NCBI GenBank assembly: GCA_020356105.1 | Contig: CP070634.1 | Location: 3,611,353 to 3,675,352 of the forward strand | Direction: 5' to 3' | From: Rhodospirillales bacterium | GTDB lineage: Bacteria > Pseudomonadota > Alphaproteobacteria > UBA8366 > JADFVY01 | DNA: 64,000 nucleotides | Shown here: piece after piece, positions 1-64,000 of the stretch | Layout: the number at the start of each line of letters is the position of its first letter | Position numbering within the stretch: position 1 is the first letter of the stretch | Position numbers and translations under genes: made by a program | The notes under the pieces: generated by a model | The model's input: the letters and a program-made list of their open reading frames with translations, nothing else | The model's database searches: none | Told to the model about the DNA's origin: nothing

Positions 1-55
1 CCCCCGCTGCGGCAGGGACGACCAGAAGCACGAAGAGGAGGACAAGCGCGCGCAT
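1..55 (-). CDS. dsrJ: DsrJ-like periplasmic cytochrome c, N-terminal fragment (runs off window)
   Basis: ATG at 55 lies 8 nt after the dsrL stop, with AGAGG about 6 nt upstream. It opens MRALVLLFVLLVVPAAAG, which looks like a signal peptide. The position matches dsrJ in the dsrABEFHCMKLJ order. Only 18 codons are visible. Confidence 0.35.
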   Translation of the reverse strand, partial: MRALVLLFVLLVVPAAAG

Positions 56-63
56 CGCAGCCT

Positions 64-2034
64 CTATTCGCCAAGTCCCATCTGGATATAGCCGCTGGGG
101 CAGACATCCTCGCAGATATGGCAACCGATGCACTTGTTGTAGTCGGTGTCGACATAGCGACCCATCGTGGTCTTGGCTTTGTTGACGCGGAAGATCGCGT
201 CCTGCGGACAATAGATGACACAGTTGTCGCATTCGAAGCACATGCCGCAGCTCATGCAGCGGTCGGCCTCGGCTTTCGCCTCTTCCTCGGTGAATCCGTG
301 AATGCGCTCCTCGAAATGGCCCAGCACGTCTTCCGGACCGATATGTTTCTCCTTGCGCTTGTGTCGGGCCTCGTACTTCCAGTGGCCGAGGAACAATTCG
401 TCGGCCGGGACGATCTCGACGAAGGATCGGTCCTCGTAATTGTGGATCGCGAAATTCTCGTGGTCGGTGCCGCGAACCTGCTCGTGGCTGTACGGCTCCG
501 GCTCGAGATGGGCCTCCTGCAGCTTCGCCAGCAGATCGAAGTGGTGCTTGTCGACCTTGGGACGCCGCGCCGGCTCCTTGCCGGACAGGAAATGATCGAT
601 GCCCTCGGCGGCGATCGAGGCATGGCCGATGGCGGTCGTCAGCAGATGCGGCTTGACGATGTCGCCGCCGACGAAGAAGTCCTTCTTGTCCGCCGCGCGG
701 TAGAAGGAGTCCGGGTTGATCAGGCCGCGGCCGTTGTCGAGATCCTCCATGCCGGTCAGATCGCCGGACTGGCCGATGGCGGCGACGATCAGGTCGCACT
801 CGATGTCGAATTCTGGTGTGTCCTTGACCGTCATGTTGTTGCCTTCCCACTCGACCTCCTGCACGCGGAGCGCCGTGGCGCGGCCGTCCTCGCCGACGAC
901 GACCGAGACCGGCGCCAGCGAACTGCGGATCTTTACGCCCTCCTGGCGCACATGCTCGATCTCCATCTTCGCCGCCGGCATCTTCTCGACCGGCCGCCGG
1001 TAGACGATCGTCACATCCGCACCCTCACGGTTGGCGACCGTGGCGACATCGTGCGCCGTGTGGCCCAGCACGACCATTTCCGGGCGGTCGCGCTCGCGCT
1101 CCTGCGTGATATGGCCGAGCCGCCGGGCGACCGCCGCGACATCCATCGCGGTGTCGCCACCGCCGATCACCAGCACGTTCTTGGCGCTGTGCTTCAGACG
1201 GCCGTCGTTGAACGCCTCGAGGAAGGCGATGCCGCTGATGACGTTGGGCGCGTCACCGCCGGGGACGGGGAGGGCCTGGCCGCTCTGCGCGCCCACGCCG
1301 ACGAAGAACGCATCGAATTCCTTTTTGAGGTCTTCGACCGATACGTCGACGCCGATCTTGGTGTTCATGCGCGTCTCGACGCCCATGTCGAGGATGCGCT
1401 GGATCTCGCCGTCCAGCACCTCGCGGGGCGTGCGGTAGCCCGGGATGCCATAGCGCATCATGCCGCCCAACTCTTCATGCGTATCGAAGATCGTCACGCC
1501 GTGTCCCATGCGGCGGAGCTGATACGCCGCCGCCAGGCTGGCCGGGCCGCCACCGATGCAGGCCACCTTCTTGCCGGTATCCGGGCCGGGCTCGCGCAGC
1601 TTCAGGCCGTGCTGCAGGGCGTAGTCACCGATATACTGCTCGACCGCGTTGATGCCGACATGGTCCTCCACCTCGTTGCGGTTGCAGCCGTCCTCGCAGG
1701 GCGCCGGGCAAACCCGACCCATGATCGCCGGCATCGGGTTGGAATCGGTCAGCCGGTAGAACGCGTATTCCTGCCAGTTCATGCCCTCCGGCGGCTTCTC
1801 GATGCCGCGCGCGATATTGAGCCAGCCGCGGATATCCTCGCCCGACGGACAGCTTCCCTGGCAGGGCGGCGTCCGATGCACATAGGTCGGACATTTGTGC
1901 GACTCGTCCGCAACGAAGATTTCCTCCTGCCAGGGCCGGTGCTCGTGGTCGCCGTCCTTGAACCGGCGAAACGTCAGTTTGGTTTCGTCCATGTCGTGCT
2001 TTTCCTGATCCTGATTGCCCTGCGAGCCGTCCAT
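64..2034 (-). CDS. dsrL: DsrL, NAD(P)H:acceptor oxidoreductase (glutamate-synthase small-subunit-like with ferredoxin domain)
   Basis: 656-aa ORF with dinucleotide-binding motifs VACIGGGPASLAAAY and VLVIGGGDTAMD. The C-terminus carries Fe-S motifs CMSCGMCFECDNC and CIGCHICEDVCP. It follows dsrK as in the Allochromatium dsr operon. Confidence 0.85.
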   Translation of the reverse strand: MDGSQGNQDQEKHDMDETKLTFRRFKDGDHEHRPWQEEIFVADESHKCPTYVHRTPPCQGSCPSGEDIRGWLNIARGIEKPPEGMNWQEYAFYRLTDSNPMPAIMGRVCPAPCEDGCNRNEVEDHVGINAVEQYIGDYALQHGLKLREPGPDTGKKVACIGGGPASLAAAYQLRRMGHGVTIFDTHEELGGMMRYGIPGYRTPREVLDGEIQRILDMGVETRMNTKIGVDVSVEDLKKEFDAFFVGVGAQSGQALPVPGGDAPNVISGIAFLEAFNDGRLKHSAKNVLVIGGGDTAMDVAAVARRLGHITQERERDRPEMVVLGHTAHDVATVANREGADVTIVYRRPVEKMPAAKMEIEHVRQEGVKIRSSLAPVSVVVGEDGRATALRVQEVEWEGNNMTVKDTPEFDIECDLIVAAIGQSGDLTGMEDLDNGRGLINPDSFYRAADKKDFFVGGDIVKPHLLTTAIGHASIAAEGIDHFLSGKEPARRPKVDKHHFDLLAKLQEAHLEPEPYSHEQVRGTDHENFAIHNYEDRSFVEIVPADELFLGHWKYEARHKRKEKHIGPEDVLGHFEERIHGFTEEEAKAEADRCMSCGMCFECDNCVIYCPQDAIFRVNKAKTTMGRYVDTDYNKCIGCHICEDVCPSGYIQMGLGE

Positions 2035-2040
2035 GGCGTG

Positions 2041-3588
2041 CTATTCCTCCGTCTCGGTCGGCGCGGCGCCGGCCTTTGTTTCGTCGTCGTCCTCGTCAGT
2101 GGTCTGGCCGTCGAGGATGATTGCGTTGCTCACCAGCTGGTGCAGGCTGACCACCCGGTCCATGCCCATGCCGTACTCCGGAAACACCTTGGAAAACTGG
2201 CTCTTGCAGATCGCGCAGATCGCGATCATGTGGGTGACCCCGTCGGTCTGGACGACCTGGTTCAGCGCGTCCATGCGGGGCTTCGCCCCCTTGACGCGCA
2301 ATTCCATAAGATCGTCGGTCAGCAGCCCGCCGCCGCCGCCGCAGCAATAGGTGCCCTCGCGGATCGAATCCGGGGCCATGTCCACGAAGTTGTTGCACAC
2401 CGCCCGGGCGATCGCTCGGGGAATCTCGAACTGTCCGCCCGGCACGCCGCCCATCCGCGTTGCGCGGGCAACGTTGCACGAATCGTGGAAGGTCAGCGTC
2501 ATGTCGTCGTTTGCCGACTTGTCGAACTTCAGGGCGCCCTTCTGGATGAGGTCGTATGTGAACTCGCAGATATGCTGCGGGATCGGATACTTCTGATCGA
2601 GGAAATCCCATGGACCGGCGAGGGTGTTCAGGAAGCTGTAGGCGACGCGCCAGGCGTGGCCGCACTCGCCGAACACCAGCCGTTTGACGCCGAGATCGAG
2701 CGCCGCCTTGCGGATCCGCAGGGCAATCTCCCGCATCTGTTCGTAGGAGCCGATGAACATGGCAAAGTTGGCGGCTTCCGAGGCATACGAGCTGATCGTC
2801 CAGCTGACCCCCGCCTGATGGAAGACCTTGGCATAGCCCATCAGCCCGTCGACATGCGGCTCGGCGAAGAAATCCGCGCTCGGCGTAACCAGCAGGATCT
2901 CGGCGCCCTTCTCGTCGAGCGGCAGTCGGACCTTGACGCCGGTCTCGTCCTCGATGTCCTCTTCAAGGCCCTCCAGCGTATCGGCGAGGGCCGGCCCGGG
3001 TAGGCCCAAATTGTTGCCGATCGTATGAACCTTGCCGATGATCTCGTTGCAATATTTCTGGCCCTTGCCGATATGATCCATGATATCGCGCGCCGCCATC
3101 GACAGCTCGGCCGTGTCGATACCGTAGGGGCAGTAGACCGAGCAGCGTCGGCACTGCGAGCACTGGTGGAAATAGCTGTACCAGTCGTCGAGCACTTCTT
3201 CGGTCAGGTCCTCGGCGCCGACCAGCCAAGGCAGCCATTTGCCGGCGAAGGTGAAGTGCCGGCGATAGACCTTGCGCATCAGATCCTGGCGCGCCACCGG
3301 CATGTTCTTTGGATCGCCGGTGCCGAGGAAATAATGGCACTTGTCGGTGCAGGCGCCGCAGCGCACGCAGGAATCGAGGTAAACCCTGAGCGCGCGGGAC
3401 TTGTCCAGGAGTTCGCCGAAGCGGGCGATCGCTCTGTCGTGCCAGTCCTCGACCAGTTCGCCCGGGAAGCCGAGCGGCTCCTGGTGCTCCGGTGCCGCCA
3501 GATAAGGATGCGAATGCGACATCGCCCCTTCCTGCAGCGCCGGAATCTCGGTGAACTCGGTCAGCTCGGGAACCTTGTAATCGCCCAT
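2041..3588 (-). CDS. dsrK: DsrK, HdrD-like Fe-S catalytic subunit of the DsrMK(JOP) complex
   Basis: Fe-S motifs CVRCGACTDKC and CSQCRRCSVYCP, plus a CCG-type C-terminal region (YCCGGGGG). I trimmed the start to ATG 3588 (MGDYKVPELTEF), 1 nt after the dsrM stop. The upstream 36 codons of the track ORF overlap dsrM. Confidence 0.85.
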   Translation of the reverse strand: MGDYKVPELTEFTEIPALQEGAMSHSHPYLAAPEHQEPLGFPGELVEDWHDRAIARFGELLDKSRALRVYLDSCVRCGACTDKCHYFLGTGDPKNMPVARQDLMRKVYRRHFTFAGKWLPWLVGAEDLTEEVLDDWYSYFHQCSQCRRCSVYCPYGIDTAELSMAARDIMDHIGKGQKYCNEIIGKVHTIGNNLGLPGPALADTLEGLEEDIEDETGVKVRLPLDEKGAEILLVTPSADFFAEPHVDGLMGYAKVFHQAGVSWTISSYASEAANFAMFIGSYEQMREIALRIRKAALDLGVKRLVFGECGHAWRVAYSFLNTLAGPWDFLDQKYPIPQHICEFTYDLIQKGALKFDKSANDDMTLTFHDSCNVARATRMGGVPGGQFEIPRAIARAVCNNFVDMAPDSIREGTYCCGGGGGLLTDDLMELRVKGAKPRMDALNQVVQTDGVTHMIAICAICKSQFSKVFPEYGMGMDRVVSLHQLVSNAIILDGQTTDEDDDETKAGAAPTETEE

Positions 3589-3589
3589 G

Positions 3590-4327
3590 CTATTCGCCCC
3601 TAGCCTCGAGCTTCGCGGCCCACGACGCGAGGTGGCGCTTCTCGCGGGCGCTGTCGACCTGGTTGCGGGTCGGGCTGAAGAACAGCCCCGGCGCATGCAG
3701 CAGCTTCGAGAAGGGGAACACCGTCATCAGCACGATGACCAGGCCGAGATGCACCGCCAGGACCGGATCGGTCGGCATCGGCTGCCAGTCGAACCGCATC
3801 AGCCCGATAATGAATTGCTTGAGCGCAACGATATCGGTTCGCGCAACGTAGCGCATGACGAGGCCGCTCGCCGTGATGCCGAGCAGCAAGGCCAGCATCA
3901 GATGGTCCGACGGTCCGCTGATATACCGGATTCTCTCGACGAGGACTCGCCGCAACCACAGCGCGCCGAGCCCCGCCAGCATGGCGAAGCCGGCATAGGT
4001 GCCGAAGGGCTGCACCAGGACGACCCAGCTCCAGACCGGCTCGGTAAAGTAACGCAGATGGCGCAGCATCGCGAGCAGCAGCGCGGCATGGAACATCCAG
4101 CCGAACAGCCAGATCCATTTGTTCGATTTGAACAGACTCTCGAACAGCACGACCTCGCGGACAAGCCGCATGGCGACGCCGCCTCTGGTCAGCGGCGCCG
4201 GCATGGTGGGGATCTTCAGGGGCGCCGGCGTGCGCCAGTACTGGACGATTTTGCGCAGCAACCCATAGATCAGCCACGCGGTTGCCGCATAGAAACCGAC
4301 AGTGAAGATCGCGGTCAGCACGGCCAT
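3590..4327 (-). CDS. dsrM: DsrM, NarI/HdrE-like membrane heme-b subunit
   Basis: 245-aa polytopic hydrophobic protein (several predicted helices with conserved His). It sits between dsrC and dsrK. Confidence 0.8.
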   Translation of the reverse strand: MAVLTAIFTVGFYAATAWLIYGLLRKIVQYWRTPAPLKIPTMPAPLTRGGVAMRLVREVVLFESLFKSNKWIWLFGWMFHAALLLAMLRHLRYFTEPVWSWVVLVQPFGTYAGFAMLAGLGALWLRRVLVERIRYISGPSDHLMLALLLGITASGLVMRYVARTDIVALKQFIIGLMRFDWQPMPTDPVLAVHLGLVIVLMTVFPFSKLLHAPGLFFSPTRNQVDSAREKRHLASWAAKLEARGE

Positions 4328-4390
4328 GATCCCCCATTGCCCCGGCCAGTTACGGCCGACCGGGGCGCTTCAGTTCATCAGTCCAGCGCG

Positions 4391-4723
4391 TCAGATGCAG
4401 CCGGTCGGCTTCGGCAGTCCGGCAATCTTGCAGGCCTGCTTGGCCGGGCCGTATGGGAACAGCTCATAGAGATACTTGCTGTTGCCCTTCTCCGGGCCCA
4501 TCGTCTTCTTGACGGCCTTCGTCAGGACGCGAATGGCGGGCGCGATCTGATACTCCTCGTAGTACTCGCGCAGGAAGTTGACGACCTCCCAGTGGTCGTC
4601 GGTCATATCGATATTCTCGTCCTCGGCGATCAGTTCCGCGAGCTCGCGGGACCACTGGCTGATATCCTTGATATAGCCTTCCTCGTCCGCCTCGAATGTC
4701 TGGCCGTTCAACTGGTAAGCCAT
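4391..4723 (-). CDS. dsrC: DsrC, sulfur-carrier/substrate protein of DsrAB
   Basis: 110 aa of the DsrC/TusE family. The diagnostic flexible C-terminus ...AKQACKIAGLPKPTGCI carries both conserved cysteines. Confidence 0.9.
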   Translation of the reverse strand: MAYQLNGQTFEADEEGYIKDISQWSRELAELIAEDENIDMTDDHWEVVNFLREYYEEYQIAPAIRVLTKAVKKTMGPEKGNSKYLYELFPYGPAKQACKIAGLPKPTGCI

Positions 4724-4783
4724 TTCTTGATTTTCCTCCTTGGTGATCTGTGTCGTGTCGTCTTTGGGTATCGTGTGCTTAGC

Positions 4784-5086
4784 TTAGAGCCACGCCTGTT
4801 GCGCCTCGTGTTCGGCCACGAGGTCGACGAATCCGCCGTAGTCGACGACCTCTATGCCATCGATCAGCGGAGCTTCGCTCAAGCCCCGGGCCGCCACGTC
4901 GGGCCCCAGGACGTAAAACTTGAAATCGTTCATGCGGGCGGCCACCGCGTCGGCGGCGCGGGTGCCGCGCAGCGCGCCGTAGACGCCGTCCTCGATCAGC
5001 AGAATCGCACTGCCGGCCTTGGCCAGGCGCATGCAGCTCTCCAGCGTATTTCTCTCGAGCGGAGATTTGTTCACCGTGTGCAGCAT
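4784..5086 (-). CDS. dsrH: DsrH (TusB-like) sulfur relay subunit
   Basis: 100-aa small protein of DsrH/TusB size and style (MLHTVNKSP...LLIEDGVY). It lies after dsrF and before dsrC. Confidence 0.8.
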   Translation of the reverse strand: MLHTVNKSPLERNTLESCMRLAKAGSAILLIEDGVYGALRGTRAADAVAARMNDFKFYVLGPDVAARGLSEAPLIDGIEVVDYGGFVDLVAEHEAQQAWL

Positions 5087-5097
5087 GCCGGTCTTCC

Positions 5098-5487
5098 TTA
5101 TGCGCTGATCACAACGTCCTGCGCGGCCATGATCTCGCGCAGCTCGTCGGTGCTCAGAATCTCCACCTCGACCACCAAATCGTCCGCCGTCAGCCCGCGG
5201 GCTTCAAGCGATTCCTTCTCAAAATAGAGTTTCTCGACATCGTAACCCTCCAGCGCGCGGAAGGTCGGCGAGAAATTCTTCATGTTGATGCCGGTCGTAT
5301 CCTGCCCCTTGGTCAACTGGAACACGCCGTCATCGAGGAACACGACGCTGACATCCTGGTCGAACGCCGCCGAGATCAGCACCGTTTCCAAGGACTCAAG
5401 TGCATAGATCGTCCCGTAGGGTGCCTTGCGGTTCACATACATGAACCGTTTGATGGCCTCCGGTTCGAAATCGTCGTCTTCCATCAT
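5098..5487 (-). CDS. dsrF: DsrF (TusC-like) sulfur relay subunit
   Basis: I trimmed the start to ATGATG at 5487 (MMEDDDFEPEAIKRFMYVNRKAPYG...). The remaining N-terminal 69 aa of the 198-aa track ORF are Arg-rich read-through overlapping dsrE. Confidence 0.8.
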   Translation of the reverse strand: MMEDDDFEPEAIKRFMYVNRKAPYGTIYALESLETVLISAAFDQDVSVVFLDDGVFQLTKGQDTTGINMKNFSPTFRALEGYDVEKLYFEKESLEARGLTADDLVVEVEILSTDELREIMAAQDVVISA

Positions 5488-5522
5488 CGCCGCTGTCCGT
5501 TCCCTGTCCGCATGTCCACCCG

Positions 5523-5882
5523 TCAGTCGCCGAACACGACCAGACGGTCGCTGACGATCCCGGCCTCGATCAGCTGGCCGAGACCGGAAATCCGGAAGCC
5601 GGGGGCGAGGATATCGTCCTTGATGCCCCGCCGCAGCGCGGCGGCGACGCAGACCACGAGGTCGACGCCGTGCTCTTCTCCCAGCTTGCCCCACAGCTCC
5701 ACCAGATTGCGGTCGTCCGCCTGCGGCTCGGAGAGCTTGTTCGCGTTGTTGACGCCGTCATGGTAGAAGAACACGCGCATGATCTCGTGTCCCTTCTCCA
5801 GCGCCGCCTTGGCGAACTGGTAGGCCGAATCCGACGCCTGATGCGTGAACGGGCCCTCATTCACCAAAATTCCGAACTTCAT
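5523..5882 (-). CDS. dsrE: DsrE (TusD-like) sulfur relay subunit
   Basis: 119 aa. MKFGILVNEGPFTHQASDSAYQFA... is typical DsrE/TusD, with the conserved Cys region DLVVCVAAA. Confidence 0.85.
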   Translation of the reverse strand: MKFGILVNEGPFTHQASDSAYQFAKAALEKGHEIMRVFFYHDGVNNANKLSEPQADDRNLVELWGKLGEEHGVDLVVCVAAALRRGIKDDILAPGFRISGLGQLIEAGIVSDRLVVFGD

Positions 5883-5914
5883 CTCCCTTATGCCTCCTGG
5901 CGCGCGTGCACGCC

Positions 5915-6994
5915 CTAGAAGTGGACGTGCGCCGACGCGTTCAGGCTGCGCCGCGCGCCGCGCCAGTCATCGATATGATGCCGGGTGAACGCAAGGTCGG
6001 TCATCTCGAAGAAACGCGGCCAGCCGATCCGTTCAATCCACTCGCCCATGCGCTCCCACGGGCGGCCATCCTCCTTGTAGGCGTAGAGGATCTTCTTGAC
6101 GATCTCGGCGGCCTCCGGCCAGCGCGGCGGGTTGTTCGGGATGCCGGCCGCGACCAGCTTGTGGAAGGTCGGCTTCGAGCGGGCATTCGAATGCTTGCCG
6201 CCCACCCAGATCGCCAGCTTGGTCGACTCCTCGCTGTTGATCTGCATCGGTGGGCAGGGCGGATAACAGGCGCCGCAGCAGATGCATTTCTTCTCATCCA
6301 CCTCCAGCGACGGCTTGCCGTCGACCAGCGCCGGGCGGATCGCCGCCACCGGACAGCGCGCCACGACGGCCGGTCGCTCGCAGACATTGGCGACGAGATC
6401 GTGGTTGATCTTCGGCGGCTTGGTGTACTGCACGTTGATCGCGATATCCCCCTGGCCGCCGCAGTTGATCTGGCAGCAGGAGGTGGTGAGGCGAACGCGG
6501 TTCGGCATCTCCTCATGCTTGAAGTCGTGATAGATCTCGTCCATCAACGCCTTCACGACGCCCGACGCATCGGTGCCGGGAATGTCGCAATGTAGCCAGC
6601 CCTGGGTGTGTGAGATCATCGACACCGAGTTGCCGGTGCCGCCGACCGGGAAGCCCTCCGATTCGAGCTTTTCGATCAGCGGCGCGACCTTGGACTCCTC
6701 GCTGACCATGAACTCGCAGTTGGAGCGCACGGTGAACCTGACATGGCTCTCGGCGTATTCGTCGGCGATGTCGCAGAGCTTGCGAATGGTGTGGATGTCC
6801 ATCTGCCGCTGCGTGCCGGCGCGGACCGTCCATACCGTATCGCCACTGTGCGAGACATGGCGCAGGACGCCCGGGCGGGGCCGGTCGTGCCATTTCCAGT
6901 TGCCGTAATTCTTCTTCAGCACCGGATGCATATGGGGGAAGGGATCCGGGACGCCGCTCTCGACGGGACGCCGCGGTTGTGTTGCCTGATTCAT
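5915..6994 (-). CDS. dsrB: Dissimilatory sulfite reductase beta subunit
   Basis: 359 aa with the siroheme/Fe-S region TSCCQINCGG and a ferredoxin insert (CICCGACYPPCP). It lies directly after dsrA. Confidence 0.9.
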   Translation of the reverse strand: MNQATQPRRPVESGVPDPFPHMHPVLKKNYGNWKWHDRPRPGVLRHVSHSGDTVWTVRAGTQRQMDIHTIRKLCDIADEYAESHVRFTVRSNCEFMVSEESKVAPLIEKLESEGFPVGGTGNSVSMISHTQGWLHCDIPGTDASGVVKALMDEIYHDFKHEEMPNRVRLTTSCCQINCGGQGDIAINVQYTKPPKINHDLVANVCERPAVVARCPVAAIRPALVDGKPSLEVDEKKCICCGACYPPCPPMQINSEESTKLAIWVGGKHSNARSKPTFHKLVAAGIPNNPPRWPEAAEIVKKILYAYKEDGRPWERMGEWIERIGWPRFFEMTDLAFTRHHIDDWRGARRSLNASAHVHF

Positions 6995-7041
6995 AATTCG
7001 AATTCCCGTTCTCTATCTCGAAGCGCGTGCGGTAGGGCGGC

Positions 7042-8316
7042 CTATTCGGCCGCCTCCGCCGAGCCCTTCTTCTCCGCCTTGTGGCGATACCACTTGTCGG
7101 CCTCTTCGTCCCAGTCGTCGGTGCGGACATAGGACGAGGTGCGCGGATGGCTGATCATGTTCGGGTTGACCTCGACGCCGATCGCCTCGAGGAAGTTGGC
7201 GAGCCCGATGCGGTCGATCGTCTCGCCGACCCGCTCATGCTCGAGCGCGTTCTCGGCGAAGAAGTCGATGACCGTCTCGGCGAGCTCGGTCAGCGCCTCG
7301 TAGTCCTCGTCGGTCTCCAGCTTGAAGAACGGAACGACCACGGTGCCCATCAAATCGCCGATCTTCAGCGAGCGCTTGCCGCCGATCAGGATCGTTGCGC
7401 CGCGCTCGTCGCCCGGCGACAGCGCCTTGGTCATCACGTTCAGGCAGTGCATGCAGCGCACGCAGCTCTTGTTGTCGACCTCGAGCGTATCGTCGTCGTT
7501 GAGGCTGAGCGCCCGGGTCGGGCACATCGAGATGACCTGGTCGATCATATGCTTGCGGCCGTTCTTCTTGACGAAGGCCTTCACCTCGTCCTGGTCGACC
7601 TTCATGTCGTCCTTCCAGGTGCCGATCACAGCGAAATCGGAGCGGTGGATCGCGTTCGAGCAGTCATTCGGGCAGCCGGAAAACTTGAACTTGAACTTGT
7701 AGGGCAGCGCGGGCCGATGCATCTCGTCGAGGAACTCGTTGATGATGCGGCGGTGCGCCTTTACCTCGTCGTAGCAGGACTGCTCGCAACGGGCATGACC
7801 GACGCAGGCGACCGAGGTCCTGAGCGCCGGGCCGGCGCCGCCCAGATCGAGGCCGATGTCCTCACTGTTCAGCTCGTCGAACGCCTTCTGCACGTTTTCG
7901 GTGGTGGCGCCCTGGAACATTATGTCGCCGCTCTGCCCGTGCAGCGCGATCAGGCCCGAGCCGTGCTTCTCCCACACGTCGCACATCTTGCGCAGCAGGT
8001 TCGTCGAGTAATGCATGCCCGAGGGCGGCTGCACGCGCAGCGTATGGAACTCCTTCGACTCCGGATAATCTTCCGCGACTTCCGAGAAGCGCGGAATGAT
8101 GCCGCCGCCGTAACCGAAGACGCTGACCGTGCCGCCTTTCCAGTAGCCCAGCTTGGTCTTGTAGGAATGCTCGAGCTGGCCGAGAAGGTCCTTCATCATG
8201 TTGGCATAAGGCTTGTCATCATCCTTTGCCAGCCGCTTCAGACCGGTCACGAAGCTCGGCCACGGTCCGGACTCCAGCTCGTCCAGCAACGGCGTGTCAT
8301 GCATCTTCTTGGTCAT
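7042..8316 (-). CDS. dsrA: Dissimilatory sulfite reductase alpha subunit
   Basis: 424 aa with motifs ACVGHARCEQSC and FSGCPNDCSNA, plus a ferredoxin domain (CVRCMHCLNV). GGAGGA lies 6 nt upstream of the ATG. Confidence 0.9.
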   Translation of the reverse strand: MTKKMHDTPLLDELESGPWPSFVTGLKRLAKDDDKPYANMMKDLLGQLEHSYKTKLGYWKGGTVSVFGYGGGIIPRFSEVAEDYPESKEFHTLRVQPPSGMHYSTNLLRKMCDVWEKHGSGLIALHGQSGDIMFQGATTENVQKAFDELNSEDIGLDLGGAGPALRTSVACVGHARCEQSCYDEVKAHRRIINEFLDEMHRPALPYKFKFKFSGCPNDCSNAIHRSDFAVIGTWKDDMKVDQDEVKAFVKKNGRKHMIDQVISMCPTRALSLNDDDTLEVDNKSCVRCMHCLNVMTKALSPGDERGATILIGGKRSLKIGDLMGTVVVPFFKLETDEDYEALTELAETVIDFFAENALEHERVGETIDRIGLANFLEAIGVEVNPNMISHPRTSSYVRTDDWDEEADKWYRHKAEKKGSAEAAE

Positions 8317-8609
8317 GGACTTTCCTCCAAAATTCCCTCTTCATTTACCCGTTTGCCGCCACGGGCCCGAAACTCTCTACTACTTTCGAGCAAAGCATTC
8401 CAGCATCCGAACGACCAATCTGGAATTCCCCACTCTTATATGCGAAACTTATCATATTCGAGAACGCGTACCTGAATCCAGCAGAATTGTTGTCTGGAGA
8501 TTTGCACGGCCCAATTTTCTGAATCGACGGCCAAAAAAGGTGTTGTGGTCCGGACCATACCCGGCCTGGATGCGTCACTGCAACCGTCCTCAGAATTCGG
8601 TTTGGAAAC
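8317..8609. promoter_or_regulatory. Divergent promoter region between dsrA and the TauD-like/cysG unit
   Basis: 293-nt non-coding spacer between divergent starts, visibly less GC-rich than the flanks (e.g. ctcttatatgcgaaacttatcatattcgag). No specific operator recognised. Confidence 0.4.
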
Positions 8610-9575
8610 ATGGCACAGAATACACCAGCACAGGATAAAAGATACGTGCGAGATGAAGGTCGAACGGTTGTGCAGAGCGGTGGTCCGTTCGACCTTGCCG
8701 ACGCCGACGCCTACCGGCGCTGGCGTGACCGCAAGTTGGCGTCGCGGGTCGCCGATCCGGCTGAGCTGCTGGTCGAACTCTCGTTGCTCGCGGCGCCGAC
8801 GGAGGCGGAGCGCGCAGCGATCCTCGCGCTCTGCCGGCGCGCCAACATGGCGATTTATGCCGGCCCGGTGCTTGAGCCCACCGCGGCAAAGAAGGCCGTT
8901 GCCGCGCTCGGTGCAGCGCTTGGACTGCATCGTCTCGACCGCAATCTGTGCGCCGAGGAGGACGGCATCTCCGCGCTTGAGGTGCGGGCCGGGAGCGGAG
9001 CGGGCGAGTACGTTCCATACACCGACCGGTCGCTCAGCTGGCATACCGACGGCTATTACAACAGTGATGCCGAGCAGGTCCGCGGCGTCATCCTGCATTG
9101 CGTGCGCGCGGCCTCGGACGGTGGCGGCAACGCGCTGATGGATCCGGAGATCGCCTATATCCGTCTGCGCGACGAGGATCCCGCCTTCATCGCCGCGCTG
9201 ATGCATCCCGAGGCGATGACGATCCCGGCCAACACGCTGAGCGGCACCGAGATCCGTCCGGCCCGAATCGGGCCGGTGTTCTCGGTCGACCCGGCGAGCG
9301 GTGCCCTGCACATGCGCTATTCGGCGCGCAAGGTGAATGTGGTATGGCGGGACGATGCGGTGACGCGTGCGGCGGTCGACTTCCTCAATGCGCTGCTGGT
9401 CGCTGACGGCCCGGACATACATCATTGGCGTCTGCGGCCGGGTGAGGGCTATATCTCCAACAACGTGCTGCACAACCGCACCGCGTTCGAAGACGCGCCG
9501 CGACCGGATGCGGGACGGCTGGTCTATCGGGCGCGCTATTTCGACAGGATCGAGGGAACCGAACCGTGCCGATGA
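8610..9575 (+). CDS. TauD/TfdA-family Fe(II)/2-oxoglutarate dioxygenase-like protein
   Basis: 321 aa. It has an HxD motif in SLSWHTDGYY, a distal His/Arg region (VLHNRTAFEDA...YRARY), and overall TauD-like length. Confidence 0.7.
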   Translation: MAQNTPAQDKRYVRDEGRTVVQSGGPFDLADADAYRRWRDRKLASRVADPAELLVELSLLAAPTEAERAAILALCRRANMAIYAGPVLEPTAAKKAVAALGAALGLHRLDRNLCAEEDGISALEVRAGSGAGEYVPYTDRSLSWHTDGYYNSDAEQVRGVILHCVRAASDGGGNALMDPEIAYIRLRDEDPAFIAALMHPEAMTIPANTLSGTEIRPARIGPVFSVDPASGALHMRYSARKVNVVWRDDAVTRAAVDFLNALLVADGPDIHHWRLRPGEGYISNNVLHNRTAFEDAPRPDAGRLVYRARYFDRIEGTEPCR

Positions 9576-9763
9576 TAAATCTGAGCCAGATCATCATTAC
9601 CAATCCGCAGGTCAAGTCATTCAAGCAACTGCTCGAGGTGGTCGAGCAGGAGGCGAAACACGGCACCTTGCACCTGCAGTTCGACGTCAAGCCGGACTAC
9701 CGCGATACGCCGCGCAATTGGGAATTCCTGATCGAGGCGGCATTCTATCGGGGGCAGCCGTGA
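9572..9763 (+). CDS. Small hypothetical protein (63 aa)
   Basis: ATG 9572 overlaps the upstream TGA (ATGA); an alternative GTG lies at 9566. The ORF MINLSQIIITNPQVKSFKQLLEVVEQEAKHGTLHLQFDVKPDYRDTPRNWEFLIEAAFYRGQP has lower GC than its neighbours. No family recognised. Confidence 0.4.
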   Translation: MINLSQIIITNPQVKSFKQLLEVVEQEAKHGTLHLQFDVKPDYRDTPRNWEFLIEAAFYRGQP

Positions 9764-9975
9764 GTGGCGAGACGGTCACCCCGCTGGAGCGCTTTCCGGC
9801 GCCTTGGAACAAGGAGGTGACGCTGCAGGCGGTGCTGCACGACAGCGGGCTGCGCATGCTGCGGATCCGCATCAAGGAAGGCACGCGCTTTACCGTGATG
9901 GACGTCGACGAGGACACTGCGCGGCGCTGGGGCCGGGCGATGGTCGACTGGGCCGGCGACGGCGCCGCGGGCTAG
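9760..9975 (+). CDS. Small hypothetical protein (71 aa)
   Basis: GTG 9760 overlaps the upstream TGA (GTGA). The ORF begins VSGETVTPLERFPAPWNKEVTLQAVLHDSGLRMLRIRIKEGTRFTVMDVDEDTARRWGRAM... and ends 16 nt before cysG. No family recognised. Confidence 0.4.
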   Translation: MSGETVTPLERFPAPWNKEVTLQAVLHDSGLRMLRIRIKEGTRFTVMDVDEDTARRWGRAMVDWAGDGAAG

Positions 9976-9991
9976 GAGGCGAGAGGGAGCG

Positions 9992-11422
9992 ATGGATCTT
10001 CTGCCGCTATTCCAGGACGTCAAGGGCCGGGCGGTGCTGGTGGTCGGCGGAGGCACGGCGGCCGCCCGCAAGGCCGAGCTGGTGTCGCGGGCCGGCGCCA
10101 GGGTCATGGTGATCGCGCCCGCGCTGAGCGACGACATGGCGAGGCTAGCCGGCGAGCGCGGCTTCGTGCATCGCACGGATTCGGTCGGGGCGGGGGATCT
10201 TGCCGGCTGCGCGCTGGTATTCGCGGCGTCGGAAGACATGGCGCTGAACGAACGGGTCCACGAGCTCGCTGTCACGGCGGGTGTGCCGGTCAACGTTGTC
10301 GACCGGCCCGAGCTGTGCCAGTTCATCATGCCGGCGATCCTCGACCGCGACGGCGTCGTGGTGGCGGTGTCCTCCGGCGGCGACGCGCCGCTGCTGACCC
10401 GCATGATGAAGGCCCGGTTCGAAACCCTGGTTCCGGCGGCCTACGGACGTCTGGCGCGTTTCGGCGGCGCCTGGCGGGACCGGGTCAAGGCGGCGATCTC
10501 CGACAGCGACCTGCGCCGCCGCGTCGGGGACATGGTAGTCGAGGGGCCGGTCGCCGAGCGGGTTTTCTCCGGCCGCGACTCCGAGGCCGCCCACGCCATG
10601 GAAGCGCAGCTGGAGGAGGCGGCCGGCCGGGCCGCGCGCGGGCCGGTGGGCGAGGTCTGGCTGGTCGGGGCGGGGCCGGGCGATCCGGACCTGCTGACTT
10701 TCCGGGCGCTGCGGCTGATGCAGCAGGCCGAGATCGTGCTCTACGACCGGCTGATCGGCAACGGAATCCTCAACCTCGTGCGGCGCGACGCCGAGCGCAT
10801 CTATGTCGGCAAGGCGGCGAAGAACCACACCGTGCCGCAGGACGAGATCGGCCGCATGCTGGTACGCCTCGCACGGGAGGGCAAGCGGGTGCTGCGCCTC
10901 AAGGGCGGCGATCCGTTCATCTTCGGGCGCGGCGGCGAGGAGATCGAGATGCTGGCGGCCGAGGGCATTCCGTTCCAGGTCGTGCCCGGCATTACCGCGG
11001 CGAGCGGCTGCGCCTCTTATGCCGGCATTCCGCTGACCCATCGCGACCACGCCCAGGCCTGCGTCTTCGTGACCGGCCATGGCAAGGACGAGAAGCTCGG
11101 CATCGACTGGCCGGCCCTGATCCGCCCGAACCAGACGATCGTCATTTATATGGGGCTGACGATGCTGCCGCGTCTCATCAGTGAGTATCTCGAACATGGC
11201 GGCCGGCCGGACATGCCGGCAGCGATCGTCGAGAAGGGCACCCAGCCGGATCAGCGCGTCGTCACCGGCGCGATCGGGGATCTGCCGGCGCTGGCCGAGG
11301 CGGCCGGGCTCGGCCCGCCGTCGCTGATCATCATCGGCAGCGTCGTCACCCTGCGCCGCGATCTTGCCTGGTACGAGAGCGCCGCGGAAGCCGCGGCGGA
11401 CGCGGAACCGGAGACCACCTGA
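9992..11422 (+). CDS. cysG: Siroheme synthase (precorrin-2 dehydrogenase/ferrochelatase + uroporphyrinogen-III C-methyltransferase)
   Basis: 476 aa. The N-terminus has an NAD fold (VLVVGGGTAAARKA). The C-terminus has SUMT motifs (VWLVGAGPGDPDLLT, LKGGDPFIFGRGGEE). Confidence 0.9.
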   Translation: MDLLPLFQDVKGRAVLVVGGGTAAARKAELVSRAGARVMVIAPALSDDMARLAGERGFVHRTDSVGAGDLAGCALVFAASEDMALNERVHELAVTAGVPVNVVDRPELCQFIMPAILDRDGVVVAVSSGGDAPLLTRMMKARFETLVPAAYGRLARFGGAWRDRVKAAISDSDLRRRVGDMVVEGPVAERVFSGRDSEAAHAMEAQLEEAAGRAARGPVGEVWLVGAGPGDPDLLTFRALRLMQQAEIVLYDRLIGNGILNLVRRDAERIYVGKAAKNHTVPQDEIGRMLVRLAREGKRVLRLKGGDPFIFGRGGEEIEMLAAEGIPFQVVPGITAASGCASYAGIPLTHRDHAQACVFVTGHGKDEKLGIDWPALIRPNQTIVIYMGLTMLPRLISEYLEHGGRPDMPAAIVEKGTQPDQRVVTGAIGDLPALAEAAGLGPPSLIIIGSVVTLRRDLAWYESAAEAAADAEPETT

Positions 11423-11547
11423 CCGGCGGATGCCGCGGCAGCGATTCGCGTAACCTCATGCCAAGCGCCAACCGCAACGGCCCGCTTGCCCGCCGGTGGC
11501 TGCCATGCTCCTATGGTCAGCGACCTACATCGGCGGAGGGTGGCCCC

Positions 11548-12453
11548 ATGTTTGAAGACTTCGAGCGCACCGAGATCGCGGTGCCCGACCGCGGCTTCGG
11601 CCCGGCGACGATTCATCTAAGGCACGGCGGCAGCGGGCCGCCGCTGCTGCTGCTGCACGGCAACCCGATGACTCATGTCGCCTGGCACAAGATCGCCGGC
11701 GATCTGGCCAAAAACTTCCACGTGGTGGCGGCGGATCTGCGCGGCTACGGCGACAGTGTCGGGCCGGAGGAGGGCGGTGCCGATCACGTCAACTATTCCT
11801 TCCGCGCCATGGCGCAGGACCAGGTCGACGTGATGGAGGCGCTCGGCTTCGAGACGTTCCAGGCGGCCGGCCACGACCGTGGCGCGCGCACGGTGCACCG
11901 CATGTGCCTCGACCATGAAGGGCGCATCGAGCGGGCGGCGGTGGTCGACATCCTCCCGAACCGCCATATCTGGAACAACGTCTCGAAGGACTGGGCGGTC
12001 AAGTCGTGGCACTGGCTGTTTATGGCCCAACCCTACGACATGCCGGAGCGGATGATGGCCGGCGTACCGCCGCGCTATTATATGGAAAAGAAGCTCTCGA
12101 AGAAGGGTATCGGCCTGGCCCCCTTCACGCCGGAGGCGTTCGACGAGTACGTCCGCTGCTTCAACTGGAAGACGATCCGCGGCTCCTGCGAGGATTACCG
12201 CGCCTGCGTGACCTCGGATTTGGCGATGGACGAGGCCGACTACGCCGAGGGCAAGCGGGTGACCTGCCCGCTCCTGGCCGTCTGGGGCGCGCGCAGCCAC
12301 ACCGGCACGGTCTATGGCGACGTGCGGGCGATCTGGCAGGACTATGCCGCGGCACCGGTCCAGGGTGGGCCGATCGATTGCGGCCATTACGTCCCCGAGG
12401 AGGAGCCGGAGGAGACCCGAAACTGGTTCCTCGAGTTCTTCCAGGCCGGCTGA
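11548..12453 (+). CDS. Alpha/beta hydrolase, haloacetate (fluoroacetate) dehalogenase-like
   Basis: Start at ATG 11548 (GGAGGG upstream). Motifs HGNPMTHVAWHKI, the nucleophile region AGHDRGARTV and the cap region WHWLFMAQPYD are typical of the haloacetate dehalogenase H-1 / epoxide-hydrolase-like subfamily. Confidence 0.75.
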   Translation: MFEDFERTEIAVPDRGFGPATIHLRHGGSGPPLLLLHGNPMTHVAWHKIAGDLAKNFHVVAADLRGYGDSVGPEEGGADHVNYSFRAMAQDQVDVMEALGFETFQAAGHDRGARTVHRMCLDHEGRIERAAVVDILPNRHIWNNVSKDWAVKSWHWLFMAQPYDMPERMMAGVPPRYYMEKKLSKKGIGLAPFTPEAFDEYVRCFNWKTIRGSCEDYRACVTSDLAMDEADYAEGKRVTCPLLAVWGARSHTGTVYGDVRAIWQDYAAAPVQGGPIDCGHYVPEEEPEETRNWFLEFFQAG

Positions 12454-12643
12454 GCGCCGCCGCCATGCCGCCGACAAGCTCTTGCGCCTGCCGGGGCATG
12501 AGGAGGTCGCTCATCGCCGCAAGGCGCCGTCCTTGACTTGAATCAAGGTGGCGTCGCTGGAGCCGTGATATCGCAGGCCCACAACGTTGCGAAAAACGCA
12601 TCACGCCTCGGCGCGCGGCGGGGGTCGAGGCAGGAGATATGCC

Positions 12644-13219
12644 ATGCCCAGAATCGTTGCCATGCTCCCGGGCCGCACGCTGATCGGCGCCGGCCCCGCC
12701 CTCATCCTCGTGCTCGCCCTTGCGACGGGCGTCCCGGCCCAGACGGCGCAGACCTTCATCGCCGAGCTCGCCCCGGCCGGACCGACGGCCGCCGGCGCGG
12801 CGCCGAGCGGCCGCATCACCCTGCGGCTGAACGCGGCGGACGAGACTCTGAGCTACGAGCTGCGACTCGCCGGGATCGAGCGCGTCGTCGGCTCGCATTT
12901 CCATTCGGTGCGCTGGCGGACCACCGCGGACGGTGCGCGGATCGCCGTCGATCCGGCCGAGGGCGAGGGCCCGATCGTCGCCTTCTTCCTGCGCTTCAAA
13001 TCGGGCGGCGTGCCCGGCGACGGCGTCGTCTCGACCGGCACGATCGCGAAGGCGGAGCTGATCGGCGATTTCTCGCGACGGCCCTTCGCCGACCTGATCG
13101 AGCATCTCGAGAAGGGCTACCTCTACGCCACCGTCCATTCGCTGGAGACGCGCAATGGCGGCGTCTATTGTTGCCCGGTTGCGCTGCGCGGGTTCTTCCG
13201 GTCGGCCGGCGGCTCGTAG
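12644..13219 (+). CDS. Secreted CHRD-domain protein
   Basis: Start at ATG 12644 (AGGAGA upstream). It has a signal peptide (MPRIVAMLPGRTLIGAGPALILVLALATGVPAQT). The CHRD-like pattern includes TLSYELRLAGI..GSHFH...GPIVAFF...YLYATVHS. Confidence 0.55.
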   Translation: MPRIVAMLPGRTLIGAGPALILVLALATGVPAQTAQTFIAELAPAGPTAAGAAPSGRITLRLNAADETLSYELRLAGIERVVGSHFHSVRWRTTADGARIAVDPAEGEGPIVAFFLRFKSGGVPGDGVVSTGTIAKAELIGDFSRRPFADLIEHLEKGYLYATVHSLETRNGGVYCCPVALRGFFRSAGGS

Positions 13220-13318
13220 CGCGGATCGGCCCGCCCTTGACCGCATGATGGCGGCGGCGCGGCGCCGAAGTGGCCGTGCCCGCCCCGACCGGATTCATAC
13301 GGGGCGCCGGCGTTCGTT

Positions 13319-13366
13319 TCCTCATGATGAGGAGCAGCTGAAGGCCGTGTCTCGAAGCATGTGAGC
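13319..13366. repeat. REP-like imperfect palindromic element, copy 1
   Basis: The sequence tcctcatgatgaggagcagctgaaggccgtgtctcgaagcatgtgagcg lies in a convergent intergenic gap. It is related to the copies at 17288-17333 (inverted) and 17358-17400. Confidence 0.6.
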
Positions 13367-13376
13367 GTCGGCCGGC

Positions 13377-14036
13377 TCAGCCGCGGCCGGCCAGCGCCCG
13401 CAGGACCCGGCGTGAGCGGGGCAACCACCACAGGATGATCCCGGTGCAGCCGAAGACCACCATCGCAAGGCTCGTCAGGTCGGCGAGCCAGGTGCCGAGG
13501 CTGCGGCCGAGCCACAAGGCCCGGTGCAGGCCCTTGAACACCGCGCCCCAGTAGATCTTCGAATGCAGCAGCGCGCCGTCCGGCGCATAGGTGCGGCGCG
13601 TATAGCGCGTCTTGACGAAGTAGTGCCCGGTCGGCCGGGTTACGATGATCCGGCCGGACGCCTTCTTGAACTGATAGCTCGGACGGTCGTGATAGACCTT
13701 CTCGCTGACCTCGTCGATCGCCTCGTCCGGCCACACGGACAGGGCCACCGCGCGCGCCGCCTCGAGCGAGACCGGGTCCGGTGCCGGCCACGCCTCGAAC
13801 CGGCTCTCGTCGTATGTCGGCCCCTCGAGCGCCGGCAGGATTGTCTTGGGATGGTTGAGGTAGAACCCGGTCGCGCCGATCACGATCACCCAGGGAAAGA
13901 TGAAGATGCCCAGCCATCCGTGAACGGTGCGGAACAGCCGGAACACCCGACCCTTCGACTTGCCGCTTCCTGCCATCTTGCGTCTCTCCTCGAGAACTTG
14001 CGCCCGGCGCCGACGGAGGTTCATAGCAATTGTCAT
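13377..14036 (-). CDS. PepSY-associated TM-helix family membrane protein
   Basis: 219 aa with terminal TM segments in typical PepSY_TM context (FRTVHGWLGIFIFPWVIVIGATGFYLNHP; HRALWLGRSLGTWLADLTSLAMVVFGCTGIILWW). The start is uncertain; an alternative ATG lies at 13976. Confidence 0.6.
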   Translation of the reverse strand: MTIAMNLRRRRAQVLEERRKMAGSGKSKGRVFRLFRTVHGWLGIFIFPWVIVIGATGFYLNHPKTILPALEGPTYDESRFEAWPAPDPVSLEAARAVALSVWPDEAIDEVSEKVYHDRPSYQFKKASGRIIVTRPTGHYFVKTRYTRRTYAPDGALLHSKIYWGAVFKGLHRALWLGRSLGTWLADLTSLAMVVFGCTGIILWWLPRSRRVLRALAGRG

Positions 14037-14152
14037 CGCCCGTGCAAAGCGGCTCCGCCTCCTGTCGTATGGGGCTCGCCGCGCCGGGCCCCGTCATCGC
14101 GCGACTTGACGCGATCCGGCCCTTCTGCCGCGGTGATGCGGCCTCCGGGCCG

Positions 14153-14944
14153 TCAATTTCCCCACAGCTCGGCGATGCGCGGGAACGCGGCCTTGCCGTG
14201 CTCGCGGCGTTGTTCGGCCGTGACGTCGCCCCAGCTCTCGACCGCGCGCCGATAGGCGGGTCGCTCGGCGATCCGCGTGTACCAGTCGTTGAGGTGGCCG
14301 AGATGCCGCCACAGCGGCGCCATCATGAAGGATTCCATGCGGCGGACATAGACGACGAGGGCGATATCGGCGAGCGAGTAGGTCTCGCCGGCCAACCAGG
14401 CGCCCTGCGCCAGGGTCTTGTCGATCTCCTCGAACAGGCGCCGGAAGGTCGCCACCGCGTCGGGCAGCAGCGGCGAGTCGAGCCCGCCGGCGATGTTGAT
14501 CTGGTCGTTGGTCCGCCGCACTTCATCACGCATCTCAGCGTAGTATTTCTCGATCTTGCCGGCGCTCTTCGCCTCGTAGATATGGCGGTTGACGAGGCAG
14601 ACGCCGATCGTCCGGCTGGCGACGTGCACCCCGTCGTCGATCTTGCGCATCCACAGCCGCATCCTCGCGCGCGCCTCGGGCGATAGCGGGCGGAACGACG
14701 GCTCCGGGAGGGCGTCCTCGAGATATTCGAGGATCACCAGCGACTCGGCGATGCCGGCGCCGTCGTTGACGATCACGGGCACCAGCCCCTTGGGATTGAG
14801 GCGATGGTAGTCCTCGGGAAGCTCCTCGACATCGCCGCGCGCGGTATCGACGATCACGCTCTCCCAGGGCAGCTGCTTTTCCTCCAGCAGGAGACGGACC
14901 CTCTGCGCCGCCGTCGAGCGGTCGTAGTGATAGAGTGTCAGCAT
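14153..14944 (-). CDS. Glutathione S-transferase family protein
   Basis: It has a thioredoxin-like N-domain (LNPKGLVPVIVNDG..IAESLVILEYLED) and a GST C-domain. ATG 14944 shares one base with the upstream gene's TGA (TGATG). Confidence 0.8.
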   Translation of the reverse strand: MLTLYHYDRSTAAQRVRLLLEEKQLPWESVIVDTARGDVEELPEDYHRLNPKGLVPVIVNDGAGIAESLVILEYLEDALPEPSFRPLSPEARARMRLWMRKIDDGVHVASRTIGVCLVNRHIYEAKSAGKIEKYYAEMRDEVRRTNDQINIAGGLDSPLLPDAVATFRRLFEEIDKTLAQGAWLAGETYSLADIALVVYVRRMESFMMAPLWRHLGHLNDWYTRIAERPAYRRAVESWGDVTAEQRREHGKAAFPRIAELWGN

Positions 14945-15936
14945 CAATGCACCCCGCTGGGTCCCGGCGCGGACCAGGGTGGCCCGTCCAGCGCCGCGCG
15001 GGCGCCGACGGGGATGATTCCCATCGGGTTGATCCGCCGGTGCGCGAGGTAATAGTGGTCGATGATGTGGTCCATATGGACGGTCTCACGGATTCCAGGT
15101 TGGTCCAACAGGTCCCGCGTATAGCGCATGATGGCGGGGTAGCTGCTGAGCGGCCGCCGGTTGCATTTGAAGTGGAAGTAGTAGACCGGATCGAAGCGGA
15201 TCAGCGTCGGGAACAGGCGCCAGTCGGTCTCGACGATTCGCTCGCCAAACAGGTAGCGGCTACCCTCGAGCCGCGCCTCCAGCGTATCGAGGGCGGAGAA
15301 CAGAGCCGCCACGGACTGCTCGTAGGCGTCTTGCGTCCGCGCAAAGCCGCAGCGGTAGACGGCGTTGTTGACGTTGCGGTAGGTGAATTCGTTCAGCTCG
15401 TCGATCCCGACCCTCAGCTCTTCCGGGTAGAACTCGACACGTCTCGACGCGATCGCGCGGAATGCCTCGCCGAGCATGCGGATGATCTCGGCCGATTCGT
15501 TGTTGACGATTGCCCCGGTCTTGACGTCCCAGAGCACCGGCACCGTCACCTTGCCGGAATAGTCCGGGTCCGATAGCGCGTAGATCTCATAGAGGTGGCG
15601 CGCCCCGTTGATCGCATCGCCGGTGGCGCCCGGATAGTCCGCGAACCCCCAGCCCTTCTCGCGGTTCACCGGATGCACGACGGAGACACCGATCGCCGCC
15701 TCGAGGCCGAGGACGCTGCGGTAGATCAGGGCCCGGTGCGCCCACGGGCAGGCATACGACACATAGAGATGGTAGCGGCCGCTCTCGGCCTTGAACCCGC
15801 CCGTCCCGGTCGGCCCGGCGCTGCCGTCCGCGGTGATCCAGTTCCGGAAGGCCGATTCCGTGCGCACGAACCGCCCGTCCGCCTGGACTTCGCGGCTGTC
15901 GGTGTCGCTCCAGACACCGGAGATCATGAGTCCCAT
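14944..15936 (-). CDS. Xi-class GST / glutathionyl-hydroquinone reductase (YqjG/ECM4-like)
   Basis: 330 aa. The N-terminus has FRNWITADGS...GRYHLYVSYACPWAHRALI with the CPWA active-site motif, followed by VPVLWD. Confidence 0.8.
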   Translation of the reverse strand: MGLMISGVWSDTDSREVQADGRFVRTESAFRNWITADGSAGPTGTGGFKAESGRYHLYVSYACPWAHRALIYRSVLGLEAAIGVSVVHPVNREKGWGFADYPGATGDAINGARHLYEIYALSDPDYSGKVTVPVLWDVKTGAIVNNESAEIIRMLGEAFRAIASRRVEFYPEELRVGIDELNEFTYRNVNNAVYRCGFARTQDAYEQSVAALFSALDTLEARLEGSRYLFGERIVETDWRLFPTLIRFDPVYYFHFKCNRRPLSSYPAIMRYTRDLLDQPGIRETVHMDHIIDHYYLAHRRINPMGIIPVGARAALDGPPWSAPGPSGVH

Positions 15937-16095
15937 GGGCTTGCCGTCCCTGTGCCTGCACCGCCCGCGCGGCCGCCTTGCCGTAACGCCCGCCGATCAC
16001 CCGGCCGGCGCCGCTTACCTTCATATCAACCGCGGCGGCCCATGCAAAGCGGCTCCGGCCCCTTGCCGCGGCGGACGGCTGCGGTAGAATTCGCC

Positions 16096-17247
16096 ATGCC
16101 GTCGATCCGACCGTTCCGCATCGAAATTCCCGACGAGACCCTTGCCGCGATCCGCGCCCGGGTCGCCGCCTTTCCCTGGCACGAGATGCCCGAGGATGGC
16201 GGCTGGGGCTATGGCACCAATCTCGATTACATGAAGGAGCTGTGCGCCTACTGGGTCGATGGGTTCGACTGGCGCCGCCAGGAGGCCGCGCTCAACCGCT
16301 TCTCCCATTTCATCGCCCCGGCCGGCGGCCTCGACCTCCATTTCATCCACGAGAAGGGCAGCGGGCCGGCGCCCATGCCGCTGCTGATCGCCCATGGCTG
16401 GCCGGGCAGCATCGTCGAGTTCCTCGACGTCATCGAGCCCTTGGCCCATCCCGAGCGTTTCGGCGGAAGGGAGGAGGACGCTTTCGACGTGATCGCGCCG
16501 TCGCTGCCCGGTTTCGGCTTCTCGGGTGCCCCACCGCGCCCCTGGGGCCCGCGCCGGATGGCCGGTGCGTTCGCATCGCTGATGAACGACGTGCTGGGTT
16601 ATGACGGCTATCTCGCCCAGGGCGGCGACTGGGGCGCCGCGATCGCAAGCTGGCTCGGCCTCGAGCACGCGCCGGCCTGCCGGGCGATCCATATCAACCT
16701 GTTGACCATGCGCCACCGCGACGGACCGCAGACGCCGGAGGAAGAGGCCTGGGCCGAGCGTTTCGTGCGCGAGCAGGAAATGGAGGAGGGATACCGCACG
16801 CAGCAGGCGACCCGGCCGCAGACCCTGAGCTATGCGATGATGGACAGCCCCGTCGGCCTCGCCGCCTGGATCGTCGAGAAGTTCAACGCCTGGTCCGACA
16901 CCATCGGCGACGACATCGAGAGCGCGCATGGCAAGGACACGCTGCTGACCAACATCATGGTCTACATCGTAACCCGGACCTTCAACACCGCCTCCTGGAT
17001 CTATTACGGCCGGCGCGAGGAAGGCGGCCGCATCCTCGCGGCCGAGGGCCGGCACCGCGTCGAGGTGCCGACGGCCTGCGCCCTGTTCCCGGCCGAGATG
17101 CTGTCCTGGCCGCCGCGCTCCTATGTCGAGCGCCTTTACAACGTGCAGCGCTGGACCGAGATGCCCCGCGGCGGCCATTTTGCGGCGCTGGAGGCGCCCG
17201 ACCTGTTCATCGACGATCTGCGCGCTTTCGCCCGGCAGCTGCGCTAG
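16096..17247 (+). CDS. Epoxide hydrolase (microsomal-EH-like, with EHN N-terminal domain)
   Basis: Start at ATG 16096 (MPSIRPFRIEIPDETLAAIRARV...). Motifs are HGWPGS, the nucleophile region GGDWGA and a C-terminal His region (GGHFAALE). The upstream part of the 550-aa track ORF overlaps the divergent gene. Confidence 0.8.
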   Translation: MPSIRPFRIEIPDETLAAIRARVAAFPWHEMPEDGGWGYGTNLDYMKELCAYWVDGFDWRRQEAALNRFSHFIAPAGGLDLHFIHEKGSGPAPMPLLIAHGWPGSIVEFLDVIEPLAHPERFGGREEDAFDVIAPSLPGFGFSGAPPRPWGPRRMAGAFASLMNDVLGYDGYLAQGGDWGAAIASWLGLEHAPACRAIHINLLTMRHRDGPQTPEEEAWAERFVREQEMEEGYRTQQATRPQTLSYAMMDSPVGLAAWIVEKFNAWSDTIGDDIESAHGKDTLLTNIMVYIVTRTFNTASWIYYGRREEGGRILAAEGRHRVEVPTACALFPAEMLSWPPRSYVERLYNVQRWTEMPRGGHFAALEAPDLFIDDLRAFARQLR

Positions 17248-17287
17248 CGCGTTGTCCGTCAAGTTGGGCACCGCCGTGACGGCGCGA

Positions 17288-17333
17288 CCTCATGCTTCGA
17301 GACGACTGCTCGGTAGCCTCCTCCGCACGAGGC
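17288..17333. repeat. REP-like element, copy 2 (inverted orientation)
   Basis: cctcatgcttcgagacgactgctcggtagcctcctccgcacgagg aligns with the reverse complement of copy 1 (shared tcatgcttcgagac ... ctcctc ... gagg). Confidence 0.5.
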
Positions 17334-17357
17334 TTCTAGAGTCTCGATGACCCGGCC

Positions 17358-17400
17358 GTCATCCTGAGGAGGACCGAAGGTCCGTCTCGAAGGGTGAGGC
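17358..17400. repeat. REP-like element, copy 3
   Basis: gtcatcctgaggaggaccgaaggtccgtctcgaagggtgaggc has an internal GGACC-gaa-GGTCC hairpin. It shares tcatNNtgaggag...gtctcgaagNNtg with copy 1. Confidence 0.6.
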
Positions 17401-17424
17401 CGCGCGGCGGGCCCGGGAGCGGCG

Positions 17425-18735
17425 TCAGCGGTCGCGGCCGACGCCCCGGAACCGGGCCCGGACGGTCAGTGCCGCGCCGATGTCGAGGAAGGGGCGAGGC
17501 GGAATCCAGGCGGCCGGCGCCGAATTGAGGCAGTCTTCGATCAGCCGCGACTGGCCGCCGCCGGCATACTCGGCGAGCGCCGTGCCGAAGGCGGTGCCCC
17601 GGCTCAAGCCGGAGCCGTTGTAGCCGCCGGCAAGGTAAATGGTGTCGGCCTGCCGGCCGAAGAAATTGGTGGCGTTGCGGCTGATGCCCTCGACGCCGGA
17701 CCAGGCGAATTCGAACGGGACATGCTTGAGCTGCGGAAAGCGCGTCTCGAACGCGGCCCTATGGATCGCCTGCCGGCGCGCGAGCCGCGCCTCGGGCAAG
17801 AGGGCGCCGCCATTGTATTCCGCCGTGTTGCGCAGGCACAGCCGCCGGTCGGCGGTCAGCCGCAGCGTCGCGCCGCCGCCGTGCAGCGAGAGGACGCCCC
17901 AGTCCCGCGCGCTGCCGAGGCTCGCCAGCTCATCATCGGACAGCGCCCGGGTGAAGCTTCCGGACAGGGTGCTGGCGGCAAGGCGGCGGCGCAGCAGGCC
18001 GAGCTTCGGCGCCTCGTAATTGACCGCAAGGATCAGGTTGTCGGTCCGCACCTCGCCCTCACGGAGCCGGAGCGTCAGCGGCGCGCCGCGCTCGATCGCC
18101 AGCACCGGGCTTTCCTCGTGCAGCCGGACATTGCCGGGCAGGCCGTCCGCCAACCCGCGCGCGAGCGCCGCCGGCTGCACCAGCGCGCCGCCATGGACAT
18201 GCACGCCGGCCCGGTAGTGGGCGGTGCCGAGGCGCGCGCGCAGCGCCGCGGCGTCGAGCGGCGTATGGGCGATCTCCAGCGCCTCGAGATAGCGCAAGAA
18301 ACGATCGTATTCCCGCATCGCTCCCCTGTCGGCGGCGGCATGGACGAAACCGTCCTCGCGCCACAGGCAGTCGGACGCGAATCCGGCGGTGCGCGTCCGC
18401 AAGAGCTCGAGCCCGGCCCGGTTGATGCGGTTGACGCGGCGGTACGACTCGATCTTGTCGGCCGTAAAGCCGCCACCGAAACGACTGGTGGCGACGACGA
18501 AGCCGGAGCTCCGCCCGGTCGCGCCCTGGCCCAGAAGGCGCGCCTCGAGCAGCAGGATCTCGGCGCCGGGATGCAGCTCGGCCAGGCGGTGCGCCGCGGC
18601 AAGGCCGGTCACCCCGGCCCCGACCACCGTCCACGGAACCCGGTGCGCGCCGGTCAGCGGGGGGCGCGCCGGCCGCCCCTGCAGGAGCTCAGCCCAGCCG
18701 TGCCGGTCGCTTGGGAAATCGACGTCTCGGATCAT
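17425..18735 (-). CDS. FAD-dependent oxidoreductase (DAO family)
   Basis: Start chosen at ATG 18735 (MIRDVDFPSD...). FAD fold WTVVGAGVTGLAAAHRLAE; overall D-amino-acid-oxidase/gamma-glutamylputrescine-oxidase-like. Alternative start at 18792. Confidence 0.75.
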   Translation of the reverse strand: MIRDVDFPSDRHGWAELLQGRPARPPLTGAHRVPWTVVGAGVTGLAAAHRLAELHPGAEILLLEARLLGQGATGRSSGFVVATSRFGGGFTADKIESYRRVNRINRAGLELLRTRTAGFASDCLWREDGFVHAAADRGAMREYDRFLRYLEALEIAHTPLDAAALRARLGTAHYRAGVHVHGGALVQPAALARGLADGLPGNVRLHEESPVLAIERGAPLTLRLREGEVRTDNLILAVNYEAPKLGLLRRRLAASTLSGSFTRALSDDELASLGSARDWGVLSLHGGGATLRLTADRRLCLRNTAEYNGGALLPEARLARRQAIHRAAFETRFPQLKHVPFEFAWSGVEGISRNATNFFGRQADTIYLAGGYNGSGLSRGTAFGTALAEYAGGGQSRLIEDCLNSAPAAWIPPRPFLDIGAALTVRARFRGVGRDR

Positions 18736-18982
18736 GGTTCGCCCGGACCTCCCGTATCGGATATTTGAAGCCCAGGCGATGTTACGGAACATCGCCGCCC
18801 GCCCGAAGCCCTTTGTTGCGCCGGGCCCAAGGAAACGGAAGGGCGCGCGTAGTAGTCGCGCAGAGGCGAAGTCTAGCGGGCCGGGAGAGAAACTCGTTTG
18901 GAAGGATGAGGGCGCCGACAGGCGTCGCATGGTCTATGCTCACCTGGCGAAGCGTGGATGCGCAGCATGAAAGGGAGCCGCC

Positions 18983-19297
18983 ATGGCCAAGGGATACTGG
19001 ATCGCCGGTGTCGATGTCTCGGACGCCGAGGCCTACAAGAGATATGTCGCGGCGAACGCCGCTGCGTTCGCGAAATACGGCGGCCGGTTCCTGGTGCGCG
19101 GCGGCGCCTTCGAGACGCCCGAGGGCACGGCGCGGTCGCGCCAGGTCGTGATCGAGTTTCCCTCCTATCGCGCGGCGCTGGACTGCTACGACTCGCCGGA
19201 ATACCGGCGCGCCATGGCGCACCGCGCTTCGGCGTCCCAGGCCGATCTCGTCATCATCGAAGGCTATGACGGACCGCAGCCCGGCGCCGGCGACTGA
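18983..19297 (+). CDS. DUF1330 domain protein
   Basis: 104 aa. MAKGYWIAGVDVSDAEAYKRYVAANAAAFAKYGGRFLVRGG...VVIEFPSYRAALDCYDSPEYRRA is the classic DUF1330 pattern. AGGGAG RBS. Confidence 0.7.
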   Translation: MAKGYWIAGVDVSDAEAYKRYVAANAAAFAKYGGRFLVRGGAFETPEGTARSRQVVIEFPSYRAALDCYDSPEYRRAMAHRASASQADLVIIEGYDGPQPGAGD

Positions 19298-19306
19298 GCG
19301 CGGCGC

Positions 19307-19678
19307 TCAGAGCAGCAGGACGAGAATGATGACGAGAAGCAGCACGATGACGAGGGTGCCGCTGCTCGCCTGACCCGCCGGCAGATTGTCGATCTTCTGG
19401 GCGATCTCGAGGACTTCCGCGTCCGACATCGCGCCGATCCGCCCCTCGGCCTCATCGGGGCTCACTCCCATAACGATAAGCTGGTCGCGCACGTCGTCGC
19501 GCGCGAGAAACGCCGCCACCCGGGCCCGCTCGGCCGCGATGTCGGCCCGGCCGATCACCTCGTCGGTGGTTACCAACTCGGCCCGCGCCGCGCCCAGCGG
19601 CAAGGATGCGACCAGCATCGCCGCGGCCAGCGGCGCCGCGATGGACGTGCGCAACGCGCGTAGATTGGTCATCGCCAT
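19307..19678 (-). CDS. PA2779-family small protein (signal peptide + C-terminal TM anchor)
   Basis: 123 aa. After the signal peptide come TTDEVI...RARVAAFLARDDVRDQLIVMGVSPDEAEGRIGAMSDAEVLEIAQKIDNLPAG and a hydrophobic tail. This matches my memory of the PA2779 family. Confidence 0.55.
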   Translation of the reverse strand: MAMTNLRALRTSIAAPLAAAMLVASLPLGAARAELVTTDEVIGRADIAAERARVAAFLARDDVRDQLIVMGVSPDEAEGRIGAMSDAEVLEIAQKIDNLPAGQASSGTLVIVLLLVIILVLLL

Positions 19679-20077
19679 GTGAACCTCTCCTCGGTTTGCC
19701 GCGGTCGCGCGCGTTCGGGCGAACGGCCGGACCGGATCAACGGGGAATGTCCCACGTCGGTCTTAAGGCCGTCTTAAGGTGCTGCGGAATTACAGGTCGC
19801 CCGCGCGATTTTCCCTTGGACGCACAGGTGGTGGAGCGGTGCGGATCCGCCCGGTTACCTGCCCGCCCCCGGGGCATGTCCACGAACCCCTCGGTCTTGC
19901 GAAACTCCGCGCCGGGTTTGCCGGATTTATCTCCCCCTCACATTCTCGTGATCGCGGGTGCGGCGCGCATTGGTGTGTTGGCAAAGCCCTGCCGCACCCA
20001 TACGATGCCGCGCCGGGGGAACATGTGGCCAGGGGATAACGGCAACGACGGGCAGGACCCGGGAGAGGAAAACACGA

Positions 20078-20734
20078 ATGAAGACGACAAGAGCATTGAG
20101 CATCATGGGGGCGGTCGCCGGCGTGCTGGCGCTGGCATCCGCGCCGGCGCACGCCGCCGGCGAGCATCCGATGGGATTTTTCGTGACCAGCGTCGGGATG
20201 GGCGACGGCGCCAATCTCGGCGGGCTCGAGGGCGCCGACGCGCACTGCGCCAAGCTGGCCGCGGCGGCCGGTTCGACGGGCCGCACCTGGCGGGCCTACC
20301 TATCGACCCAGGTCGAGGGCAAGCGCGGCATCTCGGCGCGCGACCGGATCGGCCTCGGCCCCTGGTACAACGCCAATGGCGAGCTGATCGCGAGCGACCT
20401 CGACGACCTCCACATCAGCCCGAATCTCACCAAGCGGACGGCGGTGGACGAGAACGGCAACCGCGTCAAGGGGCGCGGCGACAGCCCCAACGAGCACGAC
20501 ATCCTGACCGGGACCAAGGCAGACGGCACCGCTTACTTCCCGTGGGAGGAGGGCGACTACACCTGCAGCAACTGGACCAGCAACGACGAGGGCAAGGCCA
20601 CCGTCGGTCATCACGACCGGCATGGCGGAGGCAACGTGTCGTGGAACGCGGCGCACAACTCGCGCGGCTGCAGCCAGGACGCGCTGAAGTCGAGCGGGGG
20701 CGCCGGGCTGTTGTACTGCTTCGCCGCAGACTGA
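20078..20734 (+). CDS. Secreted protein with endostatin-like (C-type-lectin-fold) domain
   Basis: Start at ATG 20078 (GGGAGAGGA upstream), with signal peptide MKTTRALSIMGAVAGVLALASAPAHA. The mature part parallels collagen XVIII endostatin: GGLEGADAHCAKLAAAAGSTGRTWRAYLST vs [32 protein letters not shown]. Four Cys lie in equivalent positions. Confidence 0.5.
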   Translation: MKTTRALSIMGAVAGVLALASAPAHAAGEHPMGFFVTSVGMGDGANLGGLEGADAHCAKLAAAAGSTGRTWRAYLSTQVEGKRGISARDRIGLGPWYNANGELIASDLDDLHISPNLTKRTAVDENGNRVKGRGDSPNEHDILTGTKADGTAYFPWEEGDYTCSNWTSNDEGKATVGHHDRHGGGNVSWNAAHNSRGCSQDALKSSGGAGLLYCFAAD

Positions 20735-20872
20735 ACTTCGCCCCTCGAGGGCGCGAGGTCCGAGCGGAGCCGGTCGCGCGGAGGCGCGGCCGGTTTCGCG
20801 TGCGGCGCGGCAGGAAATACGCACGGAGGAAGACAACCTCCCGCCGCGCGCTTGCGCTTGGCTCCGCAATCC

Positions 20873-22759
<1,887 letters not shown>

Positions 22760-22905
22760 GGCGGCGCCTCTATAGCACGTTGCCGGTTCGGGCCGCACCG
22801 GCGCCATTGCGGGCTTGTCGGCGCGGCCGGCCCCGTCTATAACCCGGCCGACCGATTCACCCAAGGCGCACCCGTCGCCACGAGATGCCAGGGGATTTCA
22901 ATAGG

Positions 22906-23328
22906 ATGGCCACCGAACGCACGCTTTCGATCATCAAGCCCGACGCGACCCGCCGGAATCTGACCGGCCAGATCAACGCCCGCTTCGAGGCGGCGGGCCT
23001 GAGGATCGTCGCACAGAAGCGACTGTGGCTGACCCGCGGCCAGGCCGAGGCGTTCTACGCGGTGCACCGGGAGCGGCCGTTCTACGGCGATCTGTGCGAT
23101 TTCATGACCTCGGGCCCAGTCGTCGTCCAGGTGCTGGAAGGTGAGGGGGCCGTTGCGAAGAATCGCGAGGTGATGGGCGCGACCAACCCGGCGGAGGCCG
23201 AAGCCGGGACGATCCGCAAGGATTTCGCCGAGTCGATCGAGGCAAACTCGGTGCACGGCTCCGATTCGCCGGAGAACGCGGCGATCGAGATCGCCTTCTT
23301 CTTCAGCGACATCGAGATCGTCGGCTGA
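22906..23328 (+). CDS. ndk: Nucleoside diphosphate kinase
   Basis: [23 protein letters not shown]... with the active-site motif NSVHGSDS. 140 aa. Confidence 0.95.
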
Positions 23329-23365
23329 ACCGGTCCCGCGGCCGGGGCTCTTGCCCGAAAAGGTG

Positions 23366-23389
23366 AAGGGCGCGCCCCGGCGCGCCCTT
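23366..23389. terminator. GC-rich hairpin between convergent ndk and small membrane ORF (possible bidirectional terminator)
   Basis: AAGGGCGCGC-cccg-GCGCGCCCTT forms a perfect 10-bp stem. The minus-strand side is followed by caccttttcgg. The T-run is weak on the plus side. Confidence 0.5.
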
Positions 23390-23413
23390 GTCGAATCGCC
23401 TTGCCGGTGCGAC

Positions 23414-23551
23414 CTAGACGAAGATCAGACCCAGCAGCGCCAGGACCACCAGCGTGGCCGCGCCCGAGATGATCATCATCTTCCAGACCTTGTCCCAAGT
23501 CTGCAGCTTCTCTTCCGGCGAATTGAGGAATTCCATCTTGTCGCCCGTCAT
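23414..23551 (-). CDS. Small single-pass membrane protein (45 aa), reminiscent of aa3 oxidase subunit-IV-like peptides
   Basis: This ORF is below the track cutoff: MTGDKMEFLNSPEEKLQTWDKVWKMMIISGAATLVVLALLGLIFV. It has one clear TM helix and a hairpin immediately downstream. The family assignment is tentative. Confidence 0.35.
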   Translation of the reverse strand: MTGDKMEFLNSPEEKLQTWDKVWKMMIISGAATLVVLALLGLIFV

Positions 23552-23615
23552 CTCTGCCCCTCGCTCGATTCTCTAGCTCGCGCCCTTGGTATACCGGCGC
23601 GGCTGATTTGGCAAG

Positions 23616-24269
23616 TCAACCGGCCTCCGGATTGCGCAGAACGGCCGCGCCGGCGGCGGTATCGATCATCGTGCGGCTGCCCGCCACCGTTACGCGGCCC
23701 TCGCAGACGAGGCGCAGCGCCATCGGATAGATGACGTGCTCCTGCTCGAGGACGCGGGCGGCCAGGATTTCCTCGGTATCGTCCGGTAACACCGGCACCG
23801 CGGCCTGGGCGATGATCGGGCCGGTGTCCATCTCGCTGCGCACGAAATGAACCGTGCAGCCGGCGATCTTGACGCCGGCCTCGAGCGCGCGCCGATGGGT
23901 GTCGAGACCCTTGAAGGACGGCAGCAGGGCCGGATGAATATTGAGCATGCGGTCGCGCCAGGCGTCGACGAAGGCCGGGTCGAGCAGCCGCATGAACCCG
24001 GCAAGGCAGATGAGCTCCGCCTCGGTCTTGCGGATCTCGCGGTCCATCGCGGCATCGAACGAGGCCCGGTCGGGAAACTCCCTGTGCGGGACGACAGCGG
24101 TGGGCAGCCCGGCGTCGCGGGCGAAGTCGAGTCCCGCCGCGTCGGCCCGGTTGGACAGCACGAGGACGATTTCGGCGGGATAGTCGGACGCCCCACAGGC
24201 GCCGACCAGCGCCTGCATGTTGCTGCCGCGGCCCGAGATCAGCACCGCGACCTTGCGGCGGCGGGTCAC
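23616..24269 (-). CDS. purN: Phosphoribosylglycinamide formyltransferase
   Basis: GTG 24269 overlaps the purM TGA (GTGA). Motifs [15 protein letters not shown] and [12 protein letters not shown]. Confidence 0.9.
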
Positions 24270-25330
24270 GCGGCCGCCTCGATGGTGACCGCCGGGCCAC
24301 CGTCGCGCGGAACGATCCGGCCGATCTCGTAGACCGTCTCGCCGGCCTGCGTCAGCATGTCGGTCGCCGTCGTCACCGCGTCCTGCGCGACGATCAGCGT
24401 CATGCCGATGCCGCAATTGAATGTTCTGTACATCTCATGACGCGCGATTCCGCCAGCATCGGCGAGCCAGCCGAACACCTGCGGTTCCGGCCAGGTCGCG
24501 GCATCGAGTCGGGCCGCGAGGTCGTCCGCGAGGACCCGCGGGAGGTTCTCGACCAGGCCGCCGCCAGTGATATGCGCCAGTGCCCGCACGCCGCCGCCGC
24601 GAATCGCGGCAAGGCAACTTTTCACGTAGATGCGGGTCGGCTCGAGCAGCGCCGCGCCGAGCCCCTGATCCGGCGCGAACGGCGCCGGCGCGGCGTAATC
24701 GAGATCCGCCGCTTGGACCACCTTGCGGGCCAGCGAGAAACCGTTCGAGTGGAGCCCGCTGGCGGCGAGCCCGAGGACGACGTCGCCGGCGGCAACGGTG
24801 GCGCCGGTCAGCAGCGCGTCGCGCTCCACCGCGCCGACCGCGAAGCCGGCAAGGTCGTAGTCGCCCGGCGCGTACATGCCGGGCATCTCCGCCGTCTCGC
24901 CGCCGATCAGCGCGCAACCGGCCTGGCGGCAACCCTCGGCGATGCCGGCGACCACCGCCTCCGCGGTATCGAGCTCCAGCTTGCCAGTGGCAAAATAGTC
25001 GAGAAAGAACAGCGGCTCGGCGCCCTGGACCACAAGGTCGTTGACGCACATGGCGACGAGATCGATGCCGACCGTGTCGTGCCGTCCTGCGAGCTGCGCC
25101 ACCTTAAGCTTGGTGCCGACACCGTCGGTCGCGGCGACCAGCAACGGATCGCGATAGCCCGCGGCGGTCGGATCGAACAGGCCGCCGAACCCGCCGAGCG
25201 CGACATCGGCGCCCGGGCGCACGGTGCTGCGGGCCAGCGGCTTGATCGCCTCGACCAGCGCCGCACCGGCATCGATGTCGACGCCGGCGGCGCGATAATC
25301 CAGTCCCTTCCGCGGCGTATCGGTTGTTAT
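24266..25330 (-). CDS. purM: Phosphoribosylformylglycinamidine cyclo-ligase (AIR synthetase)
   Basis: Clear PurM ([17 protein letters not shown]). The conserved N-terminus [23 protein letters not shown] lies upstream of the track start (GTG 25222). No ATG/GTG/TTG exists between it and the in-frame TAG at 25349-25351. The 5' end is set provisionally at ATA 25330, which has GAGGA 4 nt upstream. Confidence 0.85.
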
Positions 25331-25394
25331 GGTATCCTCGCTGCCGAGCTAGTATAAACGGGCGCCAAAGATACTTGATCCGGTATGGTTTGCA

Positions 25395-26504
25395 ATGATC
25401 GATGAAACGAGTGTGGGACGTCTCGTGCGCGCCGGCCTCGCGGTGCTGATCTTCGCCTGCGGGGTTGTGGGTCCGGCCTGGGCCCAGGACCTGTTCGAGG
25501 TGACCGGTTTGCCGGTCGACGCGCGCGCCGCCGACGAGCTGCAGGCCAAGCAGGAGGGTATCGCCGAGGCGCAGCAGCAGGCGCTGCAGACCGTGTTCCG
25601 GCGGCTGGTCGCCGCCGACGAGGTCGTCCGTCTGCCCGAGGTGACGTCGGACATGCTCATCGCCATGGTGCGGGACTTTGATATCTCGGACGAGAAGTTC
25701 GGCGGCGGCCGCTATCTTGCGACGCTGTCCGTCCGCTTCGATCCGCAGAAGGTCGCGGAGGTGCTGCGCTCGCAGCGCATCCGCTTCGCCATGACCCGCA
25801 GCCAGCCGGTCGTCGTTCTGCCGGTCATCGATGTCGGAACCGCCCAGCGACTGTGGGATGATCCCAATCCTTGGCGCGATGCCTGGGCCGGGCAACTGCC
25901 GCATCCGGGCCTGTTCTCGCTGGTCATGCCGATCGGCGACCTCACGGATGTCGCGGTCGTCAACGTCAACTACGCGCTGGCCGGCGATCCGGTCGGGCTC
26001 GAACAGATCGCCAGCCGGTACGATGCGGCGGGCACCGTGGTCGCCGTGGCGGCGGTTGGTCGCGGCGGGGGCGCGGGACGACTTGTCAACATCACGCTGA
26101 CATTCTCGGGTGGCGGCTACGACGGCCGGGTGATCGAGCGTCGCTACTCCGGCAGCGGCAGCCTGCAGAGCTTTCTCAACCAGGTCGTCACCGAGGTCAT
26201 GCGCGATCTCGAAACCACCTGGAAAGATGAAAACATGCTCGATTTTACCCTCGAGGAGCGCATTTCGGTGCTGGTCCCGATCGAGGGGCTGGGCGACTGG
26301 ATCACGATCCGCGACCAGTTGTCGAGCATGGCCCGAATCCAGAGCCTGGCAGTTGCCCGCATGACCCGGACCGAGGCCGAGGTTGATCTGGTGTATGTCG
26401 GGACCACGGAACAGCTGCGCTCGGCGCTGGCGCTGCAGGGGCTGGAGCTGGTGTTCACTCCCGAACGACCGCTCTGGCTGCTGCGACCGATGGGCCGGCG
26501 CTGA
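25395..26504 (+). CDS. DUF2066 domain periplasmic protein
   Basis: 369 aa with a signal peptide (…LAVLIFACGVVGPAWAQ). LFEVTGLPVDARA...EGIAEAQQQALQTVFRRL is typical of DUF2066. Its position between purM and the pgsA-like gene is conserved in alphaproteobacteria. Confidence 0.65.
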   Translation: MIDETSVGRLVRAGLAVLIFACGVVGPAWAQDLFEVTGLPVDARAADELQAKQEGIAEAQQQALQTVFRRLVAADEVVRLPEVTSDMLIAMVRDFDISDEKFGGGRYLATLSVRFDPQKVAEVLRSQRIRFAMTRSQPVVVLPVIDVGTAQRLWDDPNPWRDAWAGQLPHPGLFSLVMPIGDLTDVAVVNVNYALAGDPVGLEQIASRYDAAGTVVAVAAVGRGGGAGRLVNITLTFSGGGYDGRVIERRYSGSGSLQSFLNQVVTEVMRDLETTWKDENMLDFTLEERISVLVPIEGLGDWITIRDQLSSMARIQSLAVARMTRTEAEVDLVYVGTTEQLRSALALQGLELVFTPERPLWLLRPMGRR

Positions 26505-26536
26505 ACGGTCGTGCCGAACGGCCGAGGGTACCGACC

Positions 26537-27106
26537 GTGAACTTCCCGCTGAAGGCGTTGCCGAATCTGATCAGCATGGCGCGGGTGCTGGCCGTTCCCG
26601 TGGTGGTCTGGTTGATTCTCGCCGACCGCATGACGGCCGCGTTCTGGGTCTTCGTTGCTGCCGGCGTGTCGGACGCGATCGACGGCTATCTGGCCAACCG
26701 GTTGAAGGCGCGCAGCGTGCTCGGCAGCTATCTCGACCCGCTCGCGGACAAGTTGCTGCTGGTTGCGATCTATCTGCTGCTCGGACGCGCCGGGCACGTT
26801 CCTGTCTGGCTGGTCGTGCTGGTCATCGCGCGCGACGCGGCGCTGTTGGGCGGTTCGCTGCTGGTGGTCAGGAGCGACCGGATCACCGCCATGCGGCCGC
26901 TGCTCGTCAGCAAGCTGAACACGAGCTTCCAGATCGTGCTGGCGGCGCTGGTGATGGCCCAGCTCGGCCTCGGCTGGCCGGACATCGGTATCGGAAAAGA
27001 CATCCTGGTGTATGCCGTCGCCGTGACAACCGTCGTCTCCGGCAGCGCCTATCTCTGGCGCATGCGCAGAGGCTCGGCAACCGGCGAGCCGGGAGACGCC
27101 GGATGA
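26537..27106 (+). CDS. CDP-alcohol phosphatidyltransferase family protein (PgsA-like)
   Basis: GTG start. It carries the signature DAIDGYLANRLKARSVLGSYLDPLADK (DGx2ARx8Gx3Dx3D) and several TM helices. Confidence 0.8.
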   Translation: MNFPLKALPNLISMARVLAVPVVVWLILADRMTAAFWVFVAAGVSDAIDGYLANRLKARSVLGSYLDPLADKLLLVAIYLLLGRAGHVPVWLVVLVIARDAALLGGSLLVVRSDRITAMRPLLVSKLNTSFQIVLAALVMAQLGLGWPDIGIGKDILVYAVAVTTVVSGSAYLWRMRRGSATGEPGDAG

Positions 27107-28206
27107 CGGCCCAGCAACGCGCATGGTCGTGGGGTCTCGGACTGGTCGTATTCGTCGGCCTGTTCTACCTGCTGCGCGGGGTCATGCTGCCCTTCATCGC
27201 CGGCATGGCGGTGGCCTATTTCCTCGACCCGGCGTGCGACTGGCTGGAGCGCAAGGGCGCCTCGCGGACACTGGCAACGATCTTCATCAGCGTCGGCTTC
27301 TTCCTGCTGGTCGCGCTGATCATCGTCCTGCTGGTGCCTCTGGTCTACAGCCAGCTGGTCGATCTCGTGCAGAAATTCCCCGGCTATCTGTCGGCGATCC
27401 GGGCGAAGCTGCTGCCGCTCATCGCCGGTCTCGAGCCGCTGATCGGCGAGGAGGGAATCGCCCAGCTGCGCGGCGCGCTCTCCGAGCATGGCGGCGACGC
27501 GATCCGCTGGCTCGGGCGGGTGCTGGGCGGCGTGCTCACCAGCATCGAGGCGGTCTTCAATCTCGTATCGCTCCTGGTCATCACACCGATCGTCTCGTTC
27601 TATCTGCTACGCGACTGGGACCGGCTGGTGGCGACCGTCGACGGCTGGCTGCCGCGCGCCCACGCCGATACGATTCGCGAGCAGCTGGCGAAGATCGACG
27701 AGACGCTGGCCGGTTTCGTGCGTGGCCAGGTCACGGTCTGCATCTTGCTGGGCCTGTTCTATGGCATCGGGCTGACCCTGGTCGGGCTCGAATCCGGCTT
27801 CGTTGTCGGGTTTGGCACGGGTCTCGTATCGTTCGTACCGTATTTCGGCATGCTGATCGGCTTTGCGGTCGGGATCGTGATCGCGATCGTCCAGTTCGGT
27901 GATCCGGTCTCGATCGGCCTTGTCGCCGCGGTCTTCCTCGTCGGCCAGTTCATCGAGGGCAACTTCGTAACCCCGAACCTGGTCGGCGAGAGGATCGGCC
28001 TGCACCCCGTCTGGGTGATCTTTGCGTTGCTCGCGGGCGGCGCCCTGTTCGGTTTCGTCGGCATCCTGATCGCTGTGCCGACCGCAGCCGTGATCGGCGT
28101 ATTGCTGCGGTTCTCGCTCGATCGGTATCTCGAAAGCCCGCTCTACCTGCACGCCGCGCCGGACGGCTCGAAGGCCGCCGGCGAGGACGGGGACGCGCCG
28201 TCTTGA
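27103..28206 (+). CDS. AI-2E family transporter (PerM/YdiK-like permease)
   Basis: ATG 27103 overlaps the upstream TGA (ATGA). It is a 367-aa polytopic protein with LPFIAGMAVAYFLDP and a GNFVTPNLVGERIGLHP region typical of AI-2E. Confidence 0.8.
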   Translation: MTAQQRAWSWGLGLVVFVGLFYLLRGVMLPFIAGMAVAYFLDPACDWLERKGASRTLATIFISVGFFLLVALIIVLLVPLVYSQLVDLVQKFPGYLSAIRAKLLPLIAGLEPLIGEEGIAQLRGALSEHGGDAIRWLGRVLGGVLTSIEAVFNLVSLLVITPIVSFYLLRDWDRLVATVDGWLPRAHADTIREQLAKIDETLAGFVRGQVTVCILLGLFYGIGLTLVGLESGFVVGFGTGLVSFVPYFGMLIGFAVGIVIAIVQFGDPVSIGLVAAVFLVGQFIEGNFVTPNLVGERIGLHPVWVIFALLAGGALFGFVGILIAVPTAAVIGVLLRFSLDRYLESPLYLHAAPDGSKAAGEDGDAPS

Positions 28207-28886
28207 GCGCGCCGGTCCAGCTCGCCCTCGACCTGCCGCACCGGACCGCGACGGGCGCCGCCGACTTCCTCGTGGCGTCCAGCAATCGCGATGCCGTGGC
28301 GTGGCTCGACCGGTGGCCCGCCTGGCCCGGCCCGGCGCTGGTGCTGCACGGACCGGAAGGTTGCGGCAAGACGCACCTCACCCATGTGTGGCGGGCGCAG
28401 AGCGGCGCGGTGATGATTGACCGGGCGGTGCTGACGGCCTGCCGCGTGCCGGACTTGCTGGGGCCCGCCCGCGGCGCCGTCGTCGAGGATGTCGATCGCG
28501 GCGTCGACGAGCGGGGGCTGCTGCACCTCCATAACCTCCTGGCCGAGGACGGCGGCCATCTTCTGCTGACGGCGCGGTTGGGACCGGCGGCCTGGGGCAC
28601 GCGGCTTCCCGATCTCGCGTCGCGCCTCGGCGCCGCGATGAGCGTCGCGGTCGGCGCCCCGGACGATGCGCTAATCGGCGCCGTCCTGGTCAAGCATTTC
28701 GCCGACCGACAGCTGGCCGTGGATCCCGCGGTCATCACCTTCCTGCTGGCCCGCATGGAGCGCTCCTTCGCCGCGGCGCGCGACCTCGCGACGGCGCTCG
28801 ATTCGGCTGCGCTGGCGGCGAAGCGGAAGATCACCGTACCGCTGGCGCGCGAGGTGCTGCGGCAATTCAAAGACGAACCGGACTAG
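28203..28886 (+). CDS. hdaA: DnaA-related regulatory inactivator HdaA
   Basis: TTG 28203 overlaps the upstream TGA. It has an N-terminal QLALDL clamp-binding-like motif, Walker A GPEGCGKTHL, and a DnaA domain-III-like remainder. Synteny with the AI-2E permease and purM matches other alphaproteobacteria. Confidence 0.75.
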   Translation: MSAPVQLALDLPHRTATGAADFLVASSNRDAVAWLDRWPAWPGPALVLHGPEGCGKTHLTHVWRAQSGAVMIDRAVLTACRVPDLLGPARGAVVEDVDRGVDERGLLHLHNLLAEDGGHLLLTARLGPAAWGTRLPDLASRLGAAMSVAVGAPDDALIGAVLVKHFADRQLAVDPAVITFLLARMERSFAAARDLATALDSAALAAKRKITVPLAREVLRQFKDEPD

Positions 28887-28899
28887 GGAGAGCGATGAG

Positions 28900-29679
28900 A
28901 TGGATCTGGGACTGAAGGGCAAGAAGGCGATCGTCTGTGCCTCGTCGAAGGGGCTGGGGCGGGCCTGCGCGATGGCGCTGGCGCGCGAGGGCGTCGAGCT
29001 GGTGATCAATTCGCGCAGCTCGCAAGCGCTGGAAGCGACGGCGGCGGAGATCCGCAGCGAGACTGGCGTTGCCGTCACGCCGGTGGCCTGCGACGTCACC
29101 ACCGAAGCGGGGCGAGCCGAGCTGCTCGCCGCCTGCCCGGACCCGGACATCCTGGTCAACAACGCCGGCGGGCCGCCGCCCGGCGACTTCCGCGACTGGG
29201 ACCGCGACGACTGGATCAAGGCGCTGGATGCCAACATGCTGACCCCGATCTTCCTGATCAAGGCGACGGTCGATGGCATGATCGACCGCAAGTTCGGACG
29301 CATCGTCAACATAACCTCGGGCGCGGTGAAGGCGCCGATCGAGATTCTCGGGCTTTCCAACGGCGCCCGCGCCGGGCTGACCGGCTTCATCGCCGGTCTC
29401 GCGCGCAAGACGGTGCGCCATAACGTGACCATCAACAACCTGCTGCCGGGGCCGTTCGATACCGAACGCCTGCACGCTAACATGAAGGTTTCGGCCGAGA
29501 AGGCCGGAGTCAGCGTCGAGGAGTTCGCGGCCCAACGCGCCGCCGGCAACCCCGCCGGCCGGTTCGGCGACCCGGCGGAGTTCGGCCACGCTTGCGCCTT
29601 CCTGTGCTCGGCGCGGAGCGGATTCATCACCGGCCAGAACCTGCTGCTCGATGGCGGCGCTTTCCCAGGGACGCTCTAG
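28900..29679 (+). CDS. SDR-family oxidoreductase
   Basis: 259 aa with the TGxxxGxG-type motif (CASSKGLGRACA), NNAG, and a classical SDR layout. Confidence 0.85.
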   Translation: MDLGLKGKKAIVCASSKGLGRACAMALAREGVELVINSRSSQALEATAAEIRSETGVAVTPVACDVTTEAGRAELLAACPDPDILVNNAGGPPPGDFRDWDRDDWIKALDANMLTPIFLIKATVDGMIDRKFGRIVNITSGAVKAPIEILGLSNGARAGLTGFIAGLARKTVRHNVTINNLLPGPFDTERLHANMKVSAEKAGVSVEEFAAQRAAGNPAGRFGDPAEFGHACAFLCSARSGFITGQNLLLDGGAFPGTL

Positions 29680-29843
29680 AGACTGTGCAAGAACCGTTTA
29701 GGCGCCGCCGCGAAAGACCGGGTCCCACACGCAATCGATAGACAGTTCAAGGCCGACGGATGCCGCTCTTGAGGTAACGATGGCAGCGTCATAGACTTTG
29801 CTGACGATTGGGCCAAGTGGACCAGCCGGGGCGGGCCAGACGC

Positions 29844-31322
29844 GTGCGGGAATCACTGTTCTATCTGAAGCGCAAGCCCGGGATGAGCATCCAGGCGAGC
29901 ATCCGCGAGATGCTGGTCTCGGCGATCCTGGCCCGGCAACTCGCGCCGACGCAGCCGCTTCCCTCCTCCCGGGAGCTGGCGCGGCGGCTGGGCGTGTCGC
30001 GCAACACGGTGGTGCTCGCCTATCAGGGGCTGGTCGACGACGGTTTCATCGAAGCGCGCCAGCGCAGTGGCTATTTCGTCAATCCGGAGATCCTCGAGAG
30101 CCCGCCGGCGCGCCGGGCGCCGGCGGAGCCAGACGCCGCCGACGGGCCCGACTGGGAGAGCATGCTGCGGATGCACCCGGGACGCCAGCCGAACATCGAA
30201 AAGCCGGACGACTGGCAGTCCTATCCCTATCCCTTCGTCTATGGGCAGATCGACCCCGGTCTGTTTCCGATCGCCGCCTGGCGCGACTGCACGCGCCAGG
30301 CGCTGGGGCTCAAGGGCATCGGCCAATGGACGGCGGACCGACTGCATCTGGACGATCCGGAACTGGTGCAGCAGATCCGCACGCGCGTGCTGCCGCGCCG
30401 CGGCATCTGGGTCTCCGCGGACGAGATCCTGATCACGCTGGGCGCGCAGAACGCCCTCTACCTGTTGGCCAGCCTGTTCATCACGCCGGACACCACCGTC
30501 GCGATGGAGGAGCCCGGCTATCCCGACGTGCGCAACATCTTCGCCCTCAAGACCGGCCGCATCCGCCCGATCCCGGTCGATTCCGGCGGGCTTCCCGTGG
30601 ATGATCGGCTTGACGGCTGCGATTTCGTCTATGTCACCCCGAGCCATCAGTTCCCGACCACGGTGACGATGCCCGCGGCGCGCCGTGAAGCCCTGTTGGC
30701 CCGCGCCAGCGAGTCGCGCTTCGTCGTCATCGAGGACGACTACGAGTTCGAGACCAACTACATCGGCAATCCGACGCCGGCCCTCAAATCGATGGATCGC
30801 GACGGTCGTGTCGTCTATGTCGGCAGCCTTTCGAAGACGCTGTTTCCCGGCTTGCGGCTCGGCTATCTGGTGGGTGCGAAACCGCTGATCGAAGAGGCAA
30901 GGGCGTTGCGCCGCCTGATGATGCGCCACGCGCCGAACAACAACCAGCGAACCACCGCTCTGTTCCTTTCACTCGGCCATCACGACGCGCTGGTGCGCCG
31001 ACTGCACCGGATCTACCGGGCACGCTGGCGCGCGATGGACGACGCGCTTTCGCGGCATCTCCCGGAGTCCGCCCGCGCTCCCGGATTCGGCGGCACCAGC
31101 GTCTGGGTGCGCGGCCCGGCCAGGCTCGACAGCGCGGCGCTGGCGCGCGCGGCGCTGGAGGAGGGCATCGTCATCGAGCCCGGCCATGTGCATTTCATGA
31201 CCGCGCCGCAACCGCGCCGGTTCTTCCGGCTCGGCTTTTCGGCGATCCCGGAGGAACGCATCGAACCCGGCGTGCGGCTGCTGTCCGATCTGATCCACAG
31301 CACCAAAGCGGCGCGGGTTTGA
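29844..31322 (+). CDS. MocR-subfamily GntR regulator (wHTH + aminotransferase-like domain), TauR-like by context
   Basis: wHTH LPSSRELARRLGVSRNTVVLAYQGLVDDGFIEARQRSGYFV plus a fold-type-I aminotransferase domain (SLSKTLFPGLRLGY). The start is ambiguous (TTG 29808, GTG 29844, ATG 29883). It lies directly upstream of xsc. Confidence 0.8.
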   Translation: MRESLFYLKRKPGMSIQASIREMLVSAILARQLAPTQPLPSSRELARRLGVSRNTVVLAYQGLVDDGFIEARQRSGYFVNPEILESPPARRAPAEPDAADGPDWESMLRMHPGRQPNIEKPDDWQSYPYPFVYGQIDPGLFPIAAWRDCTRQALGLKGIGQWTADRLHLDDPELVQQIRTRVLPRRGIWVSADEILITLGAQNALYLLASLFITPDTTVAMEEPGYPDVRNIFALKTGRIRPIPVDSGGLPVDDRLDGCDFVYVTPSHQFPTTVTMPAARREALLARASESRFVVIEDDYEFETNYIGNPTPALKSMDRDGRVVYVGSLSKTLFPGLRLGYLVGAKPLIEEARALRRLMMRHAPNNNQRTTALFLSLGHHDALVRRLHRIYRARWRAMDDALSRHLPESARAPGFGGTSVWVRGPARLDSAALARAALEEGIVIEPGHVHFMTAPQPRRFFRLGFSAIPEERIEPGVRLLSDLIHSTKAARV

Positions 31323-31585
31323 GGGGGCAGCGGCAGCCGCCGCGACTGGCACCGTCGATTGCCACCAACTGGCCCTTTGACCGGCGGCATGGGGGGCCCT
31401 AAAACAAGGCGGTACGCAGCGGCCTGCCCGCGCGACAGGGAGGAAACGGCGATGCCCGCGATTTTGCGCGATCCGCCGTTTTCATCGAGGATTTTTCCGT
31501 CCGACGCCGCCCGCCGCGGCGGCTGCCGGCCGGCTCATCGCACGTGCGGCGGCCCCGAGCTGGGCCGCATCAGGAGGAGTTCGAG

Positions 31586-33367
31586 ATGACCAAGATGACC
31601 ACCGAGGAAGCGTTCGTCAAAGTGCTGCAGCGGCACGGGATCGAGCATGCGTTCGGGATCATCGGCTCGGCAATGATGCCGGTGTCCGATCTGTTCCCGA
31701 AGGCCGGAATCACGTTCTGGGATTGCGCCCATGAATGCAACGCCGGCATGATGGCGGACGGCTTTACCCGGGCCAGCGGCAAGATGAGCATGCTGATCGC
31801 GCAGAACGGGCCCGGAATCACCAACTTCGTCACCCCGGTCAAGACGGCCTACTGGAACCACACGCCCTTGCTCCTGGTGACGCCGCAGGCCGCCAACAAG
31901 ACGATCGGCCAGGGCGGTTTCCAGGAAATCCCGCAGATGTCGCTGTTCGAGGACATGGTCTGTTACCAGGAAGAGGTGCGCGACCCGTCCCGGATCGCCG
32001 AGGTACTGAACCGGGTGATCGAGCAGGCCTGGCGCGGCAGCGCGCCGGCGCAGATCAACGTGCCGCGCGACTTCTGGACCCAGATCGTCGATATCGAGAT
32101 CCCCGAAACCGTCAGGCTCGAACGCCCGGCCGGCGGCGAGCAGGCGATCGCCGAGGCGGCGAAGCTGCTGTCGGATGCGAAATTTCCGGTGATCCTGAAC
32201 GGCGCCGGCGTCGTGCTCTCGGGCGGTATCCCGGCATCCGCGAAGCTTGCAGAGAAGCTCGGCGCGCCGGTCTGCTGTGGCTATCAGCACAACGACGCGT
32301 TCCCGGGTTCGCACCCGCTCTCGGTCGGCCCGCTCGGCTATAACGGCTCAAAGGCGGCGATGGAACTGATCGCTAAGGCCGATGTGGTGCTGTGCCTGGG
32401 GACCCGGCTCAACCCGTTCTCGACCCTGCCCGGCTACGGCATCGATTACTGGCCCAAGGACGCCAAGGTGATCCAGGTCGATGTCAACGCGGATCGCATC
32501 GGGCTGACCAAGAAGGTCACCGTCGCCGTCCAGGGCGACGCCAGGCTGGTCGCCGAGCGCCTGCTCGCGAAACTCGCCGCCAATGCGGGCAATGCCGGCC
32601 GCGACGAGCGCGAGGCGCTGATCCATCAGACGCGTTCCGCCTGGCAGCAGCAGCTCGCCTCGATGGACCATGAGGACGACGATCCGGGCACGACGTGGAA
32701 CGAGCGCGCACGCGACCGCGAGCCGGAGAAGATGTCGCCGCGCATGGCTTGGCGGGCGATCCAGTCGGCGCTGCCGAAGGACTTCATCATGTCGTCGGAC
32801 ATCGGCAACAACTGCGCGATCGGCAACGCCTACCCGACTTTCGAGCATGGGCGCCGCTATCTCGCACCGGGCCTTTTCGGGCCCTGCGGCTATGGCTTCC
32901 CGTCGATCCTGGGCGCCAAGATCGCGTGCCCGGACCTGCCGGTCATCGGTTTTGCTGGGGACGGCGCCTTCGGCATCTCGATGAACGAGATGACCGCCTG
33001 CGGCCGCGACGAGTGGCCGGCGATCACCATGGTGATCTTCCGCAACTACCAATGGGGCGCCGAAAAGCGGAACACGACGCTGTGGTATGCCGACAACTTC
33101 GTCGGCACCGAGCTCGACCTCGACGTCGAATACGCGAAGATCGCCGAGGCCTGCGGCGTCAGGGGCGTTCAGGTCGCAACGATGGAGCAGCTGACCGAAG
33201 AGTTGAAGAAGGCCATCGATGCGCAGATGAAGAACAAGGAGACGGTCTTCATCGAGGCGTTGATCAACCAGGAGTTGGGCGAGCCGTTCCGCCGCGACGC
33301 CATGAAGGCGCCGACCGTCGTTGCGGGAATCGATCCGGCCGACATGCGGCCGCAGCAGGCCGGGTAA
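31586..33367 (+). CDS. xsc: Sulfoacetaldehyde acetyltransferase (ThDP-dependent)
   Basis: ATG 31586 (CAGGAGGAG upstream). The N-terminus MTKMTTEEAFVKVLQRHGIEHAFGIIGSAMMPVSDLFPKAGITFWDCAHECNAGMMADGFTRA matches my memory of characterised Xsc proteins. ThDP motif GDGAFGISMNE. About 593 aa. Confidence 0.85.
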   Translation: MTKMTTEEAFVKVLQRHGIEHAFGIIGSAMMPVSDLFPKAGITFWDCAHECNAGMMADGFTRASGKMSMLIAQNGPGITNFVTPVKTAYWNHTPLLLVTPQAANKTIGQGGFQEIPQMSLFEDMVCYQEEVRDPSRIAEVLNRVIEQAWRGSAPAQINVPRDFWTQIVDIEIPETVRLERPAGGEQAIAEAAKLLSDAKFPVILNGAGVVLSGGIPASAKLAEKLGAPVCCGYQHNDAFPGSHPLSVGPLGYNGSKAAMELIAKADVVLCLGTRLNPFSTLPGYGIDYWPKDAKVIQVDVNADRIGLTKKVTVAVQGDARLVAERLLAKLAANAGNAGRDEREALIHQTRSAWQQQLASMDHEDDDPGTTWNERARDREPEKMSPRMAWRAIQSALPKDFIMSSDIGNNCAIGNAYPTFEHGRRYLAPGLFGPCGYGFPSILGAKIACPDLPVIGFAGDGAFGISMNEMTACGRDEWPAITMVIFRNYQWGAEKRNTTLWYADNFVGTELDLDVEYAKIAEACGVRGVQVATMEQLTEELKKAIDAQMKNKETVFIEALINQELGEPFRRDAMKAPTVVAGIDPADMRPQQAG

Positions 33368-33527
33368 GGCGATTTATTGCGATCGTTTCGGCTGCGATGC
33401 GGTTGACGCGCCTGTCCGCACGCTCGACAAACTCAGGTGCGTCACGGTAGCCTGAACCGCATCGGAACCGGCGGGCCGGCGCGGTCTTGGCTTGGCGGTG
33501 CGTGCGGCGGCAGGGCAGGGCAGAACG

Positions 33528-34775
33528 ATGCGATTGACCGATCATGAAGAGGCGATGCTCGCCGGCGGATTCGGCGAGCCGCGCCGCCGCGCGCTGGAGC
33601 AGCAAATTCAGGTCGGGCAGTTCTTCGATGCCGAGGATTTCGTCGAGATCAGCCAGGTCCACCTGATGGCGGATACCGAATCTCTGGGCGAGGCGGGCGT
33701 CGCCTGGCTCGAGGAGATCGCCACCTTTCCGGAGGCGGAGCGCCGCGTTCGCGTGCCGACGGTCACCGATCCGCGGGGCATCGATTTCGACGCCTACCGG
33801 CGGCTCAACCAGCTCGAGTCCTGGGCGGTTCTCGAGCAGCGCGCCATCGATGCGTTCGTGGCGATGGGCGTGCTGATGACCGATACCTGCATCAACTACC
33901 AGACGATCATTCCGCCGGCCTATCGCGAGCACATCGCCTTCGGCGACACCGGATCGACCATCTACGCCAACAGCGTGCTCGGTGCGCGCAGCAATTTCGA
34001 GGGCGGCCCGGCGGCGCTGGCGGCGGCGCTGACCGGCCGGACGCCGCGTTACGGCTGCCATCTGGAGGAGGGGCGTCGCGGCACGCACCGGTTCGTCGTC
34101 AAGGACCGGCCGCGCAGTTTGAGCGACTGGGGGGCGCTGGGCGGCGTCGTCGGCCGCGCGACGGGATCCTACTGGACGGTGCCGGTGCTCGAGGGTATCG
34201 ACGGCACGCCGACCTCGGACGAGCTCAAGCATTTCGGCGCCGCGCTGGCCAGCTACGGCTCGGTGCCGCTGTTCCACATGATCGGCGTGACGCCCGAGGC
34301 GCAGGATCTGGGTGACGTCTTCGCCGGCAAGGTGCCGGACCCGATCACGCTGACGCGTGCCGATATGGACGCCTTCTATGACGGCTTCGGGCTGCATGAG
34401 GACGGCGTCGATGTCGTCGTCTTCGCGGCACCGCAACAATCGCTGGTCGAGATGCAACGGATCGCCCGGCTGCTGGAAGGGCGCACCGTCCAAGCCGGCA
34501 CGACCCTGATCGCCGCCACCTCGCCCGAGATCAAGTCGGCCTGCGACCGCATGGGCCTCACCGCGACCATCGAGGCGGCGGGCGGCATCGTCCTCCAGGG
34601 GGTCTGCTTCTATCAGATGTATGCGCGCGAGACCGGGGAGGCGAATGGATGGAAGCGGCTGCTGACGAACTCGGCGAAGCTGGTCAACATCATCGCGGGT
34701 TACGGCTACGAGCCCGTGCTGGCGCCGATGGAAAGTTGCATCGAGGCGGCCTGTGCCGGCCGGATGGCGAAATGA
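33528..34775 (+). CDS. Aconitase X large (catalytic) subunit, DUF521 family
   Basis: ATG 33528 (MRLTDHEEAMLAGGFGE...). The layout is typical of DUF521 (VHLMADTESLGEAG..., TDTCINYQ, GDTGSTIYANSVLGARSNFEGGP). 415 aa. Confidence 0.75.
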   Translation: MRLTDHEEAMLAGGFGEPRRRALEQQIQVGQFFDAEDFVEISQVHLMADTESLGEAGVAWLEEIATFPEAERRVRVPTVTDPRGIDFDAYRRLNQLESWAVLEQRAIDAFVAMGVLMTDTCINYQTIIPPAYREHIAFGDTGSTIYANSVLGARSNFEGGPAALAAALTGRTPRYGCHLEEGRRGTHRFVVKDRPRSLSDWGALGGVVGRATGSYWTVPVLEGIDGTPTSDELKHFGAALASYGSVPLFHMIGVTPEAQDLGDVFAGKVPDPITLTRADMDAFYDGFGLHEDGVDVVVFAAPQQSLVEMQRIARLLEGRTVQAGTTLIAATSPEIKSACDRMGLTATIEAAGGIVLQGVCFYQMYARETGEANGWKRLLTNSAKLVNIIAGYGYEPVLAPMESCIEAACAGRMAK

Positions 34776-35182
34776 GCGATCGCATCATTAGAGGCCATGT
34801 CGGCATTGGCGCCGCGGTCACCGGCACCGCGCTGGTGGCCCGGGACGATTTCAGCGCCCGCTACGATCTCGACCGCATCGCCGGCGTCTTCTCGCGCCCG
34901 GCGCACAAGCTGTGCGGCGAGTCTTACGTCGGCAAGATCCTGGTCCTGAATACCGCCAAGGGCGGCGTCGCCACGGCGTGGATGCTGCATGAAATGCGGG
35001 CGCGCGGGATGGCTCCGGCGGCGCTGCTGCTGAACGCGGCAAACCCGATCATGGCGCAGGGCGCGGCGCTGGCCGGGTTGCCCTTTGTGGACCGCTTCGA
35101 GACCGACATCACTGCGGCGATCCGGACCGGCGACGAGGTCGCAGTCGATCCGGCGGCAGGCACCGTCACCATCCTGGCCTGA
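34772..35182 (+). CDS. Aconitase X small (swivel) subunit, DUF126 family
   Basis: ATG 34772 overlaps the upstream TGA (ATGA). 136 aa. ...GESYVGKILVLNTAKGGVATAWMLHEMRARGMAPAALLLNAANPIMAQGAALAGLP is typical of DUF126. Confidence 0.7.
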   Translation: MSDRIIRGHVGIGAAVTGTALVARDDFSARYDLDRIAGVFSRPAHKLCGESYVGKILVLNTAKGGVATAWMLHEMRARGMAPAALLLNAANPIMAQGAALAGLPFVDRFETDITAAIRTGDEVAVDPAAGTVTILA

Positions 35183-35209
35183 CCGCGCGGTGCCGTTGGA
35201 GGAGAGGCG

Positions 35210-36127
35210 ATGCTGAGCAGATTGCCCTTCGAGTTTCCCGCCTATCTCGGCGATCTTGCCGCGACGCTGGCGCCGGTGCCGATGGCGGTGGCCGGGGCCG
35301 GTCATCCGCTGGTTATGGACAGCGCCCGGCGTGCCGCAGAAGCCGGATTCATCGACCCGATCCTGGTCGGCGACGCCGATGCCATCGCGGCCCTGGCCAC
35401 CGATGTCGGATGGCACCTCGCCGCGATCCGGGTGGTTCCGGCAAGCGACGAGCGGCGCGCCTGCGAGACGGCGGCCGCGTTGGCCCGTGGCGGTGAGGTG
35501 GCGGCGATCATGAAGGGGCATGTCCATACGGACGCGCTGATGCGGGCCCTCTTGGCGCGCGACGCCGGGCTGCGCACCGACCGCCGGGTCAGCCACATCT
35601 TCCACATGACCGTGCCGGGGCGCGACCGCGTGCTGCACATCACCGACGCCGCGGTCAACATCCGGCCGGAGGTCGACGCCAAGCTCGACATCGTGCGCAA
35701 CGCAGTCGATCTCGCTCATCGCCTGGGCCTCGCCGCGCCCAGGGTGGCGCTGCTGTCCGGGGCCGAGACCGTCAATCCGTCGATGCCATCCAGCGTCGAG
35801 GCGGCCGAGGTGGTGCGCGCCGCCGCCAATGGCGGCGTCTCCGGCGCCGTCGTCGACGGTCCGTTCGGCTTCGACAACGCGGTCTCGCCGGAGGCGGCGC
35901 GGCTCAAGGGGATCGACAGCCCGGTCGCCGGGGCCGCCGATATCCTGGTGGTGCCGAATCTCGAGGCCGGCAACTTCCTGTTCAAGCAGATGGTCTATTT
36001 CATGAGCGCGACGGCGGCCGGCATCGTCATGGGCGCGAAGGTGCCCGTCGTGCTGACCTCGCGCGCCGATCCGCCGGAAGCGCGGCTGGCCGCCGCCGCG
36101 ATCGCGGCAATCGTGGCCCGGCATTGA
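35210..36127 (+). CDS. pta: Phosphate acetyltransferase (PTA_PTB-only short form)
   Basis: 305 aa, starting 27 nt after the DUF126 stop with a GGAGGAGAGG RBS. Motifs AIMKGHVHTD, LHITDAAVNI and ADILVVPNLEAGNFLFK. It is the usual partner of xsc. Confidence 0.8.
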   Translation: MLSRLPFEFPAYLGDLAATLAPVPMAVAGAGHPLVMDSARRAAEAGFIDPILVGDADAIAALATDVGWHLAAIRVVPASDERRACETAAALARGGEVAAIMKGHVHTDALMRALLARDAGLRTDRRVSHIFHMTVPGRDRVLHITDAAVNIRPEVDAKLDIVRNAVDLAHRLGLAAPRVALLSGAETVNPSMPSSVEAAEVVRAAANGGVSGAVVDGPFGFDNAVSPEAARLKGIDSPVAGAADILVVPNLEAGNFLFKQMVYFMSATAAGIVMGAKVPVVLTSRADPPEARLAAAAIAAIVARH

Positions 36128-36240
36128 GTCGGCGGCGGACCGCCCCATGAGCCGTCTTTAGCGATTCTTAACCGGTTCCTGCGCATCCTTGGCGCTTGGC
36201 TTGATCCGCCCGATGGGGCGCAGCTGGGAATGCCAAAGAG

Positions 36241-36921
36241 ATGCGCAAGATACTGATCATCAATCTTTTTCTGCCCGCCATCTTACTTACCGGGGGTCCG
36301 GCGCGCGCCGACGGATTCGCCATTGGCGCAGGTATCAGCACGATGGGTTACGGTATCCATGCCGCAACCGAGGTGAACAGCTTTCTGGCCCTGCGCGTGA
36401 ACGGGAATTTCGGCGATTTCACGATTCCGGATTATGGGCTGCTGAGCAGCAGCCTCGGCGGCCTCGACTACGACATTGATGCCAGGATGAAGTCGATCGG
36501 CTTGCTCGCGGACCTGCACCCGCTGGGGCTGTCGCCGATCGGCGGCGGCTTCGTTTTGACCGGCGGTGTCTTCTATAATCAGAACGAGTTCGATTTTAGC
36601 GCTGTTTCGGGGGCGGGCGATACGATCGGCGGCGTTCCGATCCCCGCGGGAACGTCGGTGATCGCGAACATGACGTTCGACAGGGAATTCGCCCCTTATG
36701 CCGGGCTCGGTTACGACGGCACGTTCCAGGGTGCGCTGCCGATCAGCTTCTTTCTTACGGCAGGCGTGCTGTTCCAGGGCGGTCCCAGTGTCGCGCTGAC
36801 CGAGTCGAGCGGGACCGTTCCCCAGGCGAACTTGGATGCCGAGGCCCGCCAGATCGAAGAAGACGCTCAGGATTTCGAGTATTACCCGGTCGTCGCGATC
36901 GGCCTGACGATCAGTTTCTGA
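36241..36921 (+). CDS. Outer-membrane beta-barrel protein (OmpW/porin-like)
   Basis: Signal peptide MRKILIINLFLPAILLTGGPARA, alternating beta-strand pattern, and C-terminal ...VVAIGLTISF ending in Phe. Confidence 0.6.
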   Translation: MRKILIINLFLPAILLTGGPARADGFAIGAGISTMGYGIHAATEVNSFLALRVNGNFGDFTIPDYGLLSSSLGGLDYDIDARMKSIGLLADLHPLGLSPIGGGFVLTGGVFYNQNEFDFSAVSGAGDTIGGVPIPAGTSVIANMTFDREFAPYAGLGYDGTFQGALPISFFLTAGVLFQGGPSVALTESSGTVPQANLDAEARQIEEDAQDFEYYPVVAIGLTISF

Positions 36922-36943
36922 ACGGGAGCGCTCGACGTTTGCA

Positions 36944-36968
36944 GGGCGGCCGCCGCGCCGCCCTTTTT
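36944..36968 (+). terminator. Rho-independent terminator after the OMP gene
   Basis: GGGCGGC-cgccgc-GCCGCCC followed by TTTTTG. Confidence 0.6.
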
Positions 36969-37104
36969 GTTGCGTTGCGCCAAACTCGCTGCGGCAACGC
37001 GCTTGAGCCGGCCGGCGCTCTTCCTGTGCATGGTTGCGTGGAATGTTCTGGGCGGAAATGAGAGGAAAATGGCACTCCCCGCGGCATTTCGACATTCATT
37101 GTGC

Positions 37105-37173
37105 GCTGCAGCAAATAGCCCTTGACAGTACCAGTCATGAAGCGTACATCAATCGAAATGCTGCAATGCAGCA
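37105..37173 (+). promoter_or_regulatory. Candidate phasin promoter with PhaR-type operators
   Basis: TTGACA (37122-37127), a 17-nt spacer, then TACATC (37145-37150). A perfect 15-bp palindrome TGCTGCAaTGCAGCA (37159-37173) contains CTGC-N3-GCAG. The half-site TGCAGCA recurs within GCTGCAGC at 37105-37113. Confidence 0.45.
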
Positions 37174-37259
37174 AAGAACGGCGCAGGCCGCGTTGCGGCG
37201 CGATAGAGACAGTCATTTGGCGACAGGTTCGCCAACACGAAACAAGAGGACATCGGTTC

Positions 37260-37760
37260 ATGAGCACCCAGACCAAGACCCCGAAGGCTGCGGCGAAGAC
37301 CGTCGAGAAAGCGACGGCTGCGCCGACCAGCGCTCCCGTCGAGGCGACCGTCGAGGCCGTGACGGAGCAGGTTGAAAAGCAGGTTGAAAAGGCCGCTGCT
37401 GTGGCGGCACAGGGCTACGGCGACTTTGCCGTACTGCAAAAGGAAGCATTCGACGCGCTGGTGCGGTCGGGTGAAATCCTGACCAAGGGCGCGGAGGCGC
37501 TCGGCAAGGAGTATCTCGCCTTCGCGCAGGAAGCCGCCGAGGCAAACAACCAGGCCGCCAAGGCCCTGATGGGGGCGAAATCCGTGACGGAATTCGTCCA
37601 ACTGCAGAGCGACTACTTCCGGATCAGCCTCGACAAGTCGGTCGACGAGGGCACCAAGCTTTCGGAAATGTCGATGAAGATCGCCACCGAGGCGTTCGAG
37701 CCGCTGCAGAAGCAGATGACGGCTGCCGTCGAGGCAGGCATAAAGCCTCTGTCGGTCTGA
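37260..37760 (+). CDS. Phasin family protein (PHA granule-associated)
   Basis: ATG 37260 (AAGAGGA upstream). It is Ala/Glu/Lys-rich and helical, with ...GYGDFAVLQKEAFDALVRSGEILTKGAEALGKEYLAFAQEAAEANNQAAKALMGAKSVTEFVQLQSDYFR typical of Phasin_2. Confidence 0.8.
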   Translation: MSTQTKTPKAAAKTVEKATAAPTSAPVEATVEAVTEQVEKQVEKAAAVAAQGYGDFAVLQKEAFDALVRSGEILTKGAEALGKEYLAFAQEAAEANNQAAKALMGAKSVTEFVQLQSDYFRISLDKSVDEGTKLSEMSMKIATEAFEPLQKQMTAAVEAGIKPLSV

Positions 37761-37837
37761 CGATTTAGCGCGGTCTTCAGGATCGCGGAACGCGGCCCGG
37801 CCTCGTGCCGGGCCGTTTCTATTTGGTGCTTGCGCAT

Positions 37838-38608
37838 CTATTTGCGGCAGTCGAATACCAGCGTCCTGTTGATGCGCCAGATCCGGCGATAATGAGCCGA
37901 CAGCATGTTGCTCCGGACCTGCCGTACGGCGAAACCCGCACTTCGGAGACGGTCGCCGTAATCTGCGCCGCAGATTCGGACGTGATAGGGATGACCGAAC
38001 GCCGCGTTCCGGCCGGCAGCGGTATCGATCGTCGGGTCCTCGAAAGTCGCGGCGCGCGTGAGGTCGAGCGGCACCATGATCGCTGCCCGGCCGCCGCGGG
38101 CCAGAACCCGGTGCAGCTCGGCCATGGCGGCCCGATCGTCGGCAACGTGTTCGAGGACGTGACTGCAGATCACCGTGTCGAATGCGCCGGACGGGAACGG
38201 CAGGGCCGCCAGGTCGGCGGCCCGGTCGGCGGTCGGATCAAACAGGTCGACCGAGACGTAGCGGATCGCGCGATTGGCCGCAAGCGCATCGCGGATGGCG
38301 GGCTCGGGGGCCACATGGAGTACCCTGGCCCGTCGGCGCAACAGCTTGTAGTCGTCACGCAACAGCAGCCAGAGAAAGCGGTGCCGTTCCAGCGATCCGC
38401 AGCCGGGGCAGCGCGCATTGCGCCGCCCGTTCAACCCGAAGGGCAGGAATTTGCGGAATCGGCCGTCGCAGACGGGGCAGTGCAGGGTGCCGCCGCGCGC
38501 CGGCGAGAGAACCGTTCCTCCCTCCGATCGGGCCCGGCCGTAGACGGCCTCGGCCGGTACATTCAGACGCTGCACCGCGGCAAGGCGCCGGTTCAGGTCG
38601 TCCAGCAT
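37838..38608 (-). CDS. Class I SAM-dependent methyltransferase with N-terminal CxxC...CxxC zinc-ribbon-like segment
   Basis: CPVCDGRF...CPGCGSLERHR, then VLHVAPE...FDTVICSHVLEHVADD...LARGGRAAIMVP (Methyltransf_11-like). Confidence 0.7.
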   Translation of the reverse strand: MLDDLNRRLAAVQRLNVPAEAVYGRARSEGGTVLSPARGGTLHCPVCDGRFRKFLPFGLNGRRNARCPGCGSLERHRFLWLLLRDDYKLLRRRARVLHVAPEPAIRDALAANRAIRYVSVDLFDPTADRAADLAALPFPSGAFDTVICSHVLEHVADDRAAMAELHRVLARGGRAAIMVPLDLTRAATFEDPTIDTAAGRNAAFGHPYHVRICGADYGDRLRSAGFAVRQVRSNMLSAHYRRIWRINRTLVFDCRK

Positions 38609-38710
38609 CCGCGTTTCCTTTCAGCCGCCCCTTTTCTGATCGCCATAGAATCCAATATAATTGCCGTTACCTCGCAGTGTAACGTGGACAGGCACCAGTC
38701 AGCATAAGCC

Positions 38711-39037
38711 ATGGCCAACAAGGATCGGGACAACGGCAACGGAACCGGAACGGGTATCGTCGTCAAGGCCAAGCCAAAGACGAAGAAACCGTCGATGTAC
38801 AAGGTTCTTCTGCTCAATGACGACTACACCCCGATGGAGTTCGTCGTTCATATCCTTGAAAGGTTTTTCGGTAAGAGTAGCGAAGAGGCGACCCGCATCA
38901 TGCTGCACGTGCATCGCCGGGGTGTCGGGGTCTGCGGCGTCTACACATACGAGATCGCTGAAACCAAGGTGAAGCAGGTAATGGATTTTTCCCAACGTCA
39001 CCAGCACCCGCTTCAGTGCACGCTTGAGAAGGAATGA
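38711..39037 (+). CDS. clpS: ATP-dependent Clp protease adaptor ClpS
   Basis: [25 protein letters not shown]...[27 protein letters not shown]. Confidence 0.95.
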
Positions 39038-41337
39038 CCGCCGTGCCATCGCGTAATCTTGAGGACACCATCCACCGCGCCATGGATTTCGCCACCGAGC
39101 GGCGGCACGAGTTCGTCACGCTCGAGCATCTGCTGCTCTCCCTGGCCGAGGATCAGGACGCGGTCGCGGTCTTGCGGGCCTGCGATGTCGATCTCGACAA
39201 GCTGCGTGAAGATCTCTGCAATTACCTGGACAACGATCTGGATTATCTGATCAGCGACAGCATGTCGGATCCGCGTCCGACCGAGGGCTTCAACCGGGCC
39301 CTGCAGCGCGCCATGATCCACGTCCAGTCGTCCGGCCGCGAAGAGGTCACCGGGGCCAACGTGCTGGTGGCGATCTTCTCCGAGCGTGAAAGCCACGCCG
39401 TCTATTTCCTGCAGGAGCAGGACATGACCCGGTTCGACGCGGTAAATTATATAAGCCACGGGATCGCGAAGGTGGCAGGTCTCAGCGAGACGCGCGGTGT
39501 TGAGGGCGCGGACGAGGAGGCCAGCAACGAGCGAGTGAATCGCAAGGGCACCGAGGCGCTAGACGCGTATTGCGTCGATCTGAACCGGAAGGCCGCGAAG
39601 GGTCGGATCGACCCGCTGATCGGCCGCCAGGACGAAGTGGAGCGGACCATCCAGGTGCTGTGCCGCCGCCAGAAGAACAATCCCCTCTATGTCGGCGATC
39701 CGGGAGTCGGCAAGACAGCGATCGCCGAGGGCCTGGCCCGCCGCATTGTCAATGGCGAGGTTCCGGACGTCCTCAAGAAGGCAACGATCTTCGCCCTGGA
39801 CATGGGCGCCCTGCTTGCCGGCACCCGCTATCGGGGCGATTTCGAAGAGCGCCTCAAGGAGGTCCTGCGCGAGCTGGACGAGATGGAGGGCGCGATCCTG
39901 TTCATCGACGAGATCCACACGGTCATCGGGGCCGGCGCGACGAGCGGCGGGGCGATGGATGCCTCCAACCTGCTGAAACCTGCGCTGGCCAGCGGCACGC
40001 TGCGGTGCGTCGGCTCAACCACTTACAAGGAATTCCGCAACCATTTCGAGAAGGACCGGGCGCTGGTGCGGCGGTTCCAGAAGATCGATGTGGCGGAGCC
40101 GACGGTCGAGGATTCGGTCAAGATCCTTAAGGGCCTGAAGCCATATTATGAGAAGCACCACAAAGTGCGATACACGGCCGAGGCGATCCGCGCCTCGGTC
40201 GAGCTGTCCGCCCGCTACATCCACGACCGGAAGCTTCCGGACAAGGCCATCGACGTGATCGACGAGGTCGGCGCGGCGCAGATGCTGCTGCCCGAATCGC
40301 GGCGCAAGAAGACGATTTCGGTCAAGGATGTCGAGGCGGTGGTCGCGAAGATCGCGCGCATTCCGCCGAAATCGGTGTCCAAGGACGACACCAAGGCGCT
40401 GCAGAAGCTGGAGCGCGACCTGAAGACCGTCGTGTTCGGCCAGGACAAGGCGATCTCCGCGCTGTCGAGCGCGATCAAGCTGGCCCGCGCCGGTCTGCGC
40501 GAGCCCGAGAAGCCGATCGGCTGCTATCTGTTCTCGGGCCCGACCGGCGTCGGCAAGACCGAGGTCTCGCGGCAGCTCGCCCACATCATGGGCATCGAGC
40601 TGCATCGATTCGACATGTCGGAATACATGGAGCGCCACAGCGTCAGCCGGCTGATCGGCGCGCCGCCGGGCTATGTCGGTTTCGACCAGGGCGGGCTGCT
40701 CACCGATGCGATCGATCAGCACCCGCATGCGGTACTGCTGCTCGACGAGATCGAGAAGGCGCATCCGGATCTGTTCAACATCCTCCTGCAGGTGATGGAC
40801 CACGGCAAGCTGACCGACAACAACGGCAAGACCGTCGATTTCCGCAACGTGATCCTAATCATGACGACAAATGCCGGGGCAGCTGACCTCGCCAAGCCGG
40901 CCATCGGGTTCGGGCGCGAAAAGCGGGTCGGGGACGATGAGGACGCGATCAACCGGATGTTCACGCCCGAGTTCCGCAATCGCCTTGATGCAATCATCGG
41001 CTTCGTTGCACTTGAGCCCGAGATCGTAACCCGGGTCGTGGACAAGTTCGTGATGGAGCTCGAAGGACAGCTCGCCGACCGCAACGTGACCATCGAGCTC
41101 AGCGACGATGCCCGCAACTGGCTGGCCGAACGGGGCTATGATCCGGCCTTCGGGGCACGTCCGCTCGGCCGCGTCATCCAGGAGAACATCAAGAAGCCGC
41201 TGGCCGAGGAGCTGCTGTTCGGCAAGCTTGCCAAGGGCGGGCTCGTGCGGGTCGAACTCAAGGACGGCAAGCTCGTGTTCAGCTATCCGCCGGCCGAAAC
41301 CGGCAAGTCCAAGGTGCCGGTCCCGGTCGAGAGCTGA
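39034..41337 (+). CDS. clpA: ATP-dependent Clp protease ATP-binding subunit ClpA
   Basis: 767 aa. ATG overlaps the clpS TGA. It has two AAA+ modules ([15 protein letters not shown]; [15 protein letters not shown]). Confidence 0.95.
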
Positions 41338-41392
41338 GCGCCGCAGGGTGCGGCCGACCGGCCGCGCCTCGGGCCCCGATCCCCAACGATCG

Positions 41393-41425
41393 AAAAAAAG
41401 GCCGTCGCGAGCATTCGCGACGGCC
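41393..41425 (-). terminator. Rho-independent terminator (minus strand; hairpin may also stop clpA read-through)
   Basis: GGCCGTCGCGA-gcat-TCGCGACGGCC forms an 11-bp perfect stem. On the minus strand it is followed by TTTTTTT (A-run 41393-41399 on plus). Confidence 0.65.
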
Positions 41426-41490
41426 TCTGTCTATGCGCCCCGGGGGCTTGGCGGGGAGAGCGCCGCCGCCCGTCGATCCGCAGGGCCGGA

Positions 41491-41652
41491 TCAGGGCAGG
41501 AGAGACAGCAGGGTAAGCGTGCCGAAACACAGCATGGAAGCGGCCATGAAGGCAAAATATGCGGTGATCGTCCGTTGAACGACACTCATTCGTCTCACCG
41601 ACCGGTTTTGGGGCCAATACCGGGCCGAGGCAATTTCGCTCATGTACTTCAT
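41491..41652 (-). CDS. Small tail-anchored hydrophobic protein (53 aa; or 32 aa from ATG 41589)
   Basis: This ORF is below the track cutoff: MKYMSEIASARYWPQNRSVRRMSVVQRTITAYFAFMAASMLCFGTLTLLSLLP. It lies between the GNAT-like gene and the strong minus-strand terminator. The RBS is weak. Confidence 0.3.
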   Translation of the reverse strand: MKYMSEIASARYWPQNRSVRRMSVVQRTITAYFAFMAASMLCFGTLTLLSLLP

Positions 41653-41810
41653 CGTTACCGCTCTCATGCAGTCGATTGCGACGATCTCATGATCACCGGG
41701 AAAAAAGGCCGATCCGTGGCGGCAAGCGGGCTATTACGGGGAGAATGACGGTTTGGTCCGGTCGCGGGAGCCGCGCCGGTACCGCCGAGCTCGGGTCAGC
41801 CGACCACGGG

Positions 41811-42989
41811 CTAGCCCGGATCGGCGCGACGATAGGGCGCCGCTTCGGTCATCATCGCCTTGTCGTGGACGATCTGGCGGGCCTCGCGCCGAACGAAATC
41901 CCGGATCGGCTCGCGCAGGCCCGGATCGGCAATCCAGTGGGCGCTGAAGGTGTCGACCGGCAGGTAGCCGCGCTGGACCTTGTGCGGTCCCTGTGTGCCG
42001 GCCTCGACCCGACCGAGGCCGTTCTCGATGGCGAAGTCGATGGCGCGATAGTAGCAGGCCTCGAAATGCAGGAACCGATAGTCGCCGATGGCGCCCCAGT
42101 TGCGCCCATACAGCGCATCGGACCCGCGCAGGTTGAGGGCGCCCGCGATCGGCGCTCCGTCCTGTTCGGCCATGACCAGGATAACGCGGTCGCCGAGCCG
42201 CTCCGTTAGAAGTTCGAAGAATTCCCGATTGAGATACGGATAGCCCCATTTGCGGTCGTAGGTGTTGACGTAGAAACGGTGGAAGTCGTCCCAATGCCGC
42301 GCCTTGATATCGGCTCCGACCAGGATCGGCGTCCGGATGCCGGCCTCTGCGACCTGGCGCCGCTCCTTGACGATCATCTTGCGCTTGCGGCTCATCAGTG
42401 CGGCAAGAAACTCGTCGAAGCTTGCGTAGCCGGGATTGTGCCAGTGGTACTGCATGCCGCGACGGACTAGCCATCCCTGCTGCTCAAGCGTGCGGACCTG
42501 CGATTCCTCGGCGAAGGTCATGTGCACCGAACTCAGCCGATGGCGCTGTGCAAGTTCCACCATGGCGGTGGCCAGCGCCGCTTCGGCGTGGAGCGCCGCA
42601 ACCCCCGGGCGGCCGAGCAGTCGTCGGCCGGGTACCGGCGTGAACGGCACGGCGCATTGCAGCTTCGGATAGTAACGGCCGCCGGCCCGTTCGTATGCGT
42701 CGGCCCAGCCCCAGTCGAAGACATACTCGCCCTGGCTGTGCCCCTTCACATAAAGGGGTGCGACGCCGAGAAGGCTGGCCTCCGGCCCTTCCACCGCCAG
42801 GTGCTGGGGCAGCCAGCCCGTCTCTGCCGAAACGCATCCCGTGTCCTCCAGCGCGCTGAGGAAATCATAAGATACGAACGGATCGCCATGGCCGGCGCAC
42901 GCGTCCCATGCCGCTGCCTGGATCTCGGCGATACGCTGTGCCACCCTAACGGTGAAATGTTCGCTTCCGTCAGCCATCTTTGCGTCCAT
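41811..42989 (-). CDS. GNAT-fold/FemAB-like protein (DUF482, 'peptidogalycan biosynthesis' family)
   Basis: 392 aa. ...WDACAGHGDPFVSYDFLSALEDTGCV...GWLPQHL...YYPKLQCAVPFTPV...FHFEACYYRAIDFAIENGL..VEAGTQGPHKVQRGYLP is the pattern I associate with this family. Confidence 0.7.
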   Translation of the reverse strand: MDAKMADGSEHFTVRVAQRIAEIQAAAWDACAGHGDPFVSYDFLSALEDTGCVSAETGWLPQHLAVEGPEASLLGVAPLYVKGHSQGEYVFDWGWADAYERAGGRYYPKLQCAVPFTPVPGRRLLGRPGVAALHAEAALATAMVELAQRHRLSSVHMTFAEESQVRTLEQQGWLVRRGMQYHWHNPGYASFDEFLAALMSRKRKMIVKERRQVAEAGIRTPILVGADIKARHWDDFHRFYVNTYDRKWGYPYLNREFFELLTERLGDRVILVMAEQDGAPIAGALNLRGSDALYGRNWGAIGDYRFLHFEACYYRAIDFAIENGLGRVEAGTQGPHKVQRGYLPVDTFSAHWIADPGLREPIRDFVRREARQIVHDKAMMTEAAPYRRADPG

Positions 42990-43159
42990 TCGCTACACAG
43001 GATAGGCCGTCGCGCGGTGCCGGCAAGGGTCCAGCGGCGCTTGGCGGCGAGCCGACTTGACATCGGGGACGGTGGCTGCCGATCATCCCGCGCGGGAGCG
43101 CGGCATGATCCGGAGGGGATGGCTTATGAAATCGGAACTGGTGCGGTTCGGAGAGGCCG

Positions 43160-43837
43160 GTGAGTGATCCCGATTCGCAAGGCAGCTCGCCCTATCGCGC
43201 CATCGTCAGCGACGATACCGCGATGGCGCGCAAGCAGTTCGCGGCGGCGGCGGATCGCAATGCCGGGCCGATTCTCGATGTCCTGCGCGATATCATCCCG
43301 ACGGGTGGCCGGGCTCTGGAGATTGCAAGCGGCACGGGGCAGCATGTCGTCGCCTTCGCCGCGGCCTTTCCCGAAATTGACTGGCAGCCAAGTGATCCGG
43401 GCGCCGAGGCGCGGGACAGTATCAGCGCCTGGATTGCCGATGCCGGCCGGCGCAACGTCCTGCCGCCGCTCGATATCGACGTGACACGTGCCGGTTGGGC
43501 GACATCGGCGCATGGGCCCTACGACCTGATCGTGTGCATCAACATGATCCATATCGCTCCCTGGGAGGCCTGTGTCGGCCTGATGCGGGGTGCGGGAACG
43601 CTCCTCGTTCCCGACGGTCTGCTCTACATGTACGGACCCTACCGGCGCGACGGCGTTCACACAGCGCCAAGCAACGCGGCCTTCGATCGGTCGTTGCGCC
43701 TTCGAGACCCCGATTGGGGCGTGCGCGATTTGGCGAAGGTTTCAAAGGCGGCCGCCCGCAATGGCCTGTCGCAAGAGGCCGTCGTGCCGATGCCGGCCAA
43801 TAATCTCTCTCTGGTATTCCGCAGGATCGTCGCCTAG
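43160..43837 (+). CDS. DUF938 family (class I methyltransferase-like) protein
   Basis: AADRNAGPILDVLRDIIP..GRALEIASGTGQHVVAFAAAFPEIDWQPSD...INMIHIAPWE...LYMYGPY is the classic DUF938 pattern. GTG start at 43160, or ATG at 43223. Confidence 0.7.
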   Translation: MSDPDSQGSSPYRAIVSDDTAMARKQFAAAADRNAGPILDVLRDIIPTGGRALEIASGTGQHVVAFAAAFPEIDWQPSDPGAEARDSISAWIADAGRRNVLPPLDIDVTRAGWATSAHGPYDLIVCINMIHIAPWEACVGLMRGAGTLLVPDGLLYMYGPYRRDGVHTAPSNAAFDRSLRLRDPDWGVRDLAKVSKAAARNGLSQEAVVPMPANNLSLVFRRIVA

Positions 43838-43852
43838 GCGGCCGCCCTCGGA

Positions 43853-44482
43853 TTACGGCCCCGGCGGCGCACCGGTGCTTCGCGCGGCGTCCCGCAGTAA
43901 TGTGCGAACGGCGCGACGGTTTCGGTCGTCGAGCCATTTCTCGAAGGTGATGTGCAGCCAGCCAACAGCCAGGTAGGCGAGCGAGACCGCCAGCATCTTC
44001 GAGCCGGACAGCAGGATCGTCGGCGGAATTCCGGCGATCGCGGCCCATGCGACGGTGCCTGCCAGCGCCGCGATGATCGCAAGACCGAGGAAGGCGAATC
44101 CCGACGTCAGATACGCATAGTACATGACCGCAAGGGTGGGCCGCAGCCTGTAGCGTCCGCTGATCGCAACGCCGCCGTCCTCACGCGCCGCGATGTGACC
44201 GGAGAAATAATAGGAACCGGGCCCGATCGGCCAGATCGGAGCACGCGTGCGGTGCTTCAGGGTCACCCGGCCATCGCGCACCCGCCCCACGAACGGCCGG
44301 TTGAACCACAGCCTGGGCAGGGTCAGCAGAAGCGGCAGGCCGTTATCTGCGATCGCCTCGACGGCGGCGACAAATTCCGCACGGGTCGCAGGTCCGACAA
44401 ATCGCCAGGCCTCTTCGCGGAAGAAGCGCCGACGCTGCCATTCGAGGATCCCGCGCAGCGGCCAGGGAAGGTGTTCAATCAT
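43853..44482 (-). CDS. Hypothetical membrane protein
   Basis: Start chosen at ATG 44482 (MIEHLPWPLRG...). The C-terminal half has 2-3 TM helices (LAVMYYAYLTSGFAFLGLAIIAALAGTVAWAAIAGI; MLAVSLAYLAVGWLHI). It lies 100 nt downstream of the alpha-E gene on the same strand. Confidence 0.45.
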   Translation of the reverse strand: MIEHLPWPLRGILEWQRRRFFREEAWRFVGPATRAEFVAAVEAIADNGLPLLLTLPRLWFNRPFVGRVRDGRVTLKHRTRAPIWPIGPGSYYFSGHIAAREDGGVAISGRYRLRPTLAVMYYAYLTSGFAFLGLAIIAALAGTVAWAAIAGIPPTILLSGSKMLAVSLAYLAVGWLHITFEKWLDDRNRRAVRTLLRDAARSTGAPPGP

Positions 44483-44584
44483 CCCCCGTTTGTGCGCCGC
44501 CACCGGTTGCGGATCGGTAAACGAACGCAAAGGCGTCCAGCCGTCCGGCACGCAACCGGCCCTCAATCGACGATATGGCGCGGC

Positions 44585-45523
44585 TCAGGCCGGCGCCGTC
44601 ACCCGGAAATAGGTGTCGGCGATGCAGTCGTGGAGTTCGCCCATCATGATCTGCAAATCGTCGATGAACCGGTTGAGATTGCGCTGCTCCAGCGTCTCGA
44701 GATCCGCGTCGGATACGGCCCGGCGCAAGCGCCGGATGATGCCGATTGCCTTCTGCTTACGCGGCAGCCGCGCGAGGCAGCGTTCAATTTCGCCGAGGCA
44801 GTGGAAGATGGCGCGCGGGAAATCTTCATCCTTCAAAAGATACTCGAGCACATAGATGCGCCGGACCGACTGGTCCACATGCTGCCGGTACATCTGGTAC
44901 CCGGACAGCGATTTCAGGACACTCACCCACTGGATCGTCTCGAACGGCCGCAGCCCGCCGCCCTGGTCCGACAGGAGGTCGGCCGAGCGGACGTCGATGA
45001 TCCGGCTGGTCATGTCCGCGCGTTCCAGATTGCGACCCATGCGAAGGAAATCGAAGCCGATATCCTGGCTCATCGTGCCGGCGAGCAGCCCGGTGATGGT
45101 CTGCGCCCCGTTTATGATCGACCGGAGATACTGGTCGCGATCGGGGAGCAGCTCGCCCTTCTTGAGCTGGCGCGCGGCGAGCGCATGCAGGCCGCTGATC
45201 TGTTCCCATGCTTCGCGCGGCATGATGTCCCGCATTGTCCGCGCATTTTCCCGCGCGCTGCGCAGGCTGCCGATGATCGATGCCGAATTGCGCTCGTCGC
45301 TCACCAGGAAGGCGACGACATTCTTTTCGCTGGGCGCGCGATAGAGCTTGCGAAACATGCGCGCGCTGCCCGTAATCGCGATCAGCGGCTCCCACCCGGT
45401 GCGGGCCCGGGCCGGCAGGTCGAGCTGCAAATGGCCGTTGACGCTGACCATGCGGGCGGTGTTCTCGGCCCGTTCGATGTAGCGAGCCAGCCAGTACAGG
45501 TTTTCCGCAACACGTGAAAGCAT
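44585..45523 (-). CDS. Alpha-E domain protein (DUF403)
   Basis: True start at ATG 45523 (MLSRVAENLYWLARYIERAENTARM...), sharing one base with the upstream TAA (TAATG). FLRMGRNLERADMTSRIID is typical. The upstream part of the 662-aa track ORF overlaps the ATP-grasp gene in another frame. Confidence 0.8.
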   Translation of the reverse strand: MLSRVAENLYWLARYIERAENTARMVSVNGHLQLDLPARARTGWEPLIAITGSARMFRKLYRAPSEKNVVAFLVSDERNSASIIGSLRSARENARTMRDIMPREAWEQISGLHALAARQLKKGELLPDRDQYLRSIINGAQTITGLLAGTMSQDIGFDFLRMGRNLERADMTSRIIDVRSADLLSDQGGGLRPFETIQWVSVLKSLSGYQMYRQHVDQSVRRIYVLEYLLKDEDFPRAIFHCLGEIERCLARLPRKQKAIGIIRRLRRAVSDADLETLEQRNLNRFIDDLQIMMGELHDCIADTYFRVTAPA

Positions 45524-46983
45524 TACGCGTCCCCCGTCTCGTCCACGATCCAGGTGTCTTTGCTGCCGCCGCCCTGCGAGGAGTTGACCACGGTCGATCC
45601 CTTGACCAGCGCGACGCGGGTCAGGCCGCCGGTCGTAACCGATATCTCCCTGCCGGACAGGATGAACGGCCGCAGGTCGACATGGCGCGGCTCGGCGTGG
45701 CTGTCGACCAGGGTCGGCACTGTCGAGAGCGTCAGCATCGGTTGGGCGATATACTCGCGCGGCTTGGCCATGATCTTGCGGGCGAACGATTCGCGTTCCT
45801 TGCGGCCGGCTTGCGGGCCGATCAACATGCCATAGCCGCCAGATTCGTTGGCCGGCTTGACCACCAGCTTCTCGAGGTTGGCGAGCGCGAATTTCCTGTC
45901 GTCCGGCTCCATGCAGCGGTAGGTGGGGACATTGGGAATGATCGCGTCCTGGTCGAGATAGTAGCGGATCATTTGCGGCACATATGCATAGACCACCTTG
46001 TCGTCGGCGACCCCGGCTCCCGGGGCGTTGACGAGCGTCACGGTGCCCTTCTTCCAGGCCCGCATCAGGCCGGGCACGCCGAGCATGGACTTGGGATTGA
46101 AGGCCTCCGGGTCCAGGAACAAATCGTCGATCCGGCGGTAGATGACGTGGACACGCTCGGCACCGTGCACCGTGCGCATGAACACCCGGTCCCTGTCGTC
46201 GACGAAGAGGTCCGAGCCCTGCACCAGCTCCGCCCCCATCTGCTGGGCGAGATAGGCGTGCTCGAAATAGGCGGAATTGTATATGCCGGGCGTCAGCACG
46301 ACGACCTCGGGGCGCTTGACGGTCCGCGGCGCCACCGATATCAGCATCTCGAGCAGCTGTGAGGGGTAATCGTCGACCGGCAGGATGTTGTAGTTCTCGA
46401 ACAGCCCCGGAAACACGCGCTTCATGACCTGCCGGTTCTCGAGCATGTAGGATACGCCCGACGGCACGCGCAGATTGTCTTCCAGCACGTAGAACGTGCC
46501 GTCCTTGTCGCGCACGAGATCTGAGCCACAGATATGGGCCCAGATACCGAGCGGCGGGTTGATCCCGACACATTGCGGCCGAAAATTCCTTGATTTCGCA
46601 ATCACTTCCGCCGGAAACACCTTGTCCTTTACGATCTTCTGCTTGTGGTAGATGTCATCGATGAACAGGTTCAGCGCCCGCACGCGCTGGCGAAGGCCTT
46701 CCTCGATGCGGCTCCAATCGCTGGCGGCGATCACCCGCGGAATGATATCGAACGGCCAGGCCCGATCGATGCTGCCCCCTTCCTTCTGCGAGTAGACGGT
46801 GAAGGTGATGCCCATCGTCTGGATCGCGAGGTCGGCAGCCGCCTTGCGCTGGCGGATCGCCTCGTCGCTGAGCTTCGAGAGCCGGTTGCCCAGGGTCCTT
46901 GCCGCAGGGCGAAGACGTCCCCCCGGCGTGACCAACTCGTCGAAGACACCGGACGCCGGGTAATCCCGCCAGCGGATTGTCAT
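45523..46983 (-). CDS. Circularly permuted ATP-grasp type 2 protein (DUF404/DUF407)
   Basis: Start at ATG 46983 (MTIRWRDYPASGVFDELV...). Conserved stretches are WPFDIIPRVI, FYVLEDNLRVPSGVSYMLENR, VNAPGAGVADDKVVYAYVP, KPANESGGYGM and GGGSKDTW. Confidence 0.85.
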   Translation of the reverse strand: MTIRWRDYPASGVFDELVTPGGRLRPAARTLGNRLSKLSDEAIRQRKAAADLAIQTMGITFTVYSQKEGGSIDRAWPFDIIPRVIAASDWSRIEEGLRQRVRALNLFIDDIYHKQKIVKDKVFPAEVIAKSRNFRPQCVGINPPLGIWAHICGSDLVRDKDGTFYVLEDNLRVPSGVSYMLENRQVMKRVFPGLFENYNILPVDDYPSQLLEMLISVAPRTVKRPEVVVLTPGIYNSAYFEHAYLAQQMGAELVQGSDLFVDDRDRVFMRTVHGAERVHVIYRRIDDLFLDPEAFNPKSMLGVPGLMRAWKKGTVTLVNAPGAGVADDKVVYAYVPQMIRYYLDQDAIIPNVPTYRCMEPDDRKFALANLEKLVVKPANESGGYGMLIGPQAGRKERESFARKIMAKPREYIAQPMLTLSTVPTLVDSHAEPRHVDLRPFILSGREISVTTGGLTRVALVKGSTVVNSSQGGGSKDTWIVDETGDA

Positions 46984-47105
46984 GCCGTATTGCCTTCCCG
47001 AAAGATTGATTGCGATCGAGTCTATAGATATAGGTTTGTATTGCAATTTTCCGCAGTGCCCGCAATGACGAGATCGGGCGCGGCGGCGCGCCGGAGGGCT
47101 GGACA

Positions 47106-47870
47106 GTGACCTATTGCCTCGCCATTCAACTGGACAAGCACCTGGTTTTCGCAGCCGATTCGCGAACCAGCGCCGGCGTGGACAATGTTACCGTCTACAG
47201 CAAGATGCACAGGTTGCCGCTCGGCGAGGATCGGTTGTTCGTGATGCTGACCGCGGGCAACCTCGCGACCACGCAGGCGGTTCTGAGCCGTATCCAGCGT
47301 GACCTCGACAACCCCCACGCCGAGGAGAGCCTGCGCACGGCGGACTACCTGTTCGATGCGGCCCACTATATCGGCCGGATCAGTCGACACGTCCAGGCGG
47401 AGCATTCGGAAGCGTTTGTCGAGCACCAGGGCAATCTTGAGGCCAGCTTCATTCTGGGCGGGCAGATCCGCGGCCGGCCCCACAATATCTACCTGATCTA
47501 TCCGCAGGGCAATTGCATCACGGCCTCGCCTAAGGCGCCATTCCTGCAAATCGGCGAGACCAAATACGGCAAGCCGATTCTCGATCGCGTCATCACGCCC
47601 GAGACATCGCTCGGCGACGCGATCCGCTGCGCGTTGATGTCGATCTCCTCGACCATGCGCAGCAATATTTCCGTCGGCCCGCCCGTCGAGGTCGCCGTGT
47701 ACGAGCGCGATACCTTCGCCGTCGCGCGCCACATGATCCTCGACTACGATTCACGTCTGCTGCTGGACATGGAGGACAGCTGGAGCCAGGGGCTCAGGCG
47801 GGCCCTGTCGGAACTGCCCCGTTTCGAGTGGGAGGAAGAGTCGGGTCCGCGCGAGGTGCAGTCGCGATAA
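47106..47870 (+). CDS. Anbu (ancestral beta subunit) proteasome-type peptidase
   Basis: GTG start followed directly by Thr (M)TYCLAIQLDKHLVFAADSRTSAG. Motifs TAGNLATTQ, YLIYPQGN and QIGETKYGKPILDR match my memory of Anbu sequences. Confidence 0.8.
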   Translation: MTYCLAIQLDKHLVFAADSRTSAGVDNVTVYSKMHRLPLGEDRLFVMLTAGNLATTQAVLSRIQRDLDNPHAEESLRTADYLFDAAHYIGRISRHVQAEHSEAFVEHQGNLEASFILGGQIRGRPHNIYLIYPQGNCITASPKAPFLQIGETKYGKPILDRVITPETSLGDAIRCALMSISSTMRSNISVGPPVEVAVYERDTFAVARHMILDYDSRLLLDMEDSWSQGLRRALSELPRFEWEEESGPREVQSR

Positions 47871-48921
47871 TTTCCCTGACCAGCGCGAGCTTCTCGGCGA
47901 CCGTCGCCGAGATTGCGAACGGGTAGGCGTCGGGCAGCCCCATGCTGCGATTGAGATCGTTGAGCGCGACCGTCAATTCGTGCCAGTCGGTCAGGGATTC
48001 CTGAAGCCAGGTCGTCGGATCGGCGGGCATCCCCCCGATCGCCCGGCCGCGGACGGAAAGATTCAGATCCTCGGCGGTTTCCAGCGTATCGACCATATGC
48101 AGGTAGTGGGCCCAGGTCTCGGCCCAGTCTTCCCATGGATGGGCGGCGGCGTAGGCGCTGATATGGCGCGCCGGCCATTTCTCGGGCGGCCCGTCCCGGT
48201 AATAGCCCGCGAGCGCTTCGTCGTAATCCGTTCGTTCGTCCCCGAACAGGGTGCGGAACGGCGCCAACCACGCGGTATCACGGACCAAAAGGTCCCAGTA
48301 GTAATGCGCGATCTCGTGACGAAAATGGCCAAGCAGCGTGCGGTATCCCTCATTCAGGTTCTCGCGCATCCGCTCGCGCGCACCGGGGTCCGCCTCCTCG
48401 ATATTGATGGTGATGATCCCGTGCCGGTGCCCCGTCAGGATCCGGTGCTGGTCCCCCGCGGGATTCGAGAATTCGTCCGCCAGGGGCGCCGCATCGCGAA
48501 GAAATTCAAACGCCAGGCCCGCGTCGCCATCGACCGACTTGCCGAACACCGGGAGCCCGAGCGCGTCGAGGGTATAGACCAGCCGCCGCTTGGCGCGCTC
48601 GACGCGCAGCCAGAACCTACGGTTCTCCGGCACGCCGAGATCGGGAATCGTCCGGTTGAGGCGGCACGCATGGCAGAACGCATCATGGTCGTCGGCCGGG
48701 ATCATCCAGTTGCAGACCTGTTCCGGCTCATAATTCCGGCATTTGCGGTAGCGTCCGCCCGAACCGCCGGTCGTCGCCGGGGACCACAGATCGTCAGCCT
48801 CATGCTGCAGGGTGACGATTCGGCGATGCTCGGGCAGATATCCGACTTCGCGCCCGCAGTGAACGCAGACCGTGTTCTCGAAATAGAGGCGGTTGCCGCA
48901 ATGGCAATGAAACGTCTTCAT
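47794..48921 (-). CDS. Putative zinc metallopeptidase with N-terminal zinc-ribbon (HExxH family)
   Basis: 375 aa. The N-terminus is FHCHCGNRLYFENTVCVHCG...CHAC. The HExxH motif lies in GHFRHEIAHYYW. The downstream HPWEDWAETWAHY is typical of the 'zinc-binding metallo-peptidase' family. Its 3' end overlaps the Anbu 3' end by 77 nt. Confidence 0.75.
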   Translation of the reverse strand: MKTFHCHCGNRLYFENTVCVHCGREVGYLPEHRRIVTLQHEADDLWSPATTGGSGGRYRKCRNYEPEQVCNWMIPADDHDAFCHACRLNRTIPDLGVPENRRFWLRVERAKRRLVYTLDALGLPVFGKSVDGDAGLAFEFLRDAAPLADEFSNPAGDQHRILTGHRHGIITINIEEADPGARERMRENLNEGYRTLLGHFRHEIAHYYWDLLVRDTAWLAPFRTLFGDERTDYDEALAGYYRDGPPEKWPARHISAYAAAHPWEDWAETWAHYLHMVDTLETAEDLNLSVRGRAIGGMPADPTTWLQESLTDWHELTVALNDLNRSMGLPDAYPFAISATVAEKLALVREIIATAPRADPTLPPTRNGAVPTGPA

Positions 48922-49099
48922 CCGGCGTATTTCAATTCCAGGGCGTGATGTGCCGTTCAGGCAATACGGCAGAGCGGCACGGGCGTCAAACCTTCTTGAT
49001 CCGTCATGCGCATCTGCCGGACCAGGCTCCGCGGCGGGATGTCGCCGACGACCGCGCTTGTCCTGCGATCCTCGGAGCGAGTCAGCTGTCCGACCCGAT

Positions 49100-49256
49100 C
49101 AAATAATATAGATTTATATCAAAATATCGAGATATTATTTTCAAAATAAAAGAAAATGCTAATAAAATTATCAAATATATTTATTTTATTCTCCTTACAT
49201 AAATTCTTTCAGTGCCATACACTTCACGTTGAGAAATTTTTAATAAATGAATTATT
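49100..49256. promoter_or_regulatory. AT-rich island upstream of FecR paralog 1
   Basis: About 155 nt of mostly A/T in a GC-rich context. It contains the inverted repeat AATATC-ga-GATATT (49123-49136) and repeated TATCAAA(A)TAT motifs (49116-49127, 49169-49180). Confidence 0.5.
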
Positions 49257-49286
49257 GGGCCCTTGGTCCGGACATCGGGGGATATC

Positions 49287-50132
49287 ATGAGTCGCATTGG
49301 AAATCGCGGTGACCTCGGCCACGCTAGCTGGAAGAACGTGGCGGGCGTGCTGCTCATCAGTTGTCTTGCCGGGCTGGCGCCGGCGGTTGCCGCTGGCGGC
49401 CACTGGACGTTGGCGGCCGTCGATGGCACCGTCATGGTCTTCGCTCCCGGAGAAGACGACGCCGAGGCGAAACGGGGCTATCCGGTCGTCGTCGGCGCAA
49501 CCGTGGTTACGGGAGACGATGGTACCGCCACTCTGGTGCGACGCGGTGACAGCATCACCATCTCGCCTAACAGCGAGGTGACAATCCCGGACACGTCGGG
49601 CCTCGGCCATCTCGGTGTCGTGCAGAGCCTGGGCAAGCTGCTGTTCCGCATGGAAACGCGCGACTCCTACAATTTTGAAGTCAGAACGCCGTTTCTCGCG
49701 GCAACCGTGAAGGGCACGGTGTTCACCGTGGAAGTGGCGCAGAACCAGGCGACCGTGTCTGTCGACGAGGGGATGGTCCGCGTCGTGCCCGCGCGCGGCG
49801 GGCGCAGTGACATGGTGCGTGCCGGATACCGGGCTTCGGTGACGGCGGCCCGCTCCAACGAGGTTGCGGTCGAGAACGTATCAGGCCGTGGCGGTTCGCC
49901 CGCGACCAGCGCCGGCGGGCGCGGCAAAGGCAACGCGGGCGGCGATCGCGGTTCTTCCGGCAACCGTGGCGGCAATTCGAAGGGCGTCGGCGCGAAGGGT
50001 GGCGGTCCGAACGGCGGCGGTCCGAACGGCGGTGGTTCCAATGCTGGCGGCGCCGGTGTTGGCGGCTCGCCGGGCGACGACTCGCAGGGCGACGACTCGC
50101 AGGACGACGACGCCCAGGACGATCAGCAATAG
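49287..50132 (+). CDS. FecR-domain secreted protein, paralog 1, with Gly/Asn/Asp-rich repetitive tail
   Basis: ATG 49287 (GGGGGA upstream) with a signal/anchor (VAGVLLISCLAGLAPAVAAG). The FecR-like core is ...GDDGTATLVRRGDSITISPNSEVTI...FEVRTPFLAATVKGTVFTVEV.... Confidence 0.7.
   Translation: MSRIGNRGDLGHASWKNVAGVLLISCLAGLAPAVAAGGHWTLAAVDGTVMVFAPGEDDAEAKRGYPVVVGATVVTGDDGTATLVRRGDSITISPNSEVTIPDTSGLGHLGVVQSLGKLLFRMETRDSYNFEVRTPFLAATVKGTVFTVEVAQNQATVSVDEGMVRVVPARGGRSDMVRAGYRASVTAARSNEVAVENVSGRGGSPATSAGGRGKGNAGGDRGSSGNRGGNSKGVGAKGGGPNGGGPNGGGSNAGGAGVGGSPGDDSQGDDSQDDDAQDDQQ
50001..50117 (+). repeat. In-frame 15-nt tandem repeats in FecR paralog 1 tail
   Basis: ggcggtccgaacggc x2 exact (50001-50030) plus a degenerate third unit. 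ggcgacgactcgcag x2 exact (50073-50102) plus a degenerate unit. They encode GGPNG and GDDSQ repeats. Confidence 0.8.
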
Positions 50133-50273
50133 ACAAGGGCAAGAATGCCACATCCCGAGGGAGTGGGTTGCGGCGCGAATCTGCCGGATTCCAGCATGTG
50201 CTGCGGGCGCGATGGTGCGCCCCGGGATCCGGCGGACGCGCCGCCCGGGCATGTGAAGAAAGGCCGCCCTACG

Positions 50274-50396
50274 GATTAAAGAGTGTTAATGCATGAAGAA
50301 TCTCTAAAAAGAATTTAAAAATCGAAATAAAATCGAAATGTTTATTGTTACGAGAACATTAATATTCGCATAGACTTAAGTCGTATGAATTCTTTG
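50274..50396. promoter_or_regulatory. AT-rich island upstream of FecR paralog 2
   Basis: About 120 nt of A/T-rich sequence. It contains the direct repeat ATCGAAAT at 50321-50328 and 50332-50339 (11-nt period). Confidence 0.5.
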
Positions 50397-50438
50397 ACGG
50401 TTTGAATCCGCGCCAGGGTTCAGAGATCGGGGGACAAG

Positions 50439-51314
50439 ATGCTGTATTCTGGACATCGCAGCTACCCGCTTCATACCCGCTGCATGACATGGGCGGTTGC
50501 AGTTTTGGTTTCGGGCCTGGTGGGATGCAAATCGGTGGCCGCGGCCAGCGCCGACTGGACGATGGCGGTCGTGAACGGCGCCGCCATAGTGCTTGGCCCC
50601 GGCGGCGCGGGGCAGGTGGCAAGGCCGGGGTCTCCGATCTTGGCCGGCACGACATTGGTGACCGGCGATGATGGGATGGTGACGCTGGCGCGCCGCGGCG
50701 ACACGATCACGGTCTTTCCGAACAGCGAGATAACGATCGCGGATGAGTCGGCCGGTGAAGGGTCGGCGGTGACGCAAGGCTATGGTCGGCTGCAGTTCGA
50801 GCTGAACACCTTGGGGTCGCAGGATTTCCGGATCGAGACGCCTTATCTTGCCGCGAGCATGCAGGGGACGCTCTTCACCGTCGTGGTCTCGCGCGACGAT
50901 GCATCGTTGTCCGTCTCGGACGGCGTTGCCCGCGTCGCCACACGCAGTGGCGCGCGCGCGTTGACGGTACAGCAGGGCTGGGCCGCGGTGGCGCGGATCG
51001 AAAGCGGCGTGGTCGAACTGGCCGTGGGCCGTACGGGCGACGGTGGCGAGCTTGTCGAAGCGAGCCAGCTGGCGCCCGCCAGCGCCGCCGCCACGCAGCC
51101 CTCGGCGGCCGGGCCGAGCCGGGGCAAGGCGGCCTCCGGCCAGTCGTCAGGCGGTGGATCTTCGGGCGACAGCTCATCGCGGGACGAGGGATCGGCCGGC
51201 AAGGACAATGGCAAGGACAATGGGCGCGACAATGGTAAGGACAACGGCCGCGACAATGGGCGCGACAATGGCCGGGATAACGGCCGGGACAATGGCAAGG
51301 GACGCGATAAATAG
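50439..51314 (+). CDS. FecR-domain protein, paralog 2 (possible lipoprotein), with (DNGK/R)n tail
   Basis: ATG 50439 (GGGGGA upstream, as for paralog 1). It has a lipobox-like LVSGLVGC. The core is collinear with paralog 1 (GDDGMVTLARRGDTITVFPNSEITI...FRIETPYLAASMQGTLFTVVV). Confidence 0.7.
   Translation: MLYSGHRSYPLHTRCMTWAVAVLVSGLVGCKSVAAASADWTMAVVNGAAIVLGPGGAGQVARPGSPILAGTTLVTGDDGMVTLARRGDTITVFPNSEITIADESAGEGSAVTQGYGRLQFELNTLGSQDFRIETPYLAASMQGTLFTVVVSRDDASLSVSDGVARVATRSGARALTVQQGWAAVARIESGVVELAVGRTGDGGELVEASQLAPASAAATQPSAAGPSRGKAASGQSSGGGSSGDSSSRDEGSAGKDNGKDNGRDNGKDNGRDNGRDNGRDNGRDNGKGRDK
51204..51299 (+). repeat. In-frame 12-nt tandem repeat x8
   Basis: gacaatggcaag / gacaatgggcgc / gacaatggtaag / gacaacggccgc ... 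encode DNGK DNGR DNGK DNGR DNGR DNGR DNGR DNGK. Confidence 0.85.
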
Positions 51315-51506
51315 CGCCGTCGCCGCGACGGACCGCAGGGGTCGTGTGATGAAGACGGCGCGAGGTGAACCAGGATGTCAGGTGGCTGACCAAGAGGCGG
51401 TCGTGCAAACCGCGGATTGGAGCGCCTGAAAAAAACAACAAGGCGCGGGGCGAAAACCCGTTGCCAATCGCAGCAGGGGGGCGGCGGCGCCGTCGGTCGA
51501 TACGGT

Positions 51507-54362
51507 ATGGAGCACGGGACGAACAGACGCATGAGCGCAGATCCGACCACCACGAGAGGGTTGGGCCGCCTGCAGAGGCGTTGGGCTGTGCAGTTGGCGG
51601 CCCTCTTGCTGTCGGCGACGGTGTTCCTGATGGGCGGTTTTGATCCGCTGGAGCGTGCGCTCGTCGATCTGCGCTTCGAGCTGACCGGGCGCGATGCATC
51701 GGGCGAGCTCGTGATCGTGGCGATCGACCCCGAGAGCCTGCGGCAACTCAGCGTCTGGCCGTGGCCGAGGACGCATCATGCGGCCGTGGTCGACCGGCTG
51801 GTTGAGGCCGGTGCGGCCCGCATAGCTCTCGACATCGATTTCAGCTCGGCCTCGGACCCGGCGGCGGACGCCGCCCTTGCCGACGCCCTGGCCGGCGCAC
51901 CGGGACGCGTTATTCTGCCCGTGTTTCGCCAGAACGTGGCGCCCGCGGACGGACGGAGCGAAGTCGTCCACACGGCGCCGCTGCCATCGCTGCGGCGTCA
52001 TGCCCGTCTCGCATCGGTTAGCGCGGTCCCCGACGCCGACGGCCTCATCCGTCGCCATTCGATGAACGATTTCTGGCGTGAGCGGCTGGTGCCGACCATG
52101 CCGGGAGCGCTGACCGGCTGGACGTCCGCCTCGGCCGAGATATTCCACATCGATTACGGCATCCGTCCGGAATCGATCCCGATGGTCTCTTATGTCGACG
52201 TGATGCGGGGGCGTATCGATCCGAACCAGATCAGGGGCAAGGCGGTCATCGTCGGGGCGACCGCGGTGGAGCTGGGCGACGTGTATGCCGTGCCCCTGTA
52301 CAAGGCGCTGCCAGGGCCTGTCGTGCAGGCCCTTGCCTACGAATCGCTGGTGCAGGAGCGGACCTTGTACCGCGTTGCCGAATGGGTCGTCCTGTTCGGC
52401 GCCGCGCTTGTCGCCATCGGATTCGGGCGCCGTTTTCAGGCGTGGTCGTGGCGCCGTGGCGCGATTGTCCTTCTGGCCTTCACTGTGTCGCTGTTTGCCC
52501 TGGCCCTCGGCGCCCAGGCGGTGTTTCCCGTGCTCCTTGAACTGACGCCGTGTGCGGCTGTCGCGATCATGCTTTACGGAACCGCCCTCGTTCGTCGAAT
52601 CGACCGTCAGGAGCTCGTCCTGACCCTGCGCGGCAACCGGATGCGCCGTAACAACGCCTTGATGCGCAGCGTCGTGGAGAACAGTTCCGAAGCCATCCTG
52701 ACGATATCGGACGGCCTGATCATCGAACTCGTGAATCCGGCGGCCGCGCGCATGTTCGGCGAGGAGGCAAGCGAACTGACGGGCAGGGAGCTGGACGTGA
52801 TCCTTCCCGCCGTGAAGAATCGTGAAACTCTCGATGCCTGGCATGATAACGCCGAGCCGGGCATCGAGCTGCAGGCGATCGCGCGGGACGGCACCGGCTT
52901 CGAGATCGAGGCGATGGTCGACAAGATGTCGCTCGACGGCACCTGCCATTACATCCTCGTTGCGCGCGACATCACCGAACGCAAGGCGCAGCAGAACCTT
53001 CTCGAGTATCTGGCGCTGCATGATCCGCTGACCAGCCTGCCCAACCGCACCTTGTTGATGGACCGGCTCGACCATGCCATTGCCGCCTCGAAACGGAGCG
53101 GCAGCCAGCTCGCATTGCTGATCCTCGATCTCGACAGGTTCAAGGAGATCAATGATACGCTGGGTCATGGTGTCGGCGACTCCCTCCTGATCGCCGTCGG
53201 CCAGACACTCGGGGCCCCGCTGCGGGCATCGGATACGGTCGCGCGCCTGGGGGGGGATGAATTCGCGATCCTGCTGCCCGCGGTTTCCGGCCTCGAAGTC
53301 GCCCGCGACGTTGCGGAGCGGATTGCGGTGGCGACGAGCCAGCCGTTCCAGGTCGAGGATCTGACACTCGAAGTGGGCGTTTCGATCGGCGCCGCCCTCT
53401 ATCCCGATCACGGCGACAGCGCCGCGGAGCTGATGCGCGCGGCGGACGTTGCCATGTACGTGGCGAAGCGGGACGCCACGACCATCGCCATCTACGACGA
53501 GGACAGGGACCACAACAGCGTCCGCAACCTGTCCCTGGGCGGTGAACTGCGGCGCGCCATGGACGAGGACGAGCTCGTTCTCTTCTATCAGCCGCAGATC
53601 GAGCTAGCCGGCGGTCGACTGTCCAGCGCCGAGGTGCTGATCCGCTGGGACCATCCGCGGTACGGTCTGGTCCCACCGGTCGAGTTTATCACCCTGGCTG
53701 AGCAATCCGGGCTCATCGGTCCGTTGACCCGATGGATCCTGCGCTCCGCGCTCGCGCATCTCGGTGCCTGGCAGAGCGAGGGCTACGAGATCGGGCTGGC
53801 GGTGAATCTTTCCCCGCGCAACCTGCTCGAAGAGGATCTCGCGAGTTCGGTTGAGGAGCTTCTGGAAGTCCACTCGATCAAAGCCGACACCCTGACGCTC
53901 GAAATCACCGAAGACGCGATCATGACCGATCCCGAGCGCGCCCTAGGCGTGATCGGCAAACTCAGGGCGCGCGGCGTGCGCATCGCGATCGACGATTTCG
54001 GCACCGGCCATTCCTCGCTCGCCTATCTGACGACCCTGCCGGTGGACGAACTCAAGATCGACAAATCCTTCGTTCTGAACATGGGCGACCGCGGCACCGA
54101 TGCGCTGATCGTGCGCTCGATGATCGAACTGGCCCATGATCTGGATCTCAGCGTGGTGGCGGAGGGCATAGAGGACGAATCGGTTCTCGACTCGTTGCGC
54201 GAGCTCGATTGTGATGTCGGCCAGGGCTACCACATCGGCCGCCCGATGCGGCGCGAGGCGTTCGACCGCTGGATGCGCGCGCAGTTCGCTGCCGACACCG
54301 AGGAGGCAACGCGAGCTGCCGCTCCCGCGACGGCGCAACGCCGCACGGCGGCGCGGGGATAG
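51507..54362 (+). CDS. CHASE2-TM-PAS-GGDEF-EAL signalling protein (c-di-GMP turnover)
   Basis: Periplasmic CHASE2-like N-terminus (LVIVAIDPESLRQLSVWPWPRTHHAAVVDRL..ARIALDIDF), then TM helices and a PAS domain. The GGDEF domain is intact and has an RxxD I-site 5 aa upstream (RASDTVARLGGDEF). The EAL domain has EVLIRW, DDFGTGHSSL and KIDKSFV. Start is ATG 51507 or 51531 (the track starts at TTG 51417). Confidence 0.85.
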   Translation: MEHGTNRRMSADPTTTRGLGRLQRRWAVQLAALLLSATVFLMGGFDPLERALVDLRFELTGRDASGELVIVAIDPESLRQLSVWPWPRTHHAAVVDRLVEAGAARIALDIDFSSASDPAADAALADALAGAPGRVILPVFRQNVAPADGRSEVVHTAPLPSLRRHARLASVSAVPDADGLIRRHSMNDFWRERLVPTMPGALTGWTSASAEIFHIDYGIRPESIPMVSYVDVMRGRIDPNQIRGKAVIVGATAVELGDVYAVPLYKALPGPVVQALAYESLVQERTLYRVAEWVVLFGAALVAIGFGRRFQAWSWRRGAIVLLAFTVSLFALALGAQAVFPVLLELTPCAAVAIMLYGTALVRRIDRQELVLTLRGNRMRRNNALMRSVVENSSEAILTISDGLIIELVNPAAARMFGEEASELTGRELDVILPAVKNRETLDAWHDNAEPGIELQAIARDGTGFEIEAMVDKMSLDGTCHYILVARDITERKAQQNLLEYLALHDPLTSLPNRTLLMDRLDHAIAASKRSGSQLALLILDLDRFKEINDTLGHGVGDSLLIAVGQTLGAPLRASDTVARLGGDEFAILLPAVSGLEVARDVAERIAVATSQPFQVEDLTLEVGVSIGAALYPDHGDSAAELMRAADVAMYVAKRDATTIAIYDEDRDHNSVRNLSLGGELRRAMDEDELVLFYQPQIELAGGRLSSAEVLIRWDHPRYGLVPPVEFITLAEQSGLIGPLTRWILRSALAHLGAWQSEGYEIGLAVNLSPRNLLEEDLASSVEELLEVHSIKADTLTLEITEDAIMTDPERALGVIGKLRARGVRIAIDDFGTGHSSLAYLTTLPVDELKIDKSFVLNMGDRGTDALIVRSMIELAHDLDLSVVAEGIEDESVLDSLRELDCDVGQGYHIGRPMRREAFDRWMRAQFAADTEEATRAAAPATAQRRTAARG

Positions 54363-54406
54363 CCGCGCGCCGACCGCGTCGGCGTGGCCGGCGGGGTCGT
54401 CTGTTG

Positions 54407-54874
54407 TCAGAGAATCTCTATGATCGCGTCGACCTCGACCGATGCGTTCATCGGCAGCGACGCGACGCCCACGGCAAAACGCGCATGCTCCCCTTTCTTC
54501 TCGAATATCTCGACCATCAGGTCGGACGCGCCGTTGATGACCTGCGGGTGCTCGGTGAAGTCGGGGGTGCTGTTGACGAACCCGCCGAGCTTTACGATGC
54601 CGACGATCCGATCGAGATTTCCGCCCAGAGCCGCTTTTGCCTGGGAAAGAACGTTGAGGGCGCATTGGCGCGCCGCCATCTGCGCCTCGGGCACGAACAG
54701 ATCGGCCCCGACCTTGCCGGCGAACATCAGCTTGCCATTGTTCATCGGCACCTGTCCGGACACGTAAAGCAGACTGCCTGCGATGATGCACGGGACGTAG
54801 TTTGCGACCGGCGTCGCCGGCTCGGGCAGCGTGATACCCAGGTCCTTGATTGCTCTTGCGACGTCACCAGCCAT
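54407..54874 (-). CDS. RidA/YjgF/TdcF family protein
   Basis: Start at ATG 54874 (GGAGGA upstream): MAGDVARAIKDLGITLPEP...YVSGQVP...ARFAVGVASLPMNASVEVDAIIEI. The upstream 62 codons of the track ORF are non-coding. Confidence 0.85.
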   Translation of the reverse strand: MAGDVARAIKDLGITLPEPATPVANYVPCIIAGSLLYVSGQVPMNNGKLMFAGKVGADLFVPEAQMAARQCALNVLSQAKAALGGNLDRIVGIVKLGGFVNSTPDFTEHPQVINGASDLMVEIFEKKGEHARFAVGVASLPMNASVEVDAIIEIL

Positions 54875-55033
54875 GACCGTTCCTCCTTCAAGCCGCCCGC
54901 CGATCGCGCCGCGCCCTTGCGGGGACGTCTCGGCAGGTAACGCAACGATGCTCAGGCGAATATAACTTGTTGCGCGGTCCGCGCCACCTTGTAATCTTAC
55001 GGTCCGCGGTAATCGCGGCGTGCCGGGTCGACA

Positions 55034-55066
55034 CAAAAAAAGTCGGAGGGTGGACCCCACCCTCCT
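55034..55066 (-). terminator. Rho-independent terminator of nrdJ
   Basis: On the minus strand, GGAGGGTGG-ggt-CCACCCTCC is followed by GACTTTTTTTG, 66 nt after the nrdJ stop. Confidence 0.7.
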
Positions 55067-55131
55067 AGTTTACAGGGAGCACCAATCCAAACGCTTGCGC
55101 GGCCGACCCGGCTTGCCGCGCCGCGACCGTC

Positions 55132-58100
55132 CTAGGAACAGCCGCTTGTCGACCCGCAGGTCACGCACTTCATGCAGGTGCCGTTGCGCACCAGCGTGAA
55201 ATTCCCGCATTCGCCGCACGCATCGCCCTCATAGCCCTTGGCCCTGGCCTCGCGCATGCGATCGATCCGATCGCCCGCCGGACCGCCGCCATCCGACGCC
55301 TCGTACTGCACCGACCCGATCTCGGATGTCGCGATCGTCGCGGTTACGCCGCCGGCCGACGCCATCGCCGCCCGGGCACTGCTGCCGCCCCGATAAACCA
55401 GGAACCGCTGCGAGCGCATGAAGCCGGTGCTTGCGACCTTTTGTATCGCGGCGATCGTCGGATCGTCCGTTTCCGGTAGATCACCCTCATCGGCGCCGTT
55501 GCCGAGCGCGTCCGGAAGCACGTCGGCTGGCTCCGCGTGGGCGAGGTCGTGCCGCGCCAAGTAGGAGATCGCCAGTTCGCGGAAGATATAGTCGAGCACC
55601 GAGGTCGACATCTTGATCGTATCGTTGCCCTCGACCATGCCGGATGGCTCGAACCGCGTGAAGGTAAAGGCCTCGACGAATTCGTCCAGCGGCACCCCGT
55701 ATTGCAGGCCGATCGATATGGCGATCGCGAAATTGTTCATCAGCGAGCGGAAGGCCGCGCCCTCCTTGTGCATGTCGATGAAGATTTCACCGAGCGTGCC
55801 GTTTTCGTATTCGCCGGTGCGCAGATAGACCTTGTGTCCGCCGACGATCGCCTTCTGCGTATACCCCTTGCGCCGGCCCGGCAGGCGGCGCCGTTCGGCG
55901 CGCCGCTCGATGATCCGCTCGACGATCTTCTCGGCCATCATCGGCGCGGCCGCCGCCGGCGCTTCGGCAGCGTCCGCCGCCAGTTCCGCCGCCTCGATAT
56001 CGTCATCGGCGAGCAGGGCCGCGGACAATGGCTGGCTTAGCTTGGAGCCGTCGCGATAGAGCGCGTTCGCCTTGAGGCCGAGGCGCCACGACAATGCATA
56101 GGCGTCCTTGCAGTCATCGATCTTGGCTGCGTGCGGCATGTTGACGGTCTTCGAGATGGCCCCCGAGATGAAAGGCTGTGCCGCCGCCATCATGCGGATA
56201 TGACTTTCGACCGACAGGAACCGCTTGCCGGACTTGCCGCACGGGTTGGCGCAGTCGAACACCGCCAGATGATCCTCGCGCAGATGCGGGGCGCCCTCCA
56301 GGGTCATCGCCCCGCAGCAATAGACGTTGGCGGCCTCGATGTCGTCGCGGCTGAAACCCAGCGCTTCGAGCATGTTGAAGCCCACGGCGTCGAGCTCGGA
56401 TTCCTTGAAGCCGAGAACCTCGGTGCAGAAGGTCTCGCCGAGGGTCCACTTGTTGAAGGCGAACGAAATATCGAAGGCGTTCGCCAGCGACGATTCCAGC
56501 GCCGAGAACTGCGCCGCCGAGAAGCCCTTTTCGCCAAGACTCTGATAGTTGACGCCCGGCGCGTCACGCAGGGTTCCGTGTCCGACCGCATAGGCCACGA
56601 TATCGGCGATCTCGGTCTCGGCATAGCCGAGCGTCCGCAGGGCCAGCGGCACGGTCCGATTGATGATGCGGAAATACCCGCCGCCGGCGAGCTTCTTGAA
56701 CTTGACCAGCGCGAAATCGGGCTCGATGCCCGTCGTGTCGCAATCCATCACCAGGCCGATCGTGCCGGTCGGCGCGATCACGGTCGCCTGCGCGTTCCGG
56801 TAGCCGTGCCGCGCGCCGCGTGCGAGGGCCCGGTCCCAGGCCGCCGTGGCCGCCGCCGCCAGATCGGGCTGCGGGCATCTTGCGCTGTCGAGGGCCACCG
56901 GCGCGATCGACAGGCCCTCATAGCCCCCCGTCATGCCGTCGGCGGCGGTCTTGTGGTTGCGTATGACCCGGAGCATGGCGTCCGCGTTGTCCGCATAGCC
57001 GGGGAACGGCCCGAGCTGCTCGGCCATCTCGGCCGAGGTCTCGTACGCGGCGGCCGTCATCAGCGCGGTGATGGCGGCGCACAGGGCGCGCGCCTCTTCG
57101 CTGTCGTAGCCCAGCCCGCTCGCCATCAGAAGGGCGCCGATATTGGCGTATCCCAGACCCAGCGTGCGATAGCGGTAGCTGCGCTCGGCGATCTCGCGGG
57201 ACGGGAATTGCGCCATCAGCACGGCGATCTCGAGCGTGATCGTCCACAGCCGCACGGCGTGCTCAAAGCCGGCGATATCGAACGCACCATCCTTGCCCCG
57301 GAAGGTCATCAGGTTGAGCGACGCCAGGTTGCACGCGGTGTCGTCGAGGAACATGTATTCGGAGCACGGGTTCGACGCGTTGATCCGGCCGGACTCCGGG
57401 CAGGTGTGCCATTCGTTGATGGTGGTGTCGAACTGGAGTCCGGGATCGGCGCAGGCCCAGGCGGCGCTCGCGATATCGTCCCACAGCTGGCGCGCCTTGA
57501 CGGTCCTGGCCACGGCGCCGTCGGTGCGCCGGATCAGGTCCCAGTCCCCATCGGCTTCGACCGCTTCGATGAAATCGTTGGTCAGCCGCACCGAGTTGTT
57601 GGAGTTCTGCCCCGAGACGGTCAGGTAGGCTTCCGAATCCCAGTCGGTATCGAAGCGCGGAAACTCGATCTCGGTAAATCCCTGTCGGGCGAACTCGATG
57701 ACCCGTTGGATGTAGGCTTCCGGCACCGTGGCGCGGCGGGCCGCGATCACCGCCTGCTTGAGGTCCGGGTTGCGGCGTGCCTCGTAGCGGTCGGCATCGT
57801 CGAGCTGCAGCGAGTCCGCGGTGTGGCAGGCGGCGATCACCTGGTTGAGATGCCAACCGCACTGCTTCGAGCCGGAGACCAGGGCGGCGACCTTCTGCTC
57901 TTCGACCGCCTTCCAGTTGATGTACTCGACGATGTCCGGATGATCGATGTCGACGGTCACCATCTTGGCCGCGCGCCGCGTGGTGCCACCGGATTTGATG
58001 GCCCCGGCGGCGCGGTCGCCGATCTTGAGGAAACTCATCAGGCCCGAGGATTTTCCGCCGCCCGACAGCGGCTCGTTCTCGCCGCGCAGGCGTGAGAAAT

Positions 58101-58800
58101 TGCTGCCGGTGCCGGAGCCGTATTTGAACAGGCGCGCCTCGCGGACCCACAGATCCATGATTCCGCCGTCGTTGACCAGGTCGTCGCTGACCGACTGGAT
58201 GAAGCAGGCATGTGGCTGCGGCCGCTCGTAGGCCGAGCTCGACGGTGTCACCGCGCCGGTCCGGTGGTCGACGAAGTAATGACCCTGGCCGGGGCCGTCG
58301 ATGCCGTAGGCCCAGTGCAGGCCGGTGTTGAACCATTGCGGCGAGTTCGGGGCGCCCATCTGGGTCGCCAGCATGTAGCGCATCTCGTCGAAATACGCGC
58401 GCGCGTCGGCGTCGCTGTCGAAATAGCCGCCCTTCCAGCCCCAGTAGGTCCAGGTCCCGGCGAGACGGTCGAAGACGGCGCGCGAATCGGTCTCGCGCGT
58501 GGTGCGCTGGTCCTCGGGCAGGTCCGCCAGCGCCGCCTCATCCGCCGTGCTGCGCCACAGCCATTGCGGGACGTCGTCTTCGGGCACCGGCCGCAATCGT
58601 GCCGGGATTCCCGCCTTGCGGAGATATTTCTGCGCCAGCACGTCGGCGGCAACCTGGCTCCAGGACGCGGGAACCTGCAGATTGTCCAGCCGGAAGACGA
58701 GCGATCCGTCGGGATTGCGGATTTCGCTCTCGGTTTCGCGGAACTCGATATCGTCGTAGGGCGATGTTCCGTCTTCGGTGAACCGGCGCCTGATACGCAT
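55132..58800 (-). CDS. nrdJ: Class II (adenosylcobalamin-dependent) ribonucleotide reductase
   Basis: 1222-aa ORF. The N-terminus is [16 protein letters not shown]...[13 protein letters not shown]. The core has NPCSEY. The C-terminal zinc-ribbon-like tail is [22 protein letters not shown]. This is the typical long alphaproteobacterial NrdJ. Confidence 0.9.
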
Positions 58801-58928
58801 GCCGTCAATTCTCCTCTGCGGGACGCGGAAGCCACGGATCCCTGTTCAAGCTGGTTTGGATAGGGACGTTCGGGGCCGGAGCAACCCTTTAACGTCCAAG
58901 TTTTCCCAATATTTGGGCGTTTCAGGCG

Positions 58929-58967
58929 ACACTAATACAAAATGTAGTAGTCGACAATATATATTGT
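58929..58967 (-). promoter_or_regulatory. Candidate NrdR boxes upstream of nrdJ
   Basis: Perfect 14-bp palindrome ACAATATATATTGT (58954-58967) fits the NrdR-box consensus (acaCwAtATaTwGtgt). A weaker box-like ACACTAATACAAAATGT lies at 58929-58945. Both sit in a lower-GC tract 130-170 nt upstream of the ATG. Confidence 0.5.
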
Positions 58968-59058
58968 GGAAAAAAATCAGTAATGCGCGAAATCTGGGAG
59001 TTTTCTTGCGGAATTGCTGCCGGCGCCGCGGCGGAGCCGCGCGATCCCGGCGCGCGCG

Positions 59059-59967
59059 TCACTGCCGGTCGGTACGCTGGATCAGGACGATCGCGCAGAT
59101 AACTAGGACAATGCCGGCGAACTGGCCAATGCCGGGCTGTTCGCCGAGCACCGCGACGGCGCCGAGCGTCGCCACCACAGGTTCGAGGTTCGACAGAAGG
59201 GCGGTGCGGACCGGCCCGAGCAACGGCAGGGCGATGAAGAACAGCGTCACGCCGAGGCCGGCGGCCGCGCCCGCGAAGATCAGCCCGGTCCAGGCCGTCG
59301 CGGTCTGCGGCGCGGCGAACCCCGGTCCCGCCGAGACCGCGGCGGCGGTGAGGATCGCCGCGATCAGGGCGAAATTCGCGGTCGTCGCCCGACGATCCCG
59401 CATGCCGCTCAAGCGGGCCACCAGCACGGTGACCAGCGCCAGGCCGAAGGCGGCCAGCAATCCCAGCGCCACGCCCCGCGGATCGGGCTCGGCGGCGTTG
59501 ACGCCGACCGCCAGCGCGACCCCGGAAAACGCCACCGCCAGCGCCAGCACGCGTACCGGTGTCGCCCGCTCTGTCCCGGCGAGCGCGGTCATCAGCACGA
59601 CCTGGGCCGGAAAGGTGTAGAGCAGCAGCACCGCGAGGGACACCGGGATATACGCGATCGCCGAGATGTAGGCCCAGGAATAGACCGCGAGCAGGGCGCC
59701 GAGACCGATCGCGGCCGGCCACATGCGCCGCGGCAGGGCGAGCGCGAAGCGCCGCCCGCCATCCTCGGTGGGCATCAGCGCGATCACGAAGAACAGCGTG
59801 AACAGGTGCCGGGCGACGGCCACGGTTTCCGGGGTGCTGCCGCCGGCATAGGCGATGCGGGCCCCGGTCGGAAACAGGCCCAGCACCGTCATGGCGACCA
59901 CCATCAGACCCGCTCCGAGGCGCAGCTGGCGCGTGCGACTGTCGCTCTGCATCGTCTCGCGCGCCAT
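59059..59967 (-). CDS. EamA/DMT-family transporter
   Basis: Start at ATG 59967 or 59952. About 10 TM helices with a duplicated EamA architecture. The upstream 60 codons of the track ORF are Arg/Cys/Pro-rich and unlikely to be coding. Confidence 0.8.
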   Translation of the reverse strand: MARETMQSDSRTRQLRLGAGLMVVAMTVLGLFPTGARIAYAGGSTPETVAVARHLFTLFFVIALMPTEDGGRRFALALPRRMWPAAIGLGALLAVYSWAYISAIAYIPVSLAVLLLYTFPAQVVLMTALAGTERATPVRVLALAVAFSGVALAVGVNAAEPDPRGVALGLLAAFGLALVTVLVARLSGMRDRRATTANFALIAAILTAAAVSAGPGFAAPQTATAWTGLIFAGAAAGLGVTLFFIALPLLGPVRTALLSNLEPVVATLGAVAVLGEQPGIGQFAGIVLVICAIVLIQRTDRQ

Positions 59968-60118
59968 GGTGCGGGTCTCCGGCGGCCGGTGTCGGGGCGA
60001 TGATGAGCCTGCCCGACAACAGCGTCCGCGGCAAGCGTGCGGCGGCACTGGACGGATCGGGCGCGCGATGGCATAGTCGCGCCGCATTCTGACCGGCCGG
60101 CAGCAGGAGTCTCGTGCA

Positions 60119-60478
60119 ATGGCCAATCTGTGGACCCGCATCTTCACCGCCGCCTACGGAAAATTCGTGGCGACCGACAGTTTCGGAAACCGCTATTACC
60201 ACGAGCGGCGCGCGCCGCAAGGTCGCCGCCGTCGTCGCTGGGTGGTGTACAAGGGCGAGGTCGAGGCCAGCCGCATCCCGCCGGAGTGGCACGCCTGGCT
60301 GCATTACACGATCGACGAGCCGCCGATCGGCGGCGGCGTGCCGCACGCCGACTGGCAGCGCCCGCACGCGCCCAACCCGACCGGCAGCGACGCGGCGTAC
60401 CGCCCGCCCGGCCACCTGCTGGCCGGCGGTCGCCGCGACCGGGCGACCGGCGACTACGAGCCGTGGCAGCCGAACTGA
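60119..60478 (+). CDS. NDUFA12 (B17.2)-like family protein
   Basis: 119 aa. ...GKFVATDSFGNRYYHERR.....RRWVVYKGEVEASRIPPEWHAWLHYTIDEPP is the conserved alphaproteobacterial NDUFA12-like pattern. CAGGAG RBS. Confidence 0.8.
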   Translation: MANLWTRIFTAAYGKFVATDSFGNRYYHERRAPQGRRRRRWVVYKGEVEASRIPPEWHAWLHYTIDEPPIGGGVPHADWQRPHAPNPTGSDAAYRPPGHLLAGGRRDRATGDYEPWQPN

Positions 60479-60504
60479 CGACACCGGCACCGCGCCGCAG
60501 CAGA

Positions 60505-61014
60505 CTGTCGGACGAGACCCGCCACACCCTCGTCGGCGCGGCCGTGATGGCGGTCCTGGCGACGCTGTTCGTGCTCTCTGCCGGCCCGGGCGGCGGGACC
60601 AGCGGCAGCTACACGCTGATCGCGCGGTTTGCCAGCGCCGAGGGCATCTATCTCGATTCGCCGGTGCGGCTGGCCGGCGTCGATATCGGGCGGGTGACCG
60701 GCATGGCATATGAATCGGCGACCCAGCGCACCGTGCTGAGCCTGGAAATCGGCCCCGGGATCGAGCTTCCCGAGGACAGCATCGCCATCGTGACCAGCGA
60801 GGGCATGCTGGGCGGCCGCTTCGTCCGCATCGACCCCGGCGGTGCCCTCGACCCGCTGAGGGATGGCGACGCCATCGAATACACCCAGGGTTCGATCCTG
60901 TTCGAGGAGCTGCTGGCCAAGGTCATCGTCGCGGTCGAGCGCAAACGGCTGGCGCGCCGTGCCGCGGAGGGCAGCGACGCGACGCCCGGCGCACCCGGGA
61001 CGGCCGACCCATGA
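60505..61014 (+). CDS. MlaD/MCE-domain protein 1
   Basis: MCE domain (YTLIARFASAEGIYLDSPVRLAGVDIGRVTGM...IVTSEGMLGGRFVRIDPG). The 5' end is set at CTG 60505 because (L)SDETRHTLVGAAVMAVLATLF parallels MSRNIIETVLGGVVLIVAGLF of the next gene. The first canonical start (GTG 60544) would truncate the TM anchor. Confidence 0.6.
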   Translation: MSDETRHTLVGAAVMAVLATLFVLSAGPGGGTSGSYTLIARFASAEGIYLDSPVRLAGVDIGRVTGMAYESATQRTVLSLEIGPGIELPEDSIAIVTSEGMLGGRFVRIDPGGALDPLRDGDAIEYTQGSILFEELLAKVIVAVERKRLARRAAEGSDATPGAPGTADP

Positions 61015-61472
61015 GCCGCAACATCATCGAGACCGTGCTCGGGGGCGTGGTACTGATCGTCGCCGGGCTGTTCCTCGTCTTCGCCTACACCACGACCGAC
61101 ATCCGGCCGGTCACCGGGTATACCGTGACGGCCCGCTTCAACGCGATCGACGGGCTGACCGTGGGCAGCGACGTTCGGGTCGGTGGCGTCAAGGTCGGCA
61201 GCGTCGTCGGGCAACGGGTCGACATGGAAGAGTTCCGCGCCGTTGTCCGGATGACGATCCGCCCGGACGTCCGCCTTCCGGACGACAGCGTCGTCAGCGT
61301 GTCGTCGGAGGGGCTGCTCGGCGGCAAGTACATCCGCATCGATCCCGGCGGCAGCGCGACGATGCTGGCCGACCAGGGCGAATTCGCCAACACCCGGGAC
61401 ATCGTCTCGCTCGAGGAGATGCTCGGCAAGGTCATCTTCCTGGTGACCGACGAGCTGGAGAGCGGCCGATGA
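61011..61472 (+). CDS. MlaD/MCE-domain protein 2
   Basis: 153 aa. ATG overlaps the upstream TGA. It has an N-terminal TM anchor and an MCE domain (YTVTARFNAIDGLTVGSDVRVGGVKVGSV...VSSEGLLGGKYIRIDPG). Confidence 0.75.
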   Translation: MSRNIIETVLGGVVLIVAGLFLVFAYTTTDIRPVTGYTVTARFNAIDGLTVGSDVRVGGVKVGSVVGQRVDMEEFRAVVRMTIRPDVRLPDDSVVSVSSEGLLGGKYIRIDPGGSATMLADQGEFANTRDIVSLEEMLGKVIFLVTDELESGR

Positions 61473-62011
61473 CAGCGCGCCGGCGCCATATCCCGTCTGC
61501 CCCGGCGATGCCACATTCGCACGCTAAGGCTGGACACATGCGCCTCGCACCCATTCCCCGCAACGTCGGGCCCGGATCGCCGGTTCGCCGTCTCGGCGCC
61601 ATGCTCGGCGTCGTCCTGGCGCTTGCGTTTGCCGCGCCCGCCGCGGCGATCCCCGGCAAGGCGGTGCTGCTCCAAGGCCTCGACAAGGTGACCGCGCGCA
61701 CGGTGACGATCGAGGTCGCGGTCGGCCAGACCGTGACCTTCGGCACCCTCGAGATCGTGGTCCGGGCCTGCGACCGCACGCCGCCCACCGAGCCGCCCGA
61801 ATCGACCGCGTTTCTCGATATCTACGAGATCCGGCCCGGCGAGCCGCGGACCGATCTGTTCCACGGCTGGATGTTTGCCTCCTCGCCGGCGCTGAACGCG
61901 CTCGAGCATCCGGTCTACGACGTCTGGGTGCTGGAATGCCTGTCCGATCTGCCGGCCACCGACGGGCCCGGAATGCCGGTGCCGCGCCCCAAGCCGATCG
62001 CCCCGAACTGA
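61469..62011 (+). CDS. DUF2155 domain protein
   Basis: ATG 61469 overlaps the upstream TGA; alternative internal starts exist. It has a signal peptide (LGAMLGVVLALAFAAPAAA), then AVLLQGLDKVTARTVTIEVAVGQTVTFGTLEIVVRAC...TAFLDI...GWMFASSPALNALEHPVYDVWV, typical of DUF2155. Confidence 0.65.
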   Translation: MTARRRHIPSAPAMPHSHAKAGHMRLAPIPRNVGPGSPVRRLGAMLGVVLALAFAAPAAAIPGKAVLLQGLDKVTARTVTIEVAVGQTVTFGTLEIVVRACDRTPPTEPPESTAFLDIYEIRPGEPRTDLFHGWMFASSPALNALEHPVYDVWVLECLSDLPATDGPGMPVPRPKPIAPN

Positions 62012-62110
62012 GCCTCGTTAAGCCTCGGTTTACCCGCCGTTAAGGCCGGTTGTGTTCTGATAAGTCATTGATGCTTATCGGATAACTGGCCGGAGGAGGG
62101 CCTGTCGGCA

Positions 62111-62707
62111 ATGACTCGTGCAAACCGGCGCCGGCGTGCGCTGACAGCTTCGATTTTCGCATGCGGGCTGGTGCTGCTGGCCGGCACGGAGCCGGCGATC
62201 GCGGCGGAGGAGTTCCGCGTGACCGGGGGCGAGCTCGTGTGCGGCACCAATACGGCGCCGTCGGAATCCGGCGTTGCGCCCTATGGCGACTGCCTGCAGA
62301 TCGGCCCGGTGCGGATCGGCGAAACCCTGCGCGACGTCGCGATGCGGTTCGGACGTGCCGGCAAGACGGTGCGCCAGGGGTCGGTCACCTACCGGGTGTG
62401 GCCGGTCAATCTCAAAGTGCCGCCCGGCACCTCGCTGCCCTACTGGGTGATCGGATTCGACGACAACCGCCGCGTTGTCTCGATCCAGCTGACCGGCGAC
62501 CGGCCGGTCGACCGGTACGATTTCTCCTCGCTGCGGCTCGGCGATCCGGAGGACCGGGTGCGCGAGATCCTGGGCGATCCGAGCGACACCGAGCCGGTGC
62601 CCCAGGTCGGCGCCGAGATGTGGGTCTGGCGGCCCTATCCGGTGACCCTGGAAATCAAGAACGGCCGCGTCTATTCCATGCGGGTGACGCACGCGACGGG
62701 GCCCTAG
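62111..62707 (+). CDS. Secreted hypothetical protein
   Basis: 198 aa with a GGAGGAGGG RBS and a signal peptide (RRRRALTASIFACGLVLLAGTEPAIA). No family recognised. Confidence 0.5.
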   Translation: MTRANRRRRALTASIFACGLVLLAGTEPAIAAEEFRVTGGELVCGTNTAPSESGVAPYGDCLQIGPVRIGETLRDVAMRFGRAGKTVRQGSVTYRVWPVNLKVPPGTSLPYWVIGFDDNRRVVSIQLTGDRPVDRYDFSSLRLGDPEDRVREILGDPSDTEPVPQVGAEMWVWRPYPVTLEIKNGRVYSMRVTHATGP

Positions 62708-62742
62708 CGCCGCCGCCCTTCGCCCGGACCGGGCGCAAAAGA

Positions 62743-62780
62743 AAAGCCGCCCCCGCCGGCGCGGGGGCGGCTTTCCTGTT
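62743..62780. terminator. Bidirectional rho-independent terminator
   Basis: AAAGCCGCCCCCGC-cggc-GCGGGGGCGGCTTT forms a 14-bp perfect stem, T-rich on both sides (TTTCCTGTT plus strand; TTTTCTTTTG minus strand). It lies between convergent genes. Confidence 0.7.
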
Positions 62781-62838
62781 ATGGCGGGAACCGAAGGGGG
62801 CCGGACACGGACCCCCCATTCCCGGATCTACGCGTCGC

Positions 62839-63111
62839 TCAGAGCGATCCCTTGAAGGCCGCCGCCGGCTTGAAGCCGACCGACTTGCTGGCCTTGATGG
62901 TGATCGGCTGGCCGGTCCGCGGGTTGCGGCCCCTGCGGGCGGCGCGGTGGCGAACCTTGAACTTGCCAAAGCCCGGGATCTGAAGCTCACCGCTCTTCTT
63001 GCAGGTCTTCATCATCGAGTCGAACATCTTGTTGACCGCGTCACGGGCGCTCGTCTTCGTGCAACCGGTGGTCTTGGCGACCAATTCCACCATATCGTCC
63101 TTGCTGCTCAT
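62839..63111 (-). CDS. HU/IHF-family DNA-binding protein
   Basis: Start at ATG 63111. The 90-aa protein is MSSKDDMVELVAKTTGCTKTSARDAVNKMFDSMMKTCKKSGELQIPGFGKFKVRHRAARRGRNPRTGQPITIKASKSVGFKPAAAFK. Confidence 0.85.
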   Translation of the reverse strand: MSSKDDMVELVAKTTGCTKTSARDAVNKMFDSMMKTCKKSGELQIPGFGKFKVRHRAARRGRNPRTGQPITIKASKSVGFKPAAAFKGSL

Positions 63112-63342
63112 CGTTGTCCTCTCTCTGTTCAGACAATGATTGCCAGATGGGGGCCGCCCGCCGAACCGGTCCGCCCGCGAGCCTCGCGGGGCCGGGAGCC
63201 GTCTTGTCCGCGACTTCAGGCGATCAAGTGCGCCGGCAAGCAACCTTGAACGCCTATCAAAGCCATCCAAACATGAAGAATTGGTAAATTCGGACGTCAC
63301 CGAATTGGCGAAAAAGGGCGAAGCGATGCGGCCTCGTGGCTG

Positions 63343-64000
63343 CTAGCTGCCCGGCTCCAGCGCCTTCCACAGCTCGGTGTTGGTGCGGATCAGGAGCTCG
63401 TCGCGGCGGCCCGCAAGGCAGTTGCGCAGGCCGTAGACCAGGCCGCGCCGCAGCTCGTCGAGGCAGGTTGCGAACACCCGCTCCGCGGGTTCTGCGCCCG
63501 CGGCCGGCGCGGTTGCCGTAATCCGGTGCCACAGCGCGCGGCGCTCCGCATCGCCGAGCCGCGTGTCCGGGCCGAGCGCGTTGATCGCGCGGTCGAGGAT
63601 GTTGAGGCTCTCGCCCAGCGCCGCCGGCGAATCGAAGTAATCGGCCGCCAGCAGCCGCGCCGGGCCGGCCGCGAATCGGGCCTCTTCCGGGGTGATCGGC
63701 GCGGCGTCGCCGGGCACCGGGTCGGGCAGGATGGTAACCAGCGGGCCGACCTCGACGGCGATCGTCACCGCGCCCAGCTCCGCCGGGTCGGCGACCTTAA
63801 GGCGCACCTCGATACCGGTGTTGCCCCGGCTCGAGACCAGCCGGACGCGATCCCCGGCGGGCACCCGCCGGCGCGTGCCGTCGGCCGCGACCAGGTGCAG
63901 CCACAGCCCGGCGCCGCCGGCCACGTGATAGGGCGTGCCGTGGTTCGGCGATTTGCGTGCGCGCTGGAGGCAGAAGCTGCTCAGCTGGGCGGCGCAGCCC
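63343..64000 (-). CDS. Hypothetical protein, partial (frame stays open to the window edge)
   Basis: The track starts it at GTG 63924. The same frame continues without a stop to 63999 (...GCAAQLSSFCLQRARKSPNHGTPYHV-AGGAGLWLHL...). No family recognised. Confidence 0.4.
   Translation of the reverse strand, partial: GCAAQLSSFCLQRARKSPNHGTPYHVAGGAGLWLHLVAADGTRRRVPAGDRVRLVSSRGNTGIEVRLKVADPAELGAVTIAVEVGPLVTILPDPVPGDAAPITPEEARFAAGPARLLAADYFDSPAALGESLNILDRAINALGPDTRLGDAERRALWHRITATAPAAGAEPAERVFATCLDELRRGLVYGLRNCLAGRRDELLIRTNTELWKALEPGS

Follow-up and report, generated by a model that had tools for sequence, protein, structure and literature searches.

The name dsrQ was coined by Lenk et al. 2012 (ISME J 6:2178) for the tauD-like gene upstream of dsrA, according to the passages dealing with it in two later papers (PMC7596348, PMC9371685), one of which reports the gene chiefly from sulfur oxidisers that are aerobic or facultatively aerobic (PMC7596348). 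In these passages its function is only speculated upon, with the release of sulfite from sulfonates as the proposed role (Loeffler et al. 2020, Gwak et al. 2022; PMC7596348, PMC9371685). Genes of this name are TauD-family open reading frames (ORFs) that lie divergent from dsrA in oxidative-type dsr clusters, including those of the Roseobacter clade and Hyphomicrobiales. The dioxygenase gene beside dsrA described here fits exactly; it is already known by name, and it is not new. What we could not find described is the pair of tiny conserved partner genes that, together with cysG, follow it in a dsrQ-headed operon.

The window—the whole stretch of 64,000 nucleotides that was analysed, from a Rhodospirillales bacterium—carries the features below, the coordinates of the dsr genes being those of its ORF list.

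64-2034, leftward with the dsr operon: dsrL, DsrL-like Pfam match
2041-3696, leftward with the dsr operon: dsrK, DsrK-like Pfam match
3590-4327, leftward with the dsr operon: dsrM, DsrM-like Pfam match
4391-4723, leftward with the dsr operon: dsrC
4784-5086, leftward with the dsr operon: dsrH
within 5098-5694, leftward with the dsr operon: dsrF (DsrE/DsrF-like Pfam matches in the cluster)
5523-5882, leftward with the dsr operon: dsrE (DsrE/DsrF-like Pfam matches in the cluster)
5915-6994, leftward with the dsr operon: dsrB
7042-8316, minus strand: dsrA, first gene of the oxidative-type dsr operon; context, outside the module
8317-8609, no strand: divergent dsrA/dsrQ control region, 293 nt, low GC
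8610-9575, plus strand: dsrQ, 321 aa, Fe(II)/2-oxoglutarate dioxygenase of the TauD/TfdA superfamily (PF02668)
9572-9763, plus strand: S63 gene, 63 aa (GenBank UCH74077.1, 'hypothetical protein JSU82_17465')
9760-9975, plus strand: DUF6967 gene, 71 aa (Pfam PF22295)
9992-11422, plus strand: cysG, 476 aa, trifunctional siroheme synthase (NF007922), last gene of the unit

The stop codon of dsrQ (TGA, 9573-9575) overlaps the start of the S63 gene (ATG, 9572) as ATGA, the S63 stop (TGA, 9761-9763) overlaps the start of the DUF6967 gene (GTG, 9760) as GTGA, and cysG begins 16 nt past the TAG (9973-9975) of the DUF6967 gene. Because the junctions overlap or nearly touch and no terminator-like site was found across 8610-11422, dsrQ, S63, DUF6967, and cysG form one unit, divergent from dsrA across the 293-nt control region. 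This bears out a sequence-only reading of the DNA, which had proposed a four-gene unit sharing its regulatory region with dsr, and whose coordinates, low-GC spacer, TauD-type ORF, overlaps, and 16-nt gap before cysG were all confirmed. In GenBank, dsrQ is annotated as 309 aa (12 codons fewer) and the DUF6967 gene as 77 aa (six codons more); relatives keep the ATG at 8610 and the start at 9760. The product of cysG scores 602.7 bits against NF007922 (4.6e-181; cut-off 400) and contains the Pfam domains NAD_binding_7, CysG_dimeriser, and TP_methylase. The genes downstream of it (encoding an alpha/beta hydrolase, a CHRD protein, a PepSY_TM protein, and GSTs) look unrelated to the unit, and another locus, L090, has a different gene after cysG.

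The GC content of the spacer is 0.46-0.51, against about 0.62-0.71 in the adjoining genes. Alignment of nine intergenic regions reveals a block of ~60 bp at 8433-8495, TATATGCG..ATCATATTCGAGAA..GAATCCAGCAGAATTGT, that is kept in the closest relatives, and its pattern matches in exactly eight loci. Neither a consensus sigma-70 site nor a terminator was found in the spacer, and an Rfam scan gave no match there, the single weak match of the scanned stretch falling inside dsrQ.

DsrQ keeps the complete Fe(II)/2-oxoglutarate (2OG) catalytic motif. It matches Pfam PF02668 with 66 bits (6.5e-18; cut-off 27) and carries the motif SWHTDGYY, with H145, D147, and H288 as iron ligands and R303 as the candidate 2OG-binding arginine. 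Across 22 homologues, WHTDGYYN, NNVLHNR, the three ligands, and R303/R307/R309 are invariant, and nine arginines are invariant in the same alignment. The H145/D147/H288 site aligns with the HTD and H of TmpA and BBOX1, and the nearest curated and solved relatives form the TmpA/DfmD/BBOX1/trimethyllysine hydroxylase (TMLH) clade, which has the HxD...H iron site and AYT...HTD in common with DsrQ; BBOX1 Y194 aligns with the invariant Y137 of DsrQ. Enzymes of this clade act on trimethylammonium compounds. The similarity is remote, with an E-value of 1e-8 at best. The neighbours of DsrQ in the PDB are TmpA (6npb), DfmD (9j0j), and BBOX1, with E-values from 3e-8 to 1e-3, and its only NCBIfam matches, to TmpA, TMLH, and BBOX, are sub-threshold, scoring 27-40 bits where the curated cut-offs stand at 268-415. 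Unlike members of the clade, however, DsrQ has an N terminus that is ~60-70 residues shorter, in which Pfam finds no N-terminal domain, and a conserved N-terminal motif of its own, GPFD..AY..WR..KL.

PF02668 and the cofactor chemistry are also common to DsrQ and E. coli-type TauD, but the 22-sequence profile found no solved E. coli-type TauD, AtsK, or TfdA at E <= 0.01, and NCBIfam gave no taurine dioxygenase match; the JGI label 'taurine dioxygenase' is a superfamily label. A sulfonate role, raised in the sequence-only reading from the TauD-like character of the protein, is not supported by this comparison, the nearest relatives being TmpA, DfmD, TMLH, and gamma-butyrobetaine hydroxylase. The literature view, in which DsrQ is a stand-alone TauD-type dioxygenase that frees sulfite from sulfonates inside the cell or in its surroundings and the small ORFs lie beside it by accident, draws on membership of the Pfam TauD family and was advanced as speculation in the papers cited above. 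Chemically it has some appeal: TmpA hydroxylates the carbon adjoining a phosphonate, hydroxylation of this type beside a sulfonate would free sulfite, and genes for TauE-type sulfite exporters lie near gamma-type dsrQ operons. It is not obvious, however, why a sulfonate scavenger should be locked to dsrA across more than 70 species, or why its translation should be coupled to that of two conserved small proteins and of cysG, and the reverse Dsr pathway (rDsr) already makes sulfite itself. With the missing TauD matches added, we regard this view as unlikely.

Neither small protein had been recognised in the sequence-only reading, which holds for S63, for which no Pfam or NCBIfam family was found, but not for the 71-aa product, which belongs to DUF6967 (PF22295; 103.6 bits, 5e-30, cut-off 27). 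Homologues of S63 with 50-92% identity number 40; species-representative genomes contain 150 relatives, and a set of 1.84 billion representatives yields 120 clusters (at 50% identity), almost all of them stand-alone proteins of 40-110 aa. It contains no cysteine and has the invariant motif FDVKP-x3-DTP-x-NW-x4-E-x-AFY-x-G. The top AlphaFold2 (AF2) model has a pLDDT of 91.9, with the invariant K, P, D, T, N, and W in a confidently modelled loop, and found no fold match in the PDB; the five models span 67 to 92, and the prediction is less robust than the top score implies. The DUF6967 protein, with 44 close homologues that have the same start position, is predicted to fold as four beta strands and then a single helix (pLDDT 92.2). 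Its best PDB matches in Foldseek are PUR-alpha repeats, with a probability of 0.95-0.99 and a TM-score of 0.55-0.67 but an E-value of only 0.3-1.6. Repeats from Drosophila (5fgo) and Borrelia (3nm7) resemble the model in size and in four-strand/helix topology; identity is 10-16%, with no sequence-level match, and the DUF6967 protein is not basic, its net charge counted from the sequence being ~-1.

Could the two small ORFs be chance ORFs in a long spacer between dsrQ and cysG? Both are short, S63 lacks a Pfam or NCBIfam family, and its GC lies below that of its neighbours. The dip that the sequence-only reading had seen in S63 is real (0.56); an unusual origin is not, since GC1/GC2/GC3 of 0.58/0.30/0.80 reflect amino-acid composition rather than foreign origin. 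Frame, length, and start are kept across orders down to ~50% (S63) and ~30% (DUF6967) identity, GC3 is 0.80-0.92, and S63 displays the periodicity of coding sequence. Synonymous changes far exceed non-synonymous ones (18:5, 15:6, and 29:7 codon differences between S63 and close relatives). Both products have confident AF2 models, and both genes are annotated in GenBank. Dozens of species keep the two ORFs at the protein level, with frame and gene order unchanged, which is far more than chance would give; comparative genomics indicates that both encode real proteins under purifying selection, and the chance-ORF reading, to which we give almost no credence, is already refuted on this evidence.

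The unit recurs in Alphaproteobacteria and some Gammaproteobacteria, and DsrA and DsrB are found by tblastn at 70-95% identity in 70+ related loci. Among 84 loci from these two classes that were retrieved by way of S63, dsrQ immediately precedes S63 in 83 (the contig of the 84th begins inside the S63 upstream region), DUF6967 follows S63 in 78, cysG belongs to the unit in 64, and the full layout, dsrA divergent from dsrQ-S63-DUF6967-cysG, is present in 55, most exceptions being contigs that end early. An accessory module associated with dsr and lying outside the dsrABEFHCMKLJOPNRS set, as had been anticipated from this sequence, is thereby upheld. Cultured hosts include Ruegeria marina, R. marisflavi, R. 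aquimaris, Aliiruegeria lutimaris, Tropicimonas, and Rhodobium orientis. In most loci S63 and DUF6967 overlap at their junction (-4, -11, -8, or -1 nt), and the junction of dsrQ and S63 overlaps or abuts in about half and spans 10-185 nt elsewhere, an arrangement that would fit stoichiometric co-production. No solid case of a gene fusion was found, the single ORF combining S63 and DUF6967 (P0255) looking frameshifted at its end.

Neither S63 nor DUF6967 is universal with dsrQ. Sampling through DsrQ finds an S63 homologue after dsrQ in Thiohalobacter thiocyanaticus (L085), in L086 and its near-duplicate L087, in L089, and in L090. In gamma-type operons S63 is present and DUF6967 absent, and Cas6-like, DsrC-like, and rhodanese genes, with no cofactor gene, follow S63. 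Locus L088 reads dsrQ-DUF6967-CtaA (COX15/CtaA), with no S63 within 5 kb, and the Thiothrix fructosivorans plasmid pTfr153 (L091) carries a 47%-identical dsrQ-like gene alone, without S63 and away from dsr. In loci lacking cysG, the gene that comes next encodes an ApbC/Mrp NUBPL-type P-loop Fe-S carrier (Rhodobacterales) or a DsrC-like protein (Hyphomicrobiales). Rhodobium has DsrP-like, DsrN-like, dsrQ, S63, DUF6967, and cysG genes in that order on one strand, its dsrQ operon forming the end of the dsr operon rather than a divergent unit.

On balance, this accessory operon of the oxidative (reverse) Dsr cluster of an aerobic Rhodospirillales bacterium probably encodes a hydroxylase, DsrQ, with two dedicated partner subunits. 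DsrQ would depend on O2 and 2-oxoglutarate and act in a complex that includes S63 and, where the operon is of the alpha type, also the DUF6967 protein; these two would be small partner or adaptor subunits rather than its sole substrates. Translational coupling and synteny speak for such a complex indirectly. The module may be induced together with dsr and made alongside the cofactor or partner supply of DsrAB, represented by cysG here and by ApbC/Mrp, DsrN-like, or DsrC-like proteins elsewhere. S63 as the sole substrate is argued against by L088 and L091, which have dsrQ or a dsrQ-like gene without it. A small charged metabolite, as in every characterised relative, is a realistic if tentative candidate for the substrate, with a sulfite-releasing sulfonate as one case; a step in siroheme or DsrAB maturation is a doubtful one, and a protein target such as S63 or a DsrC-like protein somewhat more doubtful still.

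The genes around the trio can also be taken to mean that DsrQ, S63, and the DUF6967 protein act on siroheme, its precursors, or apo-/holo-DsrAB under oxic conditions, by modification, insertion, or repair of the siroheme-[4Fe-4S] centre, with the small proteins as carriers or chaperones between CysG and DsrAB. Besides cysG in 64 of the 84 loci, the Fe-S carrier in Rhodobacterales and COX15/CtaA in L088 point this way, as does the DsrN-like amidotransferase directly upstream in Rhodobium (DsrN amidates siroheme), and the nine invariant arginines would suit a polycarboxylate substrate. Yet arginine richness may simply mirror high GC, siroheme demand alone explains cysG beside dsr, the gamma-type operons lack a cofactor gene after S63, and we know of no TauD-superfamily enzyme acting on a tetrapyrrole; such a role seems rather improbable.

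A regulatory role has also been weighed, in which DsrQ hydroxylates the invariant S63 loop or a DsrC-like protein in an O2-dependent manner and DUF6967 (alpha-type) or the Cas6-like and DsrC-like proteins (gamma-type) bind nucleic acid, tuning dsr expression. The hosts reported for dsrQ, mainly aerobic or facultatively aerobic (PMC7596348), would suit this, as would the DsrC-like genes in gamma-type and Hyphomicrobiales operons: DsrC-like proteins of strain HY1 that lack CysA, named RpsA, are regarded as probable regulators (Gwak et al.). The operon diverges from its putative target across a common control region, the S63 loop is confidently modelled, and the nearest folds to DUF6967 are nucleic-acid-binding repeats. 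That PUR similarity is weak, however, in a simple topology and a protein that is not basic, dsrQ occurs without S63 in L088 and L091, and the Rhodobium genes are not divergent. To our knowledge, no PF02668 member hydroxylates a folded protein, and we consider O2-sensing regulation distinctly unlikely.

Returning to the hydroxylase with partner subunits, S63 and DUF6967 give a concrete route to finding the function of DsrQ. No description of either small gene was found in the literature, although the figures of Lenk et al. 2012 might show them as hypothetical ORFs; the passages on dsrQ in PMC7596348 and PMC9371685 present a single gene with a speculated sulfonate role and mention neither the two small downstream genes nor the link to cysG. 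Several S63 homologues are named 'sulfur relay protein DsrC' by NCBI, an annotation error: S63 and DsrC/TusE have only a genomic neighbourhood in common, DsrC-like genes lying downstream in some dsrQ operons, and S63 differs in lacking a PF04358 match and cysteine, in length (63 versus 110 aa), and in predicted fold, with an hhalign probability of 0.4% against the DsrC of the window.

A parallel in layout comes from alphaproteobacterial assimilatory clusters of the type cysG-DUF2849-cysI-DUF934, in which short uncharacterised proteins are likewise encoded between siroheme synthase and a siroheme-dependent sulfite reductase. Those proteins belong to other families and to another pathway, whereas the small genes described here are tied first to dsrQ and persist where cysG does not.

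In the window, dsrA and a TauD-like gene, dsrQ, face away from each other, and dsrQ is followed by two small genes and cysG in a compact, conserved operon tied to dsr. The coordinates that the sequence-only reading gave for dsrA, the spacer, the dioxygenase, both small ORFs, and cysG all hold against the ORF list and the raw sequence:

7042-8316, minus strand: dsrA (ORF list); dsrB, E, F, H, C, M, K, and L lie to its left, on the minus strand.
8317-8609: dsrA-dsrQ spacer, 293 nt, GC 0.46-0.51.
8610-9575: dsrQ, 321 aa; Pfam TauD (PF02668) at 66 bits against a cut-off of 27.
9572-9763: gene for the small protein S63, 63 aa, from ATG 9572, which the dsrQ TGA overlaps.
9760-9975: DUF6967 gene, 71 aa, from GTG 9760, which the S63 TGA overlaps.
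9992-11422: cysG, starting 16 nt after the DUF6967 gene; NF007922 at 602.7 bits against a cut-off of 400.

The source is a Rhodospirillales MAG (locus tags JSU82_). GenBank starts dsrQ 12 codons later (309 aa; the difference is 8610-8645) and the DUF6967 gene six codons earlier (77 aa; 9742-9759) than the ORFs given above; relatives conserve ATG 8610 and the 9760 start, the latter being common to 44 close homologues. The dsr cluster appears to be of the oxidative (rDsr) type, since dsrEFH and dsrL genes are present in the operon. CysG contains the NAD_binding_7, CysG_dimeriser, and TP_methylase domains (Pfam) and qualifies as siroheme synthase. A terminator scan found no terminator-like site within 8610-11422. 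The genes downstream of cysG (alpha/beta hydrolase, CHRD protein, PepSY_TM protein, and GSTs) look unrelated, and the gene after cysG in the related locus L090 differs from that in the window, both of which argue that the unit ends at cysG. The interpretation made from sequence is partly supported: the four-gene, dsr-associated unit is real and conserved, but its dioxygenase is not new, having already been named dsrQ, and the TauD label is misleading.

According to a passage in Loeffler et al. 2020 (PMC7596348), Lenk et al. 2012 gave the name dsrQ to the tauD-like gene upstream of dsrA, and a role for DsrQ in sulfite release from sulfonates "has been speculated". The relevant part of Gwak et al. 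2022 (PMC9371685) extends the same speculation to TauD/DsrQ MHY1_00078 of Methylovirgula thiovorans and describes MHY1_00075, three genes away, as DsrC-like without CysA, while a section of Hausmann et al. lists DsrQ among proteins of unknown function. No mention of the small ORFs beside dsrQ was found in the literature searched on the gene, in which Lenk et al. 2012 figures through the papers that cite it.

Within the dsrA-dsrQ spacer, a block of about 60 bp at 8433-8495 (TATATGCG..ATCATATTCGAGAA..GAATCCAGCAGAATTGT) is near-invariant in the eight closest relatives, while the remaining spacer diverges; the block is conserved in these eight only and absent from more distant loci. Its sequence is probably that of a shared promoter/operator. 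No known RNA family in Rfam matches the block, and a riboswitch or other structured RNA was rejected for spacer and operon alike: the sole Rfam match (E = 0.21) is far under the gathering score and lies inside dsrQ. Scans for sigma-70 promoters and terminators gave nothing useful, and repeats within the spacer are just short matches at chance level.

Conservation of the arrangement was assessed by a scan with the S63 alignment in which each species was represented by a single genome (150 relatives, 80 loci kept) and by tblastn with the window's proteins against these 80 and four further loci (n=84).

Gene layouts at the 84 related loci (<-> marks divergent gene order)
dsrHFEBA <-> dsrQ-S63-DUF6967-cysG: 55 loci
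dsrHFEBA <-> dsrQ-S63-DUF6967, without cysG: 14 loci
dsrQ-S63-DUF6967-cysG, without dsrA: 8 loci
dsrA <-> dsrQ-S63 only: 3 loci
dsrQ-S63 only: 3 loci
contig starting at S63: 1 locus

In the 55 loci with the full layout, the trio recurs beside both dsrA and cysG. A tauD-like gene lies directly upstream of dsrA and divergent from it, the arrangement that defines dsrQ, in the window and 72 of the 84 loci. Of the eight loci that lack dsrA, six are contigs ending early and two are Rhodobium. The dsrQ-S63-only layouts belong to a single Rhodospirillaceae lineage, in which L001 and L002 retain dsrA and the contigs of L003, L004, and L016 are cut within dsrQ. The loci span Rhodobacterales, Hyphomicrobiales, Rhodospirillales, Kiloniellales, and Sneathiellales, and S63 loci also occur in MAGs labelled Gammaproteobacteria or Lysobacterales; cultured carriers include the Rhodobacterales Ruegeria marina, R. 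marisflavi, R. aquimaris, Aliiruegeria lutimaris, and Tropicimonas, and Rhodobium orientis in the Hyphomicrobiales. S63 and DUF6967 overlap by -4, -11, -8, or -1 nt in most loci, and the dsrQ/S63 junction is overlapping or abutting in about half. Neither S63 nor the DUF6967 protein occurs away from dsrQ, and dsrQ is almost never alone, two dedicated small proteins accompanying it.

L090, sampled via DsrQ, carries the alpha-type operon (dsrQ-S63-DUF6967) including cysG. In the cysG-lacking Rhodobacterales, DUF6967 is followed by a 369-aa ApbC/Mrp (NUBPL-type) P-loop protein, an Fe-S carrier ATPase (L017 10430-11539, L033 4696-5805, L045 8417-9526), and in L017 then by a Pyr_redox_2 protein and a sulfur-transport (PF04143) gene; in the cysG-lacking Hyphomicrobiales L025, L031, L075, and L078 a DsrC-like protein follows. 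The dsrQ operon is not divergent from dsrA in Rhodobium (a MAG, L024 5111-12001, and R. orientis DSM 11290, L042 204-4467), where genes for a DsrP-like (NrfD) protein, a 459-aa Glycos_trans_3N protein, and a DsrN-like CobB/CobQ amidotransferase precede dsrQ on the same strand, giving the order DsrN-like, dsrQ, S63, DUF6967, cysG. L088 (5001-7236) has dsrQ directly followed by DUF6967 and then a COX15/CtaA heme A synthase gene, with no S63 within 5 kb.

DsrQ-based sampling also recovered the gamma-type operon, which lacks DUF6967: L085 (Thiohalobacter thiocyanaticus), L086, and L089 contain dsrQ, S63, a Cas6-like gene (Pfam), and, after it, a DsrC-like gene. A 232-234-aa protein without a Pfam match precedes the Cas6-like gene in L086 and L089, where a rhodanese gene also follows. 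Across these loci, the recurrent neighbours of the dsrQ operon supply or resemble partners of DsrAB: siroheme synthase, Fe-S carrier, DsrN-like, and DsrC-like proteins.

The Cas6-like protein of the gamma-type operons is about 230 aa long (PF09559, 9.6e-59; L085 7298-7987, L086 7865-8560, L089 6920-7609), with no CRISPR genes among its called neighbours in these three loci; a Cas6-fold RNA-binding protein within a sulfur-oxidation cluster is unexplained. Genes for a prolyl-hydroxylase-type 2OG-Fe(II) oxygenase (PF13640) and a TauE-type sulfite exporter lie a few kb from gamma-type dsrQ (L085 9169-9843 and 12855-12945; L086 10663-11337 and 11913-12524). Among plasmids, the search returned a single stand-alone dsrQ-like gene, on Thiothrix fructosivorans pTfr153 (L091 6878-9667). 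This gene is 47% identical, keeps the N-terminal motif of DsrQ, and has no S63 or dsr genes in its vicinity. It adjoins serC, a 4-phosphoerythronate dehydrogenase gene, and a radical SAM gene, after which comes an anaerobic ribonucleotide reductase gene that looks frameshifted, just a 63-aa piece of it being annotated nrdD.

Both small ORFs are genes. S63 (UCH74077.1, a 'hypothetical protein' in GenBank) belongs to no family in Pfam or NCBIfam; its 40 homologues are 63-75 aa long at 50-92% identity and share the invariant motif FDVKP-x3-DTP-x-NW-x4-E-x-AFY-x-G. Codon differences from close relatives are mostly synonymous (synonymous:non-synonymous 18:5, 15:6, and 29:7). The lower GC content noted from sequence is real (0.56), but a foreign origin is ruled out: with GC1/GC2/GC3 at 0.58/0.30/0.80, the low GC2 and high GC3 attribute the dip to amino-acid composition. 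A profile search of 1.84 billion representative proteins gave 120 clusters, nearly all stand-alone proteins of 40-110 aa. Four large, repetitive matches (P0205, P0209, P0219, P0269) are repeat/TPR-like proteins in which a short part of the profile is matched many times, and are not homologues. Apparent dsrQ-S63 fusions in L037, L049, and L079 disappear on translation, which shows either a stop and then a GTG start or a shift to another frame. One metagenomic ORF of 153 aa, P0255, has an S63-like half and then a DUF6967-like half; its C-terminal part reads frameshifted, so that it is not counted as a true fusion and may be an assembly artefact.

The best AF2 model of S63 has a pLDDT of 91.9 (the five models span 67-92) and predicts a strand, two helices, a strand, a long ordered loop, and a helix, a fold for which Foldseek found no PDB match with E below 2.8. 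DsrC/TusE proteins are marked by conserved C-terminal cysteine(s). Identity of S63 with DsrC is rejected by an hhalign probability of 0.4%, no PF04358 match, and the absence of cysteine in 20 of 20 aligned homologues; hhalign likewise dismisses S63 as a piece of DsrQ (0.2%). NCBI nonetheless names the S63 homologues MCK5620836.1, MBE9557231.1, MCK4868304.1, and MBT5110007.1 'sulfur relay protein DsrC', which is an annotation error that will propagate.

The 71-aa product, which the sequence-only reading could not recognise, belongs to Pfam DUF6967 (PF22295; 5e-30, 103.6 bits against a cut-off of 27, residues 4-66); it is UCH76250.1, again a GenBank 'hypothetical protein', and the term 'DUF6967' was not found in any paper. 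Both small proteins have confident AF2 models; by sequence, neither matched the PDB under E = 0.18. The DUF6967 model (pLDDT 92.2) has four strands and a helix, and its best PDB matches are PUR-alpha repeats (probability 0.95-0.99, TM 0.55-0.67, E only 0.3-1.6). The predicted topology resembles that of PUR repeat/Whirly-like nucleic-acid binders, but at these E values the likeness is tentative.

DsrQ itself is an Fe(II)/2OG dioxygenase of the TauD/TfdA superfamily, the PF02668 match covering residues 68-298. The iron site HxD...H (H145, D147, H288) is invariant in 22 homologues and aligns with HTD and H of TmpA and BBOX1. Also conserved in the 22 are WHTDGYYN (H145, D147), NNVLHNR (H288), and the N-terminal motif GPFD..AY..WR..KL, and R303 (His+15), R307, and R309 are invariant. 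In Fe(II)/2OG enzymes, the arginine that binds the C5 carboxylate of 2OG lies about 10-15 residues past the distal histidine; the candidate in DsrQ is assigned by position only, the TmpA and BBOX1 alignments stopping before the R303 region. To judge from these residues, the Fe(II)/2OG site is intact. The nearest solved proteins are TmpA (6npb, E 2.8e-8), DfmD (9j0j, E 5.8e-6), a 'predicted hydroxylase' (7n7v, E 6.3e-4), and human gamma-butyrobetaine hydroxylase (E 1.2e-3). Conserved motifs and nearest solved relatives together mark DsrQ as a hydroxylase that requires O2, is catalytically intact, and belongs to the TmpA/BBOX side of the superfamily.

Strict adjacency with overlapping stop and start codons is typical of subunits produced in a fixed ratio, and on this ground DsrQ would form a complex with S63, joined in alpha-type operons by the DUF6967 protein; the doubtful fused ORF P0255 would be one more, indirect hint of such a complex. 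Because L088 and L091 have dsrQ but no S63, and gamma-type operons have dsrQ but no DUF6967, the small proteins probably serve as adaptors or auxiliary subunits and less likely as the only substrate. Whatever DsrQ truly acts on should be shared by all rDsr organisms. In our opinion, guided by the family prior, a small charged metabolite, a sulfonate being one case, may be the substrate, with somewhat less than an even chance. A step in siroheme or DsrAB maturation, suggested by the gene neighbourhood, by the Rhodobium order DsrN-like/dsrQ/cysG, and by the large number of invariant arginines, seems to us somewhat unlikely. A protein target or O2-sensing switch we consider unlikely; it is suggested by the S63 loop, which is invariant, by the PUR-like fold, by the DsrC-like and Cas6-like genes nearby, and by the divergent placement of the operon. 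We put forward as a tentative possibility that DsrQ, S63, and the DUF6967 protein form an unrecognised O2-dependent system dedicated to the siroheme enzyme rDsrAB, which, rather than scavenging sulfonates, would in oxic conditions chemically modify or mend either the siroheme/Fe-S centre or a Dsr protein, or else control dsr expression as a hydroxylase switch that senses O2. If this O2-dependent rDsrAB system is real, S63 would be a new family with a new fold, its invariant loop serving as docking or target site.

The rDsr pathway is among the main routes of bacterial sulfur oxidation, and dsrQ, the most widespread rDsr accessory gene in aerobic oxidisers, is still without an assigned function. 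What is new here are two obligate small partners, one of which, S63, has no database model and is misnamed 'DsrC' in several GenBank records, and the systematic linkage of dsrQ to cofactor and DsrC-type genes. The analysis defines S63 as a small-protein family, and the partners, neighbours, and TmpA/BBOX-like branch replace an annotation guess that is 14 years old ("TauD, perhaps sulfonates") with specific testable hypotheses. Ruegeria marina CGMCC 1.9108, Aliiruegeria lutimaris DSM 25294, and Rhodobium orientis DSM 11290 are cultured operon carriers open to genetics, which is also possible in the cultured Methylovirgula thiovorans HY1, whose dsrQ is known from the literature. Were the module to serve maturation or control in an O2-dependent way, it would shed light on how enzymes of anaerobic ancestry can operate in air.

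Comparison with characterised enzymes sets DsrQ apart from E. coli-type TauD. E. coli-type TauD, AtsK, and TfdA are absent from the PDB matches at E <= 0.01, those of a profile query included, and DsrQ does not match the NCBIfam taurine dioxygenase model, so that it is not a TauD in the strict sense. Its scores against the NCBIfam models for TmpA (40.3 bits, cut-off 400), BBOX (27.1 bits, cut-off 414.75), and TMLH (31.6 bits, cut-off 268.3) are sub-threshold, and DsrQ belongs to no characterised equivalog. BBOX1 Y194 aligns with DsrQ Y137, and BBOX1 H202 and D204 with the DsrQ iron ligands. TmpA and BBOX1 carry an N-terminal domain before the catalytic domain, whereas DsrQ lacks one: Pfam finds TauD only, and the catalytic-domain alignment begins about 60-70 residues earlier than in TmpA/BBOX1. 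The sequence comparisons thus newly place DsrQ, as a putative hydroxylase, beside TmpA and BBOX and not in the TauD branch.

Follow-up and report, generated by a model that had tools for sequence, protein, structure and literature searches.

The closest structurally characterized relatives of the aconitase X (AcnX) protein pair described here are the archaeal type IIb enzymes, the mevalonate-5-phosphate dehydratases of T. kodakarensis (TK1248/TK1249; PDB 7CNR/7CNS) and A. pernix, with which the pair shares a two-subunit architecture composed of PF04412 and PF01989. The T. kodakarensis enzyme is the best solved-structure match for both the large (186 bits) and the small subunit (53 bits), and the pair reaches 121 bits against the structure of hydroxyproline dehydratase, a member of the same superfamily. 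By comparison to archaeal type IIb, the pair is bacterial, lacks a mevalonate context and falls into a separate clade. T. kodakarensis Cys110, Cys342, and Lys361 are kept as Cys121, Cys360, and Lys384, whereas Cys283 corresponds to Ala301, Glu129-Ser130 to Asp140-Thr141, and the base Ser62 of the small subunit, Ser62(S), to Gly65. The lack of a cysteine at the position of T. kodakarensis Cys283 is a likeness to AcnX type I, and the presence of just two of the known cluster cysteines is a likeness to type IIa (PMC8184944). In contrast to hydroxyproline dehydratase, the pair has Tyr362 in place of Cys510, replacements of Trp35, Asp203, Ile206, and Ser70, and no hydroxyproline gene cluster.

The genes surrounding the pair resemble the canonical taurine loci of Cereibacter sphaeroides and Paracoccus, which comprise tauR and tauKLM-tauXY-xsc-tauZ-pta (NZ_CP015291.1, NZ_CP102356.1). 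Shared features are a MocR-type regulator (45% identity), Xsc (78-80% identity), a terminal phosphotransacetylase and, in sister species, an exporter between xsc and pta. Unlike the canonical loci, the window, that is, the entire 64-kb stretch of DNA analyzed here, has no uptake system, taurine dehydrogenase, or aminotransferase. Its regulator gene is co-directional with the other genes, whereas that of C. sphaeroides is divergent from tauKLM-tauXY-xsc-tauZ-pta. The Pta of the window is PTB-like and thus of another type than C. sphaeroides Pta, with 27% local identity only, and the exporter in relatives of the window is TauE instead of TauZ. Nothing in the canonical taurine loci or in the published reconstruction of the TauR regulon (PMC5320631) corresponds to the AcnX pair, and in the literature searched we found no link between AcnX and xsc or taurine.

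A taurine/sulfoacetaldehyde gene set that encloses an AcnX pair

All of the features that an earlier note had described for this locus were recovered at their positions by sequence inspection and profile matches, and they establish a taurine/sulfoacetaldehyde module in which a TauR-like MocR regulator, xsc, acnXL, acnXS, and pta follow one another on the same strand (Table 1).

Table 1. Positions of genes and sequence elements in the window
Feature	Position	Strand	Basis or remark
SDR-family oxidoreductase gene	28900..29679	+	Pfam adh_short_C2, 140 bits; syntenic, upstream of mocR
MocR-type regulator gene	29808..31322	+	Pfam GntR HTH + Aminotran_1_2; alternative ATG start at 29844
Direct repeat, candidate operator	31346..31375	+	CTGGCA-N16-ACTGGCCC, period 22 bp
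xsc, sulfoacetaldehyde acetyltransferase	31586..33367	+	TIGR03457 and PRK07525 matches; ATG at 31586, stop at 33367
xsc-acnXL spacer	33368..33527	.	160 nt
acnXL, AcnX large (catalytic-domain) subunit	33528..34775	+	PF04412, 370 bits
acnXS, AcnX small (swivel) subunit	34772..35182	+	PF01989, 80 bits
Shine-Dalgarno-like GGAGGAGAGG ahead of pta	35198..35207	+	Direct sequence reading
pta, PTA_PTB-family phosphate acyltransferase (PTB-like type), Xsc partner	35210..36127	+	PF01515, 145 bits; PRK08190, 361 bits; ATG at 35210
Outer-membrane-protein gene and first strong terminator-like hairpin (36943-36964)	36241..36964	+	Weak CarO-like match, 52 bits, under the NCBIfam cutoff; terminator scan

Xsc matched NCBIfam TIGR03457 with 938 bits (cutoff 676) and PRK07525 with 1030 bits, and the match of Pta to PRK08190 exceeded the cutoff of 282 bits over the phosphotransacetylase part. 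Homologues of this Pta, with 56-72% identity, are encoded directly 3' of xsc in 35 metagenome loci. The statement that xsc and pta are normally adjacent therefore applies to this type of Pta, but not to the canonical Rhodobacterales loci, in which tauZ is positioned between them.

NCBIfam names the regulator PdxR-like (354 bits, cutoff 320). Its proposed relationship to TauR was upheld by the identity to the C. sphaeroides regulator in the TauR position, which extends over the full length (370 bits), by a direct repeat located 3' of the gene, and by tauCBA beside mocR of a sister species (locus L011; TauA, 404 bits, cutoff 304). Orthologues of the regulator (60-65% identity) are found at the head of tauR-ald-xsc-pta loci. 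MocR regulators including TauR bind direct repeats that are 2 or 3 helical turns apart (PMC5320631). The repeat identified here, a candidate operator, has one match in 64 kb against 0.02 expected, a statistic that is not independent given that the pattern was derived from the same sequences. It is present at the same position 3' of mocR in loci L006, L008, L009, L011, and L099, xsc-less loci included.

A distance of 263 nt separates the end of mocR from the co-directional start of xsc, which is preceded by AGGAGG 8 nt ahead of its ATG. The start of acnXS overlaps the stop of acnXL (ATGA, 34772-34775), and the gap between acnXS and pta is 27 nt. A terminator scan identified no terminator-like site in the stretch from mocR to pta, and a search of the xsc-acnXL spacer for terminator-like and sigma-70-like sites found none. 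The outer-membrane-protein gene and the hairpin following it, the gene being syntenic in every locus of the clade, form the downstream boundary of the unit. Membership of the SDR gene is uncertain. It is kept beside hdaA and upstream of mocR in L009 (86%) and L011 (84%), and in the latter tauCBA and an acetyltransferase gene are interposed between the SDR gene and mocR. The neighbors of acnXLS in the window are hdaA, the SDR gene, mocR, xsc, pta, the outer-membrane-protein gene, a phasin gene, and clpSA.

The earlier note had seen neither feeder genes nor a tauE-type exporter. In agreement with this, tblastn of the 64 kb gave no match for TauABC, TauKLM, TauXY, TauZ, TauE, TauD, Ald, a Tpa-like aminotransferase, ComDE-like proteins, a GMC oxidoreductase, or SulP. 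The absence of tauE is a property of the window but not of its sister species, in most of which tauE occupies precisely the interval from acnXS to pta. Related loci without AcnX contain a tpa-like gene as well as ald.

Recurrence in relatives and neighborhoods of orthologues

Because the observation is a gene arrangement and not a statistical signal, recurrence in relatives is the relevant test. The linkage is not unique to one genome: about ten species-level relatives have the same backbone. Of 80 species-representative genomes with this AcnX, 8 have the arrangement, as do 7 more metagenome contigs, with identities down to 81% for AcnXL and down to 74% for MocR. In L006-L011, L015, L095, L097, and L099, acnXS is followed by a TauE gene (PF01925, 73-75 bits) and then by pta. 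Gene content is fluid, with xsc, tauE, pta, and tauABC variable among the loci of the clade, and acnXLS is the sole catabolic gene set present in all of them. Three loci without xsc retain mocR, the putative operator, acnXLS, tauE, and pta. The motif TTGGTTCG-N10-TATAGTAT is conserved just upstream of acnXL in six relatives, indicating that transcription of acnXL may be independent of the xsc promoter; this motif was not found in the spacer of the window. In the AcnXL tree, the embedding in the operon is restricted to one monophyletic group, and it is a single evolutionary event in a single lineage.

Outside this clade, xsc adjoins pta directly, with no AcnX between, in 35 related tauR-ald-xsc-pta loci. 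Among 72 loci with orthologous AcnX (60-77% identity), xsc or pta is located within 10 kb in one (L062), and the metagenome contig L151 provides a second instance of a similar layout. In these two, which belong to another lineage, a tpa-like gene and tauR-ald-xsc-pta (tpa-like|tauR-ald-xsc-pta) lie within 10 kb of the acnXLS operon, which in L151 itself includes a TauE gene. TauE-family genes are directly beside acnXLS in six other loci from three tree groups, and the pair is adjoined by SsuA-family-like binding proteins in seven loci and by TauD-family genes in four. Overall, the neighbors outside the clade are heterogeneous and include TTT and TRAP transporters, TauE, Sdh-like and fumarase-like genes, glyoxylate genes, and housekeeping genes, which surround the pair in several loci. 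Neighborhoods of ±3 genes contain approximately 100 or more Pfam families per shell, with TTT, TRAP, SDR, and GntR foremost. These contexts speak for C2/C4 carboxylate or amino-acid metabolism as much as for sulfonates.

An unrelated catabolic pair could have been placed in the taurine locus of the clade ancestor by one rearrangement, with no functional tie to its surroundings. The confinement of the embedding to one monophyletic group is consistent with this, as are the xsc-pta loci without the pair, the upstream motif that relatives have for their own acnXL, the gain and loss of xsc, tauE, pta, and tauABC at the locus, and the nearest outgroups (75-77% identity), which are situated amid trp and other housekeeping genes or beside a CoA-transferase gene. 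However, acnXLS stands after xsc and ahead of tauE-pta, separated by 0-30 nt from the genes that follow it, which suggests that acnXLS heads a transcription unit with tauE and pta, and it is the one element that was never lost, with xsc, tauE, and pta all variable. Moreover, another lineage also has the pair near xsc-pta, and the adjacency to TauE recurs elsewhere. We consider an accidental placement unlikely, but a competitor to be taken seriously.

Alternatively, the pair may handle no sulfonate and instead form oxaloacetate by dehydration or deamination of a hydroxy or amino dicarboxylate with four carbons (C4), for instance 3-hydroxyaspartate or tartrate, having been recruited because growth on the C2 unit of taurine needs oxaloacetate or a glyoxylate-linked supply. 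Carboxylate transporters of the TTT and TRAP types are the most frequent neighbors of the orthologues, and the invariant arginines and acidic residues of the pocket would fit an amino dicarboxylate. Orthologues adjoin gcl-hyi-glxR and a homologue of BhcC-like hydroxyaspartate aldolase (459 bits, cutoff 690) in L041, L046, and L067; malate synthase G, glcDEF, and acs on a plasmid of P. banfieldiae NT-26; and formyl-CoA transferase (715 bits) and PEP carboxykinase in L023. In four loci their neighbors are threonine/hydroxyaspartate-dehydratase-like PLP enzymes, and in about nine loci Sdh/aspartate-oxidase-like flavoproteins and class I fumarase/tartrate-dehydratase-like subunits. By contrast, no single context dominates, the BhcC-like and Ldh_2 matches are under their cutoffs, and the window holds no glyoxylate genes. 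A function in carbon supply also leaves unexplained the TauE genes inside acnXLS operons (four independent groups) and the adjoining SsuA-like transporters, and we regard it as rather unlikely.

Subclass and active-site residues of the AcnX pair

Sequence comparisons place the pair as a two-subunit AcnX in a separate Asp140/Thr141/Ala301/Tyr362 clade, which is proteobacteria-wide, tightly conserved, and has no characterized members. AcnXL matches PF04412 over its full length, with ORF residues 13-418 aligned to all 400 profile positions (1-400). A 415-aa protein named [quoted passage not shown] is identical to it, and AcnXL stays paired with AcnXS in all 80 related loci, contig ends excepted.

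Two of the cluster cysteines, Cys121 and Cys360, are invariant. The position of T. kodakarensis (Tk) Cys283 is Ala301 (Ala in 77 of 83 sequences, Gly in 6 of 83), and that of At Cys510 is Tyr362, a state common to the entire Asp/Thr/Ala/Tyr clade, in contrast to the Cys found in most other representatives. In phmmer and MAFFT L-INS-i alignments, the position of the general-base serine (Tk Ser62(S), At Ser70) is an invariant glycine, Gly65, and the invariant AcnXS motif AKGGVA[TS]AW stands where a KGS motif with the catalytic serine would be. All 83 sequences (83 of 83) have Lys384, which is part of the motif N-S-A-K and corresponds to Tk Lys361 and At Lys530, which bind the substrate carboxylate and C3-OH according to the residue roles described for solved AcnX enzymes (PMC8184944). 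Invariant Arg30(S), Arg83, and Asp49/Glu51/Asp81 stand at positions through which the solved enzymes bind the distal end of their substrate. The acidic residues at 49 and 81 stand for archaeal phosphate-binding residues, so that from the alignment a sulfonate at these positions is not favored. The designation of the pair as an Fe-S hydro-lyase was not sustained; even hydro-lyase chemistry would have to be regarded as unproven, because the pair lacks both the catalytic serine and the third cluster cysteine.

The clade-wide loss of these two residues could be taken to indicate that AcnX chemistry was lost and that the pair is a non-catalytic binding or regulatory protein. This is highly improbable, given 60-90% identity over three proteobacterial classes with the lysine, two cysteines, and many pocket residues invariant, the location in catabolic operons beside uptake transporters, and the reported activity of bacterial type IIa enzymes with just two cluster cysteines (PMC8184944).

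An identity as hydroxyproline or mevalonate-5-phosphate dehydratase, for which the same Pfam families, weak NCBIfam hydroxyproline-dehydratase matches, and the bit score of the archaeal enzyme could be cited, was rejected and is barely conceivable: the pair scores far under the NCBIfam equivalog NF051439 (large subunit 205 bits, small subunit 29 bits; cutoff 700), forms a separate clade in a tree built from 50%-identity representatives, does not nest among hydroxyproline dehydratases in this tree, and has no hydroxyproline or mevalonate genes in its vicinity. Landmark residues are also replaced. Trp35, Asp203, Ile206, and the base Ser70 of the cis-3-hydroxy-L-proline (C3LHyp) enzyme are Arg, Met, Asp, and Gly in the pair, with Trp35, Thr72, Asp203, and Ile206 aligned to Arg30(S), Ala67(S), Met47, and Asp49 (roles from PMC8184944). 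The phosphate loop Gly48-Val49-Ser50, Asn53, and Asn79 of the mevalonate-5-phosphate enzyme is Ala48-(gap)-Asp49, Ser52, and Asp81, all of them invariant or nearly so in the subclass. Profile, residue, and tree evidence thus exclude the pair from both characterized AcnX functions.

Possible roles in taurine and sulfonate metabolism

With some reserve, we prefer the reading that the pair is a co-regulated lyase in a taurine module, possibly catalyzing a new reaction. The TauR-type MocR regulator would control the module, in which Xsc cleaves sulfoacetaldehyde to yield sulfite and acetyl phosphate and Pta forms acetyl-CoA. The AcnX pair would have become a fixed member of the operon in one uncultured Rhodospirillales lineage, co-expressed with xsc and pta and, in relatives, with tauE. 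The lysine that binds carboxylate and hydroxyl groups in the family is kept, as are two of the cluster cysteines, with the general-base serine, the third cysteine, and substrate-specific residues replaced. The enzyme may catalyze the beta-elimination of water, or possibly of sulfite, from a small acid with a second anionic group. This acid would probably bear an amino or hydroxyl group and would accompany sulfite-releasing taurine metabolism. That the pair is co-transcribed with its neighbors, catalytically active, and in any way involved in sulfonate metabolism is inferred. The tight packing on one strand, with the ATGA overlap and the short gap ahead of pta, counts for a co-regulated lyase, as do the taurine identity of the locus, the recurrence in relatives, the links to xsc-pta, TauE, SsuA-like, and TauD-family genes in other loci, and the invariant lysine, cysteines, and pocket residues. 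By contrast, in 71 of the 72 loci with orthologous AcnX outside the clade neither xsc nor pta lies within 10 kb, the 35 related tauR-ald-xsc-pta loci do without AcnX, and TauE-family permeases have no sulfite specificity.

Any assignment of a substrate is speculative, the hydroxylated sulfonate proposed in the earlier note included; C3 sulfonates, for example 3-sulfolactate or L-cysteate, are slightly favored over a by-product derived from sulfite. The 3-sulfolactate sulfo-lyase SuyAB, which is iron-dependent and consists of a small and a large subunit, and the L-cysteate sulfo-lyase CuyA are small desulfonating lyases, which eliminate sulfite from the position beta to a carboxylate-activated proton and whose genes are usually accompanied by one for a sulfite exporter. 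Neither is a homologue of AcnX, and this functional analogy might offer a substrate lead rather than evidence.

A more far-reaching proposal is that the AcnX clade constitutes a new organosulfonate enzyme, an iron-dependent lyase that would free sulfite, or water, from a C3/C4 sulfo-carboxylate. Candidate substrates would be 3-sulfolactate, L-cysteate, or an intermediate derived from 3-sulfopropanoate. In some bacteria, the enzyme would act together with the products of Sdh-like, fumarase-like, and Ldh_2 genes and with TauE in a "sulfonate copy" of the succinate-fumarate-malate segment, and in the lineage of the window its partners would be Xsc and Pta. We consider this proposal improbable.

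In conclusion, the presence of an AcnX pair inside a taurine gene set is a hint of an undescribed reaction. If the clade does act on organosulfonates, it would represent a desulfonation route unrelated to Xsc, SuyAB, CuyA, TauD, and glycyl-radical enzymes, and it could explain the mineralization of 3-sulfopropanoate or related excreted sulfonates.

Organisation of the taurine locus

The aconitase X (AcnX) pair, encoded by acnXL (large subunit) and acnXS (small, swivel subunit; together acnXLS), is an intact, strongly conserved and operon-internal member of a taurine (tau) locus in one lineage. Every coordinate that the earlier note had assigned to this locus was confirmed, and a terminator scan of the forward strand detected no terminator-like hairpin from the 3' end of mocR to that of pta. 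A promoter scan found no sigma-70 promoter ahead of acnXL in the window. Housekeeping genes lie on both flanks, namely purN, purM, hdaA and an SDR gene on the 5' side, and genes for an outer-membrane protein (OMP), a phasin and a methyltransferase followed by clpS and clpA on the 3' side. The window is rich in G+C (0.62-0.71); a tract of approximately 26 kb (10001-36000) has a G+C content of 0.66-0.71, compared with 0.62-0.65 on either side.

Features of the tau locus in the window and in relatives (L-numbers denote homologous loci fetched from other genomes, plasmids or metagenome contigs)
Feature	Source	Position	Strand	Description
mocR	window	29808/29844-31322	+	MocR-type regulator; GntR HTH and aminotransferase-like domain
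CTGGCA-N16-ACTGGCCC	window	31346-31375		direct repeat, 22-bp period, 24 nt past mocR stop
xsc	window	31586-33367	+	TIGR03457 938 bits (cutoff 676), PRK07525 1030 bits
acnXL	window	33528-34775	+	AcnX large subunit; PF04412 370 bits, full length; 160 nt after xsc
acnXS	window	34772-35182	+	AcnX swivel subunit; PF01989 80 bits; ATGA overlap with acnXL stop
pta	window	35210-36127	+	PTA_PTB phosphotransacylase; 27 nt past acnXS, preceded by GGAGGAGAGG
Hairpins	window	36943-36964, 37792-37816		earliest strong terminator-like hairpins, beyond the gene after pta
CTGGCA-N16-ACTGGCCC	L006	434-463		
CTGGCA-N16-ACTGGCCC	L008	1172-1201		
CTGGCA-N16-ACTGGCCC	L009	7082-7111		
CTGGCA-N16-ACTGGCCC	L011	7840-7869		
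CTGGCA-N16-ACTGGCCC	L099	2866-2895		
TTGGTTCG-N10-TATAGTAT	L004	417-442		
TTGGTTCG-N10-TATAGTAT	L006	2503-2528		
TTGGTTCG-N10-TATAGTAT	L007	354-379		
TTGGTTCG-N10-TATAGTAT	L009	7140-7165		
TTGGTTCG-N10-TATAGTAT	L010	448-473		
TTGGTTCG-N10-TATAGTAT	L099	2924-2949		

Identification of the window locus as a taurine locus has good support. The regulator had earlier been called TauR-like, and this assignment is borne out by 45% full-length identity (370 bits) to a MocR-type protein of Cereibacter sphaeroides, the gene of which lies on a plasmid divergent from tauKLM-tauXY-xsc-tauZ-pta. Many tauR-ald-xsc-pta loci in marine metagenomes begin with an orthologue of the regulator (60-65% identity), and in one such locus a class III aminotransferase gene lies upstream. 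In a sister species (L011), divergent tauCBA genes adjoin mocR; TauA reaches 404 bits (cutoff 304), with TauB and TauC slightly under their cutoffs. As the earlier note had observed, feeder and exporter genes are lacking from the window: TauABC, TauKLM, TauXY, TauZ, TauE, TauD and Ald queries were without a match in the 64 kb, as were queries for a Tpa-like aminotransferase, ComDE-like proteins, a GMC oxidoreductase and SulP.

MocR regulators, TauR among them, reportedly bind direct repeats with a spacing of two or three helical turns (PMC5320631). The direct repeat downstream of mocR occurs once in the window, with 0.02 occurrences expected; the pattern was derived from the same sequences, so this statistic is not independent. 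The repeat is kept right after mocR in five relatives, including ones in which acnXL instead of xsc comes next, and is a candidate TauR operator.

The window-type Pta partners several MocR-controlled modules. It is of another PTA_PTB subtype than the Pta of Cereibacter and Paracoccus taurine loci (27% local identity to L090 11088-12086), and among NCBIfam models it best fits the phosphotransacetylase half of [quoted passage not shown]. As a separate observation, PTB-like Pta homologues occur in other arrangements (L116, L119, L120, L122, L130; L142, L149; L162-L166), where pta in some loci directly follows an Ald-like gene without xsc, in some follows a TauD-family gene under a MocR regulator, and in others is followed by a TauZ-like exporter gene.

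Distribution and gene content of the linkage

Two surveys addressed the spread of the xsc-acnX-pta linkage. The AcnX-centred survey comprised the best 80 loci, with one genome per GTDB species. Eight species (AcnXL identities of 81-89%) and one metagenome contig carry acnXLS inside a tau locus and share with the window the backbone hdaA-SDR-mocR ... OMP-phasin-clpSA. In 72 of the 80 loci (60-77% identity; Alpha-, Beta- and Gammaproteobacteria) acnXLS is not in a tau locus, and L062 alone among these carries both xsc (83%) and pta (66%) no more than 10 kb away. The Pta-centred survey, of 80 metagenome loci, added acnXLS(-tauE)-pta in 7 further contigs of the clade, and contained 35 loci with Pta 56-72% identical in which xsc lies immediately 5' of pta with no gene between. 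One of the 35, L151, has acnXLS 9 kb downstream on the opposite strand; the same TauE gene as in L151 lies at the edge of the DNA examined in L136, L145 and L146. Taken together, the surveys show that having acnXLS inserted between xsc and pta is a derived trait of a single lineage. As to recurrence, a question raised by the earlier note, the linkage recurs within this lineage, and acnXLS near xsc-pta is found outside the clade also in the seemingly related loci L062 and L151, but not, within 10 kb, in the other 71 non-clade loci of the AcnX-centred survey. None of the 7 plasmids with the AcnX clade is among the 60 Xsc-bearing plasmids listed out of 172 records. Two loci with alphaproteobacterial synteny (L005, L008) come from MAGs labelled Flavobacteriales and Akkermansiaceae, probably by mis-binning.

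Gene content varies within the clade. A gene for a TauE/SafE protein (253 aa; PF01925, 73-75 bits) lies between acnXS and pta, with gaps of approximately 20 nt and 0 nt, in L006-L011, L015, L095, L097 and L099, and is lost in the window, L004/L092, L005 and L098. L011 is without pta. Three relatives (L007/L097, L009 and L099) have no xsc in the locus and keep mocR, acnXLS, tauE and pta; here acnXL follows mocR and the repeat motif after approximately 90 nt. Because tauE, pta and xsc are each missing from some clade loci, acnXLS is the sole catabolic gene common to every version of the clade locus. Six relatives, some with xsc and some lacking it, carry a second motif, TTGGTTCG-N10-TATAGTAT, 35-60 nt 5' of acnXL; this motif occurs in neither the window nor L011. 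It was rejected as a sigma-70 promoter, its hexamers being merely 12 nt apart, a spacing that is not sigma-70-like.

Genomic contexts and possible functions

Genes were called in the 72 non-clade loci, and three genes per side (369 proteins) were scanned against Pfam. These shells comprised 98-126 Pfam families each, with no dominant partner and no single conserved partner gene naming a substrate. The neighbour families included TctC (14), TctA (at least 4) and TctB (4), DctM (8), DctQ (6) and DctP (3), SDR (approximately 10), GntR/UTRA (7), DUF3604 and TauE (5 each), and PLP threonine-dehydratase-like, Creatininase and divergent polysaccharide deacetylase proteins (4 each).

A wider survey by tblastn flagging over 10 kb on either side, placed on the AcnXL tree, gave four themes. 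In a sulfonate-flavoured theme, TauE adjoins acnXLS in three tree groups (L040/L045/L058, L041/L057 and L068), seven loci encode SsuA-family-like binding proteins together with ABC partners (a weak match, 46 bits against a cutoff of 163), TauD-family dioxygenases are present in L001, L017, L022 and L068, and xsc-pta is near acnXLS in L062 and L151. A C4-dicarboxylate-like module, frequently with TauE within the operon, combines an SdhA/aspartate-oxidase-like flavoprotein, SdhB- and SdhC-like proteins and class I fumarase/tartrate-dehydratase-like subunits in L040, L058, L061, L062, L072, L151 and a plasmid of Sulfitobacter sp. S190. An Ldh_2 protein in the L040 module best matches L-sulfolactate dehydrogenase, at a sub-threshold 204 against 500 bits. 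The glyoxylate/C2 theme comprises gcl-hyi-glxR with a BhcC-like aldolase in L041, L046 and L067, and formyl-CoA transferase and PEP carboxykinase (PEPCK) in L023. The fourth theme is plain housekeeping, seen in the closest outgroups (75-77% identity), or a lone CoA-transferase. The Pseudorhizobium banfieldiae NT-26 plasmid NZ_FO082821.1 (L087/L089; 207.8-227.4 kb) carries SulP-acnXLS-malate synthase G-glcDEF-acs and, beside the pair, a GntR regulator, a GMC oxidoreductase, a split TPP enzyme and a TRAP system that shares 36-44% identity with TauKLM; its TRAP, GMC, TPP and SulP genes belong to the sulfonate-flavoured theme, and malate synthase G, glcDEF and acs to the glyoxylate/C2 theme. The TPP enzyme falls well short of the cutoffs of sulfopyruvate decarboxylase models (80 against 221 and 60 against 148 bits), a weak likeness to sulfo- or phosphonopyruvate decarboxylase.

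We also observed a recurrent operon, present in L151 (11672-18879, reverse strand) and likewise in L040, L058, L061, L062, L072 and L085, that combines acnXLS with genes for a glyoxalase-like protein, SdhB-, SdhC- and SdhA-like subunits, a TauE permease and subunits of class I fumarase type; in L151 this operon is convergent to tpa-like|tauR-ald-xsc-pta.

The enzyme is conserved strongly enough to make one substrate likely, but no one substrate explains all four themes. It is quite possible, if short of probable, that the pair shares its expression with xsc, tauE and pta and also beta-eliminates a small acid tied to sulfite-releasing metabolism, an acid that would bear a second anionic group and probably an amino or hydroxyl group. 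Such a functional tie is supported by the operon position together with the persistence of acnXLS-tauE-pta without xsc, and by the xsc-pta adjacency in L062 and L151 together with the repeated TauE partnership. Against it stand the large number of unrelated contexts and the fact that the embedding arose once. That acnXLS is a pure passenger is unlikely. A carbon-side role, in which a C4 hydroxy or amino dicarboxylate would be converted to oxaloacetate, is a better fit to the glyoxylate, Sdh/fumarase-like and PEPCK contexts and to the transporter types, but it leaves TauE unexplained and we consider it rather doubtful. Dehydration of a hydroxy-sulfonate, as proposed in the earlier note, is one possible reading among several. 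By chemical analogy and context, the pair could remove sulfite from 3-sulfolactate, L-cysteate or a 3-sulfopropanoate-derived intermediate, which would be a distinctly unlikely outcome.

Family placement and active site

To our knowledge, no branch of the aconitase superfamily is less well understood than aconitase X, for which only two activities are known. According to the structural work, the bacterial subclasses IIc-IIf are uncharacterised and lack the landmark residues of both known enzymes (PMC8184944; PMC10040528). A 2013 DUF-correlation paper noted the co-occurrence of DUF521 and DUF126 and no more. The best solved-structure match of the window pair is the Thermococcus kodakarensis (Tk) mevalonate-5-phosphate dehydratase (186 bits for the large and 53 bits for the small subunit), followed by the type I dehydratase of cis-3-hydroxy-L-proline in Agrobacterium tumefaciens (At; 121 bits). 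Among 1.84 billion 50%-identity representatives there are 2465 AcnX-like proteins. The whole subclass of tightly conserved orthologues of the window pair collapses to one full-length representative (681 bits); the full-length representatives ranked next reach 376-300 bits and share 41-47% identity. A neighbour-joining tree built from 90 full-length representatives and the two solved enzymes places window AcnXL in a clade of approximately 15 representatives with Asp140, Thr141, Tyr362 and no cysteine at 301. This clade is distinct from both the large three-cysteine Glu/Ser group, which includes the archaeal enzyme, and the type I branch.

Published active-site residues mapped by alignment onto the window subunits, with conservation across the subclass (83 large and 80 small subunits); (S) marks small-subunit residues
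Known enzymes	Window	Subclass
Tk Cys110	Cys121	invariant
Tk Cys342	Cys360	invariant
Tk Lys361	Lys384	invariant
Tk Cys283	Ala301	Ala 77, Gly 6
At Cys510	Tyr362	invariant
Tk Glu129-Ser130	Asp140-Thr141	invariant
Tk phosphate loop Gly48-Val49-Ser50	Ala48-(gap)-Asp49	Ala 79/83; Asp invariant
Tk Asn79	Asp81	invariant
Tk Ala81	Arg83	82/83
Tk Leu27(S) / At Trp35	Arg30(S), in motif SARYD	invariant, as is the motif
Base serine Tk Ser62(S) / At Ser70	Gly65(S), in AKGGVA[TS]AW	invariant

Judged by residue mapping, scores and its separate tree clade, the AcnX pair is neither known AcnX enzyme. This agrees with the expectation in the earlier note of an enzyme acting on neither hydroxyproline nor mevalonate, the NCBIfam hydroxyproline dehydratase equivalog giving 205 bits against a cutoff of 700. 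The clade has no general-base serine and two cluster cysteines only, and the label "Fe-S hydro-lyase" for the pair is an assumption. A non-catalytic derivative is very improbable, and a known AcnX activity extremely so. If the pair acts on a small acid tied to sulfite release, as favoured here, Arg30(S) and Arg83 would face the second anionic group and Asp49, Glu51 and Asp81 the amino or hydroxyl group.

AcnXL Cys404 (nt 34737-34739) is kept in nearly all AcnX representatives and is Leu in the T. kodakarensis enzyme. It was ruled out as a relocated third cluster ligand, since it is conserved in three-cysteine enzymes too; its alignment with At Cys561, not a described ligand, also counts against such a role.

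Besides a few accessory genes, the published reconstruction of the TauR regulon comprises Tpa, Ald, TauXY, Xsc, TauE, TauZ and Pta; it mentions no aconitase-family member (PMC5320631). Our literature search found no paper tying AcnX (DUF521/DUF126/COG1679) to xsc, sulfoacetaldehyde, sulfosuccinate or sulfonates. In conclusion, a taurine operon has recruited an AcnX clade whose catalytic residues are altered, and this finding is real, recurrent within its lineage and previously undescribed. One uncharacterised AcnX clade is now tied to a defined, testable physiological setting, a taurine operon probably controlled by TauR, and has altered exactly those residues thought to carry out AcnX chemistry. 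The substrate question is answerable at the bench because cultured carriers exist, namely P. banfieldiae NT-26, Sulfitobacter sp. S190, Cupriavidus campinensis, Hyphomicrobium zavarzinii, Filomicrobium insigne and Methylobacterium sp. C25. In the marine and soil organosulfur cycle, taurine and C3 sulfonates rank as major currencies, and the enzyme would constitute a new step or route of this cycle if it acts on a sulfonate or sulfite adduct. If it makes oxaloacetate from a C4 hydroxy or amino acid, the enzyme would be a non-PLP counterpart of known dehydratases. Under both readings, this would be a third function for the AcnX family.

Follow-up and report, generated by a model that had tools for sequence, protein, structure and literature searches.

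Introduction

The closest described relatives of the locus analysed here are the Anbu operons, in which a circularly permuted ATP-grasp protein (COG2308), an alpha-E protein (COG2307), a transglutaminase-like protein (COG1305; PF01841 / PF08379) and the proteasome-like protein Anbu are encoded by four co-directional genes, with Anbu last (Valas and Bourne 2008, PMC3235984; Iyer et al. 2009; Fuchs et al. 2017, PMC5666114; Piasecka et al. 2018, PMC6376114). Rather than closing into a barrel, Anbu assembles as an open split ring (PMC8665760), and this open, multi-site ring, together with the binding of proteasome inhibitors, has been taken as a sign of processive protein or peptide degradation (PMC5666114). 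Published work found neither peptidase activity of purified Anbu nor stable complexes among the proteins of the canonical operon (PMC6376114). A larger type of amidoligase cluster combines a transglutaminase-DUF2126 fusion, itself a predicted amidoligase, with a fused ATP-grasp/alpha-E protein and a small transglutaminase, as exemplified by the NtrC-dependent genes BCAM1233-1236 of Burkholderia cenocepacia (PMC5491218).

Here we describe a locus within a 64-kb window (the whole stretch of 64,000 nucleotides that was analysed), which is part of a 3.86-Mb contig from a Rhodospirillales metagenome-assembled genome. Positions 44585-48921 form a self-contained cassette of four genes, which represents a real and recurrent variant of the Anbu locus, a system that had been predicted before.

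Results

Table 1. Features of the cassette and its immediate surroundings (positions in the window)
Feature	Position	Strand	Basis or remark
Membrane ORF	43853-44482	-	no Pfam family; hydrophobic C-terminal half
Alpha-E protein, 312 aa	44585-45523	-	PF04168, E 1.5e-87
Circularly permuted type-2 ATP-grasp amidoligase, 486 aa	45523-46983	-	PF14403, E 2e-168; PF04174, E 1e-144
Divergent intergenic region ligase/Anbu, 122 nt	46984-47105	.	sequence
Anbu, Anbu-1 type proteasome-like Ntn hydrolase, 254 aa	47106-47870	+	PF00227, E 9e-9
Anbu/Mx 3'-end overlap, 77 nt	47794-47870	.	gene coordinates
Mx peptidase, 375 aa	47794-48921	-	PF10005, E 5e-32; PF15887, E 8e-98
Candidate Mx promoter, TTGACG, 17 nt, TATTGC	48961-48989	-	conservation; ends ~40 nt upstream of the ATG

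When the coordinates were read again, all five genes were located where a preliminary description of this DNA had placed them (Table 1). The ATP-grasp ligase gene is followed by that for alpha-E, Anbu diverges from the ligase, and the gene for a zinc-ribbon and HExxH peptidase (PF10005 plus PF15887), for which we use the working name Mx, converges on Anbu. Three of the four protein families are thus those of the canonical operon, and both arrangements have an Anbu of the Anbu-1 type with intact catalytic residues, a translationally coupled ligase and alpha-E pair situated beside Anbu (122 nt away in the window), and no AAA+ partner gene in the cassette. In contrast to the canonical operon, the window carries the peptidase gene where the transglutaminase-like gene would be, and its Anbu gene is divergent from the ligase and convergent with the peptidase instead of being the last of a co-directional series. 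The large amidoligase cluster has the same ligase and alpha-E families, but its DUF2126, its fused ligase/alpha-E and its transglutaminase are lacking in the window, which has Anbu instead. The term non-canonical, previously applied to this locus, is appropriate only relative to the published four-gene operon; the layout is not rare. None of the cassette proteins matched a PADLOC model of anti-phage defence at E <= 0.01.

The window Anbu was matched to the solved Anbu structures 5loy, 5nyj, 5nyf, 5lox and 5nyw with E-values from 2e-77 to 2e-54, the best match being the designed Anbu-1 consensus protein 5loy (E 2e-77), followed by the four natural structures (E 2e-59 to 2e-54). The structure alignments span residues 1-243, including the C-terminal extension. 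The GTG start with a threonine directly behind it could be read from the window sequence (GTG-ACC), meaning that Anbu has no propeptide and that Thr is the first residue past the GTG. This GTG start is kept in the relatives L088-L090. The catalytic residues Thr1, Asp17 and Lys32 are intact in the translation, and T2, D18 and K33 (precursor numbering) are invariant among 12 aligned Anbu sequences. The S1 pocket of Anbu-1 is amphiphilic (T20, F30, T48, L52 and S55 in Pa-Anbu), while that of Anbu-2 is basic (PMC5666114). Judged from its alignment to 5loy, the window pocket (T20-Y30-T48-L52-T55) fits the amphiphilic Anbu-1 type and not the basic Anbu-2 type.

The start of the ligase was assigned to the ATG at 46983, because its relatives of 484-486 aa align from residue 1. 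The proposed translational coupling was confirmed by reading the sequence, in which the stop of the ligase and the start of alpha-E share the sequence TAATG; coupling of this type was also seen in L001, L002, L088 and L089. The coordinates likewise agree with the 122 nt given earlier for the spacer between Anbu and the ligase, which presumably holds promoters for both directions. Partly conserved blocks are present in this spacer across four relatives, and a promoter scan of it gave no sigma-54 or sigma-70 consensus match. For Mx, a candidate promoter was recognised by conservation: neither TTGAC nor TAT.GC varies between the window and L088-L090, while the surrounding sequence diverges. It was not matched by the consensus scanner, and its role as the Mx promoter is a suggestion from the sequence. 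No plausible small ORF was detected in the intergenic regions, and no tag-protein or precursor-peptide gene in the cassette. Finally, Anbu and the peptidase gene are opposed, as had been described, yet they are not merely convergent, since their 3' ends overlap, and an overlap of 77-80 nt recurs in L088-L090.

Both Pfam assignments of Mx exceed the gathering scores, at 327 bits (cut-off 27) and 111 bits (cut-off 23.4), with the zinc ribbon preceding the peptidase domain. Among the 120 homologues listed, both domains are recorded in all but P0032, a shorter protein of 304 aa with PF15887 alone. The N-terminal part forms a double zinc ribbon with Cys 6, 8, 19 and 22 and Cys 61, 70, 83 and 86. 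The preliminary description of a convergent HExxH peptidase of this length was right, but the single Cys4 ribbon it assigned is two Cys4 sites with eight invariant cysteines. In the C-terminal part, the HExxH motif (H202-E203-x-x-H206) is followed by the invariant stretch HPWEDWAETWAHYLH; the invariant block downstream of the motif is acidic and histidine-rich. H202, E203, H206 and the eight cysteines do not vary when 14 sequences that share 51-69% identity with the window Mx are aligned. The metal-binding and catalytic motifs of Mx are intact. As far as can be judged from its residues, the N-terminus bears no resemblance to a signal peptide. An AlphaFold2 model of Mx had a mean pLDDT of 78 and a pTM of 0.82. 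Searching with this model, Foldseek returned the putative zinc peptidase 4l7a as a weak match below significance (E 0.027), and further weak, non-significant matches to leukotriene A4 hydrolase and lethal factor. No solved relative was detectable by sequence or profile search. Since the fold-search scores are not significant, the zincin fold of Mx is predicted mainly from the motif and the Pfam family. This prediction is in line with that of Lenart et al. (2013), who regarded DUF2248 (PF10005) as zincin-like, with anthrax lethal factor as the closest structural template; MtfA is given this template, too, in their table (PMC3650047). Mx has the invariant HExxH in common with these zincin-like peptidases, and differs from them in carrying the N-terminal eight-cysteine double zinc ribbon. 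No characterised member of the Mx family, with zinc-dependent peptidase activity, was found in the literature searched.

The apparent absence of a transglutaminase-like component was borne out across the 64-kb window. Here, tblastn searches using five transglutaminases (three small, two large) yielded only matches with E > 0.3, and an HMM based on 71 transglutaminase sequences had no match at E <= 1e-3, also just beyond the neighbourhood. These searches reached ~44 kb on one side of the cassette and ~15 kb on the other, and the negative result for transglutaminase and DUF2126 applies to the window. Among the other loci with both Anbu and Mx, several of them on short contigs, a transglutaminase-DUF2126 gene was found alongside in L125 and L175 and no transglutaminase was detected in the rest. 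Conceivably, a transglutaminase or transglutaminase-DUF2126 gene located elsewhere in the genome acts in trans, with Mx as an extra accessory hydrolase. L125 and L175 would be in agreement with this, as would the 17 of 80 genomes in which Mx directly adjoins clusters of transglutaminase-DUF2126 and fused ligase/alpha-E genes (in Paraburkholderia, Caballeronia, Saccharospirillum and others), and Valas and Bourne noted that, where Anbu does not share an operon with the genes of the canonical set, they are usually in the same predicted regulon (PMC3235984). Nonetheless, we consider an action in trans rather unlikely in view of the transglutaminase-free flanks of the cassette within the window, the separate clade formed by the ligase, alpha-E and Anbu of Mx loci (see below), as expected of a separately evolving system, and the position of Mx in several loci. 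In at least eight loci (L057, L125, L146, L151, L159, L175, L027 and L078), Mx is located directly 3' of alpha-E and in the same direction, which is the transglutaminase slot of canonical operons (reference order from L086, L091-L093 and L095-L097). The idea that the peptidase takes the place of the transglutaminase thus applies to the Anbu/Mx subfamily, at times down to the exact operon slot, but not universally: as Mx adjoins transglutaminase-DUF2126 clusters in other genomes, it is no universal substitute for transglutaminase domains, and beside such clusters it may add to transglutaminase function instead of replacing it.

Relatives with an Mx that is only ~55% identical were found to share these four genes and their layout. 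A search based on Mx delivered 80 species-level loci, of which 37 contain genes for ligase, alpha-E, transglutaminase or DUF2126 at a distance of up to 10 kb, and Anbu is present in 10 of these 37. Independently of Mx, an Anbu-based search showed that Mx adjoins Anbu in 17 of the 80 closest metagenomic Anbu loci. The comparison of Anbu neighbourhoods that had been proposed earlier thus revealed a strong co-occurrence of the two genes. Their tail-to-tail orientation is seen in all 33 other loci with both genes, their distance is within ~200 nt in 31 of the 33, and their 3' ends overlap in 15 of the 33. In neighbour-joining trees, calculated without support values, the sequences of Anbu, ligase and alpha-E from Mx loci branch separately from their counterparts in transglutaminase operons, and the Anbu-linked Mx proteins group together. 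Sequence identities show the same division: the window Anbu is 38-43% identical to canonical Anbu proteins, as compared to 50-62% among the more distant Mx-type loci, and the window ligase is 86-91% identical to those of L088-L090 and 66-77% to those of Mx-linked loci beyond its own lineage, as compared to 48-56% for canonical transglutaminase operons. By these tree and sequence comparisons, the parts of the cassette evolve together.

It could be argued that Mx is an unrelated neighbour whose adjacency is functionally meaningless, as 43 of the 80 Mx genes lack a system gene within 10 kb and the window Mx lies on its own strand with, apparently, its own promoter. This is highly improbable, and already largely refuted, since the adjacency recurs across several phyla and proteobacterial classes (Alpha-, Beta- and Gammaproteobacteria, Nitrospirota, Acidobacteriota and others), with an invariable orientation relative to Anbu, clustering of the components in trees, and joint gain or loss of the four genes. 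Furthermore, an ATP-grasp gene was observed near Mx in 30 of 80 cases, against ~2% or fewer of random 21-kb stretches by our own estimate, which assumes that a genome carries a few such ATP-grasp genes. Recurrence, orientation and trees together identify the zinc peptidase as a genuine conserved partner and not a chance neighbour, as had been proposed.

The borders of the cassette became evident from close relatives. L179-L182 keep a backbone of FecR, membrane ORF, DUF938, FemAB-like and ClpA genes without any of the four cassette genes, whereas all four are present in the window and L088-L090. The four genes are thus gained or lost as a unit. The ClpS-ClpA genes at 38711-41337 belong to the backbone and occur also in relatives without the cassette, which itself has no unfoldase gene of its own. 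The membrane ORF had been taken as a possible sign of a membrane-associated variant, with the adjacent membrane protein anchoring or partnering the system. It does follow alpha-E as described, at 102 nt and not 100 nt, and this proximity on the same strand, in the window and in L088, is the sole point in favour. The ORF belongs to the flanking backbone, and hence not to the system: it holds the same chromosomal position beside DUF938 in the cassette-less L179-L182, it is missing from the cassette-bearing L089, none of the 160 loci in two collection scans (L005-L084 and L099-L178) has it, and its family comprises just 48 clusters, all from close relatives. A membrane-associated system is therefore exceedingly improbable and, for practical purposes, refuted.

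Discussion

Our analysis places the cassette in a distinct and widespread subfamily of Anbu / circularly permuted ATP-grasp / alpha-E systems. The stable partner in these systems is an HExxH peptidase, predicted to be cytoplasmic and of the zincin type, in place of the small transglutaminase-like (papain-fold) protein. Metallopeptidases hydrolyse, and a thioester intermediate for transamidation is beyond them. Displacement by such an enzyme suggests that the third component acts as a peptidase or amidase and not as a cross-linker, which hints that hydrolysis is also the job of the missing transglutaminase-like partner. In the mechanism that we envisage, the ligase with alpha-E would use ATP to form an acyl-phosphate and would then extend a peptide or protein carboxylate by an amide-linked amino acid or peptide. 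Mx would supply the hydrolytic step that otherwise comes from the transglutaminase-like cysteine enzyme, trimming, maturing or removing the linkage, and Anbu, as a Thr1 Ntn hydrolase assembly, would cut the resulting peptide or protein substrate. An Mx-type cassette working by this ligase-hydrolase-Anbu mechanism is, on balance, our favoured explanation of the locus as a whole.

A comparable logic is known from Actinobacteria, where the Pup-proteasome system consists of the glutamine-synthetase-like ligase PafA, the deamidase/depupylase Dop and the 20S proteasome. By analogy, an ATP-dependent amide ligase, a hydrolase of the linkage and a protease of the proteasome family are encoded together in both cases. 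However, the ligase folds are unrelated and Anbu is an open split ring, not a closed barrel (PMC8665760). Moreover, the small tag gene and unfoldase that mark Pup- or ubiquitin-type tag-and-degrade loci were not found in the cassette, which has no detectable Pup-like tag gene and no Mpa-type unfoldase. The comparison is an analogy only. Instead of tagging proteins, the cassette might make and recycle a small conjugate of peptides or amino acids, such as a storage compound or a metabolite related to nitrogen, with the ligase building the conjugate and Mx and Anbu as the peptidases that break it down. Besides the missing tag-protein or precursor-peptide gene, and an unfoldase represented only by the ClpS-ClpA genes a few kb away, this would be consistent with the behaviour of related transglutaminase-type clusters. 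These are among the genes most strongly induced under nitrogen limitation, in an NtrC- and sigma-54-dependent manner (PMC5491218, PMC5666114 and, as a note added in proof, PMC3235984), and their domains co-vary with urea-metabolism genes in marine metagenomes (PMC3597751). The intergenic regions of the window cassette, however, contain no sigma-54 motif, and the architecture and inhibitor binding of Anbu have been read as processive degradation (PMC5666114). We regard a small conjugate as possible but doubtful.

Returning to the ligase-hydrolase-Anbu mechanism, we tentatively propose that Mx and the transglutaminase-like cysteine enzyme could be interchangeable hydrolases of one ancient modular machine, of which the Mx cassette might be the minimal portable form. 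A peptide or amino-acid mark would be attached, Mx would edit it, and the split ring of Anbu would receive the substrates for cleavage. If this is true, non-orthologous displacement would decide the long-standing question of whether the "transglutaminase" in Anbu operons is a cross-linking or a cleaving enzyme, and the compact cassette would be the best entry point to the substrates of Anbu.

The Anbu cassette and its zinc peptidase

The cassette comprises genes for the proteasome-like protein Anbu, a circularly permuted ATP-grasp ligase, an alpha-E protein and Mx, a 375-residue peptidase with a zinc ribbon and an HExxH motif, in a window of ~65% G+C. Pfam searches bore out the identity of each gene as previously proposed, except that the neighboring membrane ORF belonged to no family, and the earlier coordinates of all ORFs proved exact. 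NCBIfam held no informative models for any of the five proteins. The TAATG overlap of the ligase and alpha-E genes and the 122-nt spacer between the divergent Anbu and ligase genes were present in the sequence, as claimed. The membrane ORF does adjoin the alpha-E gene, at a distance of 102 nt rather than 100 nt. Likewise, Anbu and Mx are convergent, and beyond this their 3′ ends share 77 nt. This overlap measures 77–80 nt in the close relatives L088–L090. Judged from this layout, convergent overlapping transcription might cause interference in the expression of both genes. Solved Anbu structures matched the Anbu of the window with E-values of 2e-77 to 2e-54. In this protein, the GTG start is followed at once by Thr, Asp17 and Lys32 are present, and the residues at the S1-pocket positions (T20, Y30, T48, L52 and T55) correspond to the Anbu-1 type of Fuchs et al. 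(PMC5666114).

Features of the window and of comparison loci
Feature	Sequence	Position	Strand	Remark
ClpS-ClpA	window	38711-41337
DUF938/FemAB-like gap	window	42990-43159		170 nt
Membrane ORF	window	43853-44482	-	no Pfam family; hydrophobic C-terminal half
Alpha-E	window	44585-45523	-	PF04168, E 1.5e-87
Circularly permuted ATP-grasp	window	45523-46983	-	PF14403, E 2e-168
Anbu/ligase spacer	window	46984-47105
Anbu	window	47106-47870	+	PF00227, E 9e-9
Anbu/Mx 3′ overlap	window	47794-47870		77 nt
Mx peptidase	window	47794-48921	-	PF10005, E 5e-32; PF15887, E 8e-98
AT-rich segment	window	49090-49260		~170 nt
Stretch with sigma-70-like matches	window	49103-49212
FecR-domain gene 1	window	49263-50132
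FecR-domain gene 2	window	50439-51314
CHASE2-PAS-GGDEF-EAL gene	window	51417-54362
HerA-like ATPase	L088	6108-7661		DUF87/HerA_C
HerA-like ATPase	L089	15020-16582		DUF87/HerA_C
HerA-like ATPase	L179	8275-9849		DUF87/HerA_C
Ligase, alpha-E, Mx operon	L027 (SKGM01000028.1)	3004-6543
Locus with two Anbu paralogues	L085 (NZ_CP005987.1)	4368-16126
Transglutaminase-DUF2126, piece 1	L085	8803-9627
Transglutaminase-DUF2126, piece 2	L085	11043-13499

Alignment of 14 Mx sequences, 51–69% identical to the window protein, revealed two invariant Cys4 sites (C6, C8, C19, C22 and C61, C70, C83, C86), an invariant H202-E203-x-x-H206 and the invariant block HPWEDWAETWAHYLH. The zinc ribbon noted before is thus real, but it holds eight invariant cysteines instead of a single set of four. 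As judged by eye from the sequence, the N-terminus was unlike a signal peptide. In an AlphaFold2 model (pLDDT 78, pTM 0.82), the N-terminal ribbon region was rich in beta structure and the catalytic domain was helical. The best Foldseek match in the PDB was weak (putative zinc peptidase 4l7a, E 0.027), with leukotriene A4 hydrolase and anthrax lethal factor lower in the list, and neither sequence nor profile searches found a solved relative. A zincin-like fold was predicted for DUF2248 by Lenart et al. from a lethal-factor template (PMC3650047).

Absence of a transglutaminase-like gene from the window

When Pfam-confirmed small and large transglutaminases from related loci were used as tblastn queries, nothing better than E 0.3 was found in the window. 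Furthermore, a transglutaminase HMM built from 71 sequences, which recovers the transglutaminase genes in 53 comparison loci, gave no match at E ≤ 1e-3 within the 64 kb. Both searches therefore agree with the preliminary description that this component is missing here, and no such gene lies just outside the neighborhood within the 64-kb range. A transglutaminase may be encoded elsewhere in this genome.

Linkage of the peptidase to the Anbu system

Gene neighborhoods were taken from homologues of the window's Anbu and Mx. Homologues of Mx number in the thousands (at least 8000 candidates). Two of these, only 55% identical and located on contigs of 486 kb and 178 kb, have the arrangement of the window, with Mx convergent on a proteasome-like gene that is followed by ATP-grasp and alpha-E genes, without a transglutaminase. 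When an Mx alignment was run against GTDB species, each represented by a single genome, 80 loci emerged. They came from Alpha-, Beta- and Gammaproteobacteria, Nitrospirota, Acidobacteriota, Planctomycetota, Verrucomicrobiota, Polyangia and further lineages, and were classified from their 10-kb flanks. Anbu, ligase and alpha-E genes without a transglutaminase accompanied Mx in nine loci, Anbu with an alpha-E fragment on a short contig in one, and the ligase and alpha-E genes only in four. In 17 loci we found the large cluster of a transglutaminase-DUF2126 fusion, a fused ligase/alpha-E and a small transglutaminase, the members of which were verified by Pfam in L018 and L032. A transglutaminase-DUF2126 gene or transglutaminase domain lay near Mx in another six, a class resting on HMM or tblastn matches only, some of them partial. 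The flanks of the remaining 43, of which 13 were short contigs, contained no system gene. The zinc peptidase thus co-occurs with the system: 37 of the 80 loci (46%) were linked to the amidoligase network versus ~2% or less by chance, our own estimate that assumes a few such ligase genes per genome. One locus, L027, carries a ligase, alpha-E and Mx operon whose products share 55%, 31% and 49% identity with their counterparts in the window, on a contig from the bin of a Methanomethylophilaceae archaeon; either the bin is contaminated or the operon reached an archaeon by horizontal transfer.

Independently of Mx, metagenomes were scanned with an Anbu alignment. Comparison of the closest 80 loci (43–61% identity) showed Mx adjoining Anbu in 17. 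A transglutaminase-DUF2126 gene was nearby in 18 (two of these also with Mx), a small transglutaminase was present in five and the ligase pair only in 14, while in 28, including 19 short contigs, none was detected. Anbu and Mx were tail-to-tail in the window and in all 33 loci with both genes, at a distance of at most ~200 nt in 31 and with an overlap in 15. The gene order of the window was common to 21 loci. In six others the order ligase, alpha-E, Mx was convergent on Anbu; these six, L027 and L078, eight in all, have Mx directly 3′ of alpha-E, where canonical operons carry their transglutaminase gene. We checked this canonical arrangement on plasmids or chromids of Klebsiella, Ralstonia, Acinetobacter, Caballeronia, Methylobacterium, Paracoccus and Limimaricola, and it was present there.

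Other Anbu arrangements were also seen. L085, on an Acidithiobacillus caldus megaplasmid, is a large-cluster-type locus without Mx, with two Anbu paralogues in the vicinity of ntrC/glnL and transposases; its transglutaminase-DUF2126 gene, apparently in two pieces, precedes the ligase and alpha-E genes. Solitary Anbu genes occur in L087 and L098 (Azospirillum brasilense plasmids) and L094 (Microvirga), where ligase, alpha-E, transglutaminase and Mx are all absent within 8–9 kb. Those of Azospirillum adjoin amidohydrolase and ABC-transporter genes.

Outside the window's own lineage, the ligases of Mx-type loci were 66–77% identical to that of the window versus 48–56% for canonical transglutaminase operons; the corresponding values were 41–59% versus 26–36% for alpha-E and 50–62% versus 38–43% for Anbu. 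Neighbor-joining trees of the three proteins, which lack support values and should be taken as indicative, placed an Mx-type clade apart from the transglutaminase-operon clade, with the transglutaminase-DUF2126-linked Acidithiobacillus caldus locus inside or beside the former. Ligase pairs with Mx but without Anbu also fell in the Mx-type clade, except those of L027, L049 and L063. In the equally indicative Mx tree, the Anbu-linked peptidases formed one large and one small group, apart from most solitary and large-cluster Mx proteins. The identities and the trees indicate that the cassette components diverged together.

Gain or loss of the cassette as a unit

In L088–L090 (Mx 62–76% identical), the same cassette lies between the same backbone genes, with FecR and GGDEF/EAL genes on one side and DUF938, FemAB-like and ClpA genes on the other. 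Members of the small membrane-ORF family (48 clusters, each with at least 43% identity, no Pfam family) yielded four informative loci, L179–L182, with the backbone FecR ... membrane ORF, DUF938, (HerA-like), FemAB-like, ClpA and ClpS, and none of the four cassette genes. We therefore conclude that Mx, Anbu, ligase and alpha-E were gained or lost together. The membrane protein, earlier regarded as a possible component of the system, is retained in these cassette-less relatives, missing from L089 despite its cassette, and without relatives in the 160 loci of both collection scans. It is therefore a backbone gene and was rejected as a cassette component. The same relatives carry ClpS-ClpA; this pair likewise belongs to the backbone, and was consequently ruled out as the missing unfoldase.

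Only short, chance-level repeats and no mobility genes flank the cassette, and PADLOC defense models gave no matches. L088, L089 and L179 have a HerA-like ATPase gene between the DUF938 and FemAB-like genes; the gap at this position in the window is only 170 nt, so the gene is absent there. Beyond Mx, two tandem FecR-domain genes encode proteins with low-complexity Gly/Asn/Asp-rich tails (e.g. repeated GRDNG/KDNG units). The CHASE2-PAS-GGDEF-EAL gene lies downstream of this pair, and the trio is syntenic in relatives.

Promoters and non-coding sequence

Upstream of Mx, the element TTGACG-17 nt-TATTGC is conserved in four relatives, which suggests that Mx has its own promoter. The segment between Mx and the first FecR gene is very AT-rich compared with the 65% G+C genome. 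Its counterparts in L088–L090 are also AT-rich, with unconserved sequence, and the sigma-70-like consensus matches of the region were confined to a stretch within it. The Anbu/ligase spacer holds the short blocks TATATCTATAGA and GCAATCAAT, conserved in four relatives; none of the known promoter consensus sequences could be recognized in this spacer. The sigma-54/NtrC motif TGGCAC-N5-TTGCW (≤ 2 mismatches) was absent from the cassette intergenic regions and matched 17 times in the window versus 21.7 expected. Terminator-like matches were at chance level, and Rfam identified no RNA family across the whole window.

Discussion

Our comparisons, all of them genomic, established which genes the cassette contains, that its catalytic motifs are intact, that the linkage and orientation of its genes are conserved and that these genes are gained or lost as a unit. 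ATP-grasp enzymes make amide bonds via acyl-phosphates. Probably, the ligase and alpha-E modify a peptide or protein through an amide linkage, Mx would perform the hydrolytic step done elsewhere by the papain-fold 'transglutaminase-like' protein, and Anbu would then cleave the resulting substrate. Since a zincin cannot carry out thioester transamidation, the displacement would favor a role of the third component as a peptidase or amidase. The ligase of the Yersinia operon releases phosphate from ATP (PMC6376114), and purified Anbu, for which no substrate is known, binds proteasome inhibitors (PMC5666114).

Expression of the canonical cluster rises under nitrogen limitation (PMC5666114, PMC5491218, PMC3235984), and no small ORF that could plausibly encode a tag or a precursor peptide was present in the intergenic regions. 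The main alternative, a small-peptide or nitrogen-metabolite pathway instead of protein tagging, seems to us possible but less likely, and we prefer the sequence of ligation, hydrolysis by Mx and cleavage by Anbu.

The operon was described only with a transglutaminase by Valas and Bourne 2008 (PMC3235984), Fuchs 2017 (PMC5666114), Fuchs 2021 (PMC8665760) and Piasecka 2018 (PMC6376114), and in reports on domains of unknown function (PMC3597751) and the NtrC regulon (PMC5491218); none of the six mentions a metallopeptidase. Our literature search on PF15887/DUF2248/COG4307 and the Anbu system found no paper describing this association. The variant of the known, predicted Anbu system thus appears new, although the key comparative study, Iyer et al. 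2009, outside that search, may list Mx as a neighbor. Far from being exotic, the layout with Mx is widespread, and many public genomes already contain it without its having drawn comment.

Whether the transglutaminase-like partner is a cross-linker or a peptidase has been asked since 2008–2009. The unrelated hydrolase in its place provides a comparative argument for a hydrolytic role, and the uncharacterized PF15887/PF10005 peptidase family, with its thousands of members, gains a first functional context. Several crystal structures of Anbu exist, yet to our knowledge it has been assigned no substrate, activator or physiological role. As the partner is replaced within a compact, self-contained unit of four genes (4.4 kb), the cassette lends itself to heterologous expression, in which catalytic-trap versions of Mx (E203A) and Anbu (T1A) could reveal its products.
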